From NCBI GenBank assembly GCA_048320885.1, contig JBLWFJ010000001.1, forward strand, positions 5,569,697-5,633,696: DNA of 64,000 nucleotides. Direction: 5' to 3'. This DNA comes from Nannocystaceae bacterium ST9. GTDB lineage: Bacteria; Myxococcota_A; Polyangia; Nannocystales; Nannocystaceae. Position 1 is the stretch's first letter, and every line of letters begins with the position of its first letter. Of this stretch, positions 1-64,000 are shown piece after piece. Made by a program: the position numbers and the translations under genes. Below the pieces are notes generated by a model that worked only from the letters and a program-made list of their open reading frames with translations, ran no database searches and was not told the origin of the DNA.

Positions 1-3000
1 GGTCGCCGCGCGTCGCCGATCGGGCAGGCGGCCAACGCCCGGTCGAGCAAGCTGGTCGCGCGCTCGCGTTGGCCGCTGGCGTGCAGGAGCTCGGCGCAGC
101 GACGGGTCAACGCGACACGATCGGCCTCGTGGGCCGGCGCGCCGACCAGGCCGGGCAGCTCGTCGAGTCGGGGATGATCGAGCAGCGGATCGAGCAGCGG
201 ATCGAGCAGCGGATCGAGCAGCGGGAGCAGCTGCTCGAGCGCGGGCTCGCTGCGGCCGGCCTCGGCCAGCGCGTCGCCGAGCCGGTATTGGAGATCGATC
301 CGGTCGGGCGCGAGCGAGCGCGCGTCGGCGAACGCGTCGGCGGCCAGGCCCGGCTCTCGATCGGCGCGCAGGCGCAGGCCGAGCTCGACGCGGGCGCGCA
401 GGCGGGTCGCGTCGTCGTGGGCGAGCCCGGCCTGTTCGGCGATCTCGTCGAGCACCGTGCTCGACAAGCCACCGATCCGCGCGCCGGCCTGCAAGGCCAA
501 GTCGAGCACCTCGGCCCAGCGCCCGCGCTCGCGCAGCAGGCCGAGCAGGCCCGAGAACGCCTCGCGATCGGCGAGCGCCCGCTCGGTCCGCTCGCGCAGG
601 ATGGCGGCGATCCGCGAGCTCGCGGGCGCCTGGCGGGTGGCGTCGCCGATCCGGCGCTCGAGGGCGGCGAGGCCGGCCGACCAGAGCCGAGCCAGCGCGG
701 ACTCGTGCAGGTCGAGCTCGCGGGCCAGTTCGTCGAGTCGCTCGCAGAGTCGATCGATCAAGGCGCCGAGCTCGGCGTGCTCGTGGGCGAGCCGCTCGAT
801 CAGCGTCGCGTGCAGCGAGGGATCGCCGGGATCGATCCGCGCGGCCGCCAGGGCCAGGCGATCGGCGCGGCTGCGATACGCGAGCCCACCCTCGCGCTCG
901 GCCACGTAGGCCAGGCCGAGCAGCTCGACGATCGGAGCGAGCGCGCCGGCGTCGAGCGCCAGGCTCTCGACCCCGCTCCACCAGGCCGCGACCGCCTTGA
1001 CCGAGTCGTGGGTCAAGGTCGCGCGCAGGGCCGCGATCGCGACGGGCAGTCGCTCGGGCGCGTACTCGCGAGCGACTCGCAGCGCCGAGCGAGCGAGCGC
1101 GCGAGCCAGCTCGGGCTCGCGCGGCTCGTCGATCCGATCGATCAAGCCGAGCAGTCGCTCGGCACACGGTTCGCCGGCCTCGCCGAGCAGGCGCAACATT
1201 CGGCCGACCAGCGCCTGCAAGCGATCGGCCGCGGCTTGCTGATCGAGCGCGAGGATCCGGCGATCGATCTCGGCGAGCTCCTCGTCGACCCGACCGAGCC
1301 CGCGGACCGCCCAGTCGCGCAGCTCGAGCAGCTCGCTGCGCTCGGCCAGCTCGGCGGGCAGGGCCTCGAGCGCGCGCAGGCAGGTGTGCGGATCGTCGAT
1401 CGCTCGCGCGGCCCGGGCGAGCTTCTCGATCATCCGCAGCGGCGGCTCGGCGGGCGGGTTGGCGGACTGCTCGGTCAGCAAGCTGGCGAGCAGCGCGACG
1501 AAGCGACCCTGCTCGCCCGCGCTCGCGCACAGGTCTTCGAGCGCGGCCAGCAGATCGAGCTCGTTGGGGTGACGACGCAGACCGGCGCGCAGCAGTTCGA
1601 AGCCGTCGGCGCGGCGATCGAGGCGGGTCGCGAGCAGCTCGGCCTCGGCCACGTAGGCGCGCGCGGGCAGCCGCTCGTCGAGGGCGAGGCGCAGCTGCTC
1701 GCGGGCCTCGGCCTCGCCCTGCGCCTGGGCGGCGTCTTCGTTCTCGCGCAGCAGCACGCGCTTGCCCTCGCGGGTGACCAGGCGCAGCCACTGCTCGGCG
1801 ACCTCGACGTGCAGACGAGACATCGGCTCGGCCTCGCGGGCGGCCTGGCGAATCGCGACCAGGGCCTCTTCGGGCCGCTCGAGCCGCTCGAAGGCCGAGG
1901 CTCGCTGGCGCAGGAGTTCGGCCCGCTCGATCGCCGCGCCGGCGCTCGGGTGCGCGAGCAGGGTCTCGCTCGCACGCAGCAGCAGCGGGGCGTCGTTGGT
2001 CCGCCGGCCGAGGTCGACCAGCCCGGTCAGCGCGCCCGCGTCGTTCGGATCGATCGCCAGCGCGCGCTCGAGCCAGCGGCGGGCCTGATCGAGCTCGTCG
2101 GCCTCGAGCGCGAAGCGGGCCAGCTCGCGCGCGGGGATCAAGAAGCGCGGATCGTCGGCGGGCAGGCGCTCGGCGAGCTGCCGCCAATGACCGAGCGCGG
2201 CTTCGCGATCACCTTCGGCCAGGCGCAGCTCGGCCAGCTCGAGCCGGGCTTCGAGGCGCTCGGGGGCGAGCCGCAGCAGCTGCTCGAGCAGGGCCGCCCG
2301 CTCGCGGATCGCCGCCACACGATCGTCGGTCTCGGCCGTCGGCTTGCCGAGCAGCGCGAGCAGGCGCTCGAGCTGGGCGACGGTCCGTGCTCGATCGCCG
2401 GCGTGCAGGCCGGCGTGGATGCGGGCGCGCAGCACCTGCTGAAGCCGCGGGCGATCGTCGAGCGCGCGCAGGCTGGCCTCGTAGGCGTCGGCCAGGCGAT
2501 CGTCGTCGGGTCGCAGCGCGTGCGCGCGAGCGTAGAGCTCGGCTCGCTCGCGCTCGTCGCCGGCCAAGCGAGCCGCGCGTTCGAGCCAGGGCAGGCTGTC
2601 TTCGCTGCCGGCCAGGGTCTCAGCGATCTCGCGGGCCAACCCGGCGGCCCGCTGCGACCAGCGGGGATCTTGGCTCGCGCGACCGAGCTCGATCAGCAGC
2701 TTGTGGAGCCGCTCGGCGACGGTCAGCCGCGACTTGAGCTGACGCAGCCGATGGCGGGCGAGATCGAGGAACTCGACCGCCCGCTCGCGCTCGCCGATCT
2801 CCAGGGCGAGCAGGCCACAGCGACGCGCGAGCGAGCCGAGCTGGGCGTGCAGCGATCCTTCGAGCTCGGGCTCGGGCTCGGTCGCCTCGATCTGCGCGAG
2901 CTCGGCCTGCAAGACCTCGAGCAGCGGCGCGAGCTGTTCGAGCGCGGCCGCGGCTCGGCCCGCTCGCTCGAGCGCGCGGCCGTAGCTCAGCTGGATCGTG

Positions 3001-6000
3001 CGATCGTCGGGTCGCAGCGCCCGAGCACGCGCGAGCTGTTCGACCGCGCGGCGCAAGCTGGTGTCGGTCAGCGCTCCGGTGTCGCGCTCGTCGGCCAGCA
3101 CGCGCGCGAGCAAGCTGGTGCCCGCCCGGCCGCGGGCCTCGGCCTCGATGTCGCTGCGCTCGGCCGCCGCCGCGTCGTCGGCGAGCTCGAGCCAGCGCTC
3201 GGGCTCGACCTCGCCGCCGCCGAGCTCGATCAGCTCGACCAGCTCGCTGAACGCCCCGAGCTTGCGCAGGGCCTCGCGCAGGGCGGCGAAGATCGCCGGC
3301 TCGCCGACGTGGCGAGCGGCCAGCTCGCGCAAGAACGCCGGCTGGTCGGCGAGCTCGAGCGTGCCGACCAGGCCGAGCAGGAGTCGGGCCTGGTTGCGCG
3401 CGTCGATCCGGTGGTTGGCGGCCAGGCGATCGAGCCGCTCGAGCGCGAGTCGAAGCTCGCCACCGGGCAGGCGCCGACGCGCGAGCGCGTGCAGGCCCGG
3501 GTGATCGGGGAAGTCGACGCTGGCGCGATCGAGCAGCATCTCGCCGAGCTCGGAGAACCCGGGCAGCTCGGCGATCGCGGCTCGATCGGCGGCCGCGACC
3601 AGCTCGCCGACCCGCTCGAGCGCCCGACGATCGCGGCTGGCCTGCTCGAGCGCCGACGCGGCGAACTGCTGCCACTGGCGACGCAGCGTGGCGACTCGCT
3701 CGCGAGCGCTGCGCTCGTCGGGATCGAGCTCGATCGCGAGCGCCGGATCGCCGACCAGCTCGAGCAGCCCCGCCAACGCGCGCACGCCCAGCGCCAGACG
3801 ATCGGGCGCGTGGCTGTGCAGCAGCTCGAGCGCCGAGTCGAGCAGCCAGACTCGCCGGCGACCGTGCACGTGCAGGCCGGCCGAGCCCGCGAGGTCGATC
3901 AAGCGGGCCGCGCAAGCCTCGATGTCGTGCTCGAGCAGGCGCAGCAGTCGATCGAGCAAGACCGGATCGCCGGCGGCGTCGCTGGCCTCGCCGAGCATGC
4001 GCTCGAGATCGGCGAGCTCGTCCTCGACGCGATCGAGCTTGCGGACCGCCCACACGCGCAGGTCGAGCAGCTCGGGCTCGGCCGCGGCTTGACCCGAGAG
4101 CCGATCGAGCGCGTCGAGGGTCGTGCGGGCGGCCTCGGCCGCGCGGGCCGAGAGCGCCAGCTCGCGCGCCAGCTCGTCGCGCTCGCGCCCGGGCGGCAGC
4201 GCGTCGACGACTCGCCGCTGCGATCGCAGCACGCGATCGCGATGCCGGCCCTGATCGTCGCCGGCCAGGCGCTCGAGTCGAGCGCGAACTCGGCCACGCA
4301 GCTCGCTGGCGCCGAGCGCCTCGCCGGAGGACTGGATCAGCAGGCCCTCGAGCAGCCCGAGCGCCGGATCGAGCTCGCCGAGCTCGATCGAGAGCTCGGC
4401 CTCGCGCAGGGTCTGCTCGCCGCTCAGCTCGGTGCCGAGGGCCAAGCGCAGCTCGGTGCGGGCTGCCAGCTCGCGGCGAGCTCGAAGCGAGGGATCGGCG
4501 TCGGCCAGCTGCGGGTGCGCGAGCAGGTCGAGCCAGCGCTGGGCGAGCTCGCGGTGGCGTTCGCTGCCGGGCTCGGTCGACGCGACCGCCCGCTCGAACG
4601 CCGCGATCGCCTCGAGCGGCTGACCGAGCAGGGCCTGGGCCCGCGCGACGTCGCCTTCGAGCTCGGCGAGCTGGTGGTGATCGAGGCCGGTCGGATGATC
4701 GAGCAGCGCTCGCGCGGCGATCAGCACCTTGCTCGGATCGTCGAGCATGCACGCGAGCGCGTGCCGGCGAGCGAGCGCCTCGGGGTCGTCGGGTCGCAGG
4801 AGCAGCGCCCGCTCGAGCAGGCGATGGGCGTCGAGCAGCTCCGCGGCCTCGTGCCTGCCGGGCGCCGGCTGCAAGCGCTGCTCGGCCAGCCGCTTGGCGA
4901 CTTCGAAGAGCCGGGGATCGTCGTCGCGCAGGCCGGGCTCGGCCAGCGCCCACAGCCGCAGCGCCTCGTGCAGCTCGGCGTGGCGCAGGCGTTGGCCGGC
5001 CAAGGTCATCAGCGCGTCGACGTCGCTCGGATCGAGGCGCAGCAGCTCCTCGTGCAGGGGGATCAACGCGTCGAGCCGATCGTCGAGCTCGCTCTCGTCT
5101 TCGCCGTCGCGCGCGGGCGTCGGCGCACGATCGTGGAGCAGCGCGATCCGGGCTCGCAGCGCGGCGATCCATCCGCTGCGCAGCGGCTCGTCGAGCGTGG
5201 AGGGATCGAGCTCGTCGAGGTCGAGCCCGGTCTGCGCGCGGGCACGACCGCGGAAGCGATCGAGTCGCTCTTGGCCGAGCTGCTCGAGCGCGGGACGATC
5301 GTCGAGCTCGCGCAGGCGAAGCTCGAGCTCGACGAGCAGCGACTCGTCCTCGGGGGCGAGCTCGTGCGCCCGCCCGAGCAGCTCGACCTCGCGTGGACCG
5401 CTCGCGCGCTCGGCCGCCGCGCGCAGCCACATCACCTGGGCCTCGACGTCCTCGAGCTCGGCTGCGCGTGCGCTGGCCAGCTGCACCGCTTCGTCGTCGC
5501 GCTCGAGCGCGACCAGGCTGGCGAAGAGCAGGGCGCTGGTCCGCTCGCGCAGCTCGACCGGCACGCGAGCATGCGCGGCGCTCAACAGCTCGCGGGCCCG
5601 CAGGTGATCGCCGAGCTCGCTGGCCAGCTCGCCGCAGCGCAGCGCCAGCTCGGCGGCTTCGACCCCGGCCTCCGACCAGCGCTGCTCGTCCCAGAGCGGC
5701 AGCAGGCAGGCCAGCGCGTCGCGGGCCAACGAGGGATCGGGCACGAACGCATGGAGGACCGCCTGCGCACGGCCGAGTCGCCAGCGTAGATCGGCGCGGC
5801 GCGGGGCGAGCTCGATCGCCCGGCGGAGCTCGGCGATCGCCCGCTTGGCCAGCTCGGCGTCGACGCTCTGCGGATCGTCGCCGAGCCCGGCGTCGCGCAG
5901 CAGCAGCGATCCGGCCCGAGCGCGCGCACGCACCTCGCTCTCGACGTCGCGATCGTCGGCGGCCGAGCCGGCGATCCGCAACCATGGTTCGACGCCGGCG

Positions 6001-9000
6001 GCCAGCTCGAGCCCGCGCTCGCTGGCCTTGCCGAGCAACCCGAGCAGCTCCGGCCAGCGCCGACGAGCCTGCAGGCGAGCGATCAGCTCGGCGAGCGCCG
6101 GCGGATCGTCGAGCCGGGCCTCGGCCTGCTCGCGCAGCAACCCGAGCGCGGCGGGCTCGTCGACGACCTCGACGACATGCTGCGCGAGCGCTTCGAAGAG
6201 CGCGCCCGTGCTCGCGGCCGGCAGCGAGCGCTCGCGGATCAGCGCGTTCAGCCAGGCCGCCGCGCGGGCGATCGTCGCCGCGTGCGGCTGAGCGTCGTCG
6301 ACGACCAATTGCTCGGCGGCGCAGCGCAGCCACAGCGCTCGGATCAGGCGCGCGTCGGAGGGGTTGGCGATCAGCCGCTCGCGCAGCAGCGCGTCGGTCC
6401 GCTCGCGCAGCTCGGCGTGCTCGAGCTCGCCGGCCAGCGCGAGCAGGCGCTCGAGCGTGGCGATCTCGCCCTCGGCCGCGATGACCTGCTCGAGCGCCGG
6501 CCAGCGGGCGAGCAGTCGCTCGCGTGCGCCGTGGCGAGCGAGCAGGGTCAGAGCGTCGAGCGCGAGCTCGATCGTCGCGATCCCATGCGGACTCAGCAGC
6601 TCGAGTGCGGCGTCGGCCAAGCTGGCCGCGACCTCGCGCTCGGCCTGCTCGGCGAGCGCCAGCAAGCGGCTCGCGCTGGCTCGCCGATCCTCGTCGTGCA
6701 GCGCGAGCAGGCGCGCGACCAGGCCCTCGCGCCGCGCACTCGCGAGCCCGGGCGCGAGCAGGCGGGCCTCGACGCTGGCCTGCTCCTCCTGGACCCGACC
6801 CAGCCGACGGATCGCCCACTCGCGCAGCTCGGCCAGCTCGCCGCGCTCGACTCGCTCGGGCTCGAGTTGGTCGAGTCCGAACGCGACGGTCGCCGGATCT
6901 TCGAGCGCGCGCCCGAGCTCGATCGTCAGCATCGCCGCCGCGTCGCCCTCGCGGGCGCGCGAGCGATCGCCGAGCGCCACTCGCAAGCTGCGGGCCGCCC
7001 GAGTAGCGAGCTCGGTCCACTCGCCGGTCGCTCGCCGACTGGCCAAGAGCTCGCGCAAGGCCGCGATCGCCCGCGGCTCGATCGTCGGAGCGCCGAGCAG
7101 CGCTTCGAGCCGCTCGATCGCCTGACCTGGACGATCGAGCGCGCGCGCCAGCAGATCGATCTCGGCCAGCCGCTCGTCGAGCTCGAGCTCGACGCCCGGG
7201 GTCTCGCGCAGCACGGCCCGCGCTCGCGCCTGCGCGGCGAGATCGTCGAGCGCCAGGCCGACGCGCAGCCACGCTCGGTTGCCGGCCTCGCGCTCGCGCG
7301 AGCGGACCAAGCCGGGGCTCAGTCGCTCGGCTCGCGCGAACGAGTCGAGCGCGGCCCGACCCTGGTTCGGATCGCCCTCGCGTTCGAAGAGCCGGGTCAG
7401 CGCGCGCGCGCGGGCCAGCTCGAGCGTGGCGCGGTGCTCGTCGGACTCGCCGGCGTCGAGCAGCGCGAGCTGGGCCGCGACGGCCTCGGACGCGAGCGTG
7501 GGATCGTCGATGTCCTGGGCGACCTCGGCGAGCAGCGCGAGCGCGTCGCGATGGCTGGGATCCAGTCGCAGCGCTCGCTCGACCAACCCGTGTGCGAGCT
7601 CGGGCTCGCTGGTGTCGAGCGCGTGGCGAGCCAGCGCCAGCGCCGGTCGCAAGAAGCGAGGATCGTCGGCGTCCAGGCGCTCGCCCGCGACCGTCCACAG
7701 CTGGCGTGCTTGCTCGTGATCACCCTGCTCGTCGCGCAGGTTGCCGAGGATCAGCAGCGCGGTCGTGTGCTCGGGCCGCAAGACCAGCAGATCCTCGAGC
7801 AGCTCGGCCAACTCGTCGCGCCGGCGATCGAGGGCCTCGTCCTGCTCGACCACGCCGATCAGTCGCTCGAGCAGCTCGGCGCGCAGGGCCGGATCGGCGC
7901 GTCGCTCGATCTGCCCGCGCAGGTGCAGCTCGAGTCGCTCGATCTCGCCGCGCTCGCGCAGCGCCTGCTCGAGCTCGTCGGCCAGCGCGAGGTCCTCGGG
8001 GCGCAGCTCGACCGCGCGCTCGAGCAGCTCGATCCGCGTGCTCGGCAGCCCGTCGACCGGCTGGTCGAGCTGATCGAGGCGCTCGACCCCGGCCTCGTCG
8101 AGCACCCGAGCCGCGCGCGCGAGCCAGGCCCCGAGCCGCTCGTCGGCGTCGTCGCGACCGAGCAGCCCGCTCGCGTGCTCGAGCGCGATCGCCAGCGCGC
8201 GCGCGTCTTCGGCCAGCTCGCGCAGGGCCACGAAGGTCTGCTCGGCGATCGCCTCGCGCAGCGCCGGATCGACCAGCTCGGGATCGGCCTGGGCCAGCTC
8301 GCGCTCGCAGGTCGCGAGCAAGTCGGCGGCCTGCTCGAGCTCGCCGACCTCGCGCAAGAGTCGAGCGAGGCGCAGGCTCAGCTGGCCGCGCTCGCTCGGC
8401 GTGGCCCGGGCGTCGTCGTCGAGCAGCGCCTGCAGCTGCGGGATCGCGTGCTCGGGCCGAGCGAGTCGCTCGTAGCAGTCGGCCAGGGCCGCGCGCAGCT
8501 CGAGGCGATCGGGGGCGAGCAGCAGCGCGCGCTCGAGCTGCTCGCTGGCCTCGGCCAGCTCGCCGCGGGCCAGCAGCGTCCGACCCAGGCGGGCGCGGGC
8601 GTGCAGCTCGGTCGCTCGCTCGCGCAGCCGGACCGCGGCCTTGGCCAGCCGCGCCAGACCTTCGCGATCCTCGTCGTCGAGCAGCTGCTCGATCTGCGCG
8701 AGGATCTTCTCGGGCCGATCGAGCTCGTCGACCGCCGCCCACAGGTCGGCGAGTCGCTCGTGGATCCGCAGGGCCTGGGCCGCGCGTTCGACCAGCGCCT
8801 CGCCGCGTCGCTGCCCGCGAGCGTGGACGATCAACAAGTCGAGGATCCGCGCGCGGTCGGTCGGCGGAGCCAGCTCGAGCGCGGCCTCGAGCACGTCGAG
8901 CACCCAGGCTCGCTTGCTGGCCCGCTCGCCGAGCGTGCCGCGATCGAGCGACTCGCCCGACGTCGGGATCGCGCCGGCGACCGAGCGCAGGCTCTCCCAG

Positions 9001-11174
9001 GCCTCGTCGATCCGACCGGCGCGCTTGAGCAGGCGGGCGCGCTCGAGCAGCAGCGCGTCGCGATCGTCGAGCTCGGCCTCGCCGAACGCGTCGATCTCGA
9101 GCAGTCGGCCGAGGTAGTCGGCGGCCGCCATCGCGTCGCCGAGCTTGCGCTCGAGCGCGGCGCCTCGGCGAAGCAGATCGACGTCGCCGGGATCCTGATC
9201 GATCGCGATCGCCAGCTCGCGGCGGGCGAGCTCGTGGTGCTCGCGATCGTCGAGCTCGCTGGCCAGCGCGATCAGCCGCTTGCGCAGACCCTGGCGCTCG
9301 CCGGGCGCGGCCTGCTCGAGCCGCATGCGCAGCAGCGTGGTCGCGGTCGCCCGCTCGTCGATCCGCAAGGCCAGATCGATCGCCCGATCGAGCAAAGCGA
9401 GGTCGTCGGGGTCGTCGGCGATCGCCGCGGTCAGCAGCGCGAGCGCGTGGTTGAGGCCGCCGAGCTCGGAGCTCCCGTGCTCGATGAAGCCGCGCGCGAC
9501 CTGGGCGCGAAGATCGGCGCGGCGCCGCGGGTTGCGGGTGTGCTCGAGCGCCTCTTCGAGCGCCTCGAGCACGTGCGGCACGGTGGTCAACGATCGTCGC
9601 TCGCGGGCCAGCTCGGCCACGCGCGCGCGGGCCAGCACGACCAAGGCCTCGGGCAGCAGCGCCGACAGCATGCCATGCAGCGCCCGCGCGGCCGCTTCGT
9701 CGGGATCGCTGCGCTCGGACACGCGGGCGATCGCTCGGCGATCGCGACTGCTGGCCAGCTGCTCGCGCAGGCGCTGCGTCAGCGGACCGATGATCGCCAG
9801 CGCGCTGCGAGCATCGTCGAGTCGATCGATCAGCAAGCTCGCGACCGCGAGCTCGAGTCGGGCCTGCACGCCGGGCGGATGCGGCTGGCGGCAGTCGGCC
9901 GCGAGCAGGCGCGCGAGGTCTTGCGCGCGACCCTCGGCGGCCAGCAAGATCGCCAGCAGCCGTCGCGGCTCGCGGGCGCTCGGCTGGAGATCCAGCCACT
10001 CGCGGACCGCCTGCAGGGCCTCGCCGCGATCGAGGAAGCGAGCCAGGTCGACGCGCCAGCGGACCAGCGCCAGGTGGGCGGCGGGGAACGACTCGAGCGT
10101 GTGCGAGAGCCCAGCCAGCTCGCGCAGCGCGGGCCCCAGCGCCTCGCTCGGGCTCGGCGTCGAGTTCATCAGCCGCAGCAGCTCGCGGGCGCGGTCGAGT
10201 CCGCGGGCGATCGGTTCGTCGAGCAGCCCGGGCTCGCCCGGCAACGAAGCGACGGCAGCGAGCGCGTCCTCGCTGGGCTGTGCCGGCCATGCCGGGTCGG
10301 CGACTTCGTGTTCGCCAGGCTCGAACTCGGTCAGCGGCCCGCGCAGTTCGAAGGTCGCGCCACGCCGACTCAGGGCCAGCTCGGTGACCACGCAACCCTC
10401 GAGGTTCGGCGCCTTCCAGCCGACCGACGCGAACGCGCGGGTCATCGCCAGCCGAGCCGGGTCGATCGTCAGCGTGCCTTCGTCGCCGGCGACCACGGCC
10501 TCGCGCAGCCCGGCGATTCGACCGGCGGCCAGCCGCTTGGCGATCGCTCGCCAGAGTCGGCGGGCCGAGGTGTCGCGACCTTCGCGATCGATCGACGCCG
10601 TGCGAGCGCGGCCCTCGTCGTGCTCGTCGGCGTGCACGAGCGCGGCCGGCAGATCGCCGATCAACCACAGTCGACAAGGGCGCAGCGCGAGCCGGCGCTG
10701 CTCCGGCAGCAGATCGAACGCGACCAGCAGCCAGACCTGCTTGCCGGTCGTGGTCTCGCCGCCGATCATCAAGCATGGCCGCGGCCGCTCGGCCTCGGGC
10801 AGCTCGCGGCGCAGATCGATCTCGACCTCGCGGATCCGCAGGCCGAGCAGCGACTGATCGATCAGCCGTTCGCTCAGCCAGGGCAGCAGCGCGCGGTCTT
10901 CGATCACCAGCGTCGCGCGAACCACTCGGCAGCGACGCTTGCGAAACTTGGTCGCCGTCAGCGGCCCACGCAGCGGCATGCGGACGCCGGGGATCAGCGC
11001 CTCGTACTCGCGCAGCCGCACGCCCGGCGCGAGCGTGCGACGGACCAGGGCCAGCAGCGCTCGCCGCTCGCGAAACAGCAACGAAAACCCGAGCACGTTG
11101 CCGACACCGGGACCTTGTCCCGGAGCGTCGGCCGTGGGCTGCTCATCGTCGTGGTTCGGAGGCTCGACGCTCAC
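1..11174 (-). CDS. Giant (>=3,700 aa) alpha-helical/TPR-like repeat protein, 3' end beyond window start; N-terminal ~270 aa non-repeat domain then thousands of residues of A/L/R/E/D-rich helical repeats
   Basis: The + frame 0 ORFs (69..5789, 6177..11282) use rare codons (CAA, CGA, GTA, GAT, GAA, CAT, CTT, GTT) whose complements are the preferred codons of this genome (TTG, TCG, TAC, ATC, TTC, ATG, AAG, AAC). The in-register minus frame is therefore the real one. That frame has no reported ORF because it never hits a stop before position 1 (edge-truncated ORFs are absent from the track; compare the unlisted HlyD gene at 62995..64000). Hand translation of the minus frame from 11174 downward gives a plausible protein with ideal GC3. 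Start uncertain: GTG at 11172-11174, alternatively GTG near 11292-11294. Confidence 0.6.
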   Translation of the reverse strand, partial: MSVEPPNHDDEQPTADAPGQGPGVGNVLGFSLLFRERRALLALVRRTLAPGVRLREYEALIPGVRMPLRGPLTATKFRKRRCRVVRATLVIEDRALLPWLSERLIDQSLLGLRIREVEIDLRRELPEAERPRPCLMIGGETTTGKQVWLLVAFDLLPEQRRLALRPCRLWLIGDLPAALVHADEHDEGRARTASIDREGRDTSARRLWRAIAKRLAAGRIAGLREAVVAGDEGTLTIDPARLAMTRAFASVGWKAPNLEGCVVTELALSRRGATFELRGPLTEFEPGEHEVADPAWPAQPSEDALAAVASLPGEPGLLDEPIARGLDRARELLRLMNSTPSPSEALGPALRELAGLSHTLESFPAAHLALVRWRVDLARFLDRGEALQAVREWLDLQPSAREPRRLLAILLAAEGRAQDLARLLAADCRQPHPPGVQARLELAVASLLIDRLDDARSALAIIGPLTQRLREQLASSRDRRAIARVSERSDPDEAAARALHGMLSALLPEALVVLARARVAELARERRSLTTVPHVLEALEEALEHTRNPRRRADLRAQVARGFIEHGSSELGGLNHALALLTAAIADDPDDLALLDRAIDLALRIDERATATTLLRMRLEQAAPGERQGLRKRLIALASELDDREHHELARRELAIAIDQDPGDVDLLRRGAALERKLGDAMAAADYLGRLLEIDAFGEAELDDRDALLLERARLLKRAGRIDEAWESLRSVAGAIPTSGESLDRGTLGERASKRAWVLDVLEAALELAPPTDRARILDLLIVHARGQRRGEALVERAAQALRIHERLADLWAAVDELDRPEKILAQIEQLLDDEDREGLARLAKAAVRLRERATELHARARLGRTLLARGELAEASEQLERALLLAPDRLELRAALADCYERLARPEHAIPQLQALLDDDARATPSERGQLSLRLARLLREVGELEQAADLLATCERELAQADPELVDPALREAIAEQTFVALRELAEDARALAIALEHASGLLGRDDADERLGAWLARAARVLDEAGVERLDQLDQPVDGLPSTRIELLERAVELRPEDLALADELEQALRERGEIERLELHLRGQIERRADPALRAELLERLIGVVEQDEALDRRRDELAELLEDLLVLRPEHTTALLILGNLRDEQGDHEQARQLWTVAGERLDADDPRFLRPALALARHALDTSEPELAHGLVERALRLDPSHRDALALLAEVAQDIDDPTLASEAVAAQLALLDAGESDEHRATLELARARALTRLFEREGDPNQGRAALDSFARAERLSPGLVRSREREAGNRAWLRVGLALDDLAAQARARAVLRETPGVELELDERLAEIDLLARALDRPGQAIERLEALLGAPTIEPRAIAALRELLASRRATGEWTELATRAARSLRVALGDRSRAREGDAAAMLTIELGRALEDPATVAFGLDQLEPERVERGELAELREWAIRRLGRVQEEQASVEARLLAPGLASARREGLVARLLALHDEDRRASASRLLALAEQAEREVAASLADAALELLSPHGIATIELALDALTLLARHGARERLLARWPALEQVIAAEGEIATLERLLALAGELEHAELRERTDALLRERLIANPSDARLIRALWLRCAAEQLVVDDAQPHAATIARAAAWLNALIRERSLPAASTGALFEALAQHVVEVVDEPAALGLLREQAEARLDDPPALAELIARLQARRRWPELLGLLGKASERGLELAAGVEPWLRIAGSAADDRDVESEVRARARAGSLLLRDAGLGDDPQSVDAELAKRAIAELRRAIELAPRRADLRWRLGRAQAVLHAFVPDPSLARDALACLLPLWDEQRWSEAGVEAAELALRCGELASELGDHLRARELLSAAHARVPVELRERTSALLFASLVALERDDEAVQLASARAAELEDVEAQVMWLRAAAERASGPREVELLGRAHELAPEDESLLVELELRLRELDDRPALEQLGQERLDRFRGRARAQTGLDLDELDPSTLDEPLRSGWIAALRARIALLHDRAPTPARDGEDESELDDRLDALIPLHEELLRLDPSDVDALMTLAGQRLRHAELHEALRLWALAEPGLRDDDPRLFEVAKRLAEQRLQPAPGRHEAAELLDAHRLLERALLLRPDDPEALARRHALACMLDDPSKVLIAARALLDHPTGLDHHQLAELEGDVARAQALLGQPLEAIAAFERAVASTEPGSERHRELAQRWLDLLAHPQLADADPSLRARRELAARTELRLALGTELSGEQTLREAELSIELGELDPALGLLEGLLIQSSGEALGASELRGRVRARLERLAGDDQGRHRDRVLRSQRRVVDALPPGRERDELARELALSARAAEAARTTLDALDRLSGQAAAEPELLDLRVWAVRKLDRVEDELADLERMLGEASDAAGDPVLLDRLLRLLEHDIEACAARLIDLAGSAGLHVHGRRRVWLLDSALELLHSHAPDRLALGVRALAGLLELVGDPALAIELDPDERSARERVATLRRQWQQFAASALEQASRDRRALERVGELVAAADRAAIAELPGFSELGEMLLDRASVDFPDHPGLHALARRRLPGGELRLALERLDRLAANHRIDARNQARLLLGLVGTLELADQPAFLRELAARHVGEPAIFAALREALRKLGAFSELVELIELGGGEVEPERWLELADDAAAAERSDIEAEARGRAGTSLLARVLADERDTGALTDTSLRRAVEQLARARALRPDDRTIQLSYGRALERAGRAAAALEQLAPLLEVLQAELAQIEATEPEPELEGSLHAQLGSLARRCGLLALEIGERERAVEFLDLARHRLRQLKSRLTVAERLHKLLIELGRASQDPRWSQRAAGLAREIAETLAGSEDSLPWLERAARLAGDERERAELYARAHALRPDDDRLADAYEASLRALDDRPRLQQVLRARIHAGLHAGDRARTVAQLERLLALLGKPTAETDDRVAAIRERAALLEQLLRLAPERLEARLELAELRLAEGDREAALGHWRQLAERLPADDPRFLIPARELARFALEADELDQARRWLERALAIDPNDAGALTGLVDLGRRTNDAPLLLRASETLLAHPSAGAAIERAELLRQRASAFERLERPEEALVAIRQAAREAEPMSRLHVEVAEQWLRLVTREGKRVLLRENEDAAQAQGEAEAREQLRLALDERLPARAYVAEAELLATRLDRRADGFELLRAGLRRHPNELDLLAALEDLCASAGEQGRFVALLASLLTEQSANPPAEPPLRMIEKLARAARAIDDPHTCLRALEALPAELAERSELLELRDWAVRGLGRVDEELAEIDRRILALDQQAAADRLQALVGRMLRLLGEAGEPCAERLLGLIDRIDEPREPELARALARSALRVAREYAPERLPVAIAALRATLTHDSVKAVAAWWSGVESLALDAGALAPIVELLGLAYVAEREGGLAYRSRADRLALAAARIDPGDPSLHATLIERLAHEHAELGALIDRLCERLDELARELDLHESALARLWSAGLAALERRIGDATRQAPASSRIAAILRERTERALADREAFSGLLGLLRERGRWAEVLDLALQAGARIGGLSSTVLDEIAEQAGLAHDDATRLRARVELGLRLRADREPGLAADAFADARSLAPDRIDLQYRLGDALAEAGRSEPALEQLLPLLDPLLDPLLDPLLDHPRLDELPGLVGAPAHEADRVALTRRCAELLHASGQRERATSLLDRALAACPIGDARR
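177..224 (-). repeat. Perfect 4x tandem 12-bp repeat (atcgagcagcgg)4 inside the giant gene; encodes (LLDP)4 in the minus coding frame
   Basis: Read directly in sequence at 177-224; in-frame with the giant minus-strand CDS. Confidence 0.8.
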
Positions 11175-11407
11175 CGGAAATTCGCTGCCCGAGGGTCGCG
11201 CGGGCCGCTGAGTATAGCGACAAAACCGAGCGCCGGGTCGATCCGGGCGGTCGGTCTGGAAGCCCGATCGGGAGCCCCGTGAGACGAGCGGCACGGCGCA
11301 CGTGTACAGGTCGGTTCGCCCCGCCCCGCGCTCTGCGGGATCGAGCGCGATCCGGACGACGCGCGAAACACCGGATCGCCGCCCCGCGTATGCTCGTCGG
11401 GCCACCC

Positions 11408-12523
11408 ATGAGGACACTCGGAAGCCACGCGAAGGGTCTGCGCCTCGAACGGATGAAGGCCTCGCCCTCGTGGGTCGAGGGCAGCTTTCGCAACATCCAC
11501 CCGATGCTGCCCAACCTGCGCAGCGGTGTGATGCCCAGCGTCGGCGAGTTCTTCCGCGGCGGCGGCCGGCGAGTCCCCGACGCGCCGCTGCCCTCGCTCG
11601 ATCCCCGCGAGGCCTGGGCGCGGCCGATCGACACCGGCCTGCGCGCGACTTGGCTGGGCCACTCGACCGTGCTGATCGAGATCGACGGCGCGCGGGTGCT
11701 GACCGATCCGGTCTGGGGCGAGCGCGTCTCACCGCTCGGCTTCGTCGGACCCAAGCGCTTCCAGCCGGTGCCGATCGCGATCTCGGCCCTGCCCGAGCTC
11801 GACGCCGTGATCGTCTCGCACGATCACTACGACCACCTCGACTACCCGACCATCCGCCAACTCGCCGACGCCGAGGTCCCCTTCGTGACCTCGCTGGGCG
11901 TCGGCGCCCACCTCGAGGCTTGGGGCGTCGCCAGCGAGCGAATCTTCGAGCTCGACTGGTGGGAGACCTGGCAGCACCCGCGCAAGGACCTGACCATCAC
12001 CGCCGCGCCCTCGCAGCACTTCTCGGGCCGCACGCCGGGCAAGCGCAACAGCACGCTGTGGTCCTCGTTCGTCACTCGCGGCTCTCGCCACGCCGCGTTC
12101 TTCAGCGGCGACACCGGCCTGACCACGCAGTACGCCGAGATCCGGGCCAAGCTCGGTCCCTTCGACCTGATCATGCTCGAGGTCGGCGCCCACCACCCCG
12201 CCTGGGGCGACATCCACCTCGGCCCCGACAACGCGCTCGCGGCCCTCGATCTGCTCGGCGGCGGCGCGTTCTTGCCGGTCCACTGGGGGACCTTCAGCCT
12301 GGCGATCCACGAGTGGGACCAACCGGTCGAGCGCCTGCTCGAGCTGAGCCCACGGGCGGGCGTGCAGTTGGTGTTGCCGCGGATCGGCGAGGTCGTCGAG
12401 CCGGCGCGGGTCGAGTCGGTCGACATCTGGTGGCGGGCGGGGGGGATCCGCGAGCCTTCGGTTCGGGAGGTCGAGACGCCGAGCGACGCCGACGCGCAGA
12501 CGGTCGAGTGGCCGATCGATTGA
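11408..12523 (+). CDS. MBL-fold metallo-hydrolase (HxHxDH motif 'HDHYDH'; NAPE-PLD/Zn-dependent hydrolase-like)
   Basis: Real portion of ORF 10775..12523; ATG at 11408 (alt ATG 11390); strong GC3 codon bias; metallo-beta-lactamase motifs. Divergent from the giant gene. Confidence 0.85.
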   Translation: MRTLGSHAKGLRLERMKASPSWVEGSFRNIHPMLPNLRSGVMPSVGEFFRGGGRRVPDAPLPSLDPREAWARPIDTGLRATWLGHSTVLIEIDGARVLTDPVWGERVSPLGFVGPKRFQPVPIAISALPELDAVIVSHDHYDHLDYPTIRQLADAEVPFVTSLGVGAHLEAWGVASERIFELDWWETWQHPRKDLTITAAPSQHFSGRTPGKRNSTLWSSFVTRGSRHAAFFSGDTGLTTQYAEIRAKLGPFDLIMLEVGAHHPAWGDIHLGPDNALAALDLLGGGAFLPVHWGTFSLAIHEWDQPVERLLELSPRAGVQLVLPRIGEVVEPARVESVDIWWRAGGIREPSVREVETPSDADAQTVEWPID

Positions 12524-12539
12524 TTCGTCGAGCGTCGAT

Positions 12540-13187
12540 TCACGTGTCCCGAGAGCTCGGTGAAACGAGATCGTCGATATCGAAGTTGGTTCGGACTTCG
12601 ATTTTTGCCTGGTCATAGACGGCCGCGAGGTGCTTCCGCGTATTGTTGCGAACGATGGGCGAGAGATCCAGATCTGCCGTGCAGAACAAACGCAGGTGTT
12701 CCGGCGCCAACTCGGTGGCGCGGACGAGTACGGCGGCGAGAATGGTCTCGTCGAAGGGCTTGAGTCCGGGATCCGGGACTTCCGTACGCAGCGAGATCGA
12801 ACGATTCAGCATCGCCTCGTCGAGAGCGAAGACGTTCATGCCTCTCGAGTTGGCGACCTCGGCAATTCGATCATCCAAATGAGCGAGTTCCATGGCCACG
12901 GTGTTCGAGAATCGGGTCAGGAAATCATTGGCGGCCGCCGACTCACGTGAGTCGATTTGTCCGTGCTCCACTGCCCATTTGCGAAATTGCTGGAGAATTG
13001 CCTGTTCCTTTGGCTGGTATTTTCGTAGGATGACGGACTTCGCCTCGCGCAAGGCGATGCTCGGAACATGCATCGAAATCTCGCCCCTCGCCGCGCGGTC
13101 GAGCAAGGCCAGCGCGGAAGGGGACCGACGGAATGCGGGAGCGCAGACGTCCACGACCCAGTTCGACTCGACGAACACGTGGATCAT
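12540..13187 (-). CDS. Hypothetical 215-aa protein, PIN-like N-terminus (MIHVFVESNWVVD...), low-GC foreign gene
   Basis: ORF 12540..13187; ~58% GC with A/T-ending codons (aaa, gaa, att, ttt, aat), atypical for this genome. Start ATG overlaps the upstream gene's stop (ATGA). Confidence 0.6.
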   Translation of the reverse strand: MIHVFVESNWVVDVCAPAFRRSPSALALLDRAARGEISMHVPSIALREAKSVILRKYQPKEQAILQQFRKWAVEHGQIDSRESAAANDFLTRFSNTVAMELAHLDDRIAEVANSRGMNVFALDEAMLNRSISLRTEVPDPGLKPFDETILAAVLVRATELAPEHLRLFCTADLDLSPIVRNNTRKHLAAVYDQAKIEVRTNFDIDDLVSPSSRDT

Positions 13188-13621
13188 CAGTGCTCCGCGA
13201 CCACTCGTCCATCGGCGACGGCGGGGAGGACATAGCGAGCGACGTCCCAGCGAACTTCTTCATTGAGGTTGTCGGATGAACCCGACGTGAGCGATTCGAG
13301 CCAGCGCTCGACGATCGATTGAAACTCGCGTTCGTCTTCGGGAACATTGGCAATCCCGAGCAGCGTCGCGGTCGGATAGATGCCGGTTTCGCGGATCGAG
13401 TCTTCGCCCTCGTAGGTGTCACGCAACAACCAGGTCAGTTCGGGCGTGAAGATCAGTCCGATGGGGCAGTTGCTGGCCAGCATGTAGGACTTCATCTGCG
13501 CGAGCGCGCCGGCGCGATCGAAACCACGGCGCTTCAGCTCCACCACGAGCCGTCGCTCCGGGAGATCGGGAGCGAACACGGTGAAGTCGGCGGAGGGACC
13601 GGAGCGCGACATGGTGAGCAT
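13187..13621 (-). CDS. Small (144 aa) PD-(D/E)xK nuclease-fold protein (type I restriction enzyme HsdR N-terminal-like; motif PDL...VELK)
   Basis: Real 3' portion of ORF 13187..14566 starting at MLTMSRSG; PD-x(n)-ExK motif 'APDLPERRLVVELK'; lower GC; translationally coupled (ATGA) to the downstream PIN-like gene. Confidence 0.6.
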   Translation of the reverse strand: MLTMSRSGPSADFTVFAPDLPERRLVVELKRRGFDRAGALAQMKSYMLASNCPIGLIFTPELTWLLRDTYEGEDSIRETGIYPTATLLGIANVPEDEREFQSIVERWLESLTSGSSDNLNEEVRWDVARYVLPAVADGRVVAEH

Positions 13622-13677
13622 GCTAGCACGAGCGCGCTGCGTGGTGCTCGCCTGCCAGTGTTCGGCGAACAACGGCT

Positions 13678-14964
13678 TCACGCCGTCGCGACCGGCCGCT
13701 TCTCCGCCCGCATCAACCACCCGATCAACGGCGTCGCCATGAACGTACTGACCAAGGCCATGATCACCAGCATCGTGAACATGTCCCGCGGCACCACGCC
13801 CATGTCGTAGCCGATGTTGATCACGATCAGCTCCATCAGCGCGCGCGTGTTCATGCACACCCCGATCGTCAGCGCGCTGCGGTTGGTCTCGCCGACCGCC
13901 TTGGCGGCCAGGAACGCCCCGCCGAATTTCGACCCGAACGCCACGCAGATCACCAGGGCACACACCGCCAGCCCCCACCAGCCGTCGAGCGTGCCGATGT
14001 CGGTGCGCAGGCCGGTGTAGGCGAAGAACACCGGGAGCAGCAGCATCATCACCAGCGGCGAGACCCGCTCTTTCCACAGCGCGACGAACTTGCGGTCGTC
14101 GTGCAGGGCGATGCCGATCACGAAGCCGCCGATGATCGCGAACACGCCCAGCGAGCTGGTGATCGAGGCCGAGGCGAAGAGCACGATCAGCAGGACCGCG
14201 ATGGTCGGCAGGCCGAGCCCGCCGCGCCGGACGAGCTCGCGGGCGATGTACTTCTTGAGCAGCGGGCGGGCGATGAAGAACACGCCCACCACGTAGGCGC
14301 CGATCAGCCCGATTCGCTCGAGCGCCCACACGAAGGTGAATTGCTCGGCGACGATCAGGCTGACCGAGCCCAGCAGCAGCCAGCCGATCACGTCGTCGAT
14401 CGCCGCCGAGCCGATCACCAGCGCCGCGGTCCGGGTGTGCGAGAGGCCCAATTCCATGAAGATCCGGCCGAGGATCGGGATCGCGGTGATCGACATGGCG
14501 ACGGCGAAGAAGAGCCGAAACCCGAGCAACGAAGGCCGCGGATCGGCGAGCTGCTCGTGAAACCATGGCGCGGTGAAGTAGCCGGCCAAGAAGGGCAACA
14601 GCAGGCCGGCCAGGCTGACCGCGACGACCGAGACCTTGCGCTGGCCGAGCTGCTCGCCGAACTCGAATTCCAGACCGATCTGGAACATCAGCAAGATCAG
14701 CCCGATCTGCGCGATGCCGACGAAGATGGTCGAGGTCGAGGGATGAAAGATCTGGGTCGAGAGCTCGGGGAAGAGCAGGCCGAGCGCCGAGGGTCCGAGC
14801 AGCAAGCCGGCGAGGATCTCGCCCGACACGTCGGTCTGGCCGAGCCGCCGGACGAGCACCGTGACGATCCGTGTGGCCAGCAAGATGACCAGCAATTGGA
14901 TCAACAGGTGGAGGACCAACTCCTCCGTCTTCGAACCGACCGCGGTCGTGACTTCGGCGAGCAT
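13678..14964 (-). CDS. Cation:proton antiporter (CPA2/Kef/NhaP-type monovalent cation:H+ exchanger)
   Basis: ORF 13678..14985; multi-TM protein with typical CPA2 N-terminus (...LLIQLLVILLATRIV...GEILAGLLLGPS); start likely Met at 14964. Confidence 0.85.
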   Translation of the reverse strand: MLAEVTTAVGSKTEELVLHLLIQLLVILLATRIVTVLVRRLGQTDVSGEILAGLLLGPSALGLLFPELSTQIFHPSTSTIFVGIAQIGLILLMFQIGLEFEFGEQLGQRKVSVVAVSLAGLLLPFLAGYFTAPWFHEQLADPRPSLLGFRLFFAVAMSITAIPILGRIFMELGLSHTRTAALVIGSAAIDDVIGWLLLGSVSLIVAEQFTFVWALERIGLIGAYVVGVFFIARPLLKKYIARELVRRGGLGLPTIAVLLIVLFASASITSSLGVFAIIGGFVIGIALHDDRKFVALWKERVSPLVMMLLLPVFFAYTGLRTDIGTLDGWWGLAVCALVICVAFGSKFGGAFLAAKAVGETNRSALTIGVCMNTRALMELIVINIGYDMGVVPRDMFTMLVIMALVSTFMATPLIGWLMRAEKRPVATA

Positions 14965-15025
14965 GCGAGCATCGTCCCTTCGCACTCCTGGCGACGCAAG
15001 GGTTGCGTGCGTGCGAACGAGTGGA

Positions 15026-16222
15026 TCAGAAGTCCGCGACGATCACACCGATGTAGGGCGGCGGCGCCAACAAGCTGCCGCCCACGGCGAAGCGCGGGCC
15101 GCCCGAGAACCCGAACACCGCGTGCAGCACCATCGGCGTCGGGCTGTCCTCCTCGATCACTTCGTAGCCGCCCGGCATCACCGAGAGGATCGTTCCCGCG
15201 ATCCCGACCGCGGTGATCGGCCCGGCTGGATCGACCCACATGCCGTTGAGGCCCGGGGTCGTCAGCGTCTGCCCGATCCAGGTCTCGGTCTCGCTCTCGA
15301 GCCGAGCGATGTGGCCGTTCGCGCGCCCACCGGCCGCGACGATGCCCTCGCTCGGCGTGCCCCACAGGCTGATCAGATCGACCGCGGCCGCGCTCGGATG
15401 AGCGGTCCAGCTCGCTCCGTCCCAGTGCAGCGTCGCGCCGCGATCACCGACGGCCCACACGTCGCTCGCGCTCGTCCCCCAGATCTTGAACAGCCCGTGC
15501 GAGACCACGCCGAGCTCGGGCAGCTCGACCAGCGACCAGCTCTCGCTCGCGCCATCGCGACGCAGCAGCACCGGCACGTCGGAGGTCCCGTCGCCACCGA
15601 CCGCCCACAGCTCGTCCTCGCTCGCGCCCCACAGGCCCCACAAGATCGTGTCGGTCGGGCTGACCTCGCTCGACCAGCCCTCGCCGTCGCGGACCAGGAT
15701 CGCGCCCGCTCGCCCGACCGCCCACACCCGGCCGTCCACGCCGTAGACCCAGTCGAGCATCGGCGTGCCGGGTGGCAGCGACTCGGGGATCCAGTCGATC
15801 CCGTCGAAGCGCAAGGCCGTGCCGGTGTTGGGTTGGATCTGTCCGCCGACCGCATGAACCTGGTCGGGGCTCGAACCCCACACGCTCATCATCGCGCCGC
15901 CGCGCTCGTCGAGCTGCTGAACCACCTGCCAGCCCGGATCGCCTCCGCTGTCGGTGGTCTCCGATTCGTCGCCGGTCTGCGTGCTGGTGTCGGTGTCGCT
16001 CGCCTGACCATCCGAGCTGGTGTCGCTCTCGCCCTGACCCTCGGTACTGGATTCGCCGCTTTCGCTCTCCGATCGATCATCGCTGGACGTCGCGGCGTCG
16101 CTGGTCGGCGCGACCTCGCTCGTCGAATCGCTGGTCTGCGCGTCATCGCTCGTCGCGGACGCGGCATTCGTGCACCCACACGCGAGCAGGGTCGAGAGGA
16201 CGGCTCGAAATTGCGGCGACAC
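15026..16222 (-). CDS. Lipoprotein with Ser/Thr/Asp/Glu-rich acidic linker and beta-propeller-like domain (repeated W-A-V-G motifs; Ycf48/BNR-like)
   Basis: ORF 15026..16312; GTG start at 16222 gives signal peptide MSPQFRAVLSTLLAC (lipobox LLAC); low-complexity linker then repeats 'VWAVGxxGxxLxxDGxxW'. Confidence 0.7.
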   Translation of the reverse strand: MSPQFRAVLSTLLACGCTNAASATSDDAQTSDSTSEVAPTSDAATSSDDRSESESGESSTEGQGESDTSSDGQASDTDTSTQTGDESETTDSGGDPGWQVVQQLDERGGAMMSVWGSSPDQVHAVGGQIQPNTGTALRFDGIDWIPESLPPGTPMLDWVYGVDGRVWAVGRAGAILVRDGEGWSSEVSPTDTILWGLWGASEDELWAVGGDGTSDVPVLLRRDGASESWSLVELPELGVVSHGLFKIWGTSASDVWAVGDRGATLHWDGASWTAHPSAAAVDLISLWGTPSEGIVAAGGRANGHIARLESETETWIGQTLTTPGLNGMWVDPAGPITAVGIAGTILSVMPGGYEVIEEDSPTPMVLHAVFGFSGGPRFAVGGSLLAPPPYIGVIVADF

Positions 16223-16281
16223 GTGCTCGCAGGATAGCGAGCATGCTGGCGAGCGGCGAGCGAAACGTGGATGCTGACGCC

Positions 16282-17175
16282 ATGAAGCTCGGCCTTCCTG
16301 CGTTGGTGCCACTCTTGCCTTGGTTGACTGGTTGCGTCGTGACGATCGGCGACGGCGACGTGGCCAACGACGAAGCCGACACCGGCGAAGGGACCACGAC
16401 CACCAGCGAGGGCGACTCGGACGACGACGTCGGCACGGACTCGAGCGGCGAGACGACCGGCACGAGCACGGAAACGGATACGGGCACGAGCACCGACACT
16501 GGGACCGACACGACCGGCACCGACACGAGCACGGACAGCGGGACCGACACGACGACCGACACCGGCACGGACACGGGCAGCGACACGAGCACGGACACCG
16601 GGACCGAGACCGGCGAGGAGCAGGAGCAGCCGCCCGCGGGCTATTGCGGCATGAGTGCCGGCCCCGTCGATCCCTGGATGACGCTCAATCAATATGGCGC
16701 GCCGATCGTCGACGCCGCGCCCTTTCAGCTCGAGTGTGGCGGGCAGGGCTCGTGGATGTTCCGCTTCGACGTCGACCTCGGCGGCTTCGCGCCCGACGAC
16801 AAGGTCATCCCGATCAACGCGACCATGGACGTCGAGGGCTACAACATCGGGCCCAACGGCCACTTCGCCGCCAACATGTACAATTGGTTCCTCGGCTGCT
16901 GCGACGACCCCGAGGACTATTACAATTATGGCGGCTATTGCTATTACGGGAACACCTTCACGCTCTTTCCCCCGGACGCGATCGCGGACCTCTCGGTGCT
17001 CGATGGTCTGATCGGCACGCTGCACGTCACCATGAGCACGCCGGAAGGCGACGTGGAGCTCACGATCGACACCGAGATCTGGGCGGTCTACGAGCCCGAG
17101 TGGGAGCTCTGCCTCTACGAATACTACGACGGTCTGCCACCGCTCGAGATCGGCCCGCCGATCCCGCTGCCCTGA
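16282..17175 (+). CDS. Lipoprotein with Thr/Asp/Gly-rich linker (TDTGTDT repeats) and Cys-rich C-terminal domain
   Basis: Real portion of ORF 15772..17175 starting MKLGLPALVPLLPWLTGC (lipobox LTGC); divergent from the previous lipoprotein with a 59-bp gap. Confidence 0.65.
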   Translation: MKLGLPALVPLLPWLTGCVVTIGDGDVANDEADTGEGTTTTSEGDSDDDVGTDSSGETTGTSTETDTGTSTDTGTDTTGTDTSTDSGTDTTTDTGTDTGSDTSTDTGTETGEEQEQPPAGYCGMSAGPVDPWMTLNQYGAPIVDAAPFQLECGGQGSWMFRFDVDLGGFAPDDKVIPINATMDVEGYNIGPNGHFAANMYNWFLGCCDDPEDYYNYGGYCYYGNTFTLFPPDAIADLSVLDGLIGTLHVTMSTPEGDVELTIDTEIWAVYEPEWELCLYEYYDGLPPLEIGPPIPLP

Positions 17176-17176
17176 T

Positions 17177-18316
17177 TCAAGGCTCGCGGACCACCCGCGA
17201 GCCGATCGTCAGGCTGACGAGCCCGAGCCCGAGCAGCGCCGCGCAAGGCAGCGCCAGCTCGGCCAGCCCGAAGCCCCGCCAGACCGCGCCCTCGATCGCG
17301 ACCAGCGACCACGCGACCGGGCTCGCGCCGGCGGCCATTTGCAGCCAGCTCGGCATCAAGAAGAGCGGCAGCATCCCGCCGCCGAGCATGGCCAGCAGCA
17401 TCAACACCATCCAGGCCAAGCCGGCGGCCGAGTGGGTGCGTCGACCGAGCGCGGCCAGCAAGGTCATGATCCCGACGAACCCGATCGCCGTGCTCGCGAG
17501 CGCGAGCGCGAGCAGATCCCAGCGCTGCGGGATCACGCCGAACCCGAGCCGGGCGATCGCGACCAGCACCACCTGCATGCCGGCGATCGCGAGCAGACAC
17601 GCGAGCGCCTTGCCGGCGAGGATCTGGATCGGCGAGAGCGGAGCGACCAGCAGGCGCAGCAGCGTGCCGCGGGTTCGCTCGCCGACCAGCGACACGGCGA
17701 AGGTCGCCGCGCAGGCGATCACCGCCCAGACGATGCCCTGCGGAAAGGTGACCGCGAAGGGGCTGGGCGGGCGCGCGCGGGCCAAGCTCGCGCCCAGCTC
17801 GGTCGGCGGCGCGAGGTCGCGGCGGACGATCGTGAGCGGCTGCCAGTCGCGGTGCTCGGCCATGCTCTGCCAGCCCGCGCGCTCGATCACCCCGACCAGC
17901 ATGCTGGCCTCGCTGGTTCGGCGCGGATCGACGGTCAGCTCGATCGTCGGCGGATCGACGCCGGGCCGGGCCGGCGCGGCGCCGTAGCCCGCCGGGATCC
18001 GAACCAGGGCCGGCGCCTCGCCGCGCTGGATCGCTACCAGGCCCGGATCGAGCTCGACCTCGGCCAGCTCGATCCGCGGATCGCCGTCGACCTGCTCGCG
18101 CAAGCCGGCGCTGGCCGAGCTGCGATCCTCGTCGACGATCAGCACCCGCATGCTCGCCGATCGATCTTCGCCGCCGAAGGGACCGAGCGCGCCGAAGAAG
18201 CTGGCCAGGATCAGCGGCCACGCGAAGGTCAGGAAGAGCGCGGCCCGATCCCGCGCCAGCAGGCGCAGATCCTTGATCGCCATCGCCCAGATCGCTCGCA
18301 TGCTCGCCGACTGCAT
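17177..18316 (-). CDS. ABC-2 family transporter permease
   Basis: ORF 17177..18340; six predicted TM helices, typical ABC-2 N-terminus 'MRAIWAMAIKDLRLLARDRAAL'; no adjacent ATPase gene. Confidence 0.75.
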   Translation of the reverse strand: MQSASMRAIWAMAIKDLRLLARDRAALFLTFAWPLILASFFGALGPFGGEDRSASMRVLIVDEDRSSASAGLREQVDGDPRIELAEVELDPGLVAIQRGEAPALVRIPAGYGAAPARPGVDPPTIELTVDPRRTSEASMLVGVIERAGWQSMAEHRDWQPLTIVRRDLAPPTELGASLARARPPSPFAVTFPQGIVWAVIACAATFAVSLVGERTRGTLLRLLVAPLSPIQILAGKALACLLAIAGMQVVLVAIARLGFGVIPQRWDLLALALASTAIGFVGIMTLLAALGRRTHSAAGLAWMVLMLLAMLGGGMLPLFLMPSWLQMAAGASPVAWSLVAIEGAVWRGFGLAELALPCAALLGLGLVSLTIGSRVVREP

Positions 18317-18352
18317 GCCCGGAAGCGGGCGCGAGGGCAAGTCGTCAGCGCC

Positions 18353-18982
18353 TCAGGGCCGGCGATCGAAGCGATAGGCCGTGTGTCGAGCGCAGGCCCG
18401 CTCGGCGAAGCGCTCGGCGAAGCGAACCAGCGAGGGGCAGGGCTCGAGCGGCAGCGTGCCGCGGACCGCGACGTGATCGACCAGGCAAAACAGCGTGGTC
18501 TCGAACAGGCTGAGGTCGCGCGTCGAAGGCAGCGCCGCGAGTGCGGACTCCAAGTGATCGTCGAGCCAACGAAGCGCGCCGACGAAGCCCTCGCGGCCCT
18601 TGGCGAAGTAGAGGTTGTCGGCCGGCAGCTTCGCGACCTGGACGCCGAAGATGATCTGCACCTGCGCGGCCATGCCATGCCAGACCAGCTCCTGAGCGTT
18701 TCGTGACAGGTCGGCGGGCAGCTGTTCGGGCCAGGTGATCCGCAGCCGGCGGTCGGACATGTCCGCGAGCGCCCGGCAGATGTTCTCGGTACCGAACACC
18801 GGCGAGCCCGCGCGGCGCAGCACCGGCAGCTTGAGGGCAGGGTTGTCGGCGTAGACGGCAGGCTCGACGCCGGTCATGTCGTGGATCGGCACCAGCTCGA
18901 TCGGCACGCCGAGCTCGTGCGCGAAGATCCGCGTGACCCGAGTGAAGTGCGAGCTGCTCCGGCCGACGATCTCAACCGTCAT
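18353..18982 (-). CDS. Glutathione S-transferase family protein
   Basis: ORF 18353..18982; GST-like sequence, good codon bias. Confidence 0.8.
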   Translation of the reverse strand: MTVEIVGRSSSHFTRVTRIFAHELGVPIELVPIHDMTGVEPAVYADNPALKLPVLRRAGSPVFGTENICRALADMSDRRLRITWPEQLPADLSRNAQELVWHGMAAQVQIIFGVQVAKLPADNLYFAKGREGFVGALRWLDDHLESALAALPSTRDLSLFETTLFCLVDHVAVRGTLPLEPCPSLVRFAERFAERACARHTAYRFDRRP

Positions 18983-19799
18983 GACGCACCAATCGACGCG
19001 CGAGGAAGGCCAGGATCTCGTCGCGCGCGGCCAGGGTCGGCTCGCCCGCCGCGTCGATCAGGTGGGCCGTGACGACGCTGTGCGGGCAAACGACGATCTG
19101 CGCGAAGAAGGGCGGGGGAGCTGGATTCGCGGCCTGCGAGGGCAGCACGGTCGGCACGAAGCGCTCGCCGAGCGCCTCGGCATAGGCCGCGAAGCGCTGG
19201 GCCGTACAGAATCGATCGCCCTCGAAGCGATAGGCGAGCACCGTCAGATCCTCGCGTTCGAGCCGGGCCTTCACCCTCGCCGCTTCGTCGGGGGCGATCT
19301 GCAGCTCGGCGAGCCGCTCGAAGGGCAGCGAGGGCTGACAGAGCACCGGAGCGAGCACCGCGGGCTCGAGCATCATGCCGAGCGCGAAGTTGCCGGTGAA
19401 GCACATCCCGATCGCGCCCACGCCCGGCCCGCCGCACTCGTGGTGCGCGAGGCTGGCGAGCGCGCGCAACCACGCCGTGATCGGGCTCGACTCGTTGGCC
19501 GCGAACGCCCGAAATTCTGCGCTCACGCAGGCCCGGCGAAGCACGGCCAAGCCCTCTTCGGCGCGCGGGAAGGCGCCGTCGCGGCCGAAGAGCGAGGGCA
19601 TGTACACGCGAAAGCCGGCGTCGCGCACCCAGCGAGCGAAGCGGGCCACGTGCGGGCTGATGCCCGGCATCTCGGCCATCACGACGACCGCCGACCCCCG
19701 GCCGGCGACGTAGACGATCTTGGTCGTGTCCAGCAGCGTGATCGAGCGGCGCTCGAAGTCGTCGAGCGGGTCGTCCAGCGTCGTCTCTTGTTCGGTCAT
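18972..19799 (-). CDS. Dienelactone hydrolase family (alpha/beta hydrolase) protein
   Basis: ORF 18972..19799; DLH-like sequence; overlaps downstream GST by 11 bp (operon). Confidence 0.8.
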   Translation of the reverse strand: MTEQETTLDDPLDDFERRSITLLDTTKIVYVAGRGSAVVVMAEMPGISPHVARFARWVRDAGFRVYMPSLFGRDGAFPRAEEGLAVLRRACVSAEFRAFAANESSPITAWLRALASLAHHECGGPGVGAIGMCFTGNFALGMMLEPAVLAPVLCQPSLPFERLAELQIAPDEAARVKARLEREDLTVLAYRFEGDRFCTAQRFAAYAEALGERFVPTVLPSQAANPAPPPFFAQIVVCPHSVVTAHLIDAAGEPTLAARDEILAFLARRLVRHDG

Positions 19800-19872
19800 G
19801 CGCGTACGATCGCCCAGAGCGGCGAGGATCGGTGAGTGGCAGGAACGACAATGTTCGGTCCATACTTGCCAA

Positions 19873-20853
19873 GTGATCGTTCACCTCGTGTTCGACGGAG
19901 TCGCCGAGGGCCCGCTGGGCGTCGGCTTGGACGTGGTCGGCACGGCCGCGCGCCTGGCTTCGGCGGGGCGCGGGGTCGCCACGCCGAAGCGGCAGGCGGC
20001 CCAGCGTGTCGTGTCGATCGACGGCCAGCCCGTCCGCACCGGCACCGGCCGCAGCTTCGCCGTCGACGGAGCGCTGACGCTGCGTGGCCTCGGCCGCGGC
20101 GACGTGCTGGTCGTGCCGGGGCTCGGGGCGGCGAGCGAGCCCGAGGTCGCCGCCCTGTTGGCGCGGCCCGACGTCGAGCGCGGCATCGAGGCGATCGCTC
20201 GTGCGGCCGCGAAGGGCGTGCTGGTCGCGGCCTCGTGCTCGGCGACCTTCGTGCTCGCCGCGTCGGGCGTGCTCGAGGATCGACAGGCGACGACGACCTG
20301 GTGGCTGAGCCCGACCTTCGCCAAGCAATTTCCGCGAGTCAGCCTGTGCGCCGATCGAATGGTGGTCGAATCGGGCGACGTGCTCACCGCCGGCTCCGCG
20401 TTCGCCCACGCCGACCTGATGCTCGCGATCGTCACGCGCACGCTCGGCCCCTCGCTCGCCCACCTGGTCGCCAAATACCTGGTCTTGGACGAGCGCCCCT
20501 CGCAGGCCCGCTACATGGTGATGGCCCACATTCGCAATTCGGATCCCGCGATTCTCCAGCTCGAGAAATTCATCAATTCCAACCTCGAACGCCAGCTCAC
20601 GATCGAAGACATGGCCCGCGCCACCGCGACCTCGCCCCGCACGCTCGCCCGCAGGGTCGAAGCCGCGCTCGGCACCACGCCTCGGCAATTCGCACGACGC
20701 CTCAAGATCGCCCACGCCCTCCACCTGCTCGAGACCACGCGAGAGCCCGTCGAGACAATCGCCGCGAGCGTCGGCTACGCCGACCCGGCCGCATTCCGTC
20801 GAATCTTCCAGCGCGAGATCGGTGAATCGCCGAACTCACGACGTACCCGCTGA
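19873..20853 (+). CDS. GlxA-family transcriptional regulator (DJ-1/PfpI-like N-terminal domain + AraC-type HTH)
   Basis: Real part of ORF 19720..20853 from GTG 19873 (VIVHLVFDGV...); C-terminal AraC HTH (…RRLKIAHALHLLETTREPVETIAASVGYADPAAFRRIFQREIG); divergent from the DLH-GST operon. Confidence 0.8.
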   Translation: MIVHLVFDGVAEGPLGVGLDVVGTAARLASAGRGVATPKRQAAQRVVSIDGQPVRTGTGRSFAVDGALTLRGLGRGDVLVVPGLGAASEPEVAALLARPDVERGIEAIARAAAKGVLVAASCSATFVLAASGVLEDRQATTTWWLSPTFAKQFPRVSLCADRMVVESGDVLTAGSAFAHADLMLAIVTRTLGPSLAHLVAKYLVLDERPSQARYMVMAHIRNSDPAILQLEKFINSNLERQLTIEDMARATATSPRTLARRVEAALGTTPRQFARRLKIAHALHLLETTREPVETIAASVGYADPAAFRRIFQREIGESPNSRRTR

Positions 20854-20929
20854 TCTCCAATCTTCGCATTTCAGTGAGCCCGTATTTCAGCGAGCCTCGT
20901 GTGAGTGGCGGAGTGAAGGTCGGCGAACG

Positions 20930-20994
20930 CGAAGGCGCGCGGACGGAATCATGGGACCGGGAGGGCGAGCAGAAGCCCCCGAAGGATCGAGACG
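20930..20994 (+). promoter_or_regulatory. Copy 1 of a conserved 65-nt element (gaaggcgcgcggacggaatcatgggaccgggagggcgagcagaagcccccgaaggatcgagacga), ~175 bp upstream of the first FG-GAP lipoprotein gene; conserved 'ggcggagtgaa' 13 nt further upstream; flanked by inverted repeat ggaatcatggg.ccg / cgggcccatgattcc
   Basis: Identical 65-mer found again at 43433..43497; seen directly in the sequence. Confidence 0.5.
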
Positions 20995-21168
20995 AGCCCG
21001 GCAGCGGGCCCATGATTCCGGCCGCATAGCCCGTTGGTCGGTCACGGAGACGTCCGCGAAGGATCCCCCTCGAAGGCACCTTGATCCCAACGCCGAGGTG
21101 AGCCGGCTCATGCACTCAGAGCCATTCGAAGCGAATAGAACAGCGTACGAGCCGTGTGGTGTTCGCCC

Positions 21169-22746
21169 ATGTCCACCAAGCCCGCGCTCTCGCTCGTTCT
21201 GCTGACCGCTTCGCTCCTGGCCTGCCCCGCGCAAGACCCGAGCGACGACGAGGTCGGTGACTCGAGCGGCGATGGCGACCCCGACACCACGGCCGGGGAC
21301 GGTGATGACGCCGACACCATGGATGAGGGCGACGGCGATTCCGACACCACGGGCGACGGCGACGGCGATCCGGTGGTCGACGCCTGCGAGTTCTCGGCGA
21401 GCGCGATCGCGTGGCCGCTCCCGCAGGAGTTCGTCGGCGCCGACGTCTACGAGCAGACCACCAATTATTGGGGTTGCGACGGTGGCGACGAGGAGTATCG
21501 CTATCAATTGGTCGACATCACCGGCGATGGCGCGGTCGACTTCCTGGTCACCGACGCCTGCGACGCGGCCGGGACCGGCACCACCCATTGGGAGGTGTTC
21601 GTCAACACCGGTGATGGTTTCGCGGACAGCTCGATCGATTGGGCGCTACCGCAGGTGCTCGACGGCGGCAGCGAGCCCTACCAGCAACTCGCCGATTACT
21701 GGGGCTGCGACGGCGGCGAGACCTTCCGCTATCAATTGGCCGACATGACCGGCGACGGGGCGGTCGACTTCTTGGTGACCGATGCCTGCGACGCCGGCGG
21801 CGTCGGGGCGACCCGTTGGGACGTGTACGAGAACACCGGGTCGGGCTTCGCCGTCGAGCCAATCTCGTGGCCGCTGCCCCAGTACGTGAATGGCGTCGCC
21901 GAGCCCTACGCGCAGCTCACCGATTATTGGGGCTGCGACAACGGCGAGACCTTCCGCTTTCAGTTGCTCGACATGACCGGCGACGGTGCGGTCGACTTCC
22001 TGGTCACCGATGCCTGCGACGCGACCGGCGTGGGCGCGAGCAATTGGCTGGTCCACGAGAATTCCGGGACCGGCTTCGCCAACGGGACGCTCGAGTGGGG
22101 CCTGCCGCCGGTGTTCCCCGATGACGACGAGATCTACGAGCAGATCGCCAACTACTGGCCCTGCAACGGCGGCGAATATCGCTATCAGTTGCTCGACATC
22201 ACCGGCGACGGGGCGATCGACTTCCTGATCACCGACGCCTGCGACGAGACCGGGGTCGGGACCTCGAAGTGGCAGGTGCTCGAGAACACCGGGACCAGCT
22301 TCGCGCAGCCCTTCGACTGGGCGTTGCCGATGCCGCTCGGCGACGCCGAGATCTACGAGCAGCTCGCCAACGACTGGCCCTGCAACGGCGAGACCTACCG
22401 GTTCCAGACCCTCGATCTGACCGGTGACCACGCCCCCGATCTGGTCGTCACCGATTTCTGCGACGTCGGCGGGTCGGGGACCGATCGCTGGGACGTGTTC
22501 AAGAACGTCGGGACCGGCTTCGCGCCCAACTCGATGACCTGGTCGCTGCCCGGCGTGCTCGACGGCGACGATCTCTACGAGCAGCTCGCCGACTACTGGC
22601 CCTGCAACGACGCCGACGAGACCTATCGCTACTCGGTGTTCGACATCACCGGCGACGGGGCACCCGATCTGACCGCGACCGACCTCTGCGACGCGAACGG
22701 CAACGGGACCACGCAGTGGTCGGTGTTCACCGCCGTCTGCGAGTGA
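21169..22746 (+). CDS. FG-GAP-repeat (integrin-alpha-like beta-propeller) lipoprotein; Asp/Gly-rich linker then 7 tandem ~65-aa repeats 'YWxC(D/N)GGxxxRYQLxDxTGDGAxDFLVTDACDxxGxGxxxWxVxxNTGxGFA'
   Basis: ORF 21154..22746; ATG 21169; signal/lipobox MSTKPALSLVLLTASLLAC; DxTGDGxxD Ca-binding-like FG-GAP motifs, paired Cys per repeat. Confidence 0.8.
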   Translation: MSTKPALSLVLLTASLLACPAQDPSDDEVGDSSGDGDPDTTAGDGDDADTMDEGDGDSDTTGDGDGDPVVDACEFSASAIAWPLPQEFVGADVYEQTTNYWGCDGGDEEYRYQLVDITGDGAVDFLVTDACDAAGTGTTHWEVFVNTGDGFADSSIDWALPQVLDGGSEPYQQLADYWGCDGGETFRYQLADMTGDGAVDFLVTDACDAGGVGATRWDVYENTGSGFAVEPISWPLPQYVNGVAEPYAQLTDYWGCDNGETFRFQLLDMTGDGAVDFLVTDACDATGVGASNWLVHENSGTGFANGTLEWGLPPVFPDDDEIYEQIANYWPCNGGEYRYQLLDITGDGAIDFLITDACDETGVGTSKWQVLENTGTSFAQPFDWALPMPLGDAEIYEQLANDWPCNGETYRFQTLDLTGDHAPDLVVTDFCDVGGSGTDRWDVFKNVGTGFAPNSMTWSLPGVLDGDDLYEQLADYWPCNDADETYRYSVFDITGDGAPDLTATDLCDANGNGTTQWSVFTAVCE

Positions 22747-22839
22747 CCGATGGGCGTGAGCGAAATCTCGACTCGAGCCAATCAAAAACCGTCCGACTCC
22801 GCCCGACGAGGGCGACAAATCCTCGTCCTCCACTGTGAC

Positions 22840-24453
22840 ATGAGCATCAAGTACGAGTTTCCGATCGTCCTGCTGACCGCCTCGCTCCTGGCCTGCCCCG
22901 CGCAAGACCCGAGCGGCGACGACGAAGTGGGCGAGACGGCGGGCGAATCGAGTGGTGGCGACGGGGATGGCGACGGCGATTCCGACACCACGAGCGGCGA
23001 CGGCGACGGCGATCCCGACACCACGAGCGGCGACGGCGACGGCGATTCGACCACGGGCGATGGCGACGGCGACGGCGATCCGGTGGTCGACGCCTGCGAA
23101 TTCTCGGCCAGCGCGATCGCGTGGCCGCTCCCGCAGGAGTTCGTCGGCGCCGACGTCTACGAGCAGACCACCGATTATTGGGGGTGCAACGGTGGCGCGG
23201 AGGAGTATCGCTATCAGTTGCTCGACATCACCGGCGATGGCGCGGTCGACTTCCTGGTCACCGACGCCTGCGATGCGGCCGGGGCTGGCACCACCCATTG
23301 GGAGGTGTTCGTCAACACCGGCGATGGCTTCGCGGACAGCTCGATCGATTGGGCGCTGCCGCAGTTGCTCGGCGGCGGCAGCGAGTTCTACGAGCAGATC
23401 GCCGATTCGTGGGGTTGCAACGACGGCCAGACCTTCCGCTACCAAGTGCTCGACATGACCGGCGACGGGGCGGTCGACTTCCTGCTCACCGATTCCTGCG
23501 ATGCTGCCGGCGTCGGGACGACCCACTGGGAAGTGTACGAGAACACCGGGTCGGGCTTCGCCGTCGATCCGATCGCGTGGCCGCTGCCCCAATACTTGAA
23601 TGGTGGCAGCGAGTTCTACGAGCAGATCTCCGACTCTTGGGGGTGCAACGGCAGCGAGACCTTCCGCTATCAATTGCTCGACATGACCGGCGACGGGGCG
23701 GTCGACTTCCTGCTCACCGACGCCTGCGACGCGACCGGCGTGGGCGCGAGCAATTGGCTGGTCCACGAGAACACCGGGACCGGCTTCGCCAATGGGCCGC
23801 TCGAGTGGGGCCTGCCGCAGGTGTTCCCCGGCGACAACGAGATCTACGAGCAGATCGCCGATTACTGGACCTGCGAGGGCGGCGAGTATCGCTATCAATT
23901 GCTCGACATCACCGGCGACGGCGCGATCGACTTCCTGACCACCGACGCCTGCGACGAGACCGGGGTCGGGGCCTCGAAGTGGCTGGTCTACGAGAACACC
24001 GGGACCGGCTTCGCGCAGCCCTTCGACTGGGCGTTGCCGATGCCGCTCGGCGACGCCGAGATCTACGAGCAACTGGCCGACTACTGGCCCTGCAACGGCG
24101 AGACCTACCGGTTCCAGACCCTCGATCTGACCGGCGATCACGCCCCCGATCTGGTCGTCACCGACTTCTGCGACGTCGGCGGCTCGGGGACCGAGCGCTG
24201 GGACGTGTTCAAGAACGTCGGGACCGGCTTCGCGCCCAACTCGATCACCTGGTCGCTGCCCGGCGTGCTCGACGGCACCGACCTCTACGAGCAGCTCACC
24301 GACTACTGGGGCTGCAACAACGACGAGACCTTCCGCTACTCGGTGTTCGACATCACCGGCGACGGCGCGCCCGATCTGACCGCGACCGATCTCTGCGACG
24401 CGAACGGCAACGGGACCACGCAATGGTCGGTGTTCGCGGCCGTCTGCGAGTGA
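22840..24453 (+). CDS. FG-GAP-repeat lipoprotein, near-identical tandem paralog of 21169..22746 (longer GDGD linker)
   Basis: ORF 22750..24453; ATG 22840 (MSIKYEFPIVLLTASLLAC); >90% aa identity to the upstream paralog over the repeat region. Confidence 0.8.
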   Translation: MSIKYEFPIVLLTASLLACPAQDPSGDDEVGETAGESSGGDGDGDGDSDTTSGDGDGDPDTTSGDGDGDSTTGDGDGDGDPVVDACEFSASAIAWPLPQEFVGADVYEQTTDYWGCNGGAEEYRYQLLDITGDGAVDFLVTDACDAAGAGTTHWEVFVNTGDGFADSSIDWALPQLLGGGSEFYEQIADSWGCNDGQTFRYQVLDMTGDGAVDFLLTDSCDAAGVGTTHWEVYENTGSGFAVDPIAWPLPQYLNGGSEFYEQISDSWGCNGSETFRYQLLDMTGDGAVDFLLTDACDATGVGASNWLVHENTGTGFANGPLEWGLPQVFPGDNEIYEQIADYWTCEGGEYRYQLLDITGDGAIDFLTTDACDETGVGASKWLVYENTGTGFAQPFDWALPMPLGDAEIYEQLADYWPCNGETYRFQTLDLTGDHAPDLVVTDFCDVGGSGTERWDVFKNVGTGFAPNSITWSLPGVLDGTDLYEQLTDYWGCNNDETFRYSVFDITGDGAPDLTATDLCDANGNGTTQWSVFAAVCE

Positions 24454-24466
24454 GCGAATCGCTCGA

Positions 24467-25324
24467 TCACTCGTCGCGCAGGGTTCGGCCGGTCAACTCG
24501 AGGAACACCTGCTCGAGCGTGGGCTGCTCGACCCGAAACCGGATCGGCGAGCGGCCCCGCTCGCCGACCAGCGCCTGCAGCTGCGCGTAGGGATCCTCGC
24601 CGCGCCGCTCGATCGCCGGCTCGCCCTCGAATTCGACGATCAGCCGCGGCGGCCCGGCGTGCCGGGCGATCAACCCCGCGACCGTGTCGACCGCGAGCAG
24701 CCGGCCGCGATCGAGGATCCCGACTCGATCGCAGAGCCGCGCGGCCTCGTCCATGTAGTGCGTGGTGTACAGGATCGTCCGGCCGCGCTCGCGCAGCGCG
24801 GCGACGTTGTCGAGCAGCAGGTTGCGCGACTGCGGATCGACGCCGACCGTCGGCTCGTCGAGCAAGAGCAGCGCGGGCTCGTGGACCAGCGCGGCGGCGA
24901 GGTTGAGCCGGCGGGCCATGCCGCCCGAGAAGTGCTTGGGCCGCTGCTCGCCGCGCTCGCCGAGCCCGACGAACTCGAGCGCCTCGCGGACCCGGGTCGC
25001 GCGGGTGGCCGGGTCGAGCCCCTGCATGGCCGCGAAGAAGTCGAGGTTCTCGCGCGCGCTGAGGTTGTCGTAGATCGCGAGCGACTGCGGAGCCAGGCCG
25101 ATCTGCCGACGGACCTCCGGGCGGGTCGGCGAACCGAGCCCCGCGATCGACACGCGACCGGCGTCGGGTTCGAGCAGACCGACCGCGAGCCCGACCAGCG
25201 TCGACTTGCCCGCGCCATTGGGGCCGAGCAGACCGAACACCTCGCCGGGCTCGAGCCGCAGCGTGAGGTCGGCGAGCGCGACGGTGCCGGCGTAGGTCTT
25301 GCGCAGTCCGTCGAGCTCGAGCAC
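24467..25324 (-). CDS. ABC transporter ATP-binding protein (Walker A GPNGAGKST, signature FSGGM, Walker B LLLDEP)
   Basis: ORF 24467..25324; convergent with the FG-GAP genes; no permease adjacent. Confidence 0.85.
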   Translation of the reverse strand: MLELDGLRKTYAGTVALADLTLRLEPGEVFGLLGPNGAGKSTLVGLAVGLLEPDAGRVSIAGLGSPTRPEVRRQIGLAPQSLAIYDNLSARENLDFFAAMQGLDPATRATRVREALEFVGLGERGEQRPKHFSGGMARRLNLAAALVHEPALLLLDEPTVGVDPQSRNLLLDNVAALRERGRTILYTTHYMDEAARLCDRVGILDRGRLLAVDTVAGLIARHAGPPRLIVEFEGEPAIERRGEDPYAQLQALVGERGRSPIRFRVEQPTLEQVFLELTGRTLRDE

Positions 25325-25415
25325 GCGGCGCGACTATACGATCCCGAGTCGGCTCGCGGGTCCGCTCGCGGTCCGCGTCGCTCGCGGTCGGCGAGATCTG
25401 GCATGGTTCCGGCGC

Positions 25416-27581
25416 ATGTCCGTCTCGCTTCGCCGGGTCTGTCTCCCGCTCGCGCTCGTTGCCTGTCACCCGCCGCCCAGCACCGGCGAGCAGCCCGAAC
25501 CGGGCGGATCGATCGATCCCGGCAAGCTCGACGACGAGCCGAAGCCCAAGCCGCCGACCACCGGCGTCGCGGGTCTGCTCGCGTCGATCGATCCGCAGGC
25601 CGATCCCTGCGTCGACTTTCATCGCTACGCGTGCGGGGGCTGGCTCGACGCGACCGAGCGCCCGGCCGATCAGCCCTTCTATGGTCGCTCGTTCGATCAG
25701 GTCAGCGACGCCAACGAGCAGGTCTTGCACGAGCTGCTCGACGAGCTCGCCGCGCAGGCGCTCCAGCCGATCGAGGGCCAGCGAGATCCGATCGTCGCCC
25801 AGCTCGGGGGCTACTACGCGGCCTGCATGGATCTCGACGCGCGCGACCAGGCCGGGCTCGCTCCGCTCGCGCCGACCCTGGCGGGGATCGAGGGCATCGC
25901 CGATCGCGAGCAATTCATGACCGTGCTCGGCGAGCTGCATCGGACGATCTGGGGCCGGGTCGGCTGGCTCGGCAGCCCGGCCGCGCCGCCTTTCTTCATC
26001 GCGCTGGTCGAGTCCGACTACATGCAGGCGCCCGACAAGAACATGCTCACGCTCTCGCAGGCCGGGCTCGGGCTGCCGAGTCGCGCGATGTACCTGCCGC
26101 CCGAAGGCCCCGAGGGCGAGGCCGGTCGCGCGCTGCTCGAAAGGTATCGCCGGCACGTCGCGGCGGTGTTCGAGGCGGCGGGTGTTCCGGCCGAGCAGGC
26201 GGCCGCCGACGCGGCGGTGGTGCTGGCGATCGAGACCGAGCTGGCCGCGGCCTCGCTGACCCCGGTCGAGCTGCGCGACGACGAGGCCAACTATCACAAG
26301 CTCGGGTTCAAGGGGCTCGGCAAGCTCGGCAAGCGCGTGGCGTGGAAGGCCTACTTCGCGGCCGCCGAGCTGCCGCAGACCCGCCGGCTGGTCGTTCGAA
26401 CCCCGAAGTTCTTCACCGCCGCGGCCGCGCTGATCGACGCGCGCGAGCTCGCCGAGCTGCGGACCTACCTGAAGTGGTCGGTGCTGCACGCCGCGGCGCC
26501 GCACCTCGATCGCCGCTTCATCACGCTCGACTTCCAGCTCACTCAGCTGGTCACCGGCGTCGAGCAGGCCCCGCCGCAGTGGAAGGTCTGCGCCAACGAG
26601 GCCATGTGGGCGCTGCCCGATCGGATCGGCCCGCGCTACGTCGAGCGGGCGTTCCCGGGCGAGAGCAAGGCGATCGCCGACGACATGATCGATCGCATCA
26701 ATGCAGCGATGAACGCCGGCTTCCCGAGCCTCGCGTGGATGGACGACGCGACCCGCGAGAAGGCGGCCGAGAAGATCGCCAAGATGGATCGCAAGATCGG
26801 CTACCCCGATCGATGGCGCGACTACGCCGACGTGGCGATCGATCCCGGCCGACACTTCGCCAACGTGTTGGCCGAGAAGCAGGCCAACGCCGCGCGCGAG
26901 GCCGGCAAGATCGATCAGCCGATCGATCGCAGCGAATGGTTGATGCCGGCCCCGCTGGTCAACGCCTACAACAACCCGGCGACCAACGAGATCGCGTTTC
27001 CGGCCGGGATCCTTCAGCCGCCCTTCTTCGCCGCCGACCAGCCGATGGTCATGAACTTCGGCGGGATCGGGGCGATCGCCGGGCACGAGCTCACCCACGG
27101 ATTCGACGACGAGGGCCGCAAGCGCGACGCCAGCGGCAAGCTGACCCAGTGGTGGTCGGAGCCGGTCGCGGCCGCGTTCGAGCAGCGGGTCGCCTGCGTC
27201 GAGCAGCAGTACTCGCGCTACGAGGCGCTGCCCGGCAAGTTCGTCGACGGCGAGCTGACGGCCGGAGAGAACATCGCCGACATCGGCGGCGTGAAGGAGG
27301 CCTACTTCGCCTACCAGACCTGGGTGGCCGAGGCGCCGGAGCGCGGCGAGCCGGTCGCCGAGGGCCTGACCAACGATCAGGTGTTCTTCGTCGCCTGGGC
27401 GCAGAACTGGTGCGCGCACGCGACCGAGGCCCACACGCTGCGCCAGCTCGAGATGGATCCGCACTCGCCGGCCAAGTTCCGCGCGATCGGTCCGCTCGCC
27501 AATTTGCCCGCGTTCGCCGAGGCGTTCGCGTGCGCCGAGGGAACCCCCATGAACCCCGTCGATCGCTGCGAGGTCTGGTGA
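25416..27581 (+). CDS. M13 family zinc metallopeptidase (neprilysin/PepO-like; HELTH zinc motif), lipoprotein
   Basis: Real part of ORF 25299..27581 from ATG 25416 (MSVSLRRVCLPLALVAC); 'HELTHGFD' and 'ENIADIGG' motifs. Confidence 0.85.
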   Translation: MSVSLRRVCLPLALVACHPPPSTGEQPEPGGSIDPGKLDDEPKPKPPTTGVAGLLASIDPQADPCVDFHRYACGGWLDATERPADQPFYGRSFDQVSDANEQVLHELLDELAAQALQPIEGQRDPIVAQLGGYYAACMDLDARDQAGLAPLAPTLAGIEGIADREQFMTVLGELHRTIWGRVGWLGSPAAPPFFIALVESDYMQAPDKNMLTLSQAGLGLPSRAMYLPPEGPEGEAGRALLERYRRHVAAVFEAAGVPAEQAAADAAVVLAIETELAAASLTPVELRDDEANYHKLGFKGLGKLGKRVAWKAYFAAAELPQTRRLVVRTPKFFTAAAALIDARELAELRTYLKWSVLHAAAPHLDRRFITLDFQLTQLVTGVEQAPPQWKVCANEAMWALPDRIGPRYVERAFPGESKAIADDMIDRINAAMNAGFPSLAWMDDATREKAAEKIAKMDRKIGYPDRWRDYADVAIDPGRHFANVLAEKQANAAREAGKIDQPIDRSEWLMPAPLVNAYNNPATNEIAFPAGILQPPFFAADQPMVMNFGGIGAIAGHELTHGFDDEGRKRDASGKLTQWWSEPVAAAFEQRVACVEQQYSRYEALPGKFVDGELTAGENIADIGGVKEAYFAYQTWVAEAPERGEPVAEGLTNDQVFFVAWAQNWCAHATEAHTLRQLEMDPHSPAKFRAIGPLANLPAFAEAFACAEGTPMNPVDRCEVW

Positions 27582-27583
27582 TC

Positions 27584-28744
27584 ATGTCCAGCGAGTTTCG
27601 TCGTCGCCACCCTGGTTGGAAGCCCGAGCACGAGGAGTTGCGCCGCGGCGTGCGGGCCTTCGTCGATCGCGAGATCGCGCCCTTCGTCGACGCCTGGGAC
27701 GAAGCCGGCGAGTTCCCGCGCGAGCTCTATCGCAAGGCCGCCGAGGTCGGCCTGCTCGGGTTCGGCTTCCCCGAGGAGTACGGCGGCACGCCCTGCGACG
27801 CGTTCACGCGCATGATGATCAGCGAGGAGCTGACGCGGCCCGGCTCGGGCGGGCTCGCGGCCGGCTTGATGAGCCACGGGATCGGCCTGCCGCCGGTGGT
27901 CTCGCTCGGCTCGGCCGAGCTCAAGGCCCGCGTGGTCCCGGGCGTGATCGCGGGCGAGACGATCAGCGCGTTGGCGATCACCGAGCCCTCGGGTGGCTCC
28001 GACGTCGCCGCGCTCAGGACCACCGCCCGCCGCGAGGGCGACCACTACGTCGTGAAGGGCAGCAAGACCTTCATCACCTCGGGCATGCGCGCCGACTGGA
28101 TCACCACCGCGGTGCGGACCGGCGGCGAAGGCATGGCCGGCATCTCGCTGCTGTTGATCCCCGGCGACGCGCCCGGGCTCGCGCGGACCGACCTGAAGAA
28201 GATGGGCTGGTGGTGCTCGGACACCGCCACGCTCTACTTCGACGAGTGTCGGGTCCCGGTCGCCAACCTGCTCGGGCTCGAGAACCAGGGCTTCTTGGGC
28301 ATCATGCAGAACTTCAATGGCGAGCGCATGGCTCTGGCCGCGCTCGCGCTCGGGTTCTCGCGGGTCTGCTACGCCGAGGCGCTGGCCTGGGCCACGCAGC
28401 GACAGACCTTCGGCAAGCCCTTGGTTCGCCATCAGGTCGTTCGCCACAAGCTGGTCGACATGGCCACGGCCATCCGCGCGCTCGAGTGCACGCTCGACGA
28501 TCTCGCCTGGCGGATCGATCAGCGCGAGCAGCCGATCGCCGAGGTCTGCATGCTCAAGAACCAAGCCACCCAGTGCGTCGAGCTCTGCGCCAAGGAGGGC
28601 GTGCAGATCCTCGGCGGGGCCGGGTTCACGCGCGGGACCAAGGTCGAGCGGATCTATCGCGAGACCAAGGTGCTGAGCATCGGCGGTGGGGCCGAAGAGA
28701 TCATGAAGGAGCTCGCCGCTCGCCAGCTCGGGATGCTGCGATGA
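27584..28744 (+). CDS. Acyl-CoA dehydrogenase family protein
   Basis: C-terminal real portion of artefactual ORF 24659..28744, from ATG 27584 (MSSEFRRRHPGWKPEHEEL); ACAD family sequence; 2 bp after the peptidase stop. Confidence 0.85.
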   Translation: MSSEFRRRHPGWKPEHEELRRGVRAFVDREIAPFVDAWDEAGEFPRELYRKAAEVGLLGFGFPEEYGGTPCDAFTRMMISEELTRPGSGGLAAGLMSHGIGLPPVVSLGSAELKARVVPGVIAGETISALAITEPSGGSDVAALRTTARREGDHYVVKGSKTFITSGMRADWITTAVRTGGEGMAGISLLLIPGDAPGLARTDLKKMGWWCSDTATLYFDECRVPVANLLGLENQGFLGIMQNFNGERMALAALALGFSRVCYAEALAWATQRQTFGKPLVRHQVVRHKLVDMATAIRALECTLDDLAWRIDQREQPIAEVCMLKNQATQCVELCAKEGVQILGGAGFTRGTKVERIYRETKVLSIGGGAEEIMKELAARQLGMLR

Positions 28745-29769
28745 TCTACCCGAAGAAGCGGGCCGCGATCGTCGGGGCCGGGATCGCCGGCCTGAGCTGC
28801 GCCAAGCCCTTGATCGACGCCGGCTGGTCGGTGACGCTGATCGACAAGGGTCGAAGGCCCGGCGGGCGCAGCTCGACCCGCAGGACCACGCTGACCGACG
28901 GCACCCAGACCAGCTTCGATCACGGCGCGCAGTACTTCACCGTGCGCGACCCCGGGTTCGCCGGGTTGGTCGAGCGCTGGCGCGGGCTCGGCAAGCTCGC
29001 CGTCTGGCGGCCTCGCCTGCGTACGATCGCCGGCCCGGGCTTTCGCGTGGCCGCGGGTGGCGAGCCGGTCGAAGACGACGTCGAGCGACTCGTCGCCGTG
29101 CCGGGCATGAGCGCGCTGCCGGAGCTGGTCTTGGCCGAGCTCGGCAGCGAGCGACTCGAGCTGCGGCTCGACACGCGGATCACCCGAGTTCGGCGCGAAA
29201 AATTCGAGTGGGAGATCGAGGACGATCAGGGCCGCCGCCATGGCGGCTTCGATCGCGTGATCCTGAACATGCCCGCGGCCCAAGCCGCGCCGCTGCTCGC
29301 CGGTCACGCGCCCGACCTCGAAGCGCGCGCGCTCGCGTGTCGCATGGACCCCTGCTGGGCCGTCATGGTTCGGCCCCGGCGACCGCTCGAGCTCGACTTC
29401 GACGCCGCGTTCGTGAGCGACTCGCCGCTGGCCTGGATCGCCGACAACGGCAGCAAGCCCGGCCGCCCGAGCGGCCAGAGCTGGGTGCTGCACGCCGACG
29501 CGGCCTGGTCGGAGGCCCAGCTCGAGCGCGATGGCGGCTGGATCGGCCGCGAGCTGCTGGCCGTGTTCTCGGGGCTGATCGGGCGCTCGATCGAGATCGA
29601 CGCGCTCGACGTGCATCGCTGGCGCTACGCCAAGCCCGAGCCGCTCGCCGAGGCTTGCCTGCTCTCGGAGCTCGGGATCGGGGCCTGCGGGGATTGGTGC
29701 GGCGGGCCGCGGATCGAGGGCGCGTTCGTGTCCGGGCGGGCGTTGGCGCTGGCGCTGCTGGACGGGTAG
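28741..29769 (+). CDS. NAD(P)/FAD-dependent oxidoreductase (renalase/amine-oxidase-like; GAGIAGLS dinucleotide motif)
   Basis: Real part of ORF 27616..29769 from ATG 28741, overlapping the ACAD stop (ATGA). Confidence 0.8.
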   Translation: MIYPKKRAAIVGAGIAGLSCAKPLIDAGWSVTLIDKGRRPGGRSSTRRTTLTDGTQTSFDHGAQYFTVRDPGFAGLVERWRGLGKLAVWRPRLRTIAGPGFRVAAGGEPVEDDVERLVAVPGMSALPELVLAELGSERLELRLDTRITRVRREKFEWEIEDDQGRRHGGFDRVILNMPAAQAAPLLAGHAPDLEARALACRMDPCWAVMVRPRRPLELDFDAAFVSDSPLAWIADNGSKPGRPSGQSWVLHADAAWSEAQLERDGGWIGRELLAVFSGLIGRSIEIDALDVHRWRYAKPEPLAEACLLSELGIGACGDWCGGPRIEGAFVSGRALALALLDG

Positions 29770-29911
29770 TCCCGAAGGGGGCCGCAGAGTGATCCGCGAC
29801 TCGTGCCATCATCGCGGCGTGCAAGCGGCGGCCTGGCTGGCCGAGGCGGATCCACGTCTGAGCTGACCAGGCGAGCATGCCCCCACGAGGGCCGAGATGA
29901 GCCCTGCGCCA

Positions 29912-31207
29912 TCATCCCCACCCGCCCACATCCGCTCGAAACCCCTCGGCCAGCATCATCCAACCGATCACTTCGTGAAGATCGAGCCGACTGCCGTCCC
30001 ACGTCATCGACTGCTCGCCCGAGGGCTCGGCCGTGTCGAGCCAAGCGGCGACGGCCTCGGGATCGATGCAATGGTTCGGTGCAGGCGCGATGGTCAGACC
30101 GTGGGCATTGATGAATTCGAGCTTGCCCGCCCGAACCTCGACGTGCAATTTGCCCTCGTGGACCAAGCCGTGGTGGCCAGGGCAGAGCAGCACGAGGTTC
30201 GAGATCGAGGTCTCGCCGCCTTCTGCCCACGCGTCGACGTGATGGGCCTGCAAATGCCGCGAGCGCCCGCACCCCGGTACGCGACAGCCACCGTCGCGCA
30301 GCGTCAGCGCCCGCCCGATCGCAGCCGGGATGGTTCGACGCGAACGGCCGACGTCGAGGATCTCGCCCGACTCGCCGACGCTCACGTCGACCCGCGTGGC
30401 GTCGCAGGCCAGCATTCGCGCGACATGGAGCGGCAATGGCGTGCCATCGCGCAGGAATCCACCGATCCCCTCGGAGCCGTGGGCGAGCTGTTCGGGCGTG
30501 GTCATCATGATCAGCTCGCAACCGGTGCCACGCGTGGTCGGCTTGCGCTCGAGGTAGCCACGCGCGACCGCGACCAGCGCGTCGGCTTGATCGGAGCCGT
30601 AATCCCCCGCGGGAGATTGTGGGTCGTTGGCGGCGCGGGCAGGCGTCGAATCTCCCGCGGGAGATTGCGCCATGTCCATCGCCGCTCGAACAACGAGCGC
30701 CTCCTCGGGCCCGACCTGGGCGACGATTCGAACCATGCCATCCGGGGTCTCGGTGAAGCGGGCGAATCGGCGCGGCGCTTCGCCGCCCTGCTCGGAATTC
30801 GCGTGAGCTCGGACTCGCCGCAATCCAGCGACGATCTTGTCGAGTTGGCTGGCGGTCGCGGCCTTGGCCACGTCGATCAGGGTTTGTTGGGTGGCCGGCG
30901 TAGCGGCGCGGGTGAGCGCACGAACCTTCGAGTAGGTCAGCTCACCGGCCGCGAATGCTCGATCGATCAAAGCCAGCTCACCGAGCGCCCGGGCGATACG
31001 GACATGCTCGCTGGCCGTCTTGTTGCTGGTGCCCGTCCACCAGGCCAGCCACGCGACCATCGAGACGCAGCCCGTGTCCGCCCAACCATTGCGGGCGTCG
31101 AATTCACGGATTCGACCGAGCCATGCGTGCTTGACTGCATCGACGTTGCGGGCGAGTTCGGCGATCTGCCGGGCGAGGTGTTCGATGGATTCCAAACAAT
31201 CGGCCAT
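29912..31207 (-). CDS. DUF222 domain + HNH endonuclease (13E12-repeat-type 'HNH endonuclease signature motif' protein), mobile-element-like
   Basis: ORF 29912..31210; HNH motif (…CRVPGCGRSRHLQAHHVDAWAEGGETSISNLVLLCPGHHGLVH…); internal direct repeat QSPAGDxx; lower local GC. Confidence 0.8.
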   Translation of the reverse strand: MADCLESIEHLARQIAELARNVDAVKHAWLGRIREFDARNGWADTGCVSMVAWLAWWTGTSNKTASEHVRIARALGELALIDRAFAAGELTYSKVRALTRAATPATQQTLIDVAKAATASQLDKIVAGLRRVRAHANSEQGGEAPRRFARFTETPDGMVRIVAQVGPEEALVVRAAMDMAQSPAGDSTPARAANDPQSPAGDYGSDQADALVAVARGYLERKPTTRGTGCELIMMTTPEQLAHGSEGIGGFLRDGTPLPLHVARMLACDATRVDVSVGESGEILDVGRSRRTIPAAIGRALTLRDGGCRVPGCGRSRHLQAHHVDAWAEGGETSISNLVLLCPGHHGLVHEGKLHVEVRAGKLEFINAHGLTIAPAPNHCIDPEAVAAWLDTAEPSGEQSMTWDGSRLDLHEVIGWMMLAEGFRADVGGWG

Positions 31208-31352
31208 CACGTGAATATGATATCATTGAAGCGCGCGAATGTCAAGTCGAGTCCACGATGGGCGGGTGGCCCATCGCGCTCACGCGACCGCACGGACCAC
31301 GATAGCGCGTTCGGAATGAGCAGAGGGCTGAGCTGCGAGAGCCCGGAGCTGA

Positions 31353-31493
31353 ATGATGCGACGTGTGTATGCTGCATTCGCCACCGGCGAGCTCGGCTAT
31401 TCCAAGGTTCGCGCAATCACGCGAGCGGCGACGCCCGAGACCGAGCAGGATTTCCTCGATGTTGCGACGCGGATCTCGTCAATGGCCAGATGA
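31353..31493 (+). pseudogene. Inverted partial copy (46 codons) of a DUF222-family gene N-terminal region (MMRRVYAAFATGELGYSKVRAITRAATPETEQDFLDVATRISSMAR)
   Basis: ~70% nt identity to reverse complement of 30860..30960 inside the full DUF222-HNH gene (FAAGELTYSKVRALTRAATPATQQTLIDVA); short, no domain completeness. Confidence 0.5.
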
Positions 31494-31705
31494 TTCATGA
31501 TTCGACGTGCGTGGTTCCGGGGTGTCATGCCGATGGCGTCGACCTGTCCGTGCGGGTCCCTCTGCTCGACGATGCGGGCTTGACCGATCAAATTCGAAAC
31601 GGCGGGACCTCGGCCGATGGCGTCATGCCTGCGTTCTCGGAGAATTTGATCAGCGACGAGGACCTGGTCGACCTCATCGCTTTTCTTCGCCAGATGTATC
31701 CCTGA
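31490..31705 (+). pseudogene. C-terminal fragment of a class I c-type cytochrome (…TCVVPGCHADG…GVMPAFSENLISDEDLVDLIAFLRQMYP), no signal peptide, likely remnant
   Basis: 3' end of artefactual ORF 29897..31705; cytochrome c-like C-terminal helix (MPAF…LSDEDLVDLIAFLR), non-canonical CX4CH; low-GC codons. Confidence 0.4.
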
Positions 31706-31790
31706 CCCGGCCGTGTCAGGGCCGCAGGACTGCGATCCGCGCGAACTCGCCGCGACTGAAAGCCGGCGGCCGCTCGTGGGTTCGGACGGC

Positions 31791-32324
31791 ATGGCGCGCG
31801 TGCTCGGGCTCCTCGTCGCATCGTCGTTGACCTACACCTTTCCGCTGCCCGAGAACGCGGCGGTCGTCGAGCCTGCGCCGTCGGTGGGTGCCGAGCAACT
31901 CTACACGGTCGACCCTCCCCCGGAACGACCTCCCCCGGCTGGGGTCTGGTCCGACGCCGAGAGTGAATCCTCGTCCGGAACGGCCGACGCGACCTGGACC
32001 GACGATGCCCGGCTCAGCCGCGTGCGGGTGCGGGCGAGCAAGCAGGTCAACGCTCGCCTGGTGCGTCGCTCGATCACTCGCCAGTCATTGAAGTTCGAGG
32101 CTTGCCACCAACAAGAGGGGGGCCGGCGCGGGAAGGCGAAGCTCGAGTTGCGACTGCACTTCGACGCGCAGGGCGAGCTGGTCTCGATCGAACTCCTCGC
32201 CGGCACGCTCGGCAACGCCCGCGTCAACCGGTGCGTCGCAGCGGTGCTGTTTGGCCTCGATTGGCAGGGGCTGCCCAGCCAGCGAAGCGTGGTCGACCTC
32301 GACCTCGCCCTGCGCATGCGCTGA
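31791..32324 (+). CDS. Secreted hypothetical protein with AgmX/TonB-C-terminal-like domain
   Basis: Real part of ORF 31713..32324 from ATG 31791 (MARVLGLLVASSLTYTFPLPE signal); C-terminal region resembles myxobacterial AgmX/PglI C-terminal domain. Confidence 0.55.
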   Translation: MARVLGLLVASSLTYTFPLPENAAVVEPAPSVGAEQLYTVDPPPERPPPAGVWSDAESESSSGTADATWTDDARLSRVRVRASKQVNARLVRRSITRQSLKFEACHQQEGGRRGKAKLELRLHFDAQGELVSIELLAGTLGNARVNRCVAAVLFGLDWQGLPSQRSVVDLDLALRMR

Positions 32325-32358
32325 TTCCTCGATCGGAGTACGCTCGCGTGGCCTCGCC

Positions 32359-34713
32359 ATGCCACGCGCTTCGATCTCCAATCCGATCACGGTGACCTGT
32401 CTGCTCGCGCTGGGCTGCACCGAGTCGCGCACGACCACCCGCCCCGACGACGACGCGAAGGGCGAGCTCGCCGGGCTGCCGAGCTTCGCTCGACCCGAGC
32501 CGGTCCCGCTCGCCGCCGATCAGGCGCTGCTCGTCGCGCAGATCCAGATCGAGCGGCCTCGCGAGTGGCGCTTCGAGCCGGGTGGTCGGCGGGTGGCGGC
32601 GCGGCTCGGACCGGAGTGCGGGGTCTGGCAGCTCGGCAGCGGCGACTTCCTCGGTCGAGTCGGGCCGGAGGTCGCGGGCGATCCTTGCGGGACCTGGCCG
32701 CAGAACGTGCCCTTGGTGCTGCCCGAAGACGCCGGCAACTTCACGCTCGCGCACGCCGACGGGCGCCAGCTGATGGTCGCGGGCGAGCGCTTCGAACTCG
32801 GCGGAAGCAAGCCGCTGCAGAATCGTCTGCGCGAGGGTCGACGCTATCGGGCCGCGGTGTTCAGCCCCGACGGCGCACGCCTGGCGCTCTTCGTGGCCGG
32901 CGAGCGCTCGCCCTTGACGGTCGAGATCTGGGATCTCGGGACTCGTCGACTCGCGCACGAGCTGATGGTCGAGCCCGAGGTCAACGATACGCTCACCCAC
33001 TTCTGGCTGCACTGGACCGAGCACTCGTTGATCGCCGTGGCCAGGACCAAGCCCGAGCCTTGCGACGGCGATCCAGCCACGCCCGCGCCCTACTGCGACA
33101 ACTGGTACGTCGGGCGCGGCGAGAGTCACATCGTCGAGGTCTGGCGCCACGCCGATCGAACGCCCGAACTCGTCGAGCCGATCGACGACTACTACGGGAC
33201 TCCGCGGATCGAGACGCTCTACCTCGAGCCCGATCAGCGCTGGCTGTTCGGATTGACCGAGCGGATCGAGGGTCGCAGCGGCACCGCGTTCTCGTTCTTC
33301 GAGATCCCGCTGCAGGCCGAGCCCGACGACGAGACCGCGCGGACGGGCCTGACCTGGTGGACGAATGGGCTCGATGGCCGCGGGACGCCGCCGCCGGTCA
33401 GGAGCCAGGGCTGGAGCGACGCGGTCGGCTCGAGCTTCTGGGAGGTCGAGGAGTACGGCACCGAGTACGGCGACTGGTTGAGCGCGCGCTGGACGATGCT
33501 CTCGCTGACCCCGGTGCCCGAGCGAGGCGTCGAGGTGCAATGGAGCGACGGGTCGGTGCTCGACGAGGACGTCGGCGAGCACGCCTGGCGGATCGAGTTG
33601 GCCGCGCGCACGACCTTGTTGGCCGACGTCGACAAGTGCCCGCCCAAGTGGTTGATCGACGAGGCCAGCGAGGCCGGCGAGGTGCTGCCCTGCACGAGCG
33701 ATCGGGTGGTGCCCGAGAGCTGCGAGCTGATCGACGCGAGCTGGGCGGGCGATCGAGTGCTGGTCGCCTGCGACCAGCGTTGGCTGTTGGCGAGCCTGCT
33801 GGGCGAGGCGAGCGCGGGCGATGGGCCGAGCGCGGACGCGGGCGGGATCGATCTCGCGGGCGCGCTCGAGCTGGCGCGCGGGACCGGGTCGCCGCGCCAG
33901 GTCGTCTGGGGGCCGCGCGGGATGGCGCTGTGGACCTTCGGCGAGGGCCTGCGACTCTTCGCGGGCGAGCGACTGGTCACGACCGACACCACGGTCAGCG
34001 ATCTGCATCGCGCCACGCTCGACGAGGAGCTCGACCTCGCGTTGGTTCGCACGCCCGAGGGCCTGCGAGTGGTCGACGTCGCGAGCGGCGAGCTCGGCCC
34101 GGTGTTGGCCTGGACCGAGCGGGTCGAGCACGCCGCGTTCTCGCCGGATCGTCGTCGGGTGGCGATCGCGGGCGCGAGCGAGCTCGCGGTGTTCGATCGC
34201 GGCGCGAGCTCGCCGAGCTTTCGCTCGCGCACGGGCAAGCTGGCCGGCGTGGCGTTCCGGCAAGACGGCGAGGTGCTCTGGGTCGGCGGCGCGCGGGCCT
34301 TGCCCGAGGTCCCGCTCGATCCCACGAGCGGCGAGTTGGTCGAGTCGGCGCTGCTCGATCGCGTGGCCTTCGATCGGATCGCGGCGGCCGATCTCGATCC
34401 GAGCTGGCGCTGGGCGATCGAGGAGGACGGGACGGTCCTGCGCACGATCGACGGCCAGGGCTTGCTGGTCTCGTGGGACGGCGAGTCGGCGATGAGCGAG
34501 AGCGGTTGGTTGCAGGGCTCGCCCGAGCGCTTCGATCAGCGCTTGCGGATCGGTCCGAGTCCGCTCGCGCCGGTGTATCGACTGGAGACGGTCGCGGATC
34601 AGCTCGCCCGACCCCAGCTGATGCGCGAGTTTTTTTCGGGCCAGGCGTTGCCCCGACCGAGCGTGCGGGCACCTTCGCCCACGAGCGAGCCGGCGGGCGA
34701 GCCGAAGCCCTGA
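32359..34713 (+). CDS. Lipoprotein with WD40/PD40 (TolB-like) beta-propeller repeats (FSPDGxRLA motifs), 784 aa
   Basis: ORF 32251..34713 from ATG 32359 (MPRASISNPITVTCLLALGC); the 1582-aa minus ORF over this region is a mirror artefact. Confidence 0.75.
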   Translation: MPRASISNPITVTCLLALGCTESRTTTRPDDDAKGELAGLPSFARPEPVPLAADQALLVAQIQIERPREWRFEPGGRRVAARLGPECGVWQLGSGDFLGRVGPEVAGDPCGTWPQNVPLVLPEDAGNFTLAHADGRQLMVAGERFELGGSKPLQNRLREGRRYRAAVFSPDGARLALFVAGERSPLTVEIWDLGTRRLAHELMVEPEVNDTLTHFWLHWTEHSLIAVARTKPEPCDGDPATPAPYCDNWYVGRGESHIVEVWRHADRTPELVEPIDDYYGTPRIETLYLEPDQRWLFGLTERIEGRSGTAFSFFEIPLQAEPDDETARTGLTWWTNGLDGRGTPPPVRSQGWSDAVGSSFWEVEEYGTEYGDWLSARWTMLSLTPVPERGVEVQWSDGSVLDEDVGEHAWRIELAARTTLLADVDKCPPKWLIDEASEAGEVLPCTSDRVVPESCELIDASWAGDRVLVACDQRWLLASLLGEASAGDGPSADAGGIDLAGALELARGTGSPRQVVWGPRGMALWTFGEGLRLFAGERLVTTDTTVSDLHRATLDEELDLALVRTPEGLRVVDVASGELGPVLAWTERVEHAAFSPDRRRVAIAGASELAVFDRGASSPSFRSRTGKLAGVAFRQDGEVLWVGGARALPEVPLDPTSGELVESALLDRVAFDRIAAADLDPSWRWAIEEDGTVLRTIDGQGLLVSWDGESAMSESGWLQGSPERFDQRLRIGPSPLAPVYRLETVADQLARPQLMREFFSGQALPRPSVRAPSPTSEPAGEPKP

Positions 34714-34758
34714 GCACGCGCTGCGCCAAACCCACCGCGTTCGAGTACCCTGCGGTGC

Positions 34759-36948
34759 ATGTCGGGCCTCGTCCGAACTACCTCGCTCTCGCTCGTCTGC
34801 CTGTTCGCCGCCGCATGCCACCGCGACGGCGCGCCGATCCCCGAGACCCCCGACGGTAGCAAGCCGATCGCCGAGGTCGAAGGCGGCGGGGCCGAGCTCT
34901 CGATCGTCGCGGTGCCGCAGGTGTCGGCCGGCGATCCCTACAACTGGCTCTTCGAACCGGGCGGTCGTCGAATCGCGTCGGCCGAGCTCGGCGAATGCAC
35001 GATCTGGGACGTCGAGAGCGGTCGAACGCTGCGCAGCCTCCCGCTCGATCCGGTCCCGCAGCCCTGCGCCGAGTGGCTGCCGCCGCTCGGAGTCTACGAG
35101 TTCGTCCGCAACGCGGGCTCGGCCGACGGCAAGCTCGACATCGCGGGCACGGACATCGTCGACGCCGAGTCGGGCAACACCCTGCGCAGCCTCGCGTGTC
35201 GGACCTGTGCCGACGCCGACATGTACACGTGGTCGGCGAGCGGTCACCAGCTCGCGTTCTTCTGGATCGAGTCGCGGCGGCTGGAGATCTGGGACGCCGA
35301 CTCGGGCAAGAAGCTGCGCTCGGAGACCCTGCCGGGCTCGGCCGAGATCGAAGATTCGATGCTGACCTGGCCGGCCGTGGGCCCGCTCCTGCTGACGGTC
35401 TCGCTCGGCGATCCGGTCGATTGCGACGAGGACATGGGCCTCGATTGCGACTACGACGAAGAGGGCAACCCGCTGCCGCATCAGGCGAGCGAGCGGCGTG
35501 GCTGGCTGGCGGCCGGCAAAGACTTGGTCGAGCTCGAGCTCGGCATCAATCAGGGCACGGTCGACGAGCTCTCGCTCGATCCCGAGGGCCGCTGGTTGTT
35601 CTGGACCTACTCGTGGGAAGAGCGGCGCGACGGGACCAGCACGATCGTCGAGTTCATCGGGCTCGACGATCGGCCGAGCGGGATGAGCGGCGAACACACC
35701 GAGAGCTACGGCGAGTACGAGGGGTCGATGACCCGCGAGGGCCAGTGGCGGATCGACGGCGCGACCCACTGGGCGGTCACGATCATCGCCGATGGCTACG
35801 AGGGTGGGCTCGAAGCCATCGGTTGGGAGACCACGCTGACTCAGCCGGCGCTCGGCCGGCGCTGGGGCGAGGTCGCCGACGATCCCGGTTGGGAGGCCGA
35901 GGTGGAGGTCGAGCTGTTCGGGTTCGTCGACGGGGCGCTCCGCTTCGGAGGCCAGCTCTGCGAGCGCGAGTCGTGCAAGCCCTTGGGCCCCGAGCTCCCG
36001 CCCGACTGTTTGATGCTCGACATCGGGTCGAACCACGGCAGCGAGCTGCTCGACTGCGGTGGTCGTGTTCACCTGCGCAGTCGGGCAGGGCTGAGCTTGC
36101 TGCCGCTCGACGCCGGCTCGGCGTTCTGGTGGTGGTCGCGCGGCGGCGCGCTGGTCATCGAAGACGGGGCGACCTTCATGGTCCTCGACGCGGCGAGCGG
36201 CAAGGTCGGTCTGCAGCGCAGCGACATCGGCGAGGTCTACGACGGCAAGCTCGGGCCCGAGCTCGATCGTCTGGTGCTGGTCGGCGAGCAGGGCGTCGAG
36301 GTCCTCGATCTGACCAAGCTCGCCGTGATCTGGAAGCAGCCCGACGACGCGCTCGAGTTCGCGTTTTCGCCGACCGGCGATCGTCTGGCCCTGCTCGACG
36401 CCGAGGGGATTCGGGTGATCGAGCTGGCCAGCGGCAAGCAGACCGCCGCCTGGGAGGCGCCGGTCGAGCAGCTCGCGTTTCGCCAGGACGGCGCGGTGAT
36501 CTACGTCGGCGGAGACTACCCCGTGGCCGGCTTCGACGTTGCGAGCGGCGAGCCGGTCAACGATCCGCTCTTGTTCGCGAAGATCCTCGAGGCGGTCGAT
36601 CAGGGCGGCGAGATCGATCCGAGCTGGCGCTGGATCATGCACGACGAGTTCGGCGAGCTGCTGCGCACCGTCGACGGCCGGACGATCGAGTGGTTGGACG
36701 AGGGCGCGTGGCTGCCCGACTCCGGCCAGTACGGCGGCAAGGGTCCGGGTCTCGAGCTGGCCTTCCGGGTCGGCGACGATGCTTGGGGCGTGCCCGAGTT
36801 CGACGCCCAGCAGCTCGCCAAGTGGTTGCAGATCGGCGATCTCGAGCAGGTGTTCCTGTCCGGGCAGGCGATCGCCAAGCCGAAGATCACGGCCGGCGAG
36901 CTGCAGGGCCTGCGCGCGAAGGTGCAAGGCAAGGGCAAGACGCCGTGA
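34759..36948 (+). CDS. Paralogous WD40/PD40-like beta-propeller lipoprotein (729 aa)
   Basis: ORF 34759..36948 (MSGLVRTTSLSLVCLFAAAC); shares C-terminal region with upstream paralog (…IDPSWRW…LRT(I/V)DG…). Confidence 0.75.
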   Translation: MSGLVRTTSLSLVCLFAAACHRDGAPIPETPDGSKPIAEVEGGGAELSIVAVPQVSAGDPYNWLFEPGGRRIASAELGECTIWDVESGRTLRSLPLDPVPQPCAEWLPPLGVYEFVRNAGSADGKLDIAGTDIVDAESGNTLRSLACRTCADADMYTWSASGHQLAFFWIESRRLEIWDADSGKKLRSETLPGSAEIEDSMLTWPAVGPLLLTVSLGDPVDCDEDMGLDCDYDEEGNPLPHQASERRGWLAAGKDLVELELGINQGTVDELSLDPEGRWLFWTYSWEERRDGTSTIVEFIGLDDRPSGMSGEHTESYGEYEGSMTREGQWRIDGATHWAVTIIADGYEGGLEAIGWETTLTQPALGRRWGEVADDPGWEAEVEVELFGFVDGALRFGGQLCERESCKPLGPELPPDCLMLDIGSNHGSELLDCGGRVHLRSRAGLSLLPLDAGSAFWWWSRGGALVIEDGATFMVLDAASGKVGLQRSDIGEVYDGKLGPELDRLVLVGEQGVEVLDLTKLAVIWKQPDDALEFAFSPTGDRLALLDAEGIRVIELASGKQTAAWEAPVEQLAFRQDGAVIYVGGDYPVAGFDVASGEPVNDPLLFAKILEAVDQGGEIDPSWRWIMHDEFGELLRTVDGRTIEWLDEGAWLPDSGQYGGKGPGLELAFRVGDDAWGVPEFDAQQLAKWLQIGDLEQVFLSGQAIAKPKITAGELQGLRAKVQGKGKTP

Positions 36949-38102
36949 AATCGGCGAGCTGGTTGCTCGCATCGCTCGGCGTGCTCGGTGCGGCGCTGAT
37001 GTTCGCCGACGCAGGCTCGGCCACCAGCCCCGCCCGCGCGCCGATGTCCGCGATCGAGTCTGCGAGCAAGTCCGCGACCAAGTCGATCCTGGTCATGCCG
37101 GGCCCTGGCAAGGGCCCGCGCGCCGCCGATCGCCTCGATCGCAACGACGACTGCGTGGCCTGTCACGCCGACGTGGCCAGCGAGTGGTCGCACTCGCTGC
37201 ATCGCCAGTCGTTCGACGATCCGATGGTCCAGGTCGCGCTCGATCGAGAGCACGCGCCCGGGTTCTGCCGATCCTGTCACGCGCCCGAGGCCGACCCTCG
37301 CCACGAGCCCTCGAAGCGGGCGGCCGCGGCCGGGGTCGCGTGCGTCACCTGTCACCTGACCGGTTCGAGCGACGAGGTGCTCGCGTCGCCCAAGTCCGGC
37401 GTCGACGATCGGCTCGTCCCGCACGCGCTGCGCCGCGAGGCCGCGTTCGCGAGCGCCGACGCGTGCGGGGGCTGCCACGAATTCTGGTTCCCCAGCGACG
37501 GCCGAGTCGGGCACGAGCTCAAGATGCAGCGGACGCTCGCCGAGCACGAGCGCTCGGCCTTCGCCGACGAGAGCTGTCAGGACTGCCACATGGTGCCGAT
37601 GCGCTCGGGCGGCCGGGTCCATCGCGGACATCGCTTCACCGTCGCGGGTGAACCGGCCACGCTGCGCGCCGCGGTGACGATCGACGCGTCGCGACCCGAG
37701 CCCGGCCGCGTGGTGCTCTCGCTCTCGCCACGCCTGGTCGGCCACGCGTTCCCGACCGGCGATCTCTTTCGCCGGATCGCCGTCGAGGTCCACGCCGCGG
37801 GCGAGGGCCCGGCCTGGTCCGATCAACGCCTGCTCGCCCGCCACTTCGCCGGTCAGCGAGTCGGCGCGGGCCAGGTCATCAAGATCGAGCGCGACGACGA
37901 TCGGATCGGGATCGGCAGCGGCCCGCGCGTGGTCGAGTTCGAGCTGCCGGCCGAGCTGCACGATCGAGCGATCCGCTGGTCGCTGCATCACGAGCAGGTC
38001 TTGGAAGCTTCGATCGGCGCCGAGCATCGGGCCGAGGTCTGGGATCGCACCGAGTTCGCGAGCGGGACGCTGAGCCCCGCTCAGCCGGCCGGCAGTCGAT
38101 GA
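36945..38102 (+). CDS. Pentaheme c-type cytochrome (5x CxxCH: CVACH, CRSCH, CVTCH, CGGCH, CQDCH) with signal peptide
   Basis: C-terminal real portion of ORF 34995..38102 from GTG 36945 overlapping upstream stop (GTGA); signal VKSASWLLASLGVLGAALMFADA. Confidence 0.8.
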   Translation: MKSASWLLASLGVLGAALMFADAGSATSPARAPMSAIESASKSATKSILVMPGPGKGPRAADRLDRNDDCVACHADVASEWSHSLHRQSFDDPMVQVALDREHAPGFCRSCHAPEADPRHEPSKRAAAAGVACVTCHLTGSSDEVLASPKSGVDDRLVPHALRREAAFASADACGGCHEFWFPSDGRVGHELKMQRTLAEHERSAFADESCQDCHMVPMRSGGRVHRGHRFTVAGEPATLRAAVTIDASRPEPGRVVLSLSPRLVGHAFPTGDLFRRIAVEVHAAGEGPAWSDQRLLARHFAGQRVGAGQVIKIERDDDRIGIGSGPRVVEFELPAELHDRAIRWSLHHEQVLEASIGAEHRAEVWDRTEFASGTLSPAQPAGSR

Positions 38103-39763
38103 ATCCGTAGCCGGCCCGGCTCGAGCACGTGCGGCCCGGCGACGCTGCCGACCACCGACCAGCGCGCGTCCGGGGCTTCGAATGCGGCGATCGGCTCGCC
38201 GGTGCAGGCGATCCACAGGTGGTGGGCGCCCTCGTCGTCGCGGCGCAGGACCACGCCGATCCCCGCGCCACCGACGATCGAATACTCGCCATCGAGCGGC
38301 GTGCGCTCGATCGTGCCGCGTGGATCGACCGAGATCAGCGTCGCGCCGAACATCAGGTGGGCCCAGCCCGCCCGATCGACGAACACCTCGTCGTCGATCG
38401 CTCCTTCGACCCGGGCGATCGGCTTGCCGGTCTCGGGCTCGATCAGCTCGAGCAGACGGTCGCCGCAGATCAGCACGCAGGTCGGTCCGAGCGCGATCAT
38501 CTGCAGGTTCAGCGGCCCGACCAGCCGCCGCCAGGTCTGCCGACCCGCGAGATCGAGCCCGAACGCGTAGCCACCTTCGGCCGCGACGATCCGCTCGCCG
38601 ACCCGCACGTGCGCGTGGCAGCCCAGGTCGAAGCGCCGCTCGAGTCGATCGCCCACGCGCCGCCAGCCCTCGAGTCGCGCGCCGGCCAGCGGCACCGCGA
38701 GCAGGCGCTCGTCGTCGATCGGATCGCAGCTGCGCGCGCCGACGATCGCTCGGCTGTGCGCGGCGACCTGCCAGCGATCGTCGAACAGGCTCAGCCCGAT
38801 CAGCTCGCCCGCGTCGTCGACCACGTTCGAGAACAGCCAGCCGCCGGCCATCGCTCGCGGGGCGCAGGGGTAGGGCGAGCGCGGCTCGATCTGCATGGGC
38901 AGCGAGGCCGCGAACTCGAGCCGCTCGTCGCGGAGCTCGACCCGGCGCGGGCCTTCGGGTGTCGGCTCGGGGTCGGGGATCAACAGGCAGTGACCGCGAT
39001 CGAGCGCGAGGCCGAGCAGGCGGGCGCCGGGGCTCAGCGGCAGCGCGAGCATGGTCTCGGGCCGCAGCATCAACAAGCTGGGCGTCGGCCCCTCGATGAA
39101 GAAGAGCAGGCTCTCGGGCTGACTCGCCAGCAGGCGCGGCGGACCAGCGAGTGGGATCTCGACCCCGCCGGGCTCGCTGAAGCGAAGCAGGCTCGCCGGT
39201 TCGCGCAGCGGCGCGATCAGGGCGCCCGGCAATTCGAAGAGCTCGTCGCAGCTCGACATGTCGCGCTGGAGATCGATCATGAACTCGAGCTGCGGCACGA
39301 CGACGCTGCGCTGGGTGGCCGCGAGCTCGTCGATCAGCAGGGCGAGCGCGTCGGTCCAGGTCGAGTCGAGCCGCGCTTGGCCATGCAGCGCGGCGATCCG
39401 CTCGCGATCGTCGTGGCCCGGCGTCAGGGTCCGCAGCAGCCCGACGCGAGCGCTGGCCAGCTCCCAGAGCGGCCCGTGCGGGAGCCCGTGCCCGACCAGC
39501 AACGCGACGACCGAAGCGGGCTCGTGCCCGAGCAGCGCTCGCTCGGCCTCGGCGCTCGGCAGTCGCCACTCGTTCTGATACGAGAAGCGGCTGGTGTCGC
39601 AGACCACCCAAAACCACGCCCCGCAGGCTCGACAGCGCATCCAAAACGAGTCTTCGTAGCCGCCGATCAGCTCGAGCGTCGGCGCCCACAGCAGGTCGCC
39701 GCGGCTGTCGAAGCCGGCGCGGAGCGGATGCGGCGTGGGGCAGGGGCGGGCGGAGCCGGCCAT
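38081..39763 (-). CDS. Hypothetical protein (560 aa) with Cys-rich zinc-ribbon-like N-terminus (MRCRACGAWFWVVCD)
   Basis: ORF 38081..39763; good GC3 codon usage on minus strand; 20 bp downstream of the ASST-like gene (operon); 3' end overlaps cytochrome gene convergently. Confidence 0.7.
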   Translation of the reverse strand: MAGSARPCPTPHPLRAGFDSRGDLLWAPTLELIGGYEDSFWMRCRACGAWFWVVCDTSRFSYQNEWRLPSAEAERALLGHEPASVVALLVGHGLPHGPLWELASARVGLLRTLTPGHDDRERIAALHGQARLDSTWTDALALLIDELAATQRSVVVPQLEFMIDLQRDMSSCDELFELPGALIAPLREPASLLRFSEPGGVEIPLAGPPRLLASQPESLLFFIEGPTPSLLMLRPETMLALPLSPGARLLGLALDRGHCLLIPDPEPTPEGPRRVELRDERLEFAASLPMQIEPRSPYPCAPRAMAGGWLFSNVVDDAGELIGLSLFDDRWQVAAHSRAIVGARSCDPIDDERLLAVPLAGARLEGWRRVGDRLERRFDLGCHAHVRVGERIVAAEGGYAFGLDLAGRQTWRRLVGPLNLQMIALGPTCVLICGDRLLELIEPETGKPIARVEGAIDDEVFVDRAGWAHLMFGATLISVDPRGTIERTPLDGEYSIVGGAGIGVVLRRDDEGAHHLWIACTGEPIAAFEAPDARWSVVGSVAGPHVLEPGRLRIHRLPAG

Positions 39764-39783
39764 CGCGGCCAGGGTACTTTGAT

Positions 39784-41313
39784 TCAGCCTTCACCTGGCA
39801 GCCGCGTCGTCGGGATCGCGCGATAGATGAACTTGCCCTGCTGGGTGGTCAGCGACCAGACCTCCATCGGGCTCGCGTCGAGATCGAGCTCGCGCAGGCG
39901 CGAGAAATTCTTGCCGACCTCGTAGCTCGCGGGATCGGGCTGCAAGGTCGAGTCGAGGACCAGCAGGTTGTCCGTGGGCATTGGCTCGACGTCACCCGCG
40001 ACGCTCGACACGAAGGGCTCGGCATCGTCTTGCCAGACCTGCGCGGCCGTCATCGCGTCGAGGTCGAGCGCGTAGCGGACCACTCGCGCGTGCGCGTCGG
40101 CCAGCGGCACGCCGGATTGCAGGTCGTTGTCATAGATCAGCAGGTCGCCCTCGGGGAGCAGTCGCGGCGAGTGCTGATGGTGAAACCACGCTCCGCGGGT
40201 CAACGCGAAGTCGCCCTCGTCGCCGAGCCGCCAGACGATCTCGCCGCTCGCGTGTTCGATCGCGATCACCCAGTCTTGGTGGCGCATCGAGAGCACGATC
40301 CGATCGTCGGGCGTCTGCAGCATGCCGTTGCCGTGGGTCCAGTCGTAGCCGTAGTTGCCGGTCTCGGGATCGAGGTAGCCCAAACCCTCGCCGAAATCGG
40401 CCTTGCGCCGCTGAGGATCGAGGTGCTCGAAGGCGTCCCAAGTCCAGACCACCTCGCCGCTCGGATCGAATTCGACCAGCAGATCGCCGGCGACCAGCAT
40501 GCTGCCCTCGTCGGGATAGTCGACCTCGAGGAAGCTGTTGCCGAGCGTCAGGAAATTGCCGTTGGCCAGCTCGATCACCTCGTGGTGGAAGGCAGCCAAG
40601 CCCTGATCGGCGGCCGCGAATTGCAGCAGCGGCTGCGCGAGCTCGTCGAGCACGATGATCGTGCCGTCGCGCAGACCGAGCACGGTGCCGTCGTCGCGCA
40701 GCGCGATCCCGGCCCAGATCGCCGTGGCCCCGAGCGCCGCTGGTGGGCCGCCGACGTACCAGCGAGTCACCCCCGCGCCGTCGATCACGAAGATGCCGGT
40801 CGGCGAGAAGAGCGGGGTGTAGGCGTAGTCGAACATGCGATAGCTCGGATCGATCGCGTCGGGCGTCGTGACCTCGAGCGCGAAGTTCGGGCGGAAGCCG
40901 GACAGCGGCGGCAGGGTCGACACGGTCAGCGGGTGCGAATCGCCGCCGACGATCGCCAATGTCATCGGATGCTCGGTCTCGGGTGCGAGCCCACGCACGC
41001 GGAAGCGGTGCGTGCGGCCCTCGTCGCTGATCGTCGGTGCGCCGACGTGGATGCCCGGATCGGTGTCGTGGCTCAGCGTCGATTCGCCCGGAGAGTCGAG
41101 CGTGACTTCGACATCGACGACCATCGGCTGCGTCCGGTAGGTGATCAGCTCGGGATCGCCGAGCAGGCGCGGCGGGCCCTCGCTCGTGTCGCTCGCAGTC
41201 TCGCTGGCGTTGCCATCCTCGCTCGCCTCGTTGCTCGCGGCTCCCGCGGGCTGGTCGACGCAAGCGAGCACGAGTAGGGCCGCGGCGGGCGAGATCGAAG
41301 GGAATCGGTGCAT
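39784..41313 (-). CDS. Arylsulfotransferase (ASST)-like beta-propeller family lipoprotein
   Basis: Real part of ORF 39784..41808 from ATG 41313 (MHRFPSISPAAALLVLAC lipobox; acidic S/E linker); ASST-like motifs (WDAFEHLDP, HGNGMLQT, HHEVIELANGNFL). Confidence 0.7.
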   Translation of the reverse strand: MHRFPSISPAAALLVLACVDQPAGAASNEASEDGNASETASDTSEGPPRLLGDPELITYRTQPMVVDVEVTLDSPGESTLSHDTDPGIHVGAPTISDEGRTHRFRVRGLAPETEHPMTLAIVGGDSHPLTVSTLPPLSGFRPNFALEVTTPDAIDPSYRMFDYAYTPLFSPTGIFVIDGAGVTRWYVGGPPAALGATAIWAGIALRDDGTVLGLRDGTIIVLDELAQPLLQFAAADQGLAAFHHEVIELANGNFLTLGNSFLEVDYPDEGSMLVAGDLLVEFDPSGEVVWTWDAFEHLDPQRRKADFGEGLGYLDPETGNYGYDWTHGNGMLQTPDDRIVLSMRHQDWVIAIEHASGEIVWRLGDEGDFALTRGAWFHHQHSPRLLPEGDLLIYDNDLQSGVPLADAHARVVRYALDLDAMTAAQVWQDDAEPFVSSVAGDVEPMPTDNLLVLDSTLQPDPASYEVGKNFSRLRELDLDASPMEVWSLTTQQGKFIYRAIPTTRLPGEG

Positions 41314-41408
41314 GAGGGCTCCGACTCTCGTTGGCCACGTGCCGGTGGATCCGTCGGATTTTCGGCGCTCGATTGCTCGCGCTCGCTCGCCGGGCAATCC
41401 TGGCGCCG

Positions 41409-42227
41409 ATGGCCGCGCGCGCGTGGTTTCGAGAGCCGCTGATCCACTTCGCGATCCTCGGCGTGATCTTGTTCGGCCTGCATCGCTTGCTCGCACCACC
41501 GCCGAGCTCGACGATCGTCGTCTCGGCCGACACGGTCGAACGCCTGCGCGCCCAGCAGGCCCGCCGACTCGGCCGCGAGCCCGATCCCGCCGAGCTCGAC
41601 GCCGCGATCCAGGCTTGGGCCGACGGCGAGCTGCTCTACCGCGAAGCGATCGCGCTGGGCCTCGACCGCGGCGATCCGATCGTCCGGCGCCGACTCGTCC
41701 AGAAGATGCAGTTCCTGTTCGAAGAGAGCGAGGCCCCGCCCGAGCCGAGCGACGCCGAGCTCGAGGCCTGGATCGCCGAGCACCGCGATCGCTTCGAGCA
41801 CGCCCCACGGGTCGGCTTCACCCACGTGTTCGTGGCCAGCTCCTCGCGGGTCGTGCCCGAGGCCCGCCTGCGCGAGCTCGAGCTCGACCTGCGCGAGGGC
41901 GCCGACCCGGCCACGCTCGGCGAGGCCTTCGTGCTCGGCCAAGTCATGACCGCCAAGTCGGCCGCCGATCTCGATCGGCAATTCGGCAACGAGTTCGGGA
42001 CCGAGCTCATGAAGTTGTCCGACGAAGGCTGGCATCGCCTGCGCTCGATCTACGGCTGGCACCTCGTCCACGTCGACGAGCGCCTGCCTGGTCGCCTGGC
42101 CAGCGTCGACGAAGTCCGCAGCCAGGCCCGCGAGGGCCTGATGCAGCAGGTCCGCGAAGCCCAGCGCGATCGAGCGCTCGCCGATCTGCGCGGCCGCTAC
42201 GAGATCGTCGTCGAGGAGGGCACGTGA
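41409..42227 (+). CDS. Membrane-anchored peptidyl-prolyl isomerase-like (parvulin/SurA-N-like) protein
   Basis: ORF 41331..42227 from ATG 41409 (MAARAWFREPLIHFAILGVILFG TM anchor); family assignment tentative. Confidence 0.55.
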   Translation: MAARAWFREPLIHFAILGVILFGLHRLLAPPPSSTIVVSADTVERLRAQQARRLGREPDPAELDAAIQAWADGELLYREAIALGLDRGDPIVRRRLVQKMQFLFEESEAPPEPSDAELEAWIAEHRDRFEHAPRVGFTHVFVASSSRVVPEARLRELELDLREGADPATLGEAFVLGQVMTAKSAADLDRQFGNEFGTELMKLSDEGWHRLRSIYGWHLVHVDERLPGRLASVDEVRSQAREGLMQQVREAQRDRALADLRGRYEIVVEEGT

Positions 42228-43216
42228 TCTCCCGCGTCCGCGCCCTCGTGCTCGCGCTGGTCGTGGTCTTGCTCGCCACGCCCGCGCTCGCCCACGACTT
42301 TCGCCCGGCGCTGCTGCAGCTGCGCGAGGTCGGGGCCGGGCAGTTCGAGCTGCGCCTGATCAGCCCGAGCAGCAGCAGCAACGGCCCGATCGCCGAGGGC
42401 GAGCTGCGGCCGCTCGTGCCCGACCACTGCGCGCTGACCTGGCGCAGCTCGATCAGCGCCAAGCTCGACTGTGGCGAGCGCGGCCTGGTCGGTCCGCTCG
42501 GCCTCGAGGGCCTCGACGCTCACCCGGTCGACGTCGTCGTCGAGATCCATTGGGCCGACGGCAGCGACCTCTCGGCCGTGCTCGCCCCCGCCGACCCGCC
42601 CCTGTTGATCGGCGGCGTCGACTCGCGCTCGTCCGCCCGGCGCTTCGTCGACTACCTGGTCCTCGGCATCGAGCACATCCTGCTCGGCCTCGATCATCTG
42701 CTCTTCGTGCTCGGCCTGGTCCTGCTCGTCCGCGATCGCAAGACCCTGGTGTGGACGGTCACCGCGTTCACGCTGGCCCACAGCCTCACGCTGGCCGCCA
42801 GCACGCTGGGCCTGTTGACGCTGGCGAGCCCGCCGGTCGAAGCCGGCATCGCCCTGTCGATCCTGCTGCTCGCCCGCGAGCTCATGCTGCCCGAGCCCGA
42901 GCGCGACACACTGACTTGGCGAGCGCCCTGGCTGGTCGCGTTCGGCTTCGGCCTGCTGCACGGCTTCGGCTTCGCGGGAGCCCTCGCGGAGGTCGGCTTG
43001 CCCAGCCAGCACGTACCGCTGGCGCTGCTGGGCTTCAACGTCGGCGTCGAGCTCGGCCAACTCGCGGTCGTCGTGGCCCTGCTGCTGGTCCTCGCGGTCG
43101 GGCAAAAGTACGCGCGAGAACGCGCCACGTGGACGCGGACGGTGGTCTGCTACGCGATGGGGTCGTTGGCGGTGGCCTGGTTGATCGATCGAGTGTCCGC
43201 GTTCGGGTCGACTTGA
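42224..43216 (+). CDS. HupE/UreJ family membrane protein with N-terminal periplasmic domain
   Basis: Real part of ORF 41141..43216 from GTG 42224 overlapping upstream stop (GTGA); HupE/UreJ-like TM core (…LGIEHILLGLDHLLFVLGL…HGFGFAGAL…). Confidence 0.75.
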   Translation: MISRVRALVLALVVVLLATPALAHDFRPALLQLREVGAGQFELRLISPSSSSNGPIAEGELRPLVPDHCALTWRSSISAKLDCGERGLVGPLGLEGLDAHPVDVVVEIHWADGSDLSAVLAPADPPLLIGGVDSRSSARRFVDYLVLGIEHILLGLDHLLFVLGLVLLVRDRKTLVWTVTAFTLAHSLTLAASTLGLLTLASPPVEAGIALSILLLARELMLPEPERDTLTWRAPWLVAFGFGLLHGFGFAGALAEVGLPSQHVPLALLGFNVGVELGQLAVVVALLLVLAVGQKYARERATWTRTVVCYAMGSLAVAWLIDRVSAFGST

Positions 43217-43432
43217 ACGGTCGCTGAAAATTCCACCCGCTCACCTCGCCGGCTCTCACTTCCTCGGTGAGCCTGGACGAGCTCGAGTCATGGGGTCCCT
43301 AGCCCAGTCGTCCGAGTCGCTGGGTCGGTCCTTCTGCTCCATGGGACCGACCCAGCGATGACCTCGGCCATCGATCCCCACGATCAGATCCCCGCGTTCC
43401 CTAGGGGCGGCGGAGTGAACCCTGGCCAATTC

Positions 43433-43497
43433 GAAGGCGCGCGGACGGAATCATGGGACCGGGAGGGCGAGCAGAAGCCCCCGAAGGATCGAGACGA
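43433..43497 (+). promoter_or_regulatory. Copy 2 of the conserved 65-nt element, 44 bp upstream of the VWA/MYXO-CTERM gene start; 'ggcggagtgaa' at 43408-43418
   Basis: Exact match to 20930..20994. Confidence 0.5.
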
Positions 43498-43540
43498 CAC
43501 GAGAATCGAAACATTCGCAACCAACAATCCGAGGATCCAG

Positions 43541-45895
43541 ATGAAGCGCCTGCTGAATTCGAAATGGCAACGACTCGGCCTGCAAGTCGCCCTCCTGTCC
43601 GGCATCGCGATCGCCTTCGTGGTCGGCACCCACGAGCCCCCCAGTCGAGCCGAGGGCGGCGTCGATTGCCCCTCGGAGACCGATTGCACGTTCAAGAAAC
43701 CCAACATCATGTTGATCATGGACTATTCGACGTCCATGAACACGCTCTGGGACGTCCCGAACAACCTGACCCGCTGGCAGGTCGTCGTCTCGTCGATCAA
43801 GACCGTCACGCAAGACGGCAGCTTCCTCAGTCAAAATACCCACTTGGCGTTGATGCGCTTCGGCCACGATCCCGCGCCCGCCGTCGCCGGGACCACGATC
43901 CCCAATGACTCGTCGGGGATCGTCGACGGCCAGAAGCTCGATCTGCCCTGGTACGACGCCCAAAACACGCCCTGGTTCGAATGCAACGGCGCCGCGATCG
44001 GTGCGGCCCTCGACGCCGCCGGCGATCCGATCGATGGCAGCCTGGTCGGGATCGGGACTTGGACCAAGGGCGCGATGGACTACGCCAAGGTCCTGATCGA
44101 TCAATCGGTCGCCGATCATCCTCAGGACGCCGGCGAACGCACCTATCTCAACGTGGTCGTGACCGACGGCGCGTGGACGGGCGTCGACGGGACGACCACG
44201 CTGGCGCCGGCCAATCAGAATCCCGCGATCACGGCTGCCGCGCTGTTCGACGACGATCAGGTCCGCACCTACGTGGTCGCGGTCGCGGGTGATCCCAACG
44301 CCGAGATGGCCGCCGATTCGCTGGCGACGGCCGGCGGCACCGGGCCGACCGCGATCGACGGGGACACGCCCGCGTTGCTCGAGCAGGCGCTCGGCGCCCT
44401 CGTCCAGGACATCATCGAGAGCGTCGTCGCGCCCGAGTGCGTCGGTGGGCTGCCGCGGGTCATGGTGCTGCTCGACGCGTCTTCGTCGATGCTCAACGTC
44501 GCCGGCGGCACGCAGGCGGGCGGGCCCGGCCAGACCGGCTGGGACAAGGCCCGCGACGCGCTGGCCGGCGAGGTCGACTCGCTCTTCGACCTCGAGCTGG
44601 TCAATTTGCCGGGCCAGGCGGTCGAGGATGTCGTGCACCTCGGGCTCGCGGTGTTCGGCCACAACGCGCCCGCGCCCGGCGAGCAGAAGATCCTCGTCGA
44701 CTATGGGCCCTGCATGAAGGACAACTTCGCGTGGGCGCTGCACCCCGGCAGCTCGGCCGCGTGCACGCCCGTCGACGCCGACGTCTGTGCCGAAGACGCC
44801 GAATGTGGGCCCGGCAACGTCTGTCGATTCGGGACCTGTCGGGTCGCCTGCGACGGCGGCATGGACTGCGGCGGCGAAGAGGTCTGCGCTTACGGGGGAT
44901 GTGCCTGCGACGAGGATTCCGATTGCGGCGCGGGCCTGTGCATCACCGGCGAATGTCACGACAATTGCTCGGTCGATCCCTGGGGCGGCCCGCCGATCGT
45001 CTGGGACTTCCAGGATGGCACCCAGAATCCGCCCGGCTTCGACGTCGCGACCGACAGTCACATGCCGCAGTGCGCGGGCAACAACATGTTCTGCTCGGGC
45101 TCCGGCACCTATACCCACCTGGGCCTCCAGCTGATCAAGACCAACAAGGCGGATTACCTCGCCGCCGCCCAATTGCCCAACGCACCCTATCCGGCCAACG
45201 ATCAGACCCAGTTCATCAACATCCTGATCACCGACGGGCAATACACCGGCTATTCGACCAACGCGCAGGTCCAGGCCGAGCTCGAGCAGATGTTCGCCGA
45301 CGGGATCACCACCTACGTGATCGGCTTCGGCGATGGCGTCGACACCCCGGCCGCGATCGCCCAGCTCGGCAACATGGCCGACTGGGGCTCGGGCGCCACG
45401 CTCGATTACTACGACGCCAACAATCAAGCCGCGCTCGAGACCGCGCTGGCCGACATCATCGCGTCGATCAGCTTCGATCCCTGCTGTGCGTTCAACGACT
45501 GCTCCGAGAACCCCGAGCCGACCACCTTCGAACCGGATCCGGTGCCCAGCGACGACACCGAGACGACCGAGAGCACCACGATCGAAGAGACGACCACCGC
45601 GACCACGGTCGGCGACACGGCCGAGGAGTCGACGACCGACGATCCGACCACGGCCGAGGAGTCGACCACCGACGAGCCGACCACCACCAGCGGCGAAGCC
45701 GAGAGCTCGTCGAGCGAGGGCAACGACGAGGTCGAGTCCGACTCCAGCGGGGCGGGCAGCGATGGCAGCGACCTCCCGGCCGACGACGAGGGTGGCGACT
45801 GCAACTGCGCGAGCGCGCCGAACGAGCGAGGTCTCGCGGGCTCGCTGCTGCTGCTCGGTCTGGCCGGGCTGATCCGCCGTCGCCGACCTCGCTGA
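43541..45895 (+). CDS. Double von Willebrand factor A (VWA, MIDAS DxSxS) domain protein with Cys-rich EGF-like module, acidic T/E/S-rich stalk and C-terminal MYXO-CTERM sorting motif (GGDCNCA…LLLLGLAGLIRRRRPR)
   Basis: Real part of ORF 43358..45895 from ATG 43541 (MKRLLNSKWQRLGLQVALLSGIAIAFVVG); 'IMLIMDYSTSM' and 'VMVLLDASSSM' MIDAS motifs. Confidence 0.8.
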   Translation: MKRLLNSKWQRLGLQVALLSGIAIAFVVGTHEPPSRAEGGVDCPSETDCTFKKPNIMLIMDYSTSMNTLWDVPNNLTRWQVVVSSIKTVTQDGSFLSQNTHLALMRFGHDPAPAVAGTTIPNDSSGIVDGQKLDLPWYDAQNTPWFECNGAAIGAALDAAGDPIDGSLVGIGTWTKGAMDYAKVLIDQSVADHPQDAGERTYLNVVVTDGAWTGVDGTTTLAPANQNPAITAAALFDDDQVRTYVVAVAGDPNAEMAADSLATAGGTGPTAIDGDTPALLEQALGALVQDIIESVVAPECVGGLPRVMVLLDASSSMLNVAGGTQAGGPGQTGWDKARDALAGEVDSLFDLELVNLPGQAVEDVVHLGLAVFGHNAPAPGEQKILVDYGPCMKDNFAWALHPGSSAACTPVDADVCAEDAECGPGNVCRFGTCRVACDGGMDCGGEEVCAYGGCACDEDSDCGAGLCITGECHDNCSVDPWGGPPIVWDFQDGTQNPPGFDVATDSHMPQCAGNNMFCSGSGTYTHLGLQLIKTNKADYLAAAQLPNAPYPANDQTQFINILITDGQYTGYSTNAQVQAELEQMFADGITTYVIGFGDGVDTPAAIAQLGNMADWGSGATLDYYDANNQAALETALADIIASISFDPCCAFNDCSENPEPTTFEPDPVPSDDTETTESTTIEETTTATTVGDTAEESTTDDPTTAEESTTDEPTTTSGEAESSSSEGNDEVESDSSGAGSDGSDLPADDEGGDCNCASAPNERGLAGSLLLLGLAGLIRRRRPR

Positions 45896-45926
45896 TCCCG
45901 AGGGCCGTCCATGGCAAGCTCGGGCG

Positions 45927-47825
45927 ATGCCTCGCTCGCCCGCGCTGCTCGGCGCCTCGCTGCTCGCCTCGCTCGCCTGCTCGGCCGAGCCGACCAGCAA
46001 GACCTTCACCGACGAGCGCGAGCCCTGCAGCGACCACAACCCGCAGCGCAACCTCTACTTCGGCGACCTGCACGTCCACACCGCGTACTCGTTCGACGCC
46101 TACATCAACGAGGTCCGCGTCGATCCGGCCGAGGCCTACGAGTTCGCGCGCGGTCGAGCGGTCGAGCTGCCGGACGGCGCGGGCGGGCTGCAGACCCGCA
46201 CGATCGATCGCCCGCTCGACTTCGCCGCGGTCACCGATCACGGCGAGTACCTCGGCGAGGTCGCGGCCTGCGTCGATCCGGACTCGCCGGCCTGGTCGAG
46301 CGATCTGTGCGTCGGGCTGCGCGAGGGCGACCAGGCCGTGCTCGTGCAGTGGGGCCTGGGCTTGGGCTCGAGCAGCCCGATCCGCCCGGCCGGCGTGTGT
46401 GATTCGGCGGATTGCCCGAATTACCTCGACGGCGCGTGGACGCGGGTCCAGCAGGCGGCCGAGGCCGCCTACGATCGCTCGGCCGCCTGCGAGTTCACCA
46501 GCTTCGTGGCCTACGAGTGGTCGGGCGCGACCATGCTCTCGAACCTCCACCGCAACGTGATTTTTCGAACCGCCGCGGTGCCCGATCTGCCGATCACGCA
46601 TTTCGAAGAGCCCAGCTTCTGGAACCTCTGGGACGCGCTGGATCGCGAGTGCATCGCCGGCCTGGCCAATTGCGACGTGCTGGCGATCCCGCACAATACC
46701 AATTGGTCGAACGGCAACATGTTCGTCGCCGAGTACCCCGAGGGCCGCAGCGAGGCCGAGTGGGCCACCTTGCGGGCCGAGCTCGAGCCGCTGATCGAGC
46801 TCTACCAGCACAAGGGCGACAGCGAGTGCATGAACGGGCTCTCGGGGGTGATCGGCGAACCCGACGAGGCCTGCGAGTTCGAGAAGCTGCGGACCGGTGA
46901 ATTCGACGATTGTGGCGAGGGCACCGGCATGCAGGGCATGGTCAACGGCGGCTGCGTCTCGCGGCTCGACTTCTATCGCGGGATCCTCGGCGAGGGTCTG
47001 CGCGAGGCCGAGCGGCTCGGGATCAACCCCTACAAGCTCGGCGCGATGGCCAGCACCGACACCCACAATGGCACGCCCGGCGCGGTCGAAGAATTCGCGT
47101 TCGTCGGCCACTTCGGCAACACCGAGGGCGGCCCGCGCGAGCGATTGACCGGCGAAGTCCCGGGCGGGCCGAACAATTCCCCGGGCGGCTTGATCGCGGT
47201 GTGGGCCGAGGAGAACAGCCGCAATTCGATATTCGAAGCGATGAAGCGGCGCGAGACCTACGGGACCTCGGGCCCGCGCATGGCCCTGCGCCTGTTCGCG
47301 GGCTGGGACTTTCCCGGCGACCTGTGCTCGGACGCCGCGTTGGTCGAGCAGGGCTACGCGCGGGGCGTGCCGATGGGCGGCGACCTTCCGGCCCGACCGA
47401 GCGACGCCGGTGCCCCGCGCTTCGTGGTCTCGGCATTCAAGGATCCCGGCACGGCCGAGCATCCGGGCCGCGGACTCGAGCGGGCGCAGATCATCAAGGG
47501 CTGGCTCGACGCCGAGGGCGAGCTGCACGTCGAGGTCTACGACGTCGCGGGCGAGCCGGGCATGGGCGGGGTCGATCCGGCGACCTGTGAAGAGACGGGG
47601 AGCGGGGCGGCGTCGCTGTGCAGCGTGTGGGAGGATCCGGGGTTCGATCCGGGCGTGCGGGCTTGGTATTATCTGCGGGTCTTGGAGCTGCCGACGTGTC
47701 GGTGGAGCGCGCGGGATTGCAATTCGTTGGCGGCGGCGGGGGAGGAGTTGCCGGAGTCTTGTGGGGAGAAGCCGGGGGCGATTCAGGAGCGCGGGTGGAG
47801 TTCGCCGATTTGGTATAGCCCGTAG
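45927..47825 (+). CDS. DUF3604 family lipoprotein (PHP-like metal-dependent phosphoesterase motif YFGDLHVHT)
   Basis: ORF 45927..47825; signal/lipobox MPRSPALLGASLLASLAC. Confidence 0.75.
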   Translation: MPRSPALLGASLLASLACSAEPTSKTFTDEREPCSDHNPQRNLYFGDLHVHTAYSFDAYINEVRVDPAEAYEFARGRAVELPDGAGGLQTRTIDRPLDFAAVTDHGEYLGEVAACVDPDSPAWSSDLCVGLREGDQAVLVQWGLGLGSSSPIRPAGVCDSADCPNYLDGAWTRVQQAAEAAYDRSAACEFTSFVAYEWSGATMLSNLHRNVIFRTAAVPDLPITHFEEPSFWNLWDALDRECIAGLANCDVLAIPHNTNWSNGNMFVAEYPEGRSEAEWATLRAELEPLIELYQHKGDSECMNGLSGVIGEPDEACEFEKLRTGEFDDCGEGTGMQGMVNGGCVSRLDFYRGILGEGLREAERLGINPYKLGAMASTDTHNGTPGAVEEFAFVGHFGNTEGGPRERLTGEVPGGPNNSPGGLIAVWAEENSRNSIFEAMKRRETYGTSGPRMALRLFAGWDFPGDLCSDAALVEQGYARGVPMGGDLPARPSDAGAPRFVVSAFKDPGTAEHPGRGLERAQIIKGWLDAEGELHVEVYDVAGEPGMGGVDPATCEETGSGAASLCSVWEDPGFDPGVRAWYYLRVLELPTCRWSARDCNSLAAAGEELPESCGEKPGAIQERGWSSPIWYSP

Positions 47826-47891
47826 CGCGGACGAGACCGGCCGCGAAGCCGCGTACCCGAAGCGCGAACGCCCTCGCACACCACATCTGGG

Positions 47892-47920
47892 TTGACAGCC
47901 CGGCCCCTCCACAATATGTT
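47892..47920 (+). promoter_or_regulatory. Sigma70-like promoter TTGACA-N17-TATGTT for the nrd operon
   Basis: Exact -35 hexamer TTGACA (47892-47897), 17-bp spacer, -10 TATGTT (47915-47920); predicted TSS coincides with the riboswitch 5' end. Confidence 0.5.
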
Positions 47921-47923
47921 GTG
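47910..47923 (+). promoter_or_regulatory. NrdR-box-like palindrome CACAATATGTTGTG overlapping the -10 element
   Basis: Matches the NrdR box consensus (acaCwAtATaTwGtgt) with 2 mismatches to a perfect palindrome; single copy found. Confidence 0.45.
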
Positions 47924-47924
47924 C

Positions 47925-48112
47925 CTGCGCTGGTGCACGGCCCGAGTGTCGTGTCCAAGAGGGAATCCGGTGAGAGTCCGGAGCTGCCCCGCAGCGGTGA
48001 GCGAGAACGAAATCCACGCGACGCACTGGCTTTGGCTGGGAAGCGGTGGAGATTAGGTTCGAATCACGCGAGAGCGTGGTTCGGGGGCTCGTGAGTCCGA
48101 AGACCTGCCAGC
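47925..48112 (+). ncRNA. Cobalamin (AdoCbl) riboswitch in the 5' leader of nrdA
   Basis: Strong match to RF00174 core: ctGGTGC…AGAGGGAAtCCGGTGaGAgTCCGGaGCTGCCCCcGCAgCgGTgAGCG … GCACTGG (B12-box-like) … GGGAAGcGG … GAGTCCGAAGACCTGCC (3' pseudoknot/closing region). Lies between the promoter and the nrdA start (48340). Confidence 0.65.
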
Positions 48113-48339
48113 GCCCGATCACGAGAGACAGCAGTGATCGGTCGACCTCGAGCCTCGCGGGAGGCGGTGGGGGAGCCGAGCGAGGTCGACGTGAAGGTCG
48201 GTCTCGTGGTCGTGGTCGCGTTGGCCCGATTCGGCGTCTCGCCCGTCTCGCATGTGGCCGAGGTCTCGCGCGCACCGGAGACCGAATGCAGACACACGCA
48301 CGCCCTCATTCCACGTCCCTCGAATCGCCCGCGTCCCGC

Positions 48340-50670
48340 ATGCGTGTGGTCAAGCGCGACGGCAGCAGCGAATTCGTCGATCTCGACAAGATCGTTCGCG
48401 CGGTCGACCGCTGCTGCGTCGGATTGCCCGAGGTCGATCCGCTGCGGATTGCGACCAAGACCATCAGCGGGCTCTACGATGGCGCGAGCACCCGCGAGCT
48501 CGACGAATTGTCGATCCAGACGGCGGCGGCGCTGATCGTCGAGCAGCCGGCGCATTCGCGGCTGGCGGCCCGGCTGTTGGCGGCGTACATCGACGACGAG
48601 GTCCGTGCGCAGGGGATCTCTTGCTTCTCGGCAGCGGTCTCGAATCTGCGCGAATTGGGGCTGGCCAACCAGCGGCTGGCGGAGTTCGTCGAGGCGCACG
48701 CCGAGTCGCTCGACGCGGCGATCGATCCCGGGCGCGACGGTGAGTTCGAGTATTTCGGGGTTCGCACGCTCTACGATCGCTACCTGCTGCGCCACCCGAC
48801 CCGCCGCGAGGTGGTCGAGACGCCACAATACTTCTTCTTGCGGATCGCCTGCGCGCTGGCCGGGGACTTGCCCGAGGCGCTCGCGCTGCATCGATCGTTC
48901 AGCTCGCTCGAGTATCTGCCGAGCTCGCCGACGCTGTTCAACGCGGGCACCCGCCACGAGCAATTGTCGAGCTGCTTCTTGCTCGATTCTCCCGACGACC
49001 ACCTCGAGACCATCTACCAGCGCTACACCGACGTCGCATTGCTCTCGAAATTCGCCGGCGGGATCGGACTGGCCTATCATCGGGTGCGCTCGCGCGGATC
49101 GCTGATCGAGAGCACCAATGGAGTGTCGAGCGGGATCGTGCCTTGGCTCAAGACGCTCGACGCCTCGGTCGCGGCGGTCAACCAGGGTGGCAAGCGCAAG
49201 GGGGCCTGCTGCGTGTACCTCGAGCCCTGGCACGCGGACATCGAGGCGTTCCTCGAATTGCGCGACAACACCGGCGACGAGGCGTCGCGGACCCACAACC
49301 TCAACATCGCCAATTGGATCCCCGATCTCTTCATGCGCCGGGTCGAGGCCGGCGAGGCGTGGAGCCTCTTCGATCCCAAGCGGGTGCCGGAGCTCCCCGA
49401 TCTGTGGGGCGAGGCGTTCGATGCGGCCTATGTCGCGGCCGAGCAGGCCGGCTTGGCCAGCAAGTCGCTGCCCGCCCGCGAGCTCTACGCCCGAATGATG
49501 CGGACGCTCGCGCAGACCGGCAACGGCTGGATGACCTTCAAGGACAAGTCGAATCGGGCCTGCAACCAGACCGCGTTGCCGGGCCGCACGGTCCACCTCT
49601 CGAACCTCTGCACCGAGATCCTCGAGGTCACCTCGGCCGACGAGACCGCGGTCTGCAACCTCGGGTCGATCAACCTGGCCCGCCACGTCGGCGTCGACGA
49701 GCAGGGCCGGCCCGCGTTCGACTTCGCCAAGCTGGCCGACACGGTCGCGATGGCGGTCGTGCAGCTCGATCGGGTGATCGATCGCAACTACTACCCGATC
49801 GCGAGCGCGGCGGCTTCGAACCAGCGCTGGCGGCCGATCGGGCTGGGCGTGATGGGGCTGCAAGACGTGTTCTTCCAGCTCCGGCTGGCCTTCGATTCGC
49901 CTGCGGCCCGCGTGCTCTCGCGGCGGATCGCGGCGGCGGTCTACTTCCACGCGCTGGCGAGCTCGGCGAGCCTGGCCGAGCGGCATGGCGCCCACCCGAG
50001 CTTCGCGGACACCCGCGCGGCGCGAGGCGAGCTGCAATTCGACGCGTGGGGTGTGACGCCCGATGACCAGCATGATCAGCATGACTGGGCGGCGCTGCGC
50101 CGGCGGATCCGCGCGACCGGGCTGCGCAACTCCTTGTTGGTGGCGATCGCCCCGACCGCGACGATCGCCGCGATCGCGGGCTGCTACGAGTGCATCGAGC
50201 CCCAGCTGTCCAACCTGTTTCGCCGCGAGACGCTCTCGGGCGACTTCATGCAGATCAACCGCTACCTGGTCGAGGATCTCGCGCGGCTCGGGCTGTGGTC
50301 GGAGCCGACTCGCTCGCGGCTGAAGCTGGCCGAGGGCTCGATCCAGGGCTTCGCCGAGCTGCCGGCCGAGCTGCGCGAGCTCTATCGCACGGCCTGGGAG
50401 GTGCCGATGCGCTCGCTGATCGACATGGCGGCCGAGCGCGGGGCCTACGTCGATCAGAGCCAGTCGCTCAACCTCTTCGTCGCCGATCCCAACATCGGGC
50501 AGCTCTCGAGCATGTACCTGCACGCGTGGAAGCGCGGGCTCAAGACCACCTACTACCTGCGCTCGCGGCCGGCCACGCGGATCGCCAAGGCGACGGTCGT
50601 GAGCACGCGGCCGGCCAGCGCGGTCACGTGCTCGCTCGAGAACCCCGAGACCTGCGAGGCCTGCCAATGA
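48340..50670 (+). CDS. nrdA: Ribonucleoside-diphosphate reductase class I alpha subunit (ATP-cone + catalytic domain; C-terminal CxxC…C tail)
   Basis: ORF 48046..50670; start ATG 48340 (MRVVKRDGSSEFVDLDKI = ATP-cone start, alt ATG 48286); NrdA-like catalytic sequence. Confidence 0.9.
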   Translation: MRVVKRDGSSEFVDLDKIVRAVDRCCVGLPEVDPLRIATKTISGLYDGASTRELDELSIQTAAALIVEQPAHSRLAARLLAAYIDDEVRAQGISCFSAAVSNLRELGLANQRLAEFVEAHAESLDAAIDPGRDGEFEYFGVRTLYDRYLLRHPTRREVVETPQYFFLRIACALAGDLPEALALHRSFSSLEYLPSSPTLFNAGTRHEQLSSCFLLDSPDDHLETIYQRYTDVALLSKFAGGIGLAYHRVRSRGSLIESTNGVSSGIVPWLKTLDASVAAVNQGGKRKGACCVYLEPWHADIEAFLELRDNTGDEASRTHNLNIANWIPDLFMRRVEAGEAWSLFDPKRVPELPDLWGEAFDAAYVAAEQAGLASKSLPARELYARMMRTLAQTGNGWMTFKDKSNRACNQTALPGRTVHLSNLCTEILEVTSADETAVCNLGSINLARHVGVDEQGRPAFDFAKLADTVAMAVVQLDRVIDRNYYPIASAAASNQRWRPIGLGVMGLQDVFFQLRLAFDSPAARVLSRRIAAAVYFHALASSASLAERHGAHPSFADTRAARGELQFDAWGVTPDDQHDQHDWAALRRRIRATGLRNSLLVAIAPTATIAAIAGCYECIEPQLSNLFRRETLSGDFMQINRYLVEDLARLGLWSEPTRSRLKLAEGSIQGFAELPAELRELYRTAWEVPMRSLIDMAAERGAYVDQSQSLNLFVADPNIGQLSSMYLHAWKRGLKTTYYLRSRPATRIAKATVVSTRPASAVTCSLENPETCEACQ

Positions 50671-51689
50671 GCGCCGTCGTTCGGCCCGCCCGCCTGCTCG
50701 ACCCGGGGCTCTGCCTGACCCTGCGGCCGATGGCCTACCCGCGCTTCTTCGAGATGTATCGCGCGGCGATCAAGAACACCTGGACGGTCGAGGAGGTCGA
50801 CTTCTCCAGCGACCTCGGCGATCTGCACGGCAAGCTCGGCGCGGCCGAGCGGCACATGATCCAGCGGCTGGTCGCGTTCTTCGCGACCGGCGACTCGATC
50901 GTCGCCAACAACCTGGTCCTCAACCTCTATCGCCACCTCAACGCGCCCGAGGCTCGCATGTACCTCTCGCGCCAGCTCTACGAGGAGGCGCTGCACGTGC
51001 AGTTCTATCTGACGCTGCTCGACACCTACGTGGCCGACCCCCGCGAGCGTCACCAGGCGTTCGCGGCGATCGAGCACATCCCCTCGATCCGTCGCAAGGC
51101 CGGGTTCTGCATGCGCTGGCTCGACTCGATCCACGGGCTCGATCGGCTCGACACTCGCGCGCAGCGGCGTCGCTTTCTGCTCAACCTGATCGGGTTCGCG
51201 GCCTGCGTCGAGGGGCTCTTCTTCTTCGGCGCGTTCGCCTACGTGTACTTCCTGCGCTCGCGCAACCTGCTGCATGGCTTGGCGGCCGGGACCAACTGGG
51301 TGTTTCGCGACGAGAGCGCTCACATGGCGTTCGCGTTCGCGGTGATCGAGACGATCCGGGCCGAGGAGCCCGAGCTCTTCGACGCCGAGCTCGAGCGCGA
51401 GGTGGTCGCGATGATCGACGACGCGATCGCCTGCGAGACCCAGTTCGCCGAGGACCTGCTCGCGGGCGGGGTGCTCGGCCTGAGCGTCCGCGACCTGCGG
51501 GGCTACCTCGAGTTCTGCGCCGATCAGCGGCTGGCCACGCTCGCGATGCGGCCGCGCTATCGGACCCGCAACCCGCTGGCGTTCATGGACTTGCAGGACG
51601 TCCAGGAGGTCACCAACTTCTTCGAGCGGCGGGTGTCGGCCTACCAGGTCGGGATCGGCGGCGAGGTGGTGTTCGATGCCGCGTTCTGA
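50667..51689 (+). CDS. nrdB: Ribonucleoside-diphosphate reductase class I beta subunit (diiron/tyrosyl radical)
   Basis: Real part of ORF 50190..51689 from ATG 50667 overlapping nrdA stop (ATGA). Confidence 0.9.
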   Translation: MSAVVRPARLLDPGLCLTLRPMAYPRFFEMYRAAIKNTWTVEEVDFSSDLGDLHGKLGAAERHMIQRLVAFFATGDSIVANNLVLNLYRHLNAPEARMYLSRQLYEEALHVQFYLTLLDTYVADPRERHQAFAAIEHIPSIRRKAGFCMRWLDSIHGLDRLDTRAQRRRFLLNLIGFAACVEGLFFFGAFAYVYFLRSRNLLHGLAAGTNWVFRDESAHMAFAFAVIETIRAEEPELFDAELEREVVAMIDDAIACETQFAEDLLAGGVLGLSVRDLRGYLEFCADQRLATLAMRPRYRTRNPLAFMDLQDVQEVTNFFERRVSAYQVGIGGEVVFDAAF

Positions 51690-52116
51690 GGCCCCGCGCT
51701 CGGAGGCCGAGCGGTCCGAAGCCGAGCGGATCGCCGCGGGCGAGATCGTCGAGCTGCGCCTGCTCGACATGGTGTTCCCCGAGCAGACCAACCACTACGG
51801 CACGCTCTTCGGCGGGCAGGCGTTGGCGTTGATGGACAAGGCCGCGTTCATGCTCGCGTCTCGCTACGCCCGCGCGACCGTGGTCACGGCCAGCAGCGAG
51901 AAGGTCGACTTCCACGTGCCGGTCCGCCAGGGCCAGCTCGTCGAGCTGGTCGCACGGATCGTGGCGACTGGGCGGACGTCGATCACGATCGAGGTCGATC
52001 TCCACGCCGAGGATCTGCTCACCGGCGATCGCATGCTCGGCACGCGCGGTCGCTTCGTGTTGGTCGCCCTCGACGCGCACGGGCGCCCGCGCGAGGTGCC
52101 TGCGCTGCCGAGCTGA
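51676..52116 (+). CDS. Acyl-CoA thioesterase (hotdog fold, YciA-like)
   Basis: ORF 51676..52116; hotdog thioesterase sequence (…TNHYGTLFGGQALALMDKAAF…); overlaps nrdB 3' end by 14 bp. Confidence 0.75.
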   Translation: MPRSEAPRSEAERSEAERIAAGEIVELRLLDMVFPEQTNHYGTLFGGQALALMDKAAFMLASRYARATVVTASSEKVDFHVPVRQGQLVELVARIVATGRTSITIEVDLHAEDLLTGDRMLGTRGRFVLVALDAHGRPREVPALPS

Positions 52117-52126
52117 CGACCAAGCC

Positions 52127-52166
52127 AACAAAAAAACCGAGAGCCCGCGCGGGGCGGGCTCTCGGT
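52127..52166. terminator. Rho-independent terminator hairpin (ccgagagcccgc-gcgg-ggcgggctctcgg) flanked by A7 on the + strand (= U7 tract for a minus-strand transcript); probably bidirectional
   Basis: Perfect 12-bp GC-rich stem with tetraloop at 52137-52165, A-tract 52130-52136; sits between nrd operon end (52116) and a small minus-strand ORF end (52196). Confidence 0.6.
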
Positions 52167-52195
52167 GGTGGTCTGGGTCGGTGTGGCGTGCTGCC

Positions 52196-52354
52196 TCACG
52201 CGGCGAAGCGGCGAACTCGACGAGTCGGGACGTTCAACAGCTTCTCGGGGCGCTCGCGGTCTTCGAGGATCCGGCGCGTCTCCGCGAGGGCGGGGACGAG
52301 GGCGACGGACACGAGAGCGAGGGTGGCAGCGATCGTGATGAGCATGACGTGCAT
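52196..52354 (-). CDS. Possible small (52 aa) membrane protein MHVMLITIAATLALVSVALVPALAETRRILEDRERPEKLLNVPTRRVRRFAA
   Basis: 3' part of ORF 52196..52567; good GC3 codon usage, one TM helix, followed by the canonical terminator on its strand; short, so tentative. Confidence 0.3.
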   Translation of the reverse strand: MHVMLITIAATLALVSVALVPALAETRRILEDRERPEKLLNVPTRRVRRFAA

Positions 52355-52460
52355 GGCTACCGGCGCGGACGCTCGGGCATTTCCGGGATTGCAGTCGACG
52401 AAGCGTGAGTTTGACCCGATCGCTGGCGAGCGGCGGAATGCCGCGCTATCGATCGCCGCG

Positions 52461-52706
52461 ATGCCGGACTTGCCGATGGCCCTCACGGGCGTGCCCACCG
52501 AAGAACTGAAACAGCTCCTGCGTCGCGTGCATCGCAACGAGATCGCGATTCCGATCACGCCCGCCAACCTCGCGTTCGTCGGGCTTCAGCATCGCGCAGG
52601 CGAGATCATGCAGTCGCTGCGCGGGCTCGACGAGCCGGGCGCGCGCGCGGTGTTGGTCGCCGTGCTCGCCGAGCGCAGGCAGGCCGAGGCCGACGCCCGC
52701 GGGTGA
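52461..52706 (+). CDS. Hypothetical small protein (81 aa)
   Basis: 3' part of ORF 52188..52706 from ATG 52461 (MPDLPMALTGVPTEELKQLLRR…); good codon usage; 8 bp upstream of the Smr gene. Confidence 0.45.
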   Translation: MPDLPMALTGVPTEELKQLLRRVHRNEIAIPITPANLAFVGLQHRAGEIMQSLRGLDEPGARAVLVAVLAERRQAEADARG

Positions 52707-52713
52707 GCTCGGC

Positions 52714-53499
52714 ATGCGCGAGGCGATCGGCGAGCGAGCGCGGGCCGGGCTCGACGAGCTGGTCGCTCGCTGCGGCGCGGCGCTCGAGCTGCGCGAGCGC
52801 GAGCCGGGGTTCGAGGTGGTGGTCGTCGGTGGCACGCCGGTGCGCCTGACGATCGGCGAGCGGACGATCGAGGTCGAGTTCGCCGGCTGGGTCGAGTCGC
52901 TCGCGCTCGACGACGACGAAGAGGAGAAGGACGAAGCGATCGCGCTGGCGCTCGACTTCGTGGCCGCGGCGGTGTTCGGCGAGCTGCGAGTCACGCTGGG
53001 CGAGCGTGGCCGCGAGGTCGTGCAGCGCAAGCTCGAGGTCCGCGTCGACGAGTGCTGGCGCCTGCATGGCACCCGCGGTCGGCGAGGTCTGGCCGGGCTG
53101 CTCGGTCGCGTCGACACCCGAGTGATCGGCAATCGCGTCGCGCGGCCGAGCTCGCTGCGCGAGCCGAGCCCGACCGGTCGGCCACGGGCGCCCTGGGCCG
53201 GCGCGGGCGGGTTCGCGTGGGTGCCCGCCGGGGCGGACGCCAAGCCGCTGGTGATCGACGGCGAGCTCGACCTCCACGACTTTCCCCCGCGCGAGGTCGG
53301 GGCGCTGGTCCGCGAGTACATCGAGCAGTGTCGGGCGCGAGGCATTCGCGATCTGCGGATCGTCCACGGCAAGGGGATCGGCGCGCTGCGTCGGACCGTG
53401 CACGCGCTGCTGGCCGAGCACCCCGACGTCGAGCGCTGGCGGCTCGGTGGGCTGGGCGAGGGCGGCTGGGGGGCGACGATCGTTCGCCTGCGCGCGTGA
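52714..53499 (+). CDS. Smr domain-containing protein (C-terminal Smr: LDLHDF…IVHGKGIGALRRTVHALL)
   Basis: ORF 52714..53499. Confidence 0.75.
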   Translation: MREAIGERARAGLDELVARCGAALELREREPGFEVVVVGGTPVRLTIGERTIEVEFAGWVESLALDDDEEEKDEAIALALDFVAAAVFGELRVTLGERGREVVQRKLEVRVDECWRLHGTRGRRGLAGLLGRVDTRVIGNRVARPSSLREPSPTGRPRAPWAGAGGFAWVPAGADAKPLVIDGELDLHDFPPREVGALVREYIEQCRARGIRDLRIVHGKGIGALRRTVHALLAEHPDVERWRLGGLGEGGWGATIVRLRA

Positions 53500-53512
53500 G
53501 CGACTCGCCGCG

Positions 53513-54325
53513 CTACTTGCCGAGCAGGCGATGCTGGGCCCACGCGACCGCGCGCGGCGGGATGCTCGGGTAGGCGCGCTTGAGCAGGTCGGTGAGCACC
53601 GCCTCGCGGGTGATGATCACCCGCGACTTGCGATACTTGATGCCCTGGACGATCTGCCGGGCGGCCTGCTCGGGCGGCATCGCGAAGCGCTCGAACCACT
53701 TCACGGTCTTGGCCTGCTTGCCGGTGTCGAGGAAGCGGCCGCTGCGGACGATGTTGGTCGCGATCCCGCCGGGGTGGACGCTGATCACGTCGACGTCGTG
53801 GTGGACGAGCTCGGCGGCGAGCGACTCGGAGAAGCCGCGCACGGCGAACTTGGTCGCGCAGTACGAGCTCTGGGTCGGCAGGCCGATCAGCCCGAACATG
53901 CTCGACAGGTTGACGATCGTCGCGCCGCCGGCTCGCTGGAGGTGGGGCAGGAAGAACTTGCAGCCGTAGACCACGCCCCAGAAGTTGATCCCGACGATCC
54001 ACTCGAAGTCTTCGAGCGTCTGGTCGGCGAGCGGGGCGGTGACCGAGACGCCGGCGTTGTTGATCAGCACGTGGACGTCGCCGTGCTCGGCCACGACCTC
54101 GTCGGCGAACGCCTGCATGCGGGCCTTGTCGGCGACGTCGACGATGTGGGTGGTGACCGTGCGGTGCAGCTCGCGGATCTGCGCGGCGGTCTCGGCCATG
54201 CCGACCTCGTCGACGTCGGCGAGCGCGAGATCGCAGCCCTCGCGGGCGAGCAGGATGGCGGTCGCGCGACCGATGCCGCTGGCGGATCCGGTGACGACGG
54301 CGACGCGGTCGGCGAGCTTGCGCAT
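53513..54325 (-). CDS. SDR family oxidoreductase (TGSASGIGRA NAD(P)-binding motif; YxxxK)
   Basis: ORF 53513..54325. Confidence 0.85.
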   Translation of the reverse strand: MRKLADRVAVVTGSASGIGRATAILLAREGCDLALADVDEVGMAETAAQIRELHRTVTTHIVDVADKARMQAFADEVVAEHGDVHVLINNAGVSVTAPLADQTLEDFEWIVGINFWGVVYGCKFFLPHLQRAGGATIVNLSSMFGLIGLPTQSSYCATKFAVRGFSESLAAELVHHDVDVISVHPGGIATNIVRSGRFLDTGKQAKTVKWFERFAMPPEQAARQIVQGIKYRKSRVIITREAVLTDLLKRAYPSIPPRAVAWAQHRLLGK

Positions 54326-54356
54326 GCCGATTGCTACGCCGCCGCGCCGGTCAGGG

Positions 54357-55139
54357 TCAAGTCGGGCGCCAGCGCTCGAGCTCGGCTCGGGCTCGCTCGA
54401 CCAAGACCTGGACGTCGGCGCGCAGCGACTCGGCGAGCTCGGCGGTCTTGCCGGTCGGCGCTCGGCTCTCGCCGACGACCATCACCACCGGCGTGCGCGG
54501 TCGGGCGGCGACGTGCTTGGCGTGCTCGACGAAGCTGTCCTCGACGTACTCGTAGCCGGGCGGGTAGGCGAGCCCGACCGGCAGCAGCTCGACCTCGAGG
54601 CGCCGGCAGGCCACGAACGCGCCGGCGTTGAAGGGCCGGACCTCGTCGCCGCTGAAGGTGGTGCCCTCGGGGAACACGGTGATCGTTCGGCCGCGCTCGA
54701 GCTGATCGCGGATCGATCGGATCGCCTGCGCGCCGCTGTGCGAGGACTCGCGATCGACGAAGATCGTCTGGGCCTTCTGGGCGGCCAGGCCGAGCAGCGG
54801 CCAGGCCTCCATGTCGCCGCGGGCCAGCACCGAGCCGCCGAATTGCGTGAGCAGGATCGGGATGTCGAGCGCCGAGCGATGGTTGGCGACGACCATGCGA
54901 GCGCCGCGAGCCGGCGCCGGCAGGCCGGGCACGATCCGCAGATCGACGCCGAGCATGCGCTGCAGCCCGCCCGTCCAGGTCCGCATGTATCGCTCGAAGA
55001 TCGGCTCTTGCCCGCGGCCGCCCGCGAGCTTGCGATCGATCGCCTTGTGCGACTCGACGGCGGCCAGCATCGCCGCGGTCCAGCCGATCGTCGCGACCCC
55101 GCGGGTCGCCTGCAACACTCGGTCTTTCAGCTCGCTCAC
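54357..55139 (-). CDS. 1-acyl-sn-glycerol-3-phosphate acyltransferase family (PlsC-like; NHRSALD and FPEGTT motifs)
   Basis: Real part of ORF 54357..55505 from GTG 55139 (VSELKDRVLQ…). Confidence 0.8.
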   Translation of the reverse strand: MSELKDRVLQATRGVATIGWTAAMLAAVESHKAIDRKLAGGRGQEPIFERYMRTWTGGLQRMLGVDLRIVPGLPAPARGARMVVANHRSALDIPILLTQFGGSVLARGDMEAWPLLGLAAQKAQTIFVDRESSHSGAQAIRSIRDQLERGRTITVFPEGTTFSGDEVRPFNAGAFVACRRLEVELLPVGLAYPPGYEYVEDSFVEHAKHVAARPRTPVVMVVGESRAPTGKTAELAESLRADVQVLVERARAELERWRPT

Positions 55140-55570
55140 TCGACCTCCCGGACCTCGACGTCCTCGACGTCGAGGTAGATCGCGATCTCGTCGGCGCGGA
55201 TGCACAGCTCGAGCGCGTCGGTGCAGAACGCCGCGTGGCCGGCCGCGAACACCTCGGCTCGGACTTCGGCGGCGCGGGCCCGGGCGACGTGGAGCACGTC
55301 GAGGTCGGGCCACGCGAAGGGATAGCCGAGCAGCAGGGCGGCGCCGATCGACTTGGCTTCGGCCTCGGCCCGCGCGGCGTCGAGCCAGAAGATCGGGGCC
55401 GGGTCGCCGCTCGGGGCTCGCCGCTCCCACCAGCGTCGACCCTGGTCGAGCGAGGCGGGCAGCCACACCCGCGCGAGCGCCAGCGTGCGGTGGCCGGTGA
55501 ACCACTCGGGGTGGTCCTTCAGGGCGACCAGGTCACCCTCGAACGCGCGCGAGAATCGTTCGTCGCTCAC
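55136..55570 (-). CDS. Hypothetical protein (144 aa)
   Basis: ORF 55136..55570; overlaps plsC-like start by 4 bp (coupled). Confidence 0.55.
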   Translation of the reverse strand: MSDERFSRAFEGDLVALKDHPEWFTGHRTLALARVWLPASLDQGRRWWERRAPSGDPAPIFWLDAARAEAEAKSIGAALLLGYPFAWPDLDVLHVARARAAEVRAEVFAAGHAAFCTDALELCIRADEIAIYLDVEDVEVREVE

Positions 55571-55577
55571 TCGGCCC

Positions 55578-56687
55578 TCACTTCGAGTACTGGACCGCGA
55601 CGATGATGCCGACGATCACCAGCACGACCGCGATCACGGCCAAGGTGATCTTGATCGCGCTCCAGGGCCGCTCGCCGCTGATCTCGCCGTTCTGCGCGTT
55701 GACGATCACCCGAAACACGCGATCGTGATAGCGAAAGCTCGACAGCCAGATCGGCAGCAGGAACAGCTTGAAGGTGACCTTGTCGTACTCGGTCGTCTTC
55801 CACGAGATCCGCTGCTCGTCGCCGCCGATGTCGCTGCGGATCTCTTGGTCGATCCGCGGCTCGTTCTTCTGCTTGGCGAGCGCGAAGCCGTCGCGCAGAT
55901 CGACGACCGCCCGCTCGGCCATGAACCCGCTGAGGAACGCCGGCTCGAACTGGCGCAGCTCGGCCAGGTTCCAGGGCTCGAGCCCGTCGATCAGCGGAGC
56001 CGGCAGCGACTTGGACGCGCAGACCAGCGTGTCGTCGAAGTGCACGTGCACGGTGCCCGAGGCGGAGTGCCAGCGAGTCTTGCGAACCTGGCGAGTCTGC
56101 CGCTTGCCCTCGGAGTCGGTGTAGTGCTCGGTCTCGTAGTAGTACTCGCCCCGCTCGCCGCGGTAGCGAGTCTCGGTCGCCGAGTCGTAGGTGTAGTAGG
56201 GCAGGTAGACGCCGTCGAGCTTGGCTCGCTGGGCTCGCTCGGCCAGATCGTTGGGCGCGAACCAACGGCTGGCCATCCACGCCTTGAACTTCTCGCCCGC
56301 GACGCGTCCGTCGATCTTGAAGGGCATCAGGCTGTCGGGGACGATCGTGTCGCGATCCTGCTCGACCGGGGCGACCAGCGGCGAGTCGCAAAACGGGCAG
56401 GCCGAGGCGTGGCCGGCCAGCAGCGTGACCGCGCCGCAGCCCTTGCACTGGATCTCGTGACCGCCCGCGCTCAGCGAGCTGGCCGGCTTCATCACCAGCT
56501 CGCGCAGCGCCTGATCGAACGAGCGCTCGGCGACCGGCGCGGCGGGCCCGGCGATGGCCTGCTGCGCGCCACAGTAGGGGCAGGTCAAGGCCGTGGTGCC
56601 GGGCGCGAAGTGGAGCTTGGCACCACAGGATTGACAGGGAAACTCGGCCTGGCTGGTGCCCGGGTCCATCGCGCGATCAGGGTACAC
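55578..56687 (-). CDS. Double zinc-ribbon domain protein with C-terminal transmembrane anchor (CQSCGAKL…CPYCGA; CKGCGAV…CPFCDS)
   Basis: ORF 55578..56687 (alt start Met at 56669). Confidence 0.65.
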   Translation of the reverse strand: MYPDRAMDPGTSQAEFPCQSCGAKLHFAPGTTALTCPYCGAQQAIAGPAAPVAERSFDQALRELVMKPASSLSAGGHEIQCKGCGAVTLLAGHASACPFCDSPLVAPVEQDRDTIVPDSLMPFKIDGRVAGEKFKAWMASRWFAPNDLAERAQRAKLDGVYLPYYTYDSATETRYRGERGEYYYETEHYTDSEGKRQTRQVRKTRWHSASGTVHVHFDDTLVCASKSLPAPLIDGLEPWNLAELRQFEPAFLSGFMAERAVVDLRDGFALAKQKNEPRIDQEIRSDIGGDEQRISWKTTEYDKVTFKLFLLPIWLSSFRYHDRVFRVIVNAQNGEISGERPWSAIKITLAVIAVVLVIVGIIVAVQYSK

Positions 56688-56719
56688 GAATTGCCGCCTG
56701 GACTGTGTTACACGGGGGC

Positions 56720-57631
56720 ATGGACGACCTCGCGTACTTCCCTTCGGGGACCGAGACCTTCGTCGGCTGCCTGTTTTCGGGGCTGCGCGTGCGCTGGTAC
56801 GAGCGCGGGCCGATCGCCGCTCCGACCGTGCTGTGTCTGCATGGGTTCCCCGAGCTCGCGGTCAGCTGGCGCGAGCAGATGCTCGCGCTGAGCGACAGCT
56901 ACCGAGTGGTCGCGCCCGACATGCGTGGCTACGGCGGGACCGAGGCGCCCACGCGGATCCGCGACTACGATCTCGACCTGCTGGTCCGCGACGTGGTCGA
57001 GCTGATCGACGCGCTCGGCGTCGACAAGGTCCACCTCGTCGGCCACGACTGGGGGGCCGCGGTCGCCTGGGAGGTCGCGCAGCGGCACGGTGATCGCCTG
57101 CACACGCTCTCGGTGCTCAACTGCCCGCCCATGCAGGTGATGCTGCGTGGGCTGCTGCGGCCCGAGCAGCTCCGGCGCAGCTGGTACTTCGCGTTCTTCC
57201 AGCTGCCCTTCTTGCCCGAGCGCATGCTGACCCGCGATCCCGAGGGCGTGGTTCGGCGAGTGTTTCGCGGCAGCGCCCGCAACGTCGAGCCCTTCACCAG
57301 CGAGCACATGGAGCCCTACGTCCGGCAGATCCGCGAGCGCGGGCTGCCGGGCATCAACTACTACCGCGCGGGCCTGCTGCATCGCCCGCGTCGGCTGAAG
57401 CGGATCCACGTGCCGACCCGCTTGATCTGGGGCCTGCGCGACGCGGCGCTCGGGCCTTGGTTCGCGGACCCGCAGCTCTACCTGCCCTTCGTCGAGCACT
57501 TCGATCGCGTGCTGATCGAAGAGGCCGGGCACTGGGTTCAGCAGGAGGCGGCCGACGAGGTCAACCGAGCGCTGCGCGACCACTTCGAACGCGTCGACGT
57601 GCCCGTGCGGGCGGAGGCCGAGAGCGCATGA
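56720..57631 (+). CDS. Alpha/beta hydrolase (epoxide hydrolase-like; HGFPE, GHDWG nucleophile motif)
   Basis: ORF 56705..57631; ATG 56720 (alt GTG 56705). Confidence 0.8.
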   Translation: MDDLAYFPSGTETFVGCLFSGLRVRWYERGPIAAPTVLCLHGFPELAVSWREQMLALSDSYRVVAPDMRGYGGTEAPTRIRDYDLDLLVRDVVELIDALGVDKVHLVGHDWGAAVAWEVAQRHGDRLHTLSVLNCPPMQVMLRGLLRPEQLRRSWYFAFFQLPFLPERMLTRDPEGVVRRVFRGSARNVEPFTSEHMEPYVRQIRERGLPGINYYRAGLLHRPRRLKRIHVPTRLIWGLRDAALGPWFADPQLYLPFVEHFDRVLIEEAGHWVQQEAADEVNRALRDHFERVDVPVRAEAESA

Positions 57632-58377
57632 TCGTCGTCGGCGCGGGACGGATCGGAACGGCGCTGCATCGGCTCGACCCCGACGCGATCGCGCTGATCG
57701 ATCGCACGCATGGTTGGGAGCGACTCGCCGGTGAGCCGGGCGAGCCGATCCTGATCACCGTGCGCAACGATGATCTCGACGTCGTGCTCGCGCGCGTGCC
57801 CGCGGCGCGCCGCGGCGATCTGGTGTTCGTGCAAAACGGCATGCTGCGGCCCTGGCTGGCCGAGCAGGGCCTGGCGGGGGCGACCCGCGGGCTGCTCTTC
57901 CTGGCGGTGGTCAAGCGCGGCGACTCCATCACGCCCGGTGGGGTCAGTCCCTTTTGTGGTCCGCACGCGGCCGCGATCGTCGAGACACTGACCCGCTTCG
58001 ACGTGCCGGCCGAGGTCGTCGGGCCCGCCCGCTTCGTGGCGATCGAGCTCGAGAAGCTGATCTGGAACTGCGCGTTCGGGCTCTGCTGCGAGGTGTTCGA
58101 CTTTCGGGTCGGTGAGGTCGTCGAGCGGCGGGCCGACGAGCTGCGCGGGCTGGTCCGCGAGCTGCTCGCGGTCGGCGAGCGGGTGTTCGACGTGACGCTC
58201 GAGCTCGATCCGCTCTTCGAGCGGCTCTGCGACTACAGCCGATCGATCGCGGACTACCGCGGCGCGGTCAAGGAGTGGCGCTGGCGAAACGGGGCGTTCG
58301 TGGTCGCGGCCAGGCAGCAGGGGATCGCCACGCCGATCCACGATCGAATGCTGCGGGCGACCGGACACCTGGCATGA
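57628..58377 (+). CDS. NAD(P)-binding ketopantoate-reductase-like (ApbA/PanE N-terminal-like) protein
   Basis: Real part of ORF 57457..58377 from ATG 57628 (MIVVGAGRIGTAL), ATGA overlap with upstream stop. Confidence 0.6.
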   Translation: MIVVGAGRIGTALHRLDPDAIALIDRTHGWERLAGEPGEPILITVRNDDLDVVLARVPAARRGDLVFVQNGMLRPWLAEQGLAGATRGLLFLAVVKRGDSITPGGVSPFCGPHAAAIVETLTRFDVPAEVVGPARFVAIELEKLIWNCAFGLCCEVFDFRVGEVVERRADELRGLVRELLAVGERVFDVTLELDPLFERLCDYSRSIADYRGAVKEWRWRNGAFVVAARQQGIATPIHDRMLRATGHLA

Positions 58378-59012
58378 CATGCATGACCGGCCTGCTGCTC
58401 GCCTACTCGCTCGCGCTGATCGTCAACCTGCTCGGCCACGCCCGGCACGAGCGAGCGCTGACGGTGGTCGGCAAGCTCGGCGGGTCGACGATCTTCTTGA
58501 TCATCGCGCTGCGCGGCGGAGTGCTCGCGCACGAGTGGGGTCGCTGGATGTTCGTCGGGCTCTGCTGCGGATGGATCGGTGACGCGTGCCTGCTCGGCAA
58601 GCATCGCCGCTCGTTCGTCGCCGGGCTCGCGGCGTTCTTGCTCGGTCACCTCGCCTACGCGACCGCGTTCGTCGTGCATGGGATCGAGCTCGCCTTCGCG
58701 GCGCTGGCCCTGGCCTTGCTGGTGATCCCGGGCGTGCTGGTCACTCGCTGGCTGGTTCCGCACGTGCCCGAGCGGCTGCGCGTCCCGGTTCGAATCTACT
58801 TGGCCACGATCAGCATGATGGTCGCGCTCGCGTGTGCGGCCTGGCAGGCGGGCGCGCCCGCGTCGGTGTTCGTCGGCGCGCTGGCGTTCTATGCCTCGGA
58901 TCTCTCGGTCGCGCGCGAGCGCTTCGTGACCAAGCAGCTCGCCAACCGACTCTGGGGACTGCCTGCCTACTATCTCGGGCAGCTCCTGCTGGCGATCGGG
59001 GCTCGAGCGTGA
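58374..59012 (+). CDS. YhhN/lysoplasmalogenase family membrane protein
   Basis: Real part of ORF 58275..59012 from ATG 58374 (ATGA overlap). Confidence 0.7.
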   Translation: MTCMTGLLLAYSLALIVNLLGHARHERALTVVGKLGGSTIFLIIALRGGVLAHEWGRWMFVGLCCGWIGDACLLGKHRRSFVAGLAAFLLGHLAYATAFVVHGIELAFAALALALLVIPGVLVTRWLVPHVPERLRVPVRIYLATISMMVALACAAWQAGAPASVFVGALAFYASDLSVARERFVTKQLANRLWGLPAYYLGQLLLAIGARA

Positions 59013-59203
59013 TCCGACACCCGCCCGGCGCGCCGGGCTCCGCGACGTGAGCCCGGTCAACGCAGCAGCGTAGAAGCGCCCGAGTCGGCGGCGAGCCATG
59101 TGCGATCTGCTGCTGTACAGGCGCGTCGTGTTGCTCGGCGGCGGGAAAACTCGCAACCTCGACAGCCCGCCAGCTGGCGGCCGAGACGACCTTGCCCAAT
59201 CGG

Positions 59204-60838
59204 ATGGACTCGCCCCCCGCCGCACTCTGGACGACCGAGGCCCTCGACGCAGACCGCGTTTGGGAGGGTCGAACGGCGATCTTCGAGAGCGTCCGCGATC
59301 ACTGGCTCGCACGCAGCTCGGGGCCCTCGGGCGAGCCCGAGCTGGTCTTGCCCGACGACGATCGGCACCGCAACGGCGGGCTGCGCTGGGCCGCCGGGGC
59401 GCTCGACGGCGTGATGGGTCACCACGCGCCGGCCGAGGACGAGCGGCTGCGGGCCAAGCAGATCGTCAAGGCGCTGCGCGATCTGATGAGCGAGGCGACG
59501 CCCGAGAACCTCGCCCACCTGACTCGCCTGCTGATCCGCGCGCCGGTGCTCGGCGTGCTCGACGAGGTGTTGGCCGAGCTGGTCGCGTCGGGCGATCTCG
59601 ATCCCGATCGCTTCCACGAGCTCGCGATGTTGCTGGTCTCGCGCGCGCCCGACCGCGAGATCGTCAAGCTCGGGATCAGCATGCTCGGCGTGCTGGTCGG
59701 GGCCGACGAGCGCGAGACCCTGCTGACCATCGGCGCGCACGAGGAGTTCACGCTCTACGCCGCGGTCGCGCTGGCCAGCACGCTCGACGAGCCCGATCAC
59801 GCGCTGTGGACCCTGGCCAAGCGCGTGCGCGGCTGGGGTCGGATCCACGCGGTCGAGCGGCTGTCCGAGACCCAAGAGCCCGAGATCAAGGCCTGGCTGC
59901 TGCGCGAGGGGTTCGGCAACGACGTGATGGACGAGTACCTCGCCCACACCTGCGCGGTCGCGGGCGACCTCGCGGGCGCGCTCGAGGCCGACATCGTCGA
60001 CGAGGCCCTGCTCGACGGCGCGGCCGGGATCCTCGGCGCGCTGCTCAACGGCGGGCCGGCCGAGGACATCGAGGACTATGAGCAGGCCCCGCGCGCGGCC
60101 GAGGCCTACCTGCGCCACCTGGTTCGCCGGCCCGAGCATCGCTCGCTCGATCTGCGTCACCTGCTGGTCGCCGAGCAGCTGCGCGAGTTCATCGGCCCGG
60201 CCCGCGACGAGCTCGAGGACGACGACACCCTGCGCGAGCTCGGCTGGGACCTCGAGCGTCGCGCTCGCGTGCTCGAGATGTGCGAGCGCGTGGCCCAGCG
60301 ACCCGAGTGGCCGGCCCAGGTCCGCGAGGGCCTCGAGGCGCCCGACCTCGGGCGCTTCCACCAGGCCGACGCCGCCGCGCAGATGCTCGGCATCGACGCC
60401 TGGGAGCACCACCTGCGTCGGATCGAACAGAGCCCGCGCAACTCGCCTTCGTGGTTTCGCCTGGTTCAGACCGAGGACGACGAGCGCTTCGAGCACGTGC
60501 TCGCGCTGGCCGAGCGGCTGCTGCCGCTCGACGAGGTCGCGACCGGGGCCGCCGAAGAGACCGGGCTCGGGCCCGAGTTCGACGTCCACGACACGCTGCT
60601 CGTGCTCGTGCACGGCCTGGTCGACAAGCCGGGCGTCGGTCAGCGATTGATCGACGTCGCGCTGCGCAGCCCGGTGATCCGGGTTCGTCGCGGCGCGCTG
60701 CGGGTGCTGGCGGCGTGGGGCGACAAGGCCAGCGAGGCCGACCGCGCGCTGTTGGTCGCGGCCCTGGCGGTCGAGCCCGACGAAGAGCTGGCCTCGGACA
60801 TGCGCAAGGTCTTGGCCGGCCAGCGACTCACGGAGTGA
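59204..60838 (+). CDS. Hypothetical alpha-helical protein (544 aa)
   Basis: ORF 59192..60838 from ATG 59204; excellent GC3 codon bias; the 1284-aa minus ORF 59057..62911 is its mirror artefact. Confidence 0.7.
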   Translation: MDSPPAALWTTEALDADRVWEGRTAIFESVRDHWLARSSGPSGEPELVLPDDDRHRNGGLRWAAGALDGVMGHHAPAEDERLRAKQIVKALRDLMSEATPENLAHLTRLLIRAPVLGVLDEVLAELVASGDLDPDRFHELAMLLVSRAPDREIVKLGISMLGVLVGADERETLLTIGAHEEFTLYAAVALASTLDEPDHALWTLAKRVRGWGRIHAVERLSETQEPEIKAWLLREGFGNDVMDEYLAHTCAVAGDLAGALEADIVDEALLDGAAGILGALLNGGPAEDIEDYEQAPRAAEAYLRHLVRRPEHRSLDLRHLLVAEQLREFIGPARDELEDDDTLRELGWDLERRARVLEMCERVAQRPEWPAQVREGLEAPDLGRFHQADAAAQMLGIDAWEHHLRRIEQSPRNSPSWFRLVQTEDDERFEHVLALAERLLPLDEVATGAAEETGLGPEFDVHDTLLVLVHGLVDKPGVGQRLIDVALRSPVIRVRRGALRVLAAWGDKASEADRALLVAALAVEPDEELASDMRKVLAGQRLTE

Positions 60839-60841
60839 CGC

Positions 60842-62998
60842 GTGCGACATCGACAGCTGCCGAACTGCCTGGTCCTCGCATTGCTCGGCTGCCCGGTACT
60901 CGGCGGCTGTCCGGCGCGCGGCACCGATACCCCCGAAGCCGCGCTGCCCGAGCCGCCGATCGCCAAGATCGTCCCGCACCTGCTCGCGCTGCATGGTGAC
61001 GAGCGCGTCGACGACTATTACTGGCTGCGCGAGCGCGAGGACCCCGAGGTCGTCGCCTACCTCGAGGCCGAGAACGCCTACACCGCGGCGATGACTGCCC
61101 ACACGGCGCCGCTGCGGGCCGAGCTCGAGCGCGAGATGGCCGGGCGGATCGAGCAGGACGACTCGTCGCTGCCTTACCGCGAGCGCGACTTCCTCTACTA
61201 CGCGCGCTGGCAGCAGGGCGGCGACTACCCGATCCTCGCGCGTCGGCCTCTCGACGCCGAGGGGGGCGAAGCCGGCGAGCAGGTGCTGCTCGACATCGAC
61301 GCGCTCGCCCAGGGTCACGACTACTTCGAGACCGGCGGCGTCGACCTCAGCGAGAACCAGCAGTTGCTCGCCTACGCGAGCGACACGCTCGGCCGGCGGA
61401 TCTACACGATCGAGTTCGTCGATCTGCGCAGCGGCGAGCGGCTGGCCGATCGGATCCCCGAGGTGTCGGGCGAGCTGGTCTGGGCCAACGACGACCGCAC
61501 GCTCTACTACGTCCGCCAAGATCCGGTCACGCTGCGCGACCACCAGGTGCTCCGCCACACGCTCGGCGAGGACCCGGCCGACGACGAGCTGGTCTACGCC
61601 GAGCCCGACGAGACCTTCGACCTCGATCTGTGGAAGACCAAGTCGCGTCGCTTCGTGATCGTCGAGTCGTCGCAGACGCTCGCGACCGAGGTTCGGCTGC
61701 TCGACGCGAGCGATCCGAACGCGACGGCGCGGGTGTTTCAGCCGCGCGAGCGCGGGCTCGAGTACGACGTCGATCACCTCGGCGATCGCTTCTACGTGCG
61801 GACCAACCTCGACGCGGTCAACTTTCGCCTGATGCAGACGCCGCTCGACGCGACCGGCAAGGCCAACTGGCGCGAGGTCGTCGGCCATGATCCTGCCGCG
61901 CTCTTCGAGGGCTTCGAAGTGTTCGCCGGCCACCTGGTGCTCCGCCAGCGGCGGGCCGGGTTGATCGAGCTCGACGTGCGCCCGCTCGACGGCAGCGAGC
62001 CGCACACGATCGACTTCGGCGAGCCGGCCTACGTCGCGTGGATCTCCGACAACCCCGAGCTCGACTCGACCACCCTGCGCTTCGGCTACGCGTCGTTGAC
62101 CACGCCCGACTCGATCTTCGACTACGACCTGGCGACCCGGCAAAAGACCCTGCGCAAGCAGACCAAGGTGCTCGGGGGCTTCGACGCCGACGCCTACGTG
62201 ACCGAGCGGCTGAGCGCGCCGGCGCCCGACGGCGCGATGGTGCCGATCTCGCTGGTCCGCCGACGCGACACGCCGGTCGACGGCACGGCGCCGCTGCTGC
62301 TCGACGGCTACGGGGCCTACGGCAGCAGCATCGACGCCGAGTTCGACGGCGAGCTGATCAGCCTGCTCGATCGCGGCTTCGTCTACGCGATCGCCCACGT
62401 GCGCGGCGGCGAGGAGCTCGGTCGGGCCTGGTACGAGGGCGGCAAGCTGCTGAACAAGCGCAACACCTTCGCCGACTTCATCGCCTGCGCCGAGCACCTG
62501 ATCGCCGAGCGCCACGCCGATCCCGAGCGAGTGTTCGCGACCGGCGGCAGCGCGGGCGGCCTGCTGATCGGCGCGGTCGTCAACATCCGCCCCGATCTGT
62601 TCGCCGGGGCGATCGCGGCGGTGCCTTTCGTCGACGTGGTCACGACCATGCTCGACGAGTCGATCCCGCTCACGACCTTCGAGTGGGACGAGTGGGGCAA
62701 CCCCAGCGACCCGAACTACTACGAGTACATGCTCTCGTACTCGCCCTACGACAACGTCGCGGCCCGCGACTATCCGGCCCTGCTGGTCACCGCCGGGTTC
62801 CACGACTCGCAGGTCCAGTATTGGGAGCCGGCCAAGTGGGTGGCCAAGCTGCGCGCGAACAAGACCGACGACAATCCGCTGCTGCTGCGGACGGACATGA
62901 GCGCGGGCCATGGCGGGCAGGCGGGCCGGCTCGAGAGCCTCGAGCAGACCGCGTTCGAATACGCGTTCCTGCTCGATCTCGCGGGTCGCTCGCGATGA
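60842..62998 (+). CDS. ptrB: S9 family serine peptidase, oligopeptidase B/prolyl oligopeptidase-like (GGSAGG nucleophile), lipoprotein-type signal
   Basis: ORF 60842..62998; GTG start 60842; S9 catalytic region (…FATGGSAGGLLIGAV… HVRGGEELG…). Confidence 0.85.
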   Translation: MRHRQLPNCLVLALLGCPVLGGCPARGTDTPEAALPEPPIAKIVPHLLALHGDERVDDYYWLREREDPEVVAYLEAENAYTAAMTAHTAPLRAELEREMAGRIEQDDSSLPYRERDFLYYARWQQGGDYPILARRPLDAEGGEAGEQVLLDIDALAQGHDYFETGGVDLSENQQLLAYASDTLGRRIYTIEFVDLRSGERLADRIPEVSGELVWANDDRTLYYVRQDPVTLRDHQVLRHTLGEDPADDELVYAEPDETFDLDLWKTKSRRFVIVESSQTLATEVRLLDASDPNATARVFQPRERGLEYDVDHLGDRFYVRTNLDAVNFRLMQTPLDATGKANWREVVGHDPAALFEGFEVFAGHLVLRQRRAGLIELDVRPLDGSEPHTIDFGEPAYVAWISDNPELDSTTLRFGYASLTTPDSIFDYDLATRQKTLRKQTKVLGGFDADAYVTERLSAPAPDGAMVPISLVRRRDTPVDGTAPLLLDGYGAYGSSIDAEFDGELISLLDRGFVYAIAHVRGGEELGRAWYEGGKLLNKRNTFADFIACAEHLIAERHADPERVFATGGSAGGLLIGAVVNIRPDLFAGAIAAVPFVDVVTTMLDESIPLTTFEWDEWGNPSDPNYYEYMLSYSPYDNVAARDYPALLVTAGFHDSQVQYWEPAKWVAKLRANKTDDNPLLLRTDMSAGHGGQAGRLESLEQTAFEYAFLLDLAGRSR

Positions 62999-64000
62999 CC
63001 ACGCGCTCGCGCTGGCGGCTCGCGGTGGTGGTCGTCGCGCTGCTGGGCGTGGTCGCGCTCGCGCTGTGGTTGCTGCTGCGAGGCCCGCGGGTCGAGGTCG
63101 TTCGACCCACCCGGGGCGGCGTGACCGAGACGGTCGTGTCGAGCGGGCGCGTGCTCCCGCCGGCCGAGATCAACCTCGGCGCGCTGGTCAACAGCACCGT
63201 GCGCGAGGTCCATGTCGGCGAGGGCGACCCAGTGCAGGTCGGCGAGCTGCTCGTGCAGCTCGAGGACGCCGAGCTGGTCGCGGCGCTGAGCCAGGCCGAG
63301 GCGACGCTCGAGCAGGCCAAGGCCGGGCGCTTCGAGTTGACCAAGCTCAGCGAGCCGGCCGCCCGCGCCAACCTCCGCGAGGCCGAGGCCACGCTCGCCG
63401 ACGCCAAGCGCAACCTCGCGCGGACCAAGCAGCTCTACGAGAGCTCGTTCGGGACCCGAGCGGACTACGAAGACGCCCAGACCGCCCACTCGCTCGCCAA
63501 GGCCCAGCAGCAAGCCGCGCGGCTGCAGCTCGCGGCGACCGGCGAGGGCGGGAGCCAAGCGCTGCTGAGCTCGGCCGGGATCGCGGTGGCCACGGCCCAG
63601 GTCGAGCGGGCCAAGGCTCAGCTTTCGCGCACGCGGATCGAGAGCCCGGTCGATGGGATCGTGCTCGACCGCTACCTCGAGCCCGGCGACTCGGTGGTCG
63701 CCGGCAGCAAGATGCTGCTGATCTCGCGGACCGGTCTGACCCGCCTGGTCATCGAGCCCGACGAGCGCAACCTCGCTCGGCTCGCGCTCGGCCAGCAGGC
63801 GTTCGCCAGCGCCGAGGCGTTCCCGAGCGAGCGCTTCGCCGCCGAGGTCCAGTACATCGCGCCGAGCGTCGATCCTCAGCGCGGCACGATCGAGGTCCAC
63901 CTCGCCGTCCCCGATCCGCCCGACTACCTGCGGCCGCACATGACCATCTCGGTCGAGGTGATCGTCGGCGTGCACGAGGACACGCTGCTGGTCCCTCGCA
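62995..64000 (+). CDS. HlyD-family efflux transporter periplasmic adaptor subunit (partial, 3' end beyond window)
   Basis: Not in ORF track (no stop within window); ATG 62995 overlaps ptrB stop (ATGA); MTTRSRWRLAVVVVALLGVVALALWLLLRGP TM anchor then biotinyl/lipoyl-like and coiled-coil (…VGELLVQLEDAELVAALSQAEATLEQAKAG…). Confidence 0.8.
   Translation, partial: MTTRSRWRLAVVVVALLGVVALALWLLLRGPRVEVVRPTRGGVTETVVSSGRVLPPAEINLGALVNSTVREVHVGEGDPVQVGELLVQLEDAELVAALSQAEATLEQAKAGRFELTKLSEPAARANLREAEATLADAKRNLARTKQLYESSFGTRADYEDAQTAHSLAKAQQQAARLQLAATGEGGSQALLSSAGIAVATAQVERAKAQLSRTRIESPVDGIVLDRYLEPGDSVVAGSKMLLISRTGLTRLVIEPDERNLARLALGQQAFASAEAFPSERFAAEVQYIAPSVDPQRGTIEVHLAVPDPPDYLRPHMTISVEVIVGVHEDTLLVPR

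Follow-up and report, generated by a model that had tools for sequence, protein, structure and literature searches.

A single giant gene on the minus strand opens the window (the whole 64,000-nucleotide stretch of Nannocystaceae bacterium ST9 DNA that was analysed), and we consider it fairly likely that its product is a giant, acidic, soluble cytoplasmic TPR-type helical-repeat protein acting as a multivalent scaffold. The gene is notable chiefly for its size and for a repeated module of 915 residues; as a gene-finding problem it is ordinary. The minus strand was confirmed as the coding strand by codon likelihood, third-position divergence, Pfam matches, homologues and the gene calls on related contigs. 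The gene, its flank and the open reading frames that overlie it are as follows:

3..11174, minus strand: giant gene, GTG start at 11174, 3,724 codons without a stop, cut off by the window edge
11175..11407: intergenic region from which the giant gene and the plus-strand metallo-beta-lactamase-fold gene diverge
11408 or 11453 (ATG) to 12523, plus strand: metallo-beta-lactamase-fold gene, divergent from the giant gene
69..5789, plus strand: antisense shadow ORF of 1,906 aa, not a gene by codon likelihood, divergence and the lack of a family match
6177..11282, plus strand: antisense shadow ORF of 1,701 aa, not a gene on the same three grounds
2620-7698 and 7720-10776, minus strand, in a different frame: two more long shadow ORFs

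A recount of the minus frame with codon first bases at coordinates c mod 3 = 2 found one stop, at 11999, so that nothing interrupts the frame between 11996 and base 1; going by base composition, 3,800 codons should contain about 54 stops, and 200 shuffles gave no open frame longer than 835 codons. The first-pass annotation had taken this in-register frame, without a stop from ~11174 to position 1, for the real gene, and the recount agrees. It had also supposed that the ORF caller skipped the gene for leaving the window, which is indeed the sole reason for its absence from the ORF list. That the frame is open past 11174 is due solely to GC content; all homologues that extend to the N terminus have starts that line up with GTG 11174, and 3..11174 was the top call of a simple gene finder. 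The sense-versus-antisense codon log-likelihood of the frame was +678 bits and was positive in 18 of 18 windows of 600 nt. By minus-frame codon position, mismatches were 0.21/0.20/0.39 against the orthologue L002 and 0.28/0.26/0.42 against L003, the orthologue of E. salina SWB007; at 55-68% amino-acid identity, synonymous sites are saturated. TPR families of Pfam rose above their cut-offs solely on the minus translation (TPR_CcmH_CycH at 61.1 bits with a cut-off of 42, TPR_11 at 40.8 with 26.8, and TPR_17 at 27.7 with 24.4). The in-window product amounts to 410 kDa, with a pI of 5.2 and a net charge of -146, is poor in K, N, M and Y, and contains in this part neither a transmembrane segment nor a signal-peptide-like N terminus. 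Its parts, with approximate module boundaries, are:

10305..11174, minus strand: alpha/beta head domain, aa 1-290 (aa 1-27 disordered), conserved N-terminally in giant TPR proteins of Myxococcota
10734..10772, minus strand: formerly 'P-loop-like' stretch LMIGGETTTGKQV, aa 135-147, a variable surface loop and not a Walker A
8625..10304, minus strand: non-repeated region, aa 291-850, probably helical, collinear with single-module relatives
5865..8624, minus strand: module 1, ~aa 851-1770, with DDPRF at aa 1170 and LREWAIRRLGR at aa 1451
3105..5864, minus strand: module 2, ~aa 1771-2690, with DDPRL at aa 2085 and LRVWAVRKLDR at aa 2373, holding the sole CTA codon
375..3104, minus strand: module 3, ~aa 2691-3600, with DDPRF at aa 3007 and LRDWAVRGLGR at aa 3286
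3..374, minus strand: first part of module 4 (aa 3601-3724), the rest lying past the window edge

The first-pass annotation had described a non-repeat N-terminal domain of ~270 aa followed by TPR-like repeats, and both features were recovered. An AlphaFold2 model (pLDDT 85.5) shows a fold spanning residues ~28 to ~280 of the head domain, the whole domain measuring ~290 aa. No Pfam or NCBIfam family matched it, Foldseek against the PDB returned nothing significant, and its resemblance to the TULIP (BPI/CETP/SMP/Takeout) fold is weak, with marginal fold scores. The giant gene encodes the motif pattern VGNVLGFSL...FRxRRC...GWKAP at residue 1 of a >2,000-aa protein; a profile of the head reached only 9 proteins in a word-indexed homologue search. 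When the head was aligned by hhalign with the N termini of distant giant TPR ORFs, the probability was 99.9%; these ORFs are >3,400 aa long and lie in 75-81% GC loci related to an Anaeromyxobacteraceae MAG fragment. The suggestion of a weak P-loop within the head, for which a HMMER check for STAND NTPases had been proposed, did not survive: the stretch reads GETTTGKQ without the S/T, the loop varies in length with indels in homologues, no Walker A occurs anywhere in the protein, and no NTPase or STAND family of Pfam or NCBIfam matched. A P-loop or STAND NTPase identity was thus ruled out by the absent GxxxxGK[ST], the unconserved loop and the lack of a family match.

Beyond the head, thousands of residues are rich in Leu, Ala, Arg and Glu, with scattered TPR matches above the Pfam cut-offs; canonical TPR scoring is confined to a few segments of the 3,724 aa, among them aa 855-923 and 1126-1158 in module 1 and aa 2958-3055 (TPR_CcmH_CycH and TPR_11) in module 3. 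Internal BLAST of the protein gave offsets of ~915 and ~1,835 aa at 30-40% identity, revealing a tandem module of ~915 aa of which three full copies and a partial fourth lie in the window and four are present in E. salina. This super-repeat is a higher-order structure that the first-pass annotation had missed. The anchor motif of the module was counted three times in the window, four times in E. salina and once each in P0009, P0012, P0019, P0022 and P0026. The modules probably form a helical solenoid. Within the in-window part of module 4 we also observed a perfect repeat of 12 nt x 4.1 units at nt 176-224, coding for PLLD x 4.

Since only the first 3,724 codons fall within the window, orthologues have to supply the full length and the C-terminal domain. 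The intact ORF of E. salina SWB007 (NZ_PVNL01000048.1, L003 41..19042) encodes 6,333 aa (694 kDa) and is collinear with window aa 7-3724 (54.7% identity), shares the head and the module order of the window protein, and then continues for a further 2,478 residues; it differs in belonging to another species, in its flanking genes, and in being seen at full length whereas the window copy is cut off. By this comparison, positions 3-11174 would represent roughly the first 59% of a gene that is probably ~6,300 aa in full. Thus the earlier claim of a protein of >3,700 aa holds for the 3,724 codons in the window, but the protein is probably much larger. Were it as long as in E. salina, it would count among the very large bacterial proteins, and no enzymatic domain is recognisable in it. 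A conserved C-terminal region of ~1,340 aa, ending ...WLLRALG, lies outside the window and is found in the E. salina orthologue L003 and in P0047 and P0048; the tail of this region, in the orthologue, has an M48/HtpX-like fold without the HExxH catalytic motif. Among other relatives, P0001 (an Enhygromyxa sp. MAG) is 68% identical to the giant protein, and Plesiocystis pacifica contributes two fragments, P0005 (PPSIR1_01674) and PPSIR1_01662; the source organism is itself probably related to Enhygromyxa and Plesiocystis.

More distant relatives carry one module instead of four. Five Nannocystaceae/Myxococcota proteins of 2,700-3,170 aa (P0009, P0012, P0019, P0026 and P0027) share the head at 32-47% identity, the non-repeated region that follows it, a module with the RxWA[IV] anchor, and the ~1,340-aa C-terminal region at 38-49% identity to the E. 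salina orthologue; single-module relatives match the head, the last module and the C-terminal region of E. salina. Where named, the five are annotated as 'hypothetical' or 'tetratricopeptide repeat protein', and they are uncharacterised. All named relatives in the homologue searches are Myxococcota, and the giant protein belongs to marine myxobacteria. These proteins make up an undescribed giant head-TPR-tail family of Nannocystaceae, defined in this analysis, into which the window gene, with its head and three module anchors, fits.

We infer a cytoplasmic location and a scaffold function for the giant protein. In the proposed architecture, part of which is read from the collinear 6,333-aa E. 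salina orthologue, an alpha/beta head of ~290 aa would be followed by ~560 non-repeated and probably helical residues, four modules of ~915 aa, each carrying the conserved DDPRF and LRxWA[IV]RxLGR motifs, and a helical C-terminal region of ~1,340 aa. Such a protein could serve as a non-enzymatic, elongated scaffold that presents the same partner-binding surfaces on every module, with the head, and perhaps also the degenerate peptidase-like tail, docking to a membrane or envelope-associated partner; the fourfold module would then confer more valency and length than the single-module relatives have. The Pfam and NCBIfam matches include no enzymatic family, the TPR families being those above cut-offs, and a motif scan found neither Walker A nor HExxH. 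The contrast between one and four modules, with the motifs kept in each copy, offers a route to asking whether module number sets valency or complex size. BepA is a periplasmic protein of ~490 aa that is catalytically active with an HExxH motif. Compared with such BepA/YfgC-type proteins, which join an M48 peptidase to TPRs, the giant protein has the reverse domain order, lacks HExxH, is presumably cytoplasmic and is ~13x larger.

The only characterised analogue is GltI, itself poorly understood. In M. xanthus, GltI is described as a giant cytoplasmic TPR protein with six predicted GltG-FHA binding sites and a predicted role in scaffolding several motor complexes (PMC11761067). GltI/AgmK (MXAN_4863) measures 3,822 aa in M. 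xanthus and 4,089 aa in Stigmatella, while the three Anaeromyxobacter versions span 4,074-4,104 aa (PMC3169522). The window gene could be envisaged as the Nannocystaceae orthologue of this scaffold of Agl-Glt gliding (the bacterial focal adhesion), enlarged by module duplication, although we regard this as unlikely. Both are giant TPR proteins with a sizeable helical C-terminal region, no predicted signal peptide or transmembrane helix, proposed repeated binding sites for partner domains and a restriction to Myxococcota (PMC11761067; PMC3169522); the window gene itself encodes at least 3,724 aa with TPR matches and no transmembrane segment. The 99.9% hhalign match of the head leads to TPR ORFs of >3,400 aa in loci related to the Anaeromyxobacteraceae MAG fragment, a size to be set beside the 4,074-4,104 aa of Anaeromyxobacter GltI, and in locus L015 six genes stand upstream of the giant ORF, followed by another ORF that the locus end cuts, matching the six locus tags that separate Adeh_3311 from gltH.

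Gene order argues against orthology with GltI. In M. xanthus, Stigmatella, Anaeromyxobacter and Sorangium, GltI genes sit in glt clusters beside gltJ, gltH or gltG (PMC3169522, whose Table S3 supplied the reference gene orders and whose supplement covers GltI homologues of complete genomes only, Plesiocystis not being included). In contrast, the window gene lies outside any glt cluster: no glt-type neighbour, in the sense of an FHA or TonB family match, was found in the whole window, among the upstream genes of L001 and L002, downstream in L009, or on both sides in L004, L006, L007 and L008, while the short downstream flank of L003 was read as ORFs only. Metagenome scans turned up 16 loci bearing giant ORFs when P0041 and P0040 were used as a pair, and none with P0040 alone; the upstream genes in these loci encode an S41 peptidase, a PEGA protein and a T2SSE ATPase, none recognisably glt, and no gltJ-like zinc-ribbon ORF follows the complete giant genes in L023 and L025. 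Moreover, the named homologue matches include no Myxococcus or Stigmatella protein, most matches being without an organism name. The giant protein also differs from GltI/AgmK in its predicted length (~1.6x), its four ~915-aa modules and its M48-like tail, in a comparison by description and gene order.

Around the window gene itself, the 42 other predicted genes are unrelated housekeeping genes or unknown (Pfam scan, minus 52389-52706 and the end-truncated 62995-63999), so that context lends the giant gene no functional support, and a promoter and terminator scan of 11175..11407 found nothing, including no sigma-70-like site. The single-module relatives present a different picture. On four independent contigs a SurA_N/rotamase (ppiD-like) gene ends within 5 nt of the giant gene or overlaps it, and a gene of ~485-500 aa comes next, whose product, in the two translated (L004 and L006), combines a hydrophobic segment at the N terminus with a proline-rich stretch; a rodA-pbp2-mreD-mreC-mreB operon lies divergently upstream in three of the four. 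This conserved neighbourhood is a place to seek function, and it raises a further alternative, namely that the giant protein is an envelope or cell-shape factor working with a PpiD-like membrane chaperone and the MreB/Rod system, its head binding a membrane lipid. We judge this about as improbable as orthology with GltI. The ppiD-like/mreB synteny is lost in the Enhygromyxa-type genes, being absent at the window and at L001, L002 and L003, the fold scores are marginal, and adjacency to mreB may reflect conserved gene order and not common function.

We hold a broader form of the scaffold reading to be speculative and rather doubtful. The head may define an undescribed, Myxococcota-wide superfamily of giant cytoplasmic scaffolds, possibly including GltI, whose ancestral form in Nannocystaceae would act together with a PpiD-like chaperone and be encoded next to the MreB/Rod operon. 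In the Enhygromyxa/Plesiocystis lineage the 915-aa partner-binding module would then have been quadrupled, and the resulting protein of ~700 kDa could be a molecular ruler or could organise envelope or motility complexes in a multivalent way.

It is highly unlikely that the locus is a decaying pseudogene or an artefact of repeat assembly. The one indication of decay is an orthologue on ENA contig_84 that is split into four called pieces of 523, 3,351, 459 and 952 aa, but the breaks resemble single-base errors, one being an extra G at L001 ~11438. In the window, 3,724 codons are intact against the ~54 chance stops expected, the 6,333 codons of the E. salina gene are likewise intact, and the third-position-biased divergence indicates purifying selection. 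Since the modules are only 30-40% identical to one another, an assembler cannot collapse or expand them.

That the two plus-strand ORFs or the two ORFs of the other minus frame are real genes has a negligible chance, despite their great length and a coding-like GC profile of 0.89/0.49/0.85 in the plus frame: they score below zero in codon log-likelihood (-316 and -374 bits for the plus ORFs, -1359 and -801 bits for the others), the plus ORFs match no Pfam or NCBIfam family, and, were they real, their fastest-evolving codon position would be their first. The codon-usage comparison of strands that the first-pass annotation had proposed thus came down on the side of the minus frame, as did the gene callers on related public contigs, which picked the TPR strand and so allay its worry that pipelines would mis-call it. 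Per-frame GC3, also proposed, was 0.89 for the minus and 0.85 for the plus frame and on its own hardly distinguishes them; in such a case the strand was settled by third-position divergence against orthologues. The plus ORFs had been read as antisense shadows in one frame, and they are in register with the minus frame codon for codon. They had further been said to lack I, F, Y, W, M and K, which is true of Y and nearly so of W, K and M (and also N), but I makes up 2.5-3.1% and F 1.1-1.2% of their residues. In its 3,724 codons the giant gene uses TTA 0, CTA 1 and TCA 0 times, and the plus ORFs remain open because of this near avoidance of the reverse complements of stop codons. The two are separated by the TAG opposite the sole CTA, at aa 1796 (nt 5787-5789). 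The locus thus illustrates cleanly how the avoidance of TTA, CTA and TCA in a high-GC gene yields antisense ORFs nearly as long as the gene itself.

Both strands of positions 1-11400, where G+C stands at 75% as against about 64-72% elsewhere in the window, carry very long open reading frames. These, together with the flanking gene, are as follows.

3..11174, minus strand: giant gene, 3,724 codons and then cut by the window edge
69-5789, plus strand: open reading frame of 1,906 aa
6177-11282, plus strand: open reading frame of 1,701 aa
2620-7698, minus strand, second minus frame: further shadow reading frame, 1,692 aa, -1359 bits
7720-10776, minus strand, second minus frame: further shadow reading frame, 1,018 aa, -801 bits
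Start at 11408 or 11453, plus strand: metallo-beta-lactamase-fold gene, divergent and upstream of the giant gene

The first-pass annotation had claimed an uninterrupted minus frame down to position 1, and a recount bore this out: the frame with codon starts at c mod 3 = 2 has a single stop, at 11999, which leaves it open all the way from 11996 down to base 1. As about 54 stops are expected from base composition in 3,800 codons, and shuffling the region 200 times gave no open frame longer than 835 codons, this is far beyond chance. The proposed start at about 11174 also held, since the GTG at 11174 (M-SVEPPNHDDE...) aligned to the first residues of homologues P0001-P0006. A simple gene finder ranked 3..11174 on the minus strand as its top call in the window (2,010 bits), and the in-window product has a mass of 410 kDa and a pI of 5.2. 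The 233-278-bp spacer between the giant gene and the divergent metallo-beta-lactamase-fold gene yielded no sigma-70-like site.

The two plus-strand ORFs share one frame, codon-for-codon antisense to the minus frame, and G+C by codon position hardly tells the two apart (minus 0.85/0.49/0.89, plus 0.89/0.49/0.85). Five independent tests, namely codons, divergence, families, homologues and gene callers, nevertheless separate the strands in favour of the minus frame. With a codon table trained on 18 further long ORFs in the window, the log-likelihood of sense versus antisense, also taken per 600-nt segment, was +678 bits for the minus frame, with all 18 segments positive, and -316 and -374 bits for the plus ORFs. 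Mismatch fractions at minus-frame positions 1/2/3 were 0.21/0.20/0.39 against orthologous DNA of a related contig (L002) and 0.28/0.26/0.42 against that of Enhygromyxa salina SWB007 (L003); the plus frame is thus unlike coding sequence, because its fastest-changing position would be the first. In searches of Pfam and NCBIfam, TPR models matched the minus translation only, three Pfam families passing their gathering scores, and the plus ORFs had no match. Finally, the minus translation has protein homologues, and gene callers on related public contigs picked the same (TPR) strand. The giant gene is therefore real and its strand was correctly assigned, the plus ORFs being antisense shadows as first proposed.

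The shadow ORFs stay open because the giant gene almost lacks TTA, CTA and TCA (0, 1 and 0 of 3,724 codons), the reverse complements of the stop codons; opposite its sole CTA (Leu 1796, nt 5787-5789) lies the TAG that divides the two plus ORFs. The plus ORFs had been described as devoid of I, F, Y, W, M and K. Y is indeed absent and W, K and M, like N, are near zero, but I (2.5-3.1%) and F (1.1-1.2%) are present. The 'hidden' status of the gene was, as suspected, an artefact, since frames that leave the window are dropped from the ORF list; the warning that annotation pipelines would mis-call the strand was not upheld, since public gene callers treat the orthologues correctly. The two shadow ORFs in the second minus frame had not been mentioned before.

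The predicted non-repeat N-terminal domain was recovered by AlphaFold2 modelling on 24 homologues, with residues 28-280 forming an alpha/beta domain (pLDDT 85.5, pTM 0.80) covered by no Pfam or NCBIfam model. The weak P-loop ascribed to this head domain was rejected: the stretch concerned, MIGGETTTGKQVW (about aa 136-148), is without the S/T of Walker A, no Walker A motif occurs in the whole in-window protein, and in homologues the stretch is a loop varying in length and sequence. About 560 non-repeated residues separate the head from a super-repeat, which self-comparison resolved into copies offset by about 915 and 1,835 aa and 30-40% identical. Two motifs recur once per module copy.

aa 1170, 2085 and 3007: DDPR[FL]
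aa 1451, 2373 and 3286: LRxWA[IV]RxLxR

From the offsets and motif positions, the window therefore contains three modules in full, followed by ~120 residues from the start of a fourth. Since L, A, R and E make up 60% of the composition and TPR matches are scattered, we infer that the modules form a helical solenoid. The in-window product has neither a transmembrane segment nor a signal-peptide-like N terminus, and its net charge is -146. Within the gene, a 12-nt unit is repeated perfectly in tandem at nt 176-224 (4.1 copies, encoding PLLD x 4); the E. salina orthologue has other short in-frame repeats (DLSS, IDRE, LDQ), and this difference suggests slippage-prone sites.

The nearest proteins are one from an Enhygromyxa sp. 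MAG, partial and 68% identical, Plesiocystis pacifica SIR-1 PPSIR1_01674, also partial, and proteins of metagenome contigs. A scan of species-representative genomes returned one locus, that of E. salina SWB007 (ORF 41..19042, 6,333 aa), with which window residues 7-3724 are collinear at 54.7% identity. Because the E. salina ORF continues for 2,478 residues more, the window gene probably encodes about 6,200-6,350 aa, or about 0.7 MDa. With identity no higher than 50-55%, the window and the SWB007 genome probably represent two different species. On ENA ERZ26695310 contig_84 (L001, L009) the orthologue was called as pieces of 523, 3,351, 459 and 952 aa; the first break is caused by one surplus G compared with the window reading (PLTQ-RLREQ; within L001 11380-11680), and the breaks are probably assembly errors and not a true split.

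A head-domain query run exhaustively with HMMER against 1.84 billion representative proteins returned only 39 at E<=1e-3, 27 of them with E below 1e-20. Fourteen of these 27 are proteins of 2,100-3,170 aa with the head at residue 1, and all matches bearing organism names are from Myxococcota, mostly Nannocystaceae. The relatives of 2,700-3,170 aa have in common with the E. salina protein the head and post-head region, a single module closest to its fourth copy, and a ~1,340-aa C-terminal region (38-49% identity), which points to an expansion from one module to four in the Enhygromyxa/Plesiocystis lineage. Same-position copies of the window and E. salina match far better than copies match among themselves; the amplification is therefore older than the split between the two, and not an assembly artefact.

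Weak head-domain matches led to 16 metagenome loci. At loci of 75-81% GC (L012, L014, L020, L022) the head begins ORFs of >2,800 to >3,440 aa, lengths that are lower bounds as these ORFs leave their contigs, and one related fragment is from an Anaeromyxobacteraceae MAG; at loci of 58-60% GC (L023, L025) it begins complete genes of 3,350 and 3,335 aa. TPR matches were found in both giant ORFs scanned, one per GC group (L012, L023); among the genes upstream are those for an S41 peptidase of ~1,100 aa and for a PEGA protein. When the two head-domain alignments were compared profile to profile, the probability was 99.9% (E = 6e-34, 213 columns). Outside the head, BLAST against the E. salina protein gave one further weak match for the complete genes and none for the high-GC ORFs. 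The head domain, common to giant TPR proteins from across the Myxococcota, is new and previously undescribed.

It has already been noted that very large genes occur with high frequency in Myxococcota (bioRxiv 10.1101/2023.11.21.568195), and database entries for orthologues exist under the labels 'hypothetical' or 'tetratricopeptide repeat' protein. New at the descriptive level are also a product length that is probably about 6,300 aa, a 915-aa module in four copies and a peptidase-like tail.

The giant protein has no recognisable catalytic domain and is soluble, acidic and of TPR type, with conserved motifs in repeated modules. The best-supported reading makes it a multivalent scaffold of the cytoplasm, which would place it among the giant myxobacterial TPR scaffold proteins. 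Alternatively, the protein may work in the envelope or in shaping the cell, together with PpiD-like and MreB-system proteins, as a weak TULIP-like resemblance of the head and the synteny of single-module relatives might suggest. Four independent contigs of the latter (L004, L006, L007, L008) keep one arrangement, around position 8,000-20,000: a ppiD-like SurA_N/rotamase gene overlaps the giant gene or ends within 5 nt of it, and a ~485-500-aa gene follows, whose product, in the two translated, combines a hydrophobic N-terminal segment with a proline-rich stretch. On all of these contigs but L006, rodA-pbp2-mreD-mreC-mreB lies divergently upstream. This ppiD-like/giant/~485-500-aa arrangement is absent at the Enhygromyxa-type loci, and no motility-, MreB- or PpiD-related gene is among the other genes of the window.

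By description, the nearest characterised analogue of the proposed scaffold is M. xanthus GltI/AgmK (PMC11761067), a giant TPR protein of the cytoplasm, about 1,100 Å in length, whose C-terminal domain is large and helical and which is predicted to bind six FHA domains of GltG and organise several motor complexes. Membership of the GltI orthologue group is not supported by synteny: GltI adjoins gltJ, gltH or gltG in Myxococcus, Stigmatella, Anaeromyxobacter and Sorangium, and neither the window nor the related loci with neighbours read show a neighbour of this kind.

The other window genes encode an MBL-fold hydrolase, a Na+/H+ exchanger, ABC-2 transporter parts, a GST, an AraC-type regulator, an M13 peptidase, an acyl-CoA dehydrogenase, a ribonucleotide reductase and an S9 peptidase, the remainder being proteins without assigned function. 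Directly adjoining the 75% GC giant gene, 12001-14000 has the window's lowest GC (0.644); the small ORFs 12540-12971 and 13187-13720 have no Pfam match. On the plus strand, 21154-22746 and 22750-24453 are tandem paralogues (530 and 567 aa, 81-83% identical) of no convincing Pfam family, and 32359-38102 holds two large distant paralogues (784 and 729 aa, 25-29% identity, no Pfam match), after which comes a multihaem cytochrome of the MtrC/MtrF type (36945-38102, plus strand). The 369-aa protein at 55578-56687 (minus strand), with weak, below-cut-off N-terminal zinc-ribbon matches, is 44 kb away from the giant gene, with nothing to link the two. A DUF222 and HNH endonuclease gene (29912-31210, minus strand) sits in a local GC dip (0.66) and may be a mobile or selfish element.

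What the first reader, a model, noticed from the sequence alone, without database searches (positions are those of the whole stretch)
12540..13677. Low-GC horizontally acquired island with a translationally coupled two-gene module: small PD-(D/E)xK nuclease-like protein + PIN-like 215-aa protein (candidate novel toxin-antitoxin/defence pair)
GC drops from ~72% to ~58% and A/T-ending codons appear exactly across two minus-strand genes that overlap by ATGA. The upstream gene has a textbook PD-x(n)-ExK motif in a 144-aa HsdR-N-like fold. The downstream product starts like a PIN domain (hVFVESNWVVD, later acidic motifs FALDE, FDET, TADLDL). The pair sits between unrelated housekeeping genes with no other restriction-modification components. 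Compact nuclease + PIN pairs resemble TA/abortive-infection modules, but this architecture is not one I can assign to a named system.
Basis: partly seen in the sequence, partly recalled or inferred. Interest (0 to 1): 0.7.

Follow-up and report, generated by a model that had tools for sequence, protein, structure and literature searches.

The report
Mobile PIN nuclease toxin–antitoxin-like gene pair
A small, low-GC, two-gene cassette in a myxobacterial chromosome encodes a VapC-type PIN ribonuclease preceded by an acidic protein with a stripped-down restriction-nuclease fold. The pair always travels together and is organised like a toxin–antitoxin module, but its partner protein is of a type not seen in the toxin–antitoxin and defence catalogues checked here.

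Summary
Two coupled minus-strand genes (B 12540-13187; A 13187-13612) form the lowest-GC stretch of the window, with GC 0.60 against 0.71 in the flanks and GC3 0.72-0.77 against 0.93-0.94.

- **The pair** has A directly upstream of B in 18 of 18 related loci (about 31-81% identity; Myxococcota and one Acidobacteriota MAG). Most show an ATGA/GTGA overlap and nearly all have different neighbours.
- **Expression**: a conserved extended -10 element a few bases before A's start implies a leaderless transcript.
- **Decay**: B is a pseudogene in two lineages while A stays intact.

PADLOC, NCBIfam, plasmid, phage and viral-contig searches found nothing.

My best reading is a VapBC-like toxin–antitoxin or abortive-defence module with a non-canonical nuclease-fold partner. 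Function is inferred, not shown. I rate it a new variant of a known kind, of moderate interest.

The parts
12540..13187 (-). Gene B: 215-aa PIN-domain protein (VapC-like, with PIN_12/DUF4935-like topology). It is the predicted metal-dependent ribonuclease and the toxin or effector of the pair. The start is ATG 13187-13185; NCBI annotates a GTG three codons later.
   Evidence: - ORF.
- Pfam: PIN_12 at E 0.013 and 16.4 bits against a cut-off of 32. 20 of 29 homologues hit PIN_12, best E 1.3e-4.
- Acidic residues in 63 full-length cluster representatives: E7 58/59, E48 63/63, D/E124 54/63, D146 58/63, D172 55/60.
- Start: the N-terminus MIHVFVESNW is conserved in homologues.
13187..13612 (-). Gene A: 141-aa acidic protein (144 aa if read from the first ATG at 13621). 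It has a minimal PD-(D/E)xK-like N-terminal half followed by a helical C-terminal half with invariant W107 and P133. It is the predicted partner or antitoxin of B.
   Evidence: - ORF and homologues.
- Pfam: sub-threshold HSDR_N_2, PDDEXK_3, Mrr_cat and Uma2 hits across members.
- Motif: D12 44/44, E28 44/47, K30 43/47; W107 and P133 49/49.
- pI is 4.4-5.4 in the 12 entries computed (window plus 11 loci).
13184..13189 (-). Coupling junction TGATGA. A's stop is TGA 13189-13187, B's start is ATG 13187-13185, and a second in-frame TGA lies at 13186-13184. This is a 1-nt overlap and a remnant of the family's ATGA overlap.
   Evidence: Sequence read directly. Junctions compared across loci.
13620..13628 (-). 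Extended -10 promoter element TGCTAGCAT (TGnTAnnnT). It ends 7 nt before the ATG at 13612, which predicts a leaderless A-B transcript.
   Evidence: TGnTAnnnT ends 5-9 nt upstream of A's start in 8 of 11 distinct loci. The background frequency is 1.5e-4 per position. It is also present 15-18 nt upstream in L016 and L017. The generic sigma-70 scan found no full promoter.
13629..13677 (-). The rest of the 56-67-bp spacer between the Na+/H+ exchanger's stop (13680-13678) and gene A. It holds an imperfect palindrome around AGCGCGCT that could be an operator. This is unverified.
   Evidence: Sequence. The palindrome search found nothing conserved between loci.

Best explanation
This is an autonomous, horizontally mobile two-gene module built like a VapBC-type (type II) toxin–antitoxin or abortive-defence system.

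- **Transcription**: the pair is transcribed from its own extended -10 promoter, probably as a leaderless mRNA.
- **Coupling**: translation of B is coupled to A through overlapping stop and start codons.
- **Gene B** is a VapC-like PIN-domain, metal-dependent endoribonuclease. It has a roughly 70-residue helical insert (the PIN_12/DUF4935 topology) and acts as the growth-arresting effector.
- **Gene A** is an acidic protein with a minimal PD-(D/E)xK fold that lacks the usual N-terminal helix and strand. It is the obligate partner that holds B in check, that is, the antitoxin. Because D12/E28/K30 are mostly conserved, A may also keep a metal or nucleic-acid binding site of its own.

Shown here: the folds, the conserved catalytic residues, the strict co-occurrence and gene order, the promoter motif, the atypical composition, and the decay of B with A intact. 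Inferred: toxicity of B, neutralisation by A, RNA as the substrate, and any role against phage.
For: - **Fold and site of B**: PIN fold and a conserved acidic site.
- **Co-occurrence**: A lies immediately upstream of B in 18 of 18 loci, spanning about 31-81% identity.
- **Coupling**: ATGA/GTGA overlap in 9 of the 12 loci whose junction was printed, TGATG here. This matches the organisation of PIN TA operons described in PMC5499597.
- **Charge**: A is acidic (pI 4.4-5.4) in all 12 entries computed (window plus 11 loci); B is 5.0-6.5 where intact.
- **Promoter**: a conserved extended -10 lies 5-9 nt from A's start in 8 of 11 loci. TA transcripts are predominantly leaderless in M. tuberculosis (PMC8485053 abstract).
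- **Decay of B**: B carries at least two frameshifts in three independent contigs (L012-14), next to an intact A that keeps its ExK. B is also broken in L010. So B is the dispensable, counter-selected partner and A alone is tolerated.
- **Mobility**: neighbours differ in almost every locus. Pair GC is below the ±5-kb flank in 11 of 11 loci. The distribution is patchy across Myxococcota and an Acidobacteriota MAG.
- **Precedent**: a PIN_12-domain protein (Cosus/Brc24) gives phage defence that depends on PIN residues (bioRxiv 10.1101/2024.07.02.601719).
Against: - There is no experimental data.
- A has none of the DNA-binding domains of known VapB antitoxins (AbrB, RHH, Phd/YefM, HTH). Its nuclease-type triad is conserved in about 90% or more of members, which a purely inhibitory protein would not need.
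- B is not basic, unlike many toxins.
- No hit in PADLOC, and neither gene reaches any Pfam or NCBIfam threshold.
- No homologues on plasmids, phages or viral contigs.
- There is no consistent defence-island context.
- The L010 frameshift may be an assembly error.
Confidence: 0.5

Rival explanations
1. The pair is a two-nuclease effector or defence complex rather than a toxin with its antidote. A is an active minimal PD-(D/E)xK endonuclease, or a nucleic-acid sensor. B is an active PIN RNase. They act together, for example on invading nucleic acid, and neither simply neutralises the other.
For: - D12, E28 and K30 are conserved in 44/44, 44/47 and 43/47 A homologues.
- The PIN acidic site is conserved.
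- Co-occurrence is strict.
- A PIN_12 protein acts in phage defence.
Against: - A is strongly acidic and lacks the N-terminal helix and strand of the canonical core.
- Its catalytic residues are replaced in 5 lineages (Q/D at position 28; R/T at position 30), and in four of these B is intact.
- A is retained intact where B has decayed.
- No defence-island context and no PADLOC match.
Confidence: 0.27
2. The pair is a non-toxic accessory RNA-processing or RNA-turnover pair, a PIN nuclease with a specificity subunit, that happens to be patchily distributed.
For: Some PIN families (Fcf1, Nob1, Rrp44) are processing enzymes rather than toxins (PMC5499597). B is not basic. Most loci sit among ordinary metabolic genes.
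Against: - Flanks are variable, GC and GC3 are atypical, and the pair has its own promoter.
- B is pseudogenised in some lineages.
- The pair was found in only 3 of about 185,000 species genomes by the pattern scan.
- The stop/start overlap with the small acidic gene first is the TA signature.
Confidence: 0.13
3. The polarity is reversed: A is a DNase toxin and B is its antitoxin or immunity protein.
For: A carries a largely conserved D…ExK motif. PD-(D/E)xK domains serve as toxins in other conflict systems (general knowledge).
Against: - A with an intact ExK persists next to a multiply frameshifted B in L012-14, which would be lethal under this model.
- The gene order, small acidic protein first, is the antitoxin-first order.
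- B's catalytic residues are more strictly conserved than A's.
Confidence: 0.05
4. The pair is chance or an annotation artefact: the low GC and the motifs are coincidental and the ORFs are not a functional unit.
For: Long spurious ORFs are common in high-GC genomes, and many appear.
Against: Both proteins have dozens to hundreds of homologues with conserved cores. Both give confident AF2 models. Adjacency is conserved in 18 of 18 loci.
Confidence: 0.01

Closest known systems
VapBC type II toxin–antitoxin modules (VapC PIN toxins, e.g. M. tuberculosis VapC43, PDB 7vwo)
   Same: - Conserved acidic metal site.
- The smaller acidic gene lies upstream, with a 1- or 4-nt stop/start overlap.
- Patchy, mobile distribution.
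   Different: - Sequence identity to VapCs is only 8-18%.
- Pfam PIN (PF01850) is hit by 1 of 29 members, at E 0.13.
- B carries a helical insert of roughly 70 residues and starts with E-(S/T)-N instead of D-x-N.
- The upstream protein has no AbrB, RHH, Phd or HTH domain. It has a nuclease-like fold and is about twice the size of a typical VapB.
- Toxicity is untested.
Pfam PIN_12 / DUF4935 (PF16289), including the integron-borne defence protein Cosus (Brc24)
   Same: - It is the best Pfam match for B and for 20 of 29 homologues.
- B's model shows the features PMC5499597 describes for DUF4935: a long helical insert after strand S2 and two helices after S3.
- Four to five acidic residues are conserved.
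   Different: - Scores are below the gathering threshold (16.4 bits against 32).
- DUF4935 proteins are about 350 aa, have an uncharacterised α/β C-terminal region, and are described as monocistronic.
- B is 204-221 aa and always follows gene A.
- Whether A corresponds to the DUF4935 C-terminal region (141 + 206 ≈ 350 aa) could not be tested.
PD-(D/E)xK clan small domains: HSDR_N_2 (PF13588), PDDEXK_3 (PF13366), Mrr_cat (PF04471), Uma2/TT1808 (PF05685, PDB 1wdj)
   Same: - A's residues 4-57 align to HSDR_N_2 positions 32-85.
- Only PD-(D/E)xK-clan families recur among the sub-threshold hits.
- The D…ExK motif is conserved.
   Different: - About the first 30 model positions (the canonical α1/β1) are absent.
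- The C-terminal 60 residues (WLESL…LPAV…G-R-V) match nothing.
- The protein is acidic.
- There are no helicase, methylase or specificity genes nearby.
DUF1308 (PF07000, human C7orf25): a single polypeptide with a PD-(D/E)xK-like domain followed by a PIN-like domain
   Same: The same two folds occur in the same N-to-C order as the A-then-B gene order (PMC5499597).
   Different: - No member of either family hits PF07000 at E ≤ 1.
- The DUF1308 PIN is said to lack the acidic site, whereas B keeps it.
- DUF1308 is mainly eukaryotic.
- No A-B fusion was seen among the hits.

Membership tests
VapBC (type II TA with PIN toxin) | The toxin has the PIN/VapC fold | tested here: met
   [not shown]
VapBC (type II TA with PIN toxin) | Four conserved acidic active-site residues | tested here: met
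   E7 58/59, E48 63/63, D146 58/63 and D172 55/60 in 63 full-length cluster representatives.
VapBC (type II TA with PIN toxin) | The antitoxin gene lies immediately upstream, is co-oriented, and overlaps or abuts the toxin gene | tested here: met
   True in 18 of 18 loci. ATGA/GTGA overlap in 9 of the 12 loci whose junction was printed, TGATG in the window.
VapBC (type II TA with PIN toxin) | The antitoxin has an AbrB, RHH, Phd/YefM or HTH DNA-binding domain plus a toxin-binding tail | tested here: not met
   No such Pfam hit in any of 28 A homologues. The fold search gives an RE-like fold.
VapBC (type II TA with PIN toxin) | The toxin arrests growth and the antitoxin neutralises it by direct binding | not testable with these tools
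   This needs expression assays or a complex model. The only indirect support is that B decays while A stays intact in L012-14.
Pfam PIN_12 (PF16289, DUF4935) | HMM score at or above the gathering threshold (32 bits) | tested here: not met
   16.4 bits, E 0.013, covering only residues 4-81. The best family member reaches E 1.3e-4.
Pfam PIN_12 (PF16289, DUF4935) | A long helical insert after S2 and two helices after S3 | tested here: met
   The model has helices 43-56, 61-74, 80-102 and 104-112 between β2 and β3, and helices 124-136 and 144-159 between β3 and β4. Compare the description in PMC5499597.
Pfam PIN_12 (PF16289, DUF4935) | A protein of about 350 aa with a C-terminal α/β region, usually monocistronic | tested here: not met
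   B and its full-length relatives are about 190-250 aa and always follow gene A.
PD-(D/E)xK nucleases (HSDR_N_2 and related families) | A Pfam family HMM at or above its gathering threshold | tested here: not met
   HSDR_N_2 scores 12.3 bits against 25. The best member reaches E 6e-4. PDDEXK_3, Mrr_cat and Uma2 are also sub-threshold.
PD-(D/E)xK nucleases (HSDR_N_2 and related families) | Conserved D…(D/E)xK catalytic motif on adjacent β-strands | tested here: met
   D12 44/44, E28 44/47 and K30 43/47. D12 precedes strand 13-16, and E28/K30 end strand 23-29. There are five lineage exceptions (Q/D at 28; R/T at 30).
PD-(D/E)xK nucleases (HSDR_N_2 and related families) | Complete αβββαβ core fold | tested here: inconclusive
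   [not shown]
Type I restriction-modification (HsdR) | Helicase/translocase domains, with HsdM and HsdS partners | tested here: not met
   A is 141 aa with no further domain. The neighbours are a Na+/H+ exchanger and an MBL hydrolase.
Named anti-phage defence systems (PADLOC-DB v2) | A significant match to any system component HMM | tested here: not met
   A has no hit. B has only a GajA ATPase fragment at E 0.008 and 12.8 bits, which is chance.
DUF1308 (PD-(D/E)xK-like + PIN fusion) | A match to PF07000 | tested here: not met
   PF07000 is absent from the families matched at E ≤ 1 by the 28 A and 29 B homologues.

The most novel reading that the evidence does not exclude
The A/B pair would define a new toxin–antitoxin or defence family. 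In it, a VapC-type PIN RNase is controlled by a protein derived from a PD-(D/E)xK nuclease that still keeps its D…ExK site, rather than by a DNA-binding VapB. A would then be a nuclease-fold antitoxin or sensor that may couple recognition of nucleic acid to release of the RNase. A and B together may also be the split counterpart of the roughly 350-aa DUF4935 proteins, whose C-terminal domain is still unassigned.
Probability: 0.35. Interest if true: 0.6.

Novelty: new variant of a known kind. Interest (0 to 1): 0.45.

Why it matters
- PIN-toxin modules are among the most abundant mobile stress and defence elements. The antitoxin classes catalogued for them in the PIN survey read here (PMC5499597) are small DNA-binding proteins.
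- A conserved family in which the PIN nuclease is always partnered with a minimal restriction-nuclease-fold protein would add a new partner class. The family has about 500 clusters at 50% identity, found here in myxobacterial genomes, one Acidobacteriota MAG and many unassigned metagenome contigs.
- It could explain the unassigned half of DUF4935 proteins.
- It would give a compact candidate for TA or phage-defence assays in myxobacteria, where such systems are little studied.
- If it is simply another VapBC-like pair, the value is limited to better annotation of two 'hypothetical proteins', plus corrected start codons.

Tried and rejected
- **Family libraries**: PADLOC, NCBIfam and PHROGs scans of both proteins gave nothing meaningful.
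- **PDB sequence search**: profile searches found no relatives. The E 2.6e-8 hit of A's profile to a designed repeat protein (7rdr) has no passing stretch and is a composition artefact. BpuSI appears only at E 0.75.
- **AFDB50 fold search**: unavailable.
- **Mobile collections**: tblastn of B against plasmids and phages, and a pattern scan of IMG/VR, found no relatives. The A3 alignment was too divergent for a viral scan.
- **Boundary marks**: no flanking direct or inverted repeats mark the cassette boundaries. There is no tRNA in the window and no Rfam family in the region; the one ZMP-ZTP hit at E 0.66 is chance.
- **Promoter and operator**: the generic sigma-70 scan found no promoter. The conserved extended -10 emerged only from comparing loci. 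A conserved operator palindrome upstream of A was sought and not found.
- **'Recent island' idea**: weakened by an orthologous MBL gene (79% identity) 5 kb from the pair in L001.
- **Self-correction**: my early note that D19 is 'not conserved' was corrected by a larger alignment.
- **Failed look-up**: the Enhygromyxa P0019 look-up failed. That locus was recovered through the genome scan instead.

Full report
**1. What is in the sequence**

Two minus-strand ORFs occupy 12540-13621.
- Gene B runs from 12540 to 13187 and encodes 215 aa.
- Gene A ends at 13187. It starts either at the ATG at 13621 (144 aa) or at the ATG at 13612 (141 aa).

The identical proteins are on record as hypothetical proteins ACNOYE_23305 and ACNOYE_23310 of Nannocystaceae bacterium ST9, a myxobacterium.

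The junction reads CAC-TGA-TGA-TCC. A stops at 13189-13187, B's ATG is 13187-13185, and a second in-frame TGA follows. In 9 of the 12 homologous loci whose junction was printed, the overlap is a true ATGA or GTGA.

The compositional anomaly is real.
- GC in 300-bp windows falls from about 0.72 to 0.56-0.62.
- The pair has GC 0.604, against 0.709 for its ±5-kb flanks.
- It is the lowest-GC stretch of its size in the 64-kb window.
- GC3 is 0.72 for B and 0.77 for A. The two flanking genes have 0.94 and 0.93.

Those flanking genes are a Na+/H+ exchanger (13678-14985, minus strand) and an MBL-fold hydrolase (ending at 12523, plus strand). The window holds no tRNA, and no flanking repeats or Rfam family mark the region.

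**2. Gene B is a PIN nuclease**

No library assigns B above threshold. The best Pfam match is PIN_12 at 16.4 bits against a cut-off of 32.

The model has four helices between β2 and β3 and two helices between β3 and β4. [quoted passage not shown] Twenty of 29 homologues hit PIN_12 weakly.

A profile search of 1.84 billion cluster representatives finds 510 relatives at E ≤ 1e-3. The full-length ones are mostly about 190-250 aa. In 63 full-length representatives the acidic residues are kept:

| Residue | Conserved in |
|---|---|
| E7 | 58/59 |
| N9 | 55/59 |
| E48 | 63/63 |
| D/E124 | 54/63 |
| D146 | 58/63 |
| D172 | 55/60 |

I therefore predict B to be an active metal-dependent nuclease. The conserved N-terminus M-(I/R)-H-V-F-V-E-(S/T)-N-W supports the ATG at 13187 as the start, rather than NCBI's downstream GTG.

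**3. Gene A is a minimal, acidic PD-(D/E)xK-like protein**

The evidence is weaker than for B, but it all points the same way.
- HSDR_N_2 scores 12.3 bits against a cut-off of 25, and aligns A residues 4-57 to model positions 32-85.
- Among 28 family members, the only families that recur are from the PD-(D/E)xK clan: HSDR_N_2 in 14, PDDEXK_3 in 14, Mrr_cat in 6 and Uma2 in 1.
- The top Foldseek hit is a putative restriction-endonuclease domain, 9y1l, at E 0.017.

In 49 non-identical homologues:

| Residue | Conservation |
|---|---|
| D12 | 44/44 |
| E28 | 44/47 (Q twice, D once) |
| K30 | 43/47 (R three times, T once) |
| W107, P133 | 49/49 |

D12 immediately precedes strand 13-16, and E28/K30 end strand 23-29. 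D12 is therefore the Asp positioned to act with ExK, whereas D19 sits in the hairpin loop (inference).

The canonical N-terminal helix and strand are missing. The C-terminal 60 residues (WLESL…LPAV…G-R-V) match nothing. A is acidic, with pI 4.4-5.4, in all 12 entries computed (window plus 11 loci).

**4. The two genes form a conserved unit**

Contig look-ups and a genome scan gave 18 loci. A lies directly upstream of B in every one. Identity to the window proteins runs from about 80% down to 31-37%.

Named hosts:
- Enhygromyxa salina
- Archangium violaceum
- a Polyangiaceae MAG
- a 'Candidatus Angelobacter' MAG (Acidobacteriota)

Flanking genes differ in almost all loci. There are two exceptions:
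- L015 and L018 share an msrPQ-like neighbour.
- L001 is the closest relative, with A at 81% and B at 78% identity. It carries an ortholog of the window's MBL gene (79% identity) 5 kb downstream in the same convergent orientation. At least these two lineages therefore inherited the pair vertically.

The pair has lower GC than its flanks in 11 of 11 loci, by 0.001 to 0.105. No relatives appear in plasmid, phage or IMG/VR collections.

**5. Expression signals**

Comparing the DNA upstream of A showed a conserved extended -10 element, TGnTAnnnT.
- Its last T lies 5-9 nt before A's start codon in 8 of 11 distinct loci. The background frequency of the motif is 1.5e-4 per position.
- The motif recurs 15-18 nt upstream in two distant loci.
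- In the window it is TGCTAGCAT at 13628-13620, 7 nt before the ATG at 13612.

This favours the 141-aa start and predicts a leaderless mRNA. Leaderless transcripts are reported to predominate among TA systems in M. tuberculosis (PMC8485053 abstract; PMC3898074). No conserved operator palindrome was found.

**6. Which partner is dangerous?**

In L012-L014 gene B carries at least two frameshifts plus stop codons. These are three contigs from different sequencing runs, with two sequence variants. The adjacent A (146 aa, ExK intact) stays open, and the same A protein is recorded on 17 contigs. B is also split in the Polyangiaceae MAG L010, although that could be a long-read assembly error.

So A alone is tolerated, and B is the partner that gets lost. 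This fits 'B toxin, A antitoxin' and argues against the reverse polarity.

**7. Interpretation**

The organisation is that of a VapBC-like type II TA or abortive-defence module:
- a small acidic gene comes first;
- the stop and start codons overlap;
- the pair has its own promoter;
- composition is atypical and neighbours vary;
- the toxin decays in some lineages.

The effector is a PIN_12-like RNase. I commit to this reading with confidence of about 0.5.

The main reservation is that A keeps a nuclease-type triad in about 90% or more of members. A pure inhibitor would not need this. The principal rival, at about 0.27, is therefore a two-nuclease complex in which A is an active enzyme or sensor. 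A housekeeping RNA-processing role (about 0.13) and reversed polarity (about 0.05) are less likely.

A PIN_12-domain protein, Cosus/Brc24, has been shown to protect E. coli from T7 in a way that depends on PIN residues (bioRxiv 10.1101/2024.07.02.601719). A defence role is therefore plausible, but it is untested for this family.

**8. Comparison with known families**

B works like a VapC, but it does not reach the PF01850 or PF16289 thresholds. It also differs from DUF4935 in length and in being bicistronic.

A resembles HSDR_N_2 and PDDEXK_3 domains but fails their thresholds and lacks part of the core. It is not a known VapB class.

The same pair of folds is fused in DUF1308/C7orf25 (PMC5499597), but no sequence link was detected.

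One lead remains untested. A (141 aa) plus B (about 206 aa) is roughly the length of DUF4935 proteins (about 350 aa), whose C-terminal α/β region is unassigned. The pair could be a split, permuted DUF4935.

**9. Verdict**

The details of the overlap, the motif and the start codon need correcting, as does the 'island' label. This is a conserved, uncharacterised PIN-plus-nuclease-fold pair. It is best filed as a new variant of the VapBC-type TA/defence theme, and it is of moderate interest.

Noticed in passing
window 29912-31210 (-): A second low-GC patch of the window holds a 432-aa DUF222 + HNH endonuclease protein (PF02720 at E 1e-22; PF01844 at E 6e-7). Its GC3 is 0.78, against about 0.9 for typical genes. 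It is probably another acquired, selfish-element-type gene.
   Followed up: partly
window 69-5789 (+), 6177-11282 (+) and 7720-10776 (-): The first 11 kb have the highest GC in the window (0.73-0.76). They carry giant open frames of 1906 aa and 1701 aa, plus a 1018-aa antisense frame, all with low-complexity Arg/Ala/Leu/Gln-rich translations. The two plus-strand frames that were scanned have no Pfam hit. Which strand really codes was not resolved.
   Followed up: no
L012:1083-1745, L013:999-1660, L014:870-1530: The PIN gene is a multiply frameshifted pseudogene in three independent metagenome contigs, while the upstream gene A (P0065, seen on 17 contigs) is intact. This is an apparent orphan partner.
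   Followed up: yes
L016:4743-4985: In one distant locus an 80-aa gene with a weak RHH_1 (CopG-like) hit sits 15 bp upstream of gene A. It may be a three-gene variant that adds a classical DNA-binding antitoxin-type protein, or it may be an unrelated neighbour.
   Followed up: no
window 12579-12602 (+): A terminator-like hairpin followed by a T-run lies on the plus strand inside the 3' end of gene B, 56 nt after the stop of the convergent MBL gene. It could terminate that gene. One such site is expected by chance in this region.
   Followed up: no
window 13178-13187 and 13610-13621: Start codons differ from the deposited annotation. NCBI calls B from a GTG (212 aa), but the conserved MIHVF N-terminus and the overlap favour the ATG at 13187 (215 aa). 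For A, NCBI's 141-aa start at 13612 is supported by the conserved -10 element.
   Followed up: yes
L015:381-1975 and L018:1078-2687: In the two Acidobacteriota-type loci the pair sits next to the same msrPQ-like genes (Ferric_reduct + Oxidored_molyb). This is the only conserved neighbourhood seen apart from the MBL gene shared by the window and L001.
   Followed up: no
L010:6001-6454: In the Polyangiaceae MAG the PIN gene is split into two frames, and A carries ExR instead of ExK. This is either a real decay intermediate or a long-read assembly error.
   Followed up: partly

Follow-up and report, generated by a model that had tools for sequence, protein, structure and literature searches.

The gene on the minus strand at 29912–31207 of the window (the whole 64-kb stretch of DNA that was analysed) is intact and belongs to one copy of a REP13E12-like DUF222-HNH repeat, a dispersed unit about 1.4 kb long. 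Our preferred reading of the locus, with a probability of about 0.6, is that this repeat lies beside the relic of another DUF222 gene and a cytochrome c gene fused to that relic by a deletion, that the DUF222 region is a ParB-type DNA-binding domain, and that a palindrome found inside the gene is its cis site.

The gene comprises 431 codons and a stop codon within an ORF spanning 29912–31210 (ATG at 31207, with an alternative GTG start at 31210). Its product matches MFV8753505.1 from Nannocystaceae bacterium ST9 at 100% identity, and P0122 likewise. An earlier interpretation made without database searches (the sequence-only reading) had proposed a complete DUF222+HNH gene here, and the Pfam search bore this out with matches to PF02720 (DUF222; 81.4 bits, cut-off 24.4, E 9.7e-23) and PF01844 (HNH; 30 bits, cut-off 21.4, E 5.9e-07). 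The HNH nuclease motif (C-x4-C ... HH ... N ... C-x2-HH) occupies residues 306–350 (30158–30292, minus strand), and all of the invariant HNH and zinc residues are kept (C308, C313, H318, H322, H323, N337, C342, H345, H346, and H350). Pfam, NCBIfam and PHROGs returned the DUF222 and HNH families only, together with two weak sub-threshold matches in Pfam, and in a comparison with PDB sequences the HNH part alone was matched, to IscB. No known RNA families were found in 29500–32000.

The gene is predicted to have a strong promoter of its own, consisting of TTGACA, a 17-nt spacer and a TG-extended TATCAT (31217–31245, minus strand). This is the sole promoter-like site within 29600–32000 and matches the sigma-70-type consensus at 11 of 12 positions, with 0.1 such sites expected. 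As it stops 9 nt short of the ATG, the mRNA would be nearly leaderless. A homologous promoter (TTGACA-17-TAAAAT) was found in all copies of the family in a related MAG. The 10-bp palindrome ATGATATCAT (31217–31226) is present as described, but the suggestion that it is an operator did not hold, since it falls inside this promoter as the TG-extended −10 hexamer and in related copies the corresponding promoters show no such palindrome. The lower G+C content ascribed to the region was confirmed, at 0.60–0.65 across 30800–31800 compared with 0.70–0.74 in the surroundings.

A genome search for further DUF222-HNH copies, as had been advised, identified at least 33 paralogues in ST9 (a protein-level count), which show 88–94% amino acid identity and are located on three contigs. 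The protein clusters have 21, 2, 2, 7, and 1 members plus P0021, nearly all from ST9. The related MAG has 22 DUF222-HNH loci, and the unit common to its copies begins ~55 nt before the ATG and reaches 11 nt beyond the stop codon. For the window copy the unit extends over at least 29844–31262 (minus strand), the 5′ limit being taken from nhmmer and alignment to the MAG copies, and the 3′ limit from L115, a 92%-identical copy from another sample which is alignable to 29844, where its contig ends.

The REP13E12 (13E12) repeats of Mycobacterium tuberculosis and other Actinobacteria have the same PF02720 and PF01844 architecture and a similar unit size, and like the window family are multi-copy, dispersed, without defined function and tied to rearrangements. 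They differ from it in copy number (7–19 compared with at least 33 in ST9) and in host, ST9 being a myxobacterium (Nannocystaceae), and no prophage was seen at the copies examined. Insertion sequences are likewise dispersed single-ORF units of about 1.4 kb in which truncated and nested copies occur, and imperfect 23-nt terminal inverted repeats of this type are shared by one DUF222-HNH lineage, that of the MAG, where they were found to be significant (0 of 5000 shuffles). However, DUF222-HNH genes have no DDE, HUH, serine or tyrosine transposase and their copies are 86–94% rather than about 100% identical. Terminal inverted repeats of the window copy were not significant (score 11 compared with 10.9 ± 2.0 in shuffles), and an 11-nt match, CCACCCGCCCA, considered as such a repeat, was rejected as it did not rise above shuffles.

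The unit matches one gene in size, includes its promoter and has sharp ends, and its copies are scattered in unrelated contexts; 5′-truncated fragments are present within contigs (L018 and L020), and in L004 one copy is inserted in an older copy with a 6-bp duplication. These features argue against the genes being non-mobile cellular paralogues, either SOS-induced recombination or plasticity factors or a defence nuclease, which were duplicated and retained by selection, with the scar being a product of recombination between paralogues. Such an origin appears rather unlikely, although it would suit the purifying selection on the paralogues (dN/dS 0.16–0.22 at dS 0.17–0.29) at a point when they have already diverged by 6–12%, their ragged 5′ ends, the lack of consistent target-site duplications among MAG copies (the 6-bp case in L004 being the single one), the great rarity of DUF222-HNH genes on plasmids and phages, and the behavior of the repeats in M. 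tuberculosis, where they recombine rather than transpose. For the defence nuclease variant, no match was found between DUF222-HNH and known defence systems.

Beside this dispersed repeat, on the plus strand at 31332–31478, lies a DUF222 relic of 147 nt, which derives from a second subfamily and is head-to-head with the intact copy, 70 nt from it. The relic covers positions 75–122 of the family profile, the putative helix-turn-helix region, and the profile match (E 8.5e-18) crosses an in-frame TGA at 31350–31352. The 46-codon ORF noted previously occupies 31353–31493, and nhmmer matched 31373–31467 (E 7e-10). It had been described as an inverted, ~70%-identical copy of the N-terminal region of the neighbouring HNH gene. 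The DUF222 similarity was upheld, as tblastn aligned 31374–31466 with residues 85–115 of the neighbour at 74% amino acid identity (E 1e-8), with about 74% DNA identity over 62 nt. However, the relic is not the neighbour copied in inverted orientation, being 86% identical to P0024, a member of the second DUF222 subfamily in the same genome. The stretch 29812–29860 was considered as the relic's upstream half (..AAWLAEADPRLS), which would make the intact copy a nested insertion, and was rejected after a six-frame family-profile search of 29650–29935 gave a best E of 0.6.

The relic runs into the remnant of a small lipoprotein cytochrome c gene (31472–31705, plus strand), which contains the whole mature haem domain, with a CVVPGCH motif, and the stop codon. 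Its match to Cytochrome_CBB3 (PF13442; 32.2 bits against a cut-off of 27, E 1.3e-07) covers 71 residues and profile positions 3–68 of 68, and it is 65–71% identical to six homologues (P0144–P0149). With the profile nearly fully covered and homology beginning at 31472, the remnant amounts to the entire mature haem domain without the export signal. The 71-codon fragment reported earlier therefore does lack an N-terminus and signal peptide, but is not merely a C-terminal piece. All six full-length homologues (127–137 aa) have an LAPLGC lipobox (lipoprotein signal peptide) and an acidic linker, whereas no signal peptide, lipobox or acidic linker was found in any frame upstream of 31472; by comparison with the homologues, the missing 5′ part of the gene amounts to about 47–58 codons.

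DUF222 homology stops at ..LDVA(T) and cytochrome homology begins at DLVNGQ, which places the breakpoint, where the relic interior meets the cytochrome c gene at its codon ~52, at 31467–31472, with the junction defined to within about 5 nt. The cytochrome is fused to the interior of the relic (about residue 117–122), 210 nt from the 5′ boundary of the intact copy (~31262), which points to an older copy as the partner in a deletion or illegitimate recombination. Judged from these homology limits, the scar is a deletion between an older DUF222 copy and the cytochrome gene and not the result of insertion of the intact copy. It had been proposed instead that a homing-endonuclease-like element, the intact HNH gene, had disrupted the cytochrome c gene by inserting itself there, a proposal which draws on the proximity of an HNH nuclease gene to a truncated gene, the lower G+C content and the multi-copy nature of the family. 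This seems very improbable given the position of the fusion and given that the lost 5′ codons of the cytochrome gene do not lie across the element, no cytochrome or DUF222 similarity being found in 29770–29911. Free-standing HNH homing endonuclease genes are likewise compact and selfish-looking, with their own promoter and an HNH nuclease. In contrast to these, DUF222-HNH genes are present in dozens of diverged copies per genome, have neither an intron, intein or phage setting nor a known asymmetric target, and contain a candidate recognition site inside the gene itself. For the window copy no target site was found, nor an empty allele or an intron or intein setting.

The idea of a selfish element and rearrangement hotspot survives in part, in that the family is multi-copy and the scar lies at a synteny break, although the intact copy did not disrupt the cytochrome. 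The locus of the closest amine-oxidase orthologue (L110; 71% amino acid identity, with an upstream gene 94% identical) is alignable to 29735 and then continues into unrelated genes. Neither Pseudenhygromyxa (L112) nor the loci of the cytochrome homologues (L023–L027) have synteny with the window locus. No element-free orthologous site was found among the loci of relatives compared, because the relatives lose synteny at 29735. Locally, the arrangement is a rearrangement scar of an ordinary kind.

The fusion creates a chimeric ORF of 129 codons (31316–31705, plus strand), annotated by NCBI as a "c-type cytochrome" (P0143). Its first ~52 codons are the relic region read out of frame and contain no signal peptide. 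It is most likely non-functional. That it is a functional gene born by deletion, encoding a cytoplasmic or otherwise exported cytochrome-like protein, seems remote: the haem domain is uninterrupted, the CX4CH motif and Met ligand region are kept and NCBI annotates the gene, but c-type haem attachment requires export and the N-terminus has neither signal peptide nor lipobox. In addition, the haem motif is CVVPGCH where all six homologues have CAV[AG]GCH, and is followed by a 2-residue deletion. The annotated 129-aa "c-type cytochrome" is accordingly to be corrected to a chimeric remnant without an export signal.

Turning to the intact copy, residues 8–136 of its product are predicted to have the helix-turn-helix DNA-binding domain of the ParB fold. 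Structure prediction gave a helical domain of the ParB/Noc/KorB type over codons 8–136 (30800–31186, minus strand) with a pLDDT >90, the overall pTM being 0.38 and the N-terminal domain alone confident. In Foldseek the top 11 matches were all Noc or ParB (6y93_A, probability 1.0, target TM 0.65), and a putative helix-turn-helix was located at about residues 79–98 (..GELTYSKVRALTR..). Sequence profiles did not link DUF222 to ParB helix-turn-helix families. No Pfam match to the ParB/Srx CTP-binding domain (PF02195) was found with the N-terminus searched to E 10, and the protein is thus not a ParB family member, its likeness being that of the DNA-binding domain alone. ParB, Spo0J, Noc, and KorB, whose fold is matched by this prediction, have palindromic sites of 13–16 bp (parS, NBS, OB). 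DUF222-HNH proteins differ from ParB in having no N-terminal CTPase/Srx domain, no ParA partner and a fusion to an HNH nuclease.

Candidate sites for such a domain are present in the gene itself. The internal direct repeats seen in the HNH gene were confirmed as two 19-nt copies, at 30601 and 30649, which share 95% identity and are spaced by 48 nt. Both are palindromes in their own right (2 matches compared with 0.1 expected), copy 1 with one mismatch (AATCCCCCGCGGGAGATT, 30601–30618) and copy 2 as a perfect 18-mer (AATCTCCCGCGGGAGATT, 30649–30666). Both encode SPAGD, and copy 1 falls in a disordered linker at residues 185–205. Across the family the site is a palindrome of 16–20 bp centred on CCGCGG, with the consensus ACGTTTCCG-CGGAAACGT (consensus sequence ACGTTTCCGCGGAAACGT) and, in the window subfamily, AATCTCCCG-CGGGAGATT. 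It is kept in all MAG copies, and 72 of 82 metagenomic relatives (35–67% amino acid identity) have at least one 16-bp site, giving 120 sites compared with 10–22 in shuffles; a clear site is absent from the other 10 and from a mycobacterial plasmid copy. Sites are concentrated at the genes, with 77 in 137 kb (ORF ±100 nt) compared with 6 in 218 kb of flanks, and codon usage is altered within them, GTT making up 89% of Val codons inside sites and 13% elsewhere, and GAA 98% of Glu codons inside sites and 31% elsewhere. Variants in the palindrome arms change symmetrically. A genome-wide REP-like repeat was considered and rejected, as within the 64-kb window the palindrome occurs in the HNH gene only. 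Some parS sites sit in or beside the protein's own gene, and the candidate DUF222-HNH site does so too.

The half-site of the window family, xGTTTCCG, was compared in register with TGTTTCAC (parS) and TATTTCCC (NBS) and has 5 of 8 positions in common with each; the full palindromes resembling the family site in register are TGTTTCAC-GTGAAACA for parS and TATTTCCC-GGGAAATA for the Noc site (parS and NBS sequences from PMC7383237). In the AA[R/Y/S]E helix, one residue varies along with the outer bases, R going with G at −7, and Y or S with ATT at −9 to −7, an association which is confounded by phylogeny. Taken with the predicted fold, these sites suggest a ParB-like DNA-binding domain encoded by the nuclease genes themselves, together with candidate sites inside those genes to match it.

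The CCGCGG palindromes might alternatively be RNA hairpins involved in attenuation or processing, attB-type sites of a serine integrase or structure-prone hot spots, and not sites of the protein, which we consider distinctly unlikely. The use of REP13E12 by phiRv1 for its integration speaks for such a role, as does the location of the palindromes in a linker which often bears large insertions in relatives. However, no integrase gene flanked any of the copies examined, and neither an integrase nor a prophage adjoins the window copy. One-mismatch sites show no strand bias (26 compared with 17) and no sense-strand wobble bias, which argues for a duplex-DNA site over an RNA hairpin, and the hairpin reading was rejected on this ground. 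The half-site is parS/NBS-like in register, and a fold to match is predicted for the N-terminal domain of the encoded protein, while the position of the palindrome varies (upstream, internal or at the 3′ end) with its linkage to the gene kept.

Under the reading of the palindromes as cis sites, the N-terminal DUF222 domain would act as a ParB/Noc/KorB-type helix-turn-helix domain, and the internal direct repeats would be bound by a dimer of the protein, both in the gene that encodes it and in paralogues. A more speculative step is that the HNH domain, tethered in this way, might nick or cut near the bound site, and that repair of the break could lead to gene conversion, inversions, deletions and occasional ectopic copies. 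Such repair would explain relics and truncated neighbours like those of the window locus, and cutting near sites would turn the copies into recombination hot spots. Equally, binding might repress the gene's own expression in a KorB-like manner. Relic pieces are broken beside palindromes in L013, L015, and L004, and no CCGCGG palindrome marks the relic/cytochrome breakpoint of the window. The broader proposal, that the DUF222-HNH genes are self-recognising nuclease elements with a ParB/KorB-like domain and a parS-like palindrome in their own gene, spread and homogenised by break repair, is put forward tentatively.

To our knowledge, no function has been assigned to DUF222 since the genome of M. 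tuberculosis was sequenced. A literature search on the palindrome or on DUF222 function found nothing relevant, and the REP13E12 literature searched makes no mention of CCGCGG palindromes or a ParB-like fold. The 13E12 repeats of M. tuberculosis have been described as SOS-induced hot spots of gene conversion and inversion (PMC13061034, PMC13157036). If true, the proposal would offer a mechanism for their extreme activity in both respects. The wider value of these observations lies in the family, as the 13E12 repeats rank with the most recombination-prone M. tuberculosis loci and have no known function; a predicted ParB-like domain and a palindrome kept against codon preference make that function experimentally approachable. 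The DUF222-HNH class as a whole comprises about 12,000 clusters at 50% identity.

The DUF222+HNH gene was found on the minus strand (29912..31207/31210), where Pfam matched DUF222 (E 9.7e-23) and HNH (E 5.9e-07). Its product matches MFV8753505.1 of Nannocystaceae bacterium ST9 with 100% identity. The gene contains two 19-nt direct repeats, at 30601 and 30649. The complete repeat-bearing gene of the sequence-only reading was therefore confirmed, as was its setting in lower-GC DNA, with a dip to 0.60-0.65 in the scar region of a genome of ~70% G+C. The gene clearly belongs to the DUF222-HNH (REP13E12-like) family, which at E <= 1e-10 comprises 12,054 clusters at 50% identity; compared with that family, the host here is a myxobacterium and the copy number is unusually high. 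A database search for other copies, which that reading had proposed to seek in the genome, identified at least 33 paralogues in ST9, mostly full length and spread over three assembly contigs. The nearest database relatives of the protein are all from ST9 (88-94% identity), and the ST9 relatives fall into clusters of 21, 2, 2, 7 and 1 members, with one further truncated member.

The only promoter-like site within 29600-32000 is that of this gene, TTGACA-17-TATCAT with a TG extension (11/12 matches, 0.1 expected). It is homologous to the TTGACA-17 nt-TAAAAT carried in the upstream 55 nt, ending 6 nt before the ATG, by copies in the metagenome-derived Myxococcales bacterium SOY_6_C_metabat_27 (hereafter the MAG). 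The 10-bp palindrome ATGATATCAT at 31217-31226, previously put forward as an operator, is present and forms the TG-extended -10 element of the gene; as the homologous MAG sequence is not palindromic, an operator role is not supported.

The MAG (~75% amino acid identity) holds 22 loci, many at contig ends. Its repeat unit, defined by all-against-all BLASTN and an nhmmer profile, begins ~55 nt before the ATG and ends 11 nt after the stop codon (..CAGGATGAGATCCACTCCC), and the copies are 86-93% identical in DNA with unrelated flanks. Their dN/dS of 0.16-0.22 at dS 0.17-0.29 indicates that the copies are old and that their coding capacity is under selection. Evidence on the mobility of the unit points both ways. 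In the MAG its ends form an imperfect inverted repeat that is significant (GGTGTGGTTCCCATCCTG..CACGC compared with the 3' end in reverse complement; the score was reached in 0/5000 shuffles), and at locus L004 a full copy is nested inside an older one in opposite orientation, between ..AAGGTTCGAGC and TCGAGCGCTCACG, with a 6-bp duplication. No significant inverted ends were found in the window copy and no consistent target duplications among the MAG copies. The family is rare on plasmids (4/72,556 records) and phages (1/50,697), and gave no match to known defence systems. A copy from another sample (L115), 92% identical to that of the window, is alignable up to 68 nt past the stop, which places the 3' end of the unit in the ST9 lineage at or beyond 29844. 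In this shared 3' flank a hairpin is perfect in L115 (~930-950; GCTGACC-TCT-GGTCAGC) and degraded in the window (~29860-29880), and may be a terminator or a unit end feature in that lineage. MAG contigs also contain internal fragments of 130-200 nt (L018 4001-4176 and L020 997-1128) in which the 3' end is intact and the 5' part missing. Such 5' truncation is more usual for copy-by-synthesis than for cut-and-paste.

Each internal repeat of the gene is an 18-bp palindrome with the half-sites AATCTCCCG and CGGGAGATT, of which no further copies were found elsewhere in the 64-kb window. It encodes SPAGD, in a linker (residues 185-205) predicted by AlphaFold to be disordered. One or two palindromes are found at an unchanged position in every MAG copy, and SPAG[DE] is present in every relative above 65% identity; in a 55%-identity subfamily its place is taken by (D)VSAET or ASAEA, with the DNA CGCTTCCGCGGAAGCG or ACGTTTCCGCGGAGACGT. 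A 16-bp site with CCGCGG as its core is present at least once in 72 of 82 metagenomic relatives (35-67% identity), and such sites number 120 in total compared with 10-22 in shuffles. In these relatives, 77 perfect palindromes of >=14 nt were counted in 137 kb of ORFs +-100 nt, and 6 in the 218 kb flanking them. The family consensus is ACGTTTCCG-CGGAAACGT, and variants alter both arms together (TGTTCCGCGGAACA, CGTTCCCGCGGGAACG, AGGCTTCCGCGGAAGCCT, AATTTCCGCGGAAATT, and ACGTTTCAGCTGAAACGT). Within sites, Val is encoded by GTT in 89% of cases (13% elsewhere) and Glu by GAA in 98% (31% elsewhere), and selection is therefore on the nucleic acid and not the peptide. No sense-strand wobble bias was seen among one-mismatch sites (26 vs 17), a result that favours a site in duplex DNA over an RNA hairpin. 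The position of the site varies (~nt 540-620, ~nt 745-800, or near the 5' or 3' end) while its linkage to the gene is kept.

Many distant members (e.g., P0271, 587 aa; P0273, 797 aa; P0304, 739 aa; P0339, 837 aa) match in two stretches with a break at query residues ~180-206; their insertions of 100-400 residues fall exactly in the palindrome-bearing linker. A second recurrent class of 12-nt palindromes, GCGTCGCGACGC / GCGTGGCCACGC, was observed at ~nt 275-293 of the gene in many metagenomic loci, within the putative recognition-helix codons (..KVRA..), and may reflect codon usage; in the MAG copies the equivalent sequence is GAGCGCTC, and the nested insertion of L004 is located in it.

In an AlphaFold model of the gene product built on a 44-sequence alignment, the N-terminal helical domain alone was confident (residues 8-136 with pLDDT >90; overall pTM 0.38). 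The top 11 Foldseek matches in the PDB were all DNA-binding domains of Noc and ParB, with 6y93_A aligned over 104/105 residues (probability 1.0, target-normalised TM 0.65); the relationship to ParB was not detected by sequence profiles. The sites of ParB and Noc are palindromes, namely parS (TGTTTCAC-GTGAAACA) and NBS (TATTTCCC-GGGAAATA) (PMC7383237). The DUF222 half-site CGTTTCCG has GTTTC in common with parS and TTTCC in common with NBS, each in the same register from the dyad. In the alignment, an R in the 'AA[R]E' helix goes with G at base -7, and a Y or S at that residue with sites beginning in ATT, a covariation which is suggestive and confounded by phylogeny. Unlike ParB, the DUF222-HNH protein has no CTPase domain; its likeness to ParB, judging from the model, is confined to one domain, and it is not a member of the ParB family. 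No paper describing palindromes or a ParB-like fold for DUF222 was found in the literature searched, which was incomplete, and prior knowledge is possible.

We infer with moderate confidence that the palindrome is bound by the DUF222 domain. More speculatively, the HNH domain would cut near the palindrome, and repair of the break could lead to gene conversion, inversions and deletions, and now and then to a new copy. This step would fit three observations: relic pieces in the MAG (L004, L013, and L015) are broken beside palindromes, the number of palindromes per copy is variable, and the 13E12 repeats of M. tuberculosis, SOS-induced and with no defined function, are among its strongest gene-conversion and inversion hot spots (PMC13061034, PMC13157036). 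Alternatively, by analogy with KorB, binding of the palindrome might repress the protein's own gene. On a Rhodococcus erythropolis plasmid (NZ_CP050126.1; locus L113, 1305-1320), a CCGCGG palindrome, CGTCCCCGCGGGGACG, is placed as an operator might be, ~100 nt upstream of the gene, and none is found inside the ORF of this cultured actinobacterial copy. As for cutting and repair, the breakpoint between relic and cytochrome in the window is not at a palindrome, and the step does not explain it. The local scar is ordinary; the follow-up brings out a mechanism that can be tested for a repeat family long without explanation.

The plus-strand DUF222 fragment of the scar (46-codon ORF, 31353..31493) had been taken for an inverted copy of the adjacent gene, and its similarity to residues 85-115 of that gene holds (74% amino acid identity, E 1e-8). 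When a profile of 111 family members was searched against the six-frame translation, the relic was found to extend over 31332-31478, matching profile positions 75-122 (E 8.5e-18) across an in-frame TGA. It is 86% identical to P0024, of a second DUF222 subfamily also present in ST9, compared with 74% to the neighbouring gene, and is the remnant of another paralogue rather than an inverted duplicate. Nesting of the intact copy in an older one was also considered for the window and is not supported, the same profile giving no DUF222 similarity on the far side of the intact copy (29770-29911).

DUF222 homology stops at ..LDVA(T) and cytochrome homology starts within ~5 nt, so that a single breakpoint joins the relic interior to ~codon 52 of the cytochrome gene. 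In the simplest history, a second-subfamily DUF222 copy would have stood upstream of an intact cytochrome gene, and a deletion with one end in each would then have lost everything between. The earlier proposal of a selfish element disrupting a gene is partly supported: the region is a rearrangement scar, and the gene belongs to a dispersed repeat. The intact copy did not do the damage, as 210 nt separate its 5' boundary from the junction. At the nearest reachable orthologous locus (amine-oxidase orthologue 71%, upstream gene 94% identical), similarity ends wholly at 29735 with unrelated genes beyond; the scar sits at a synteny break, and the loci compared included no element-free allele.

The cytochrome remnant (31472..31705, plus strand; Cytochrome_CBB3 domain ending at 31705, E 1.3e-07) lacks a signal peptide, as had been noted, and is more than a C-terminal fragment, the whole haem domain being kept from DLVNGQ (31472) through the stop. 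Its six homologues (P0144-P0149; 127-137 aa, 65-71% identical) are small lipoproteins in which the signal peptide ends in LAPLGC and is followed by a linker rich in D, E and T and by a haem domain from ..(P)D(L/I)(A/V)NGQ; no resemblance to the signal peptide or linker was found for the window cytochrome in any frame. The NCBI annotation is a 129-aa "c-type cytochrome" from ATG 31316 (P0143), a chimera whose N-terminal third is the relic region read out of frame. Attachment of c-type haem needs export, and this product is therefore most likely non-functional. A 602-codon open frame antisense to the HNH gene (29897-31705, plus strand), itself a high-G+C artefact, continues into the cytochrome frame, which is why the remnant has no upstream stop and a false N-terminus could be annotated. 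The haem motif of the window, CVVPGCH (31514-31534), belongs to a CX4CH form conserved in this family (C-A-V-[AG]-G-C-H in 6/6 homologues), the canonical motif being CXXCH.

Further downstream, the adjacent plus-strand ORFs 32251-34713 and 34759-36948 (820 and 729 codons) look like tandem paralogues from their similar C-terminal stretches (..DPSWRW..LRT(I/V)DG..). Several CxxCH motifs were observed at ~36950-38102 (plus strand), the C-terminal part of the open frame 34995-38102, and suggest that a multihaem cytochrome lies downstream of the truncated monohaem one, a few kb away.
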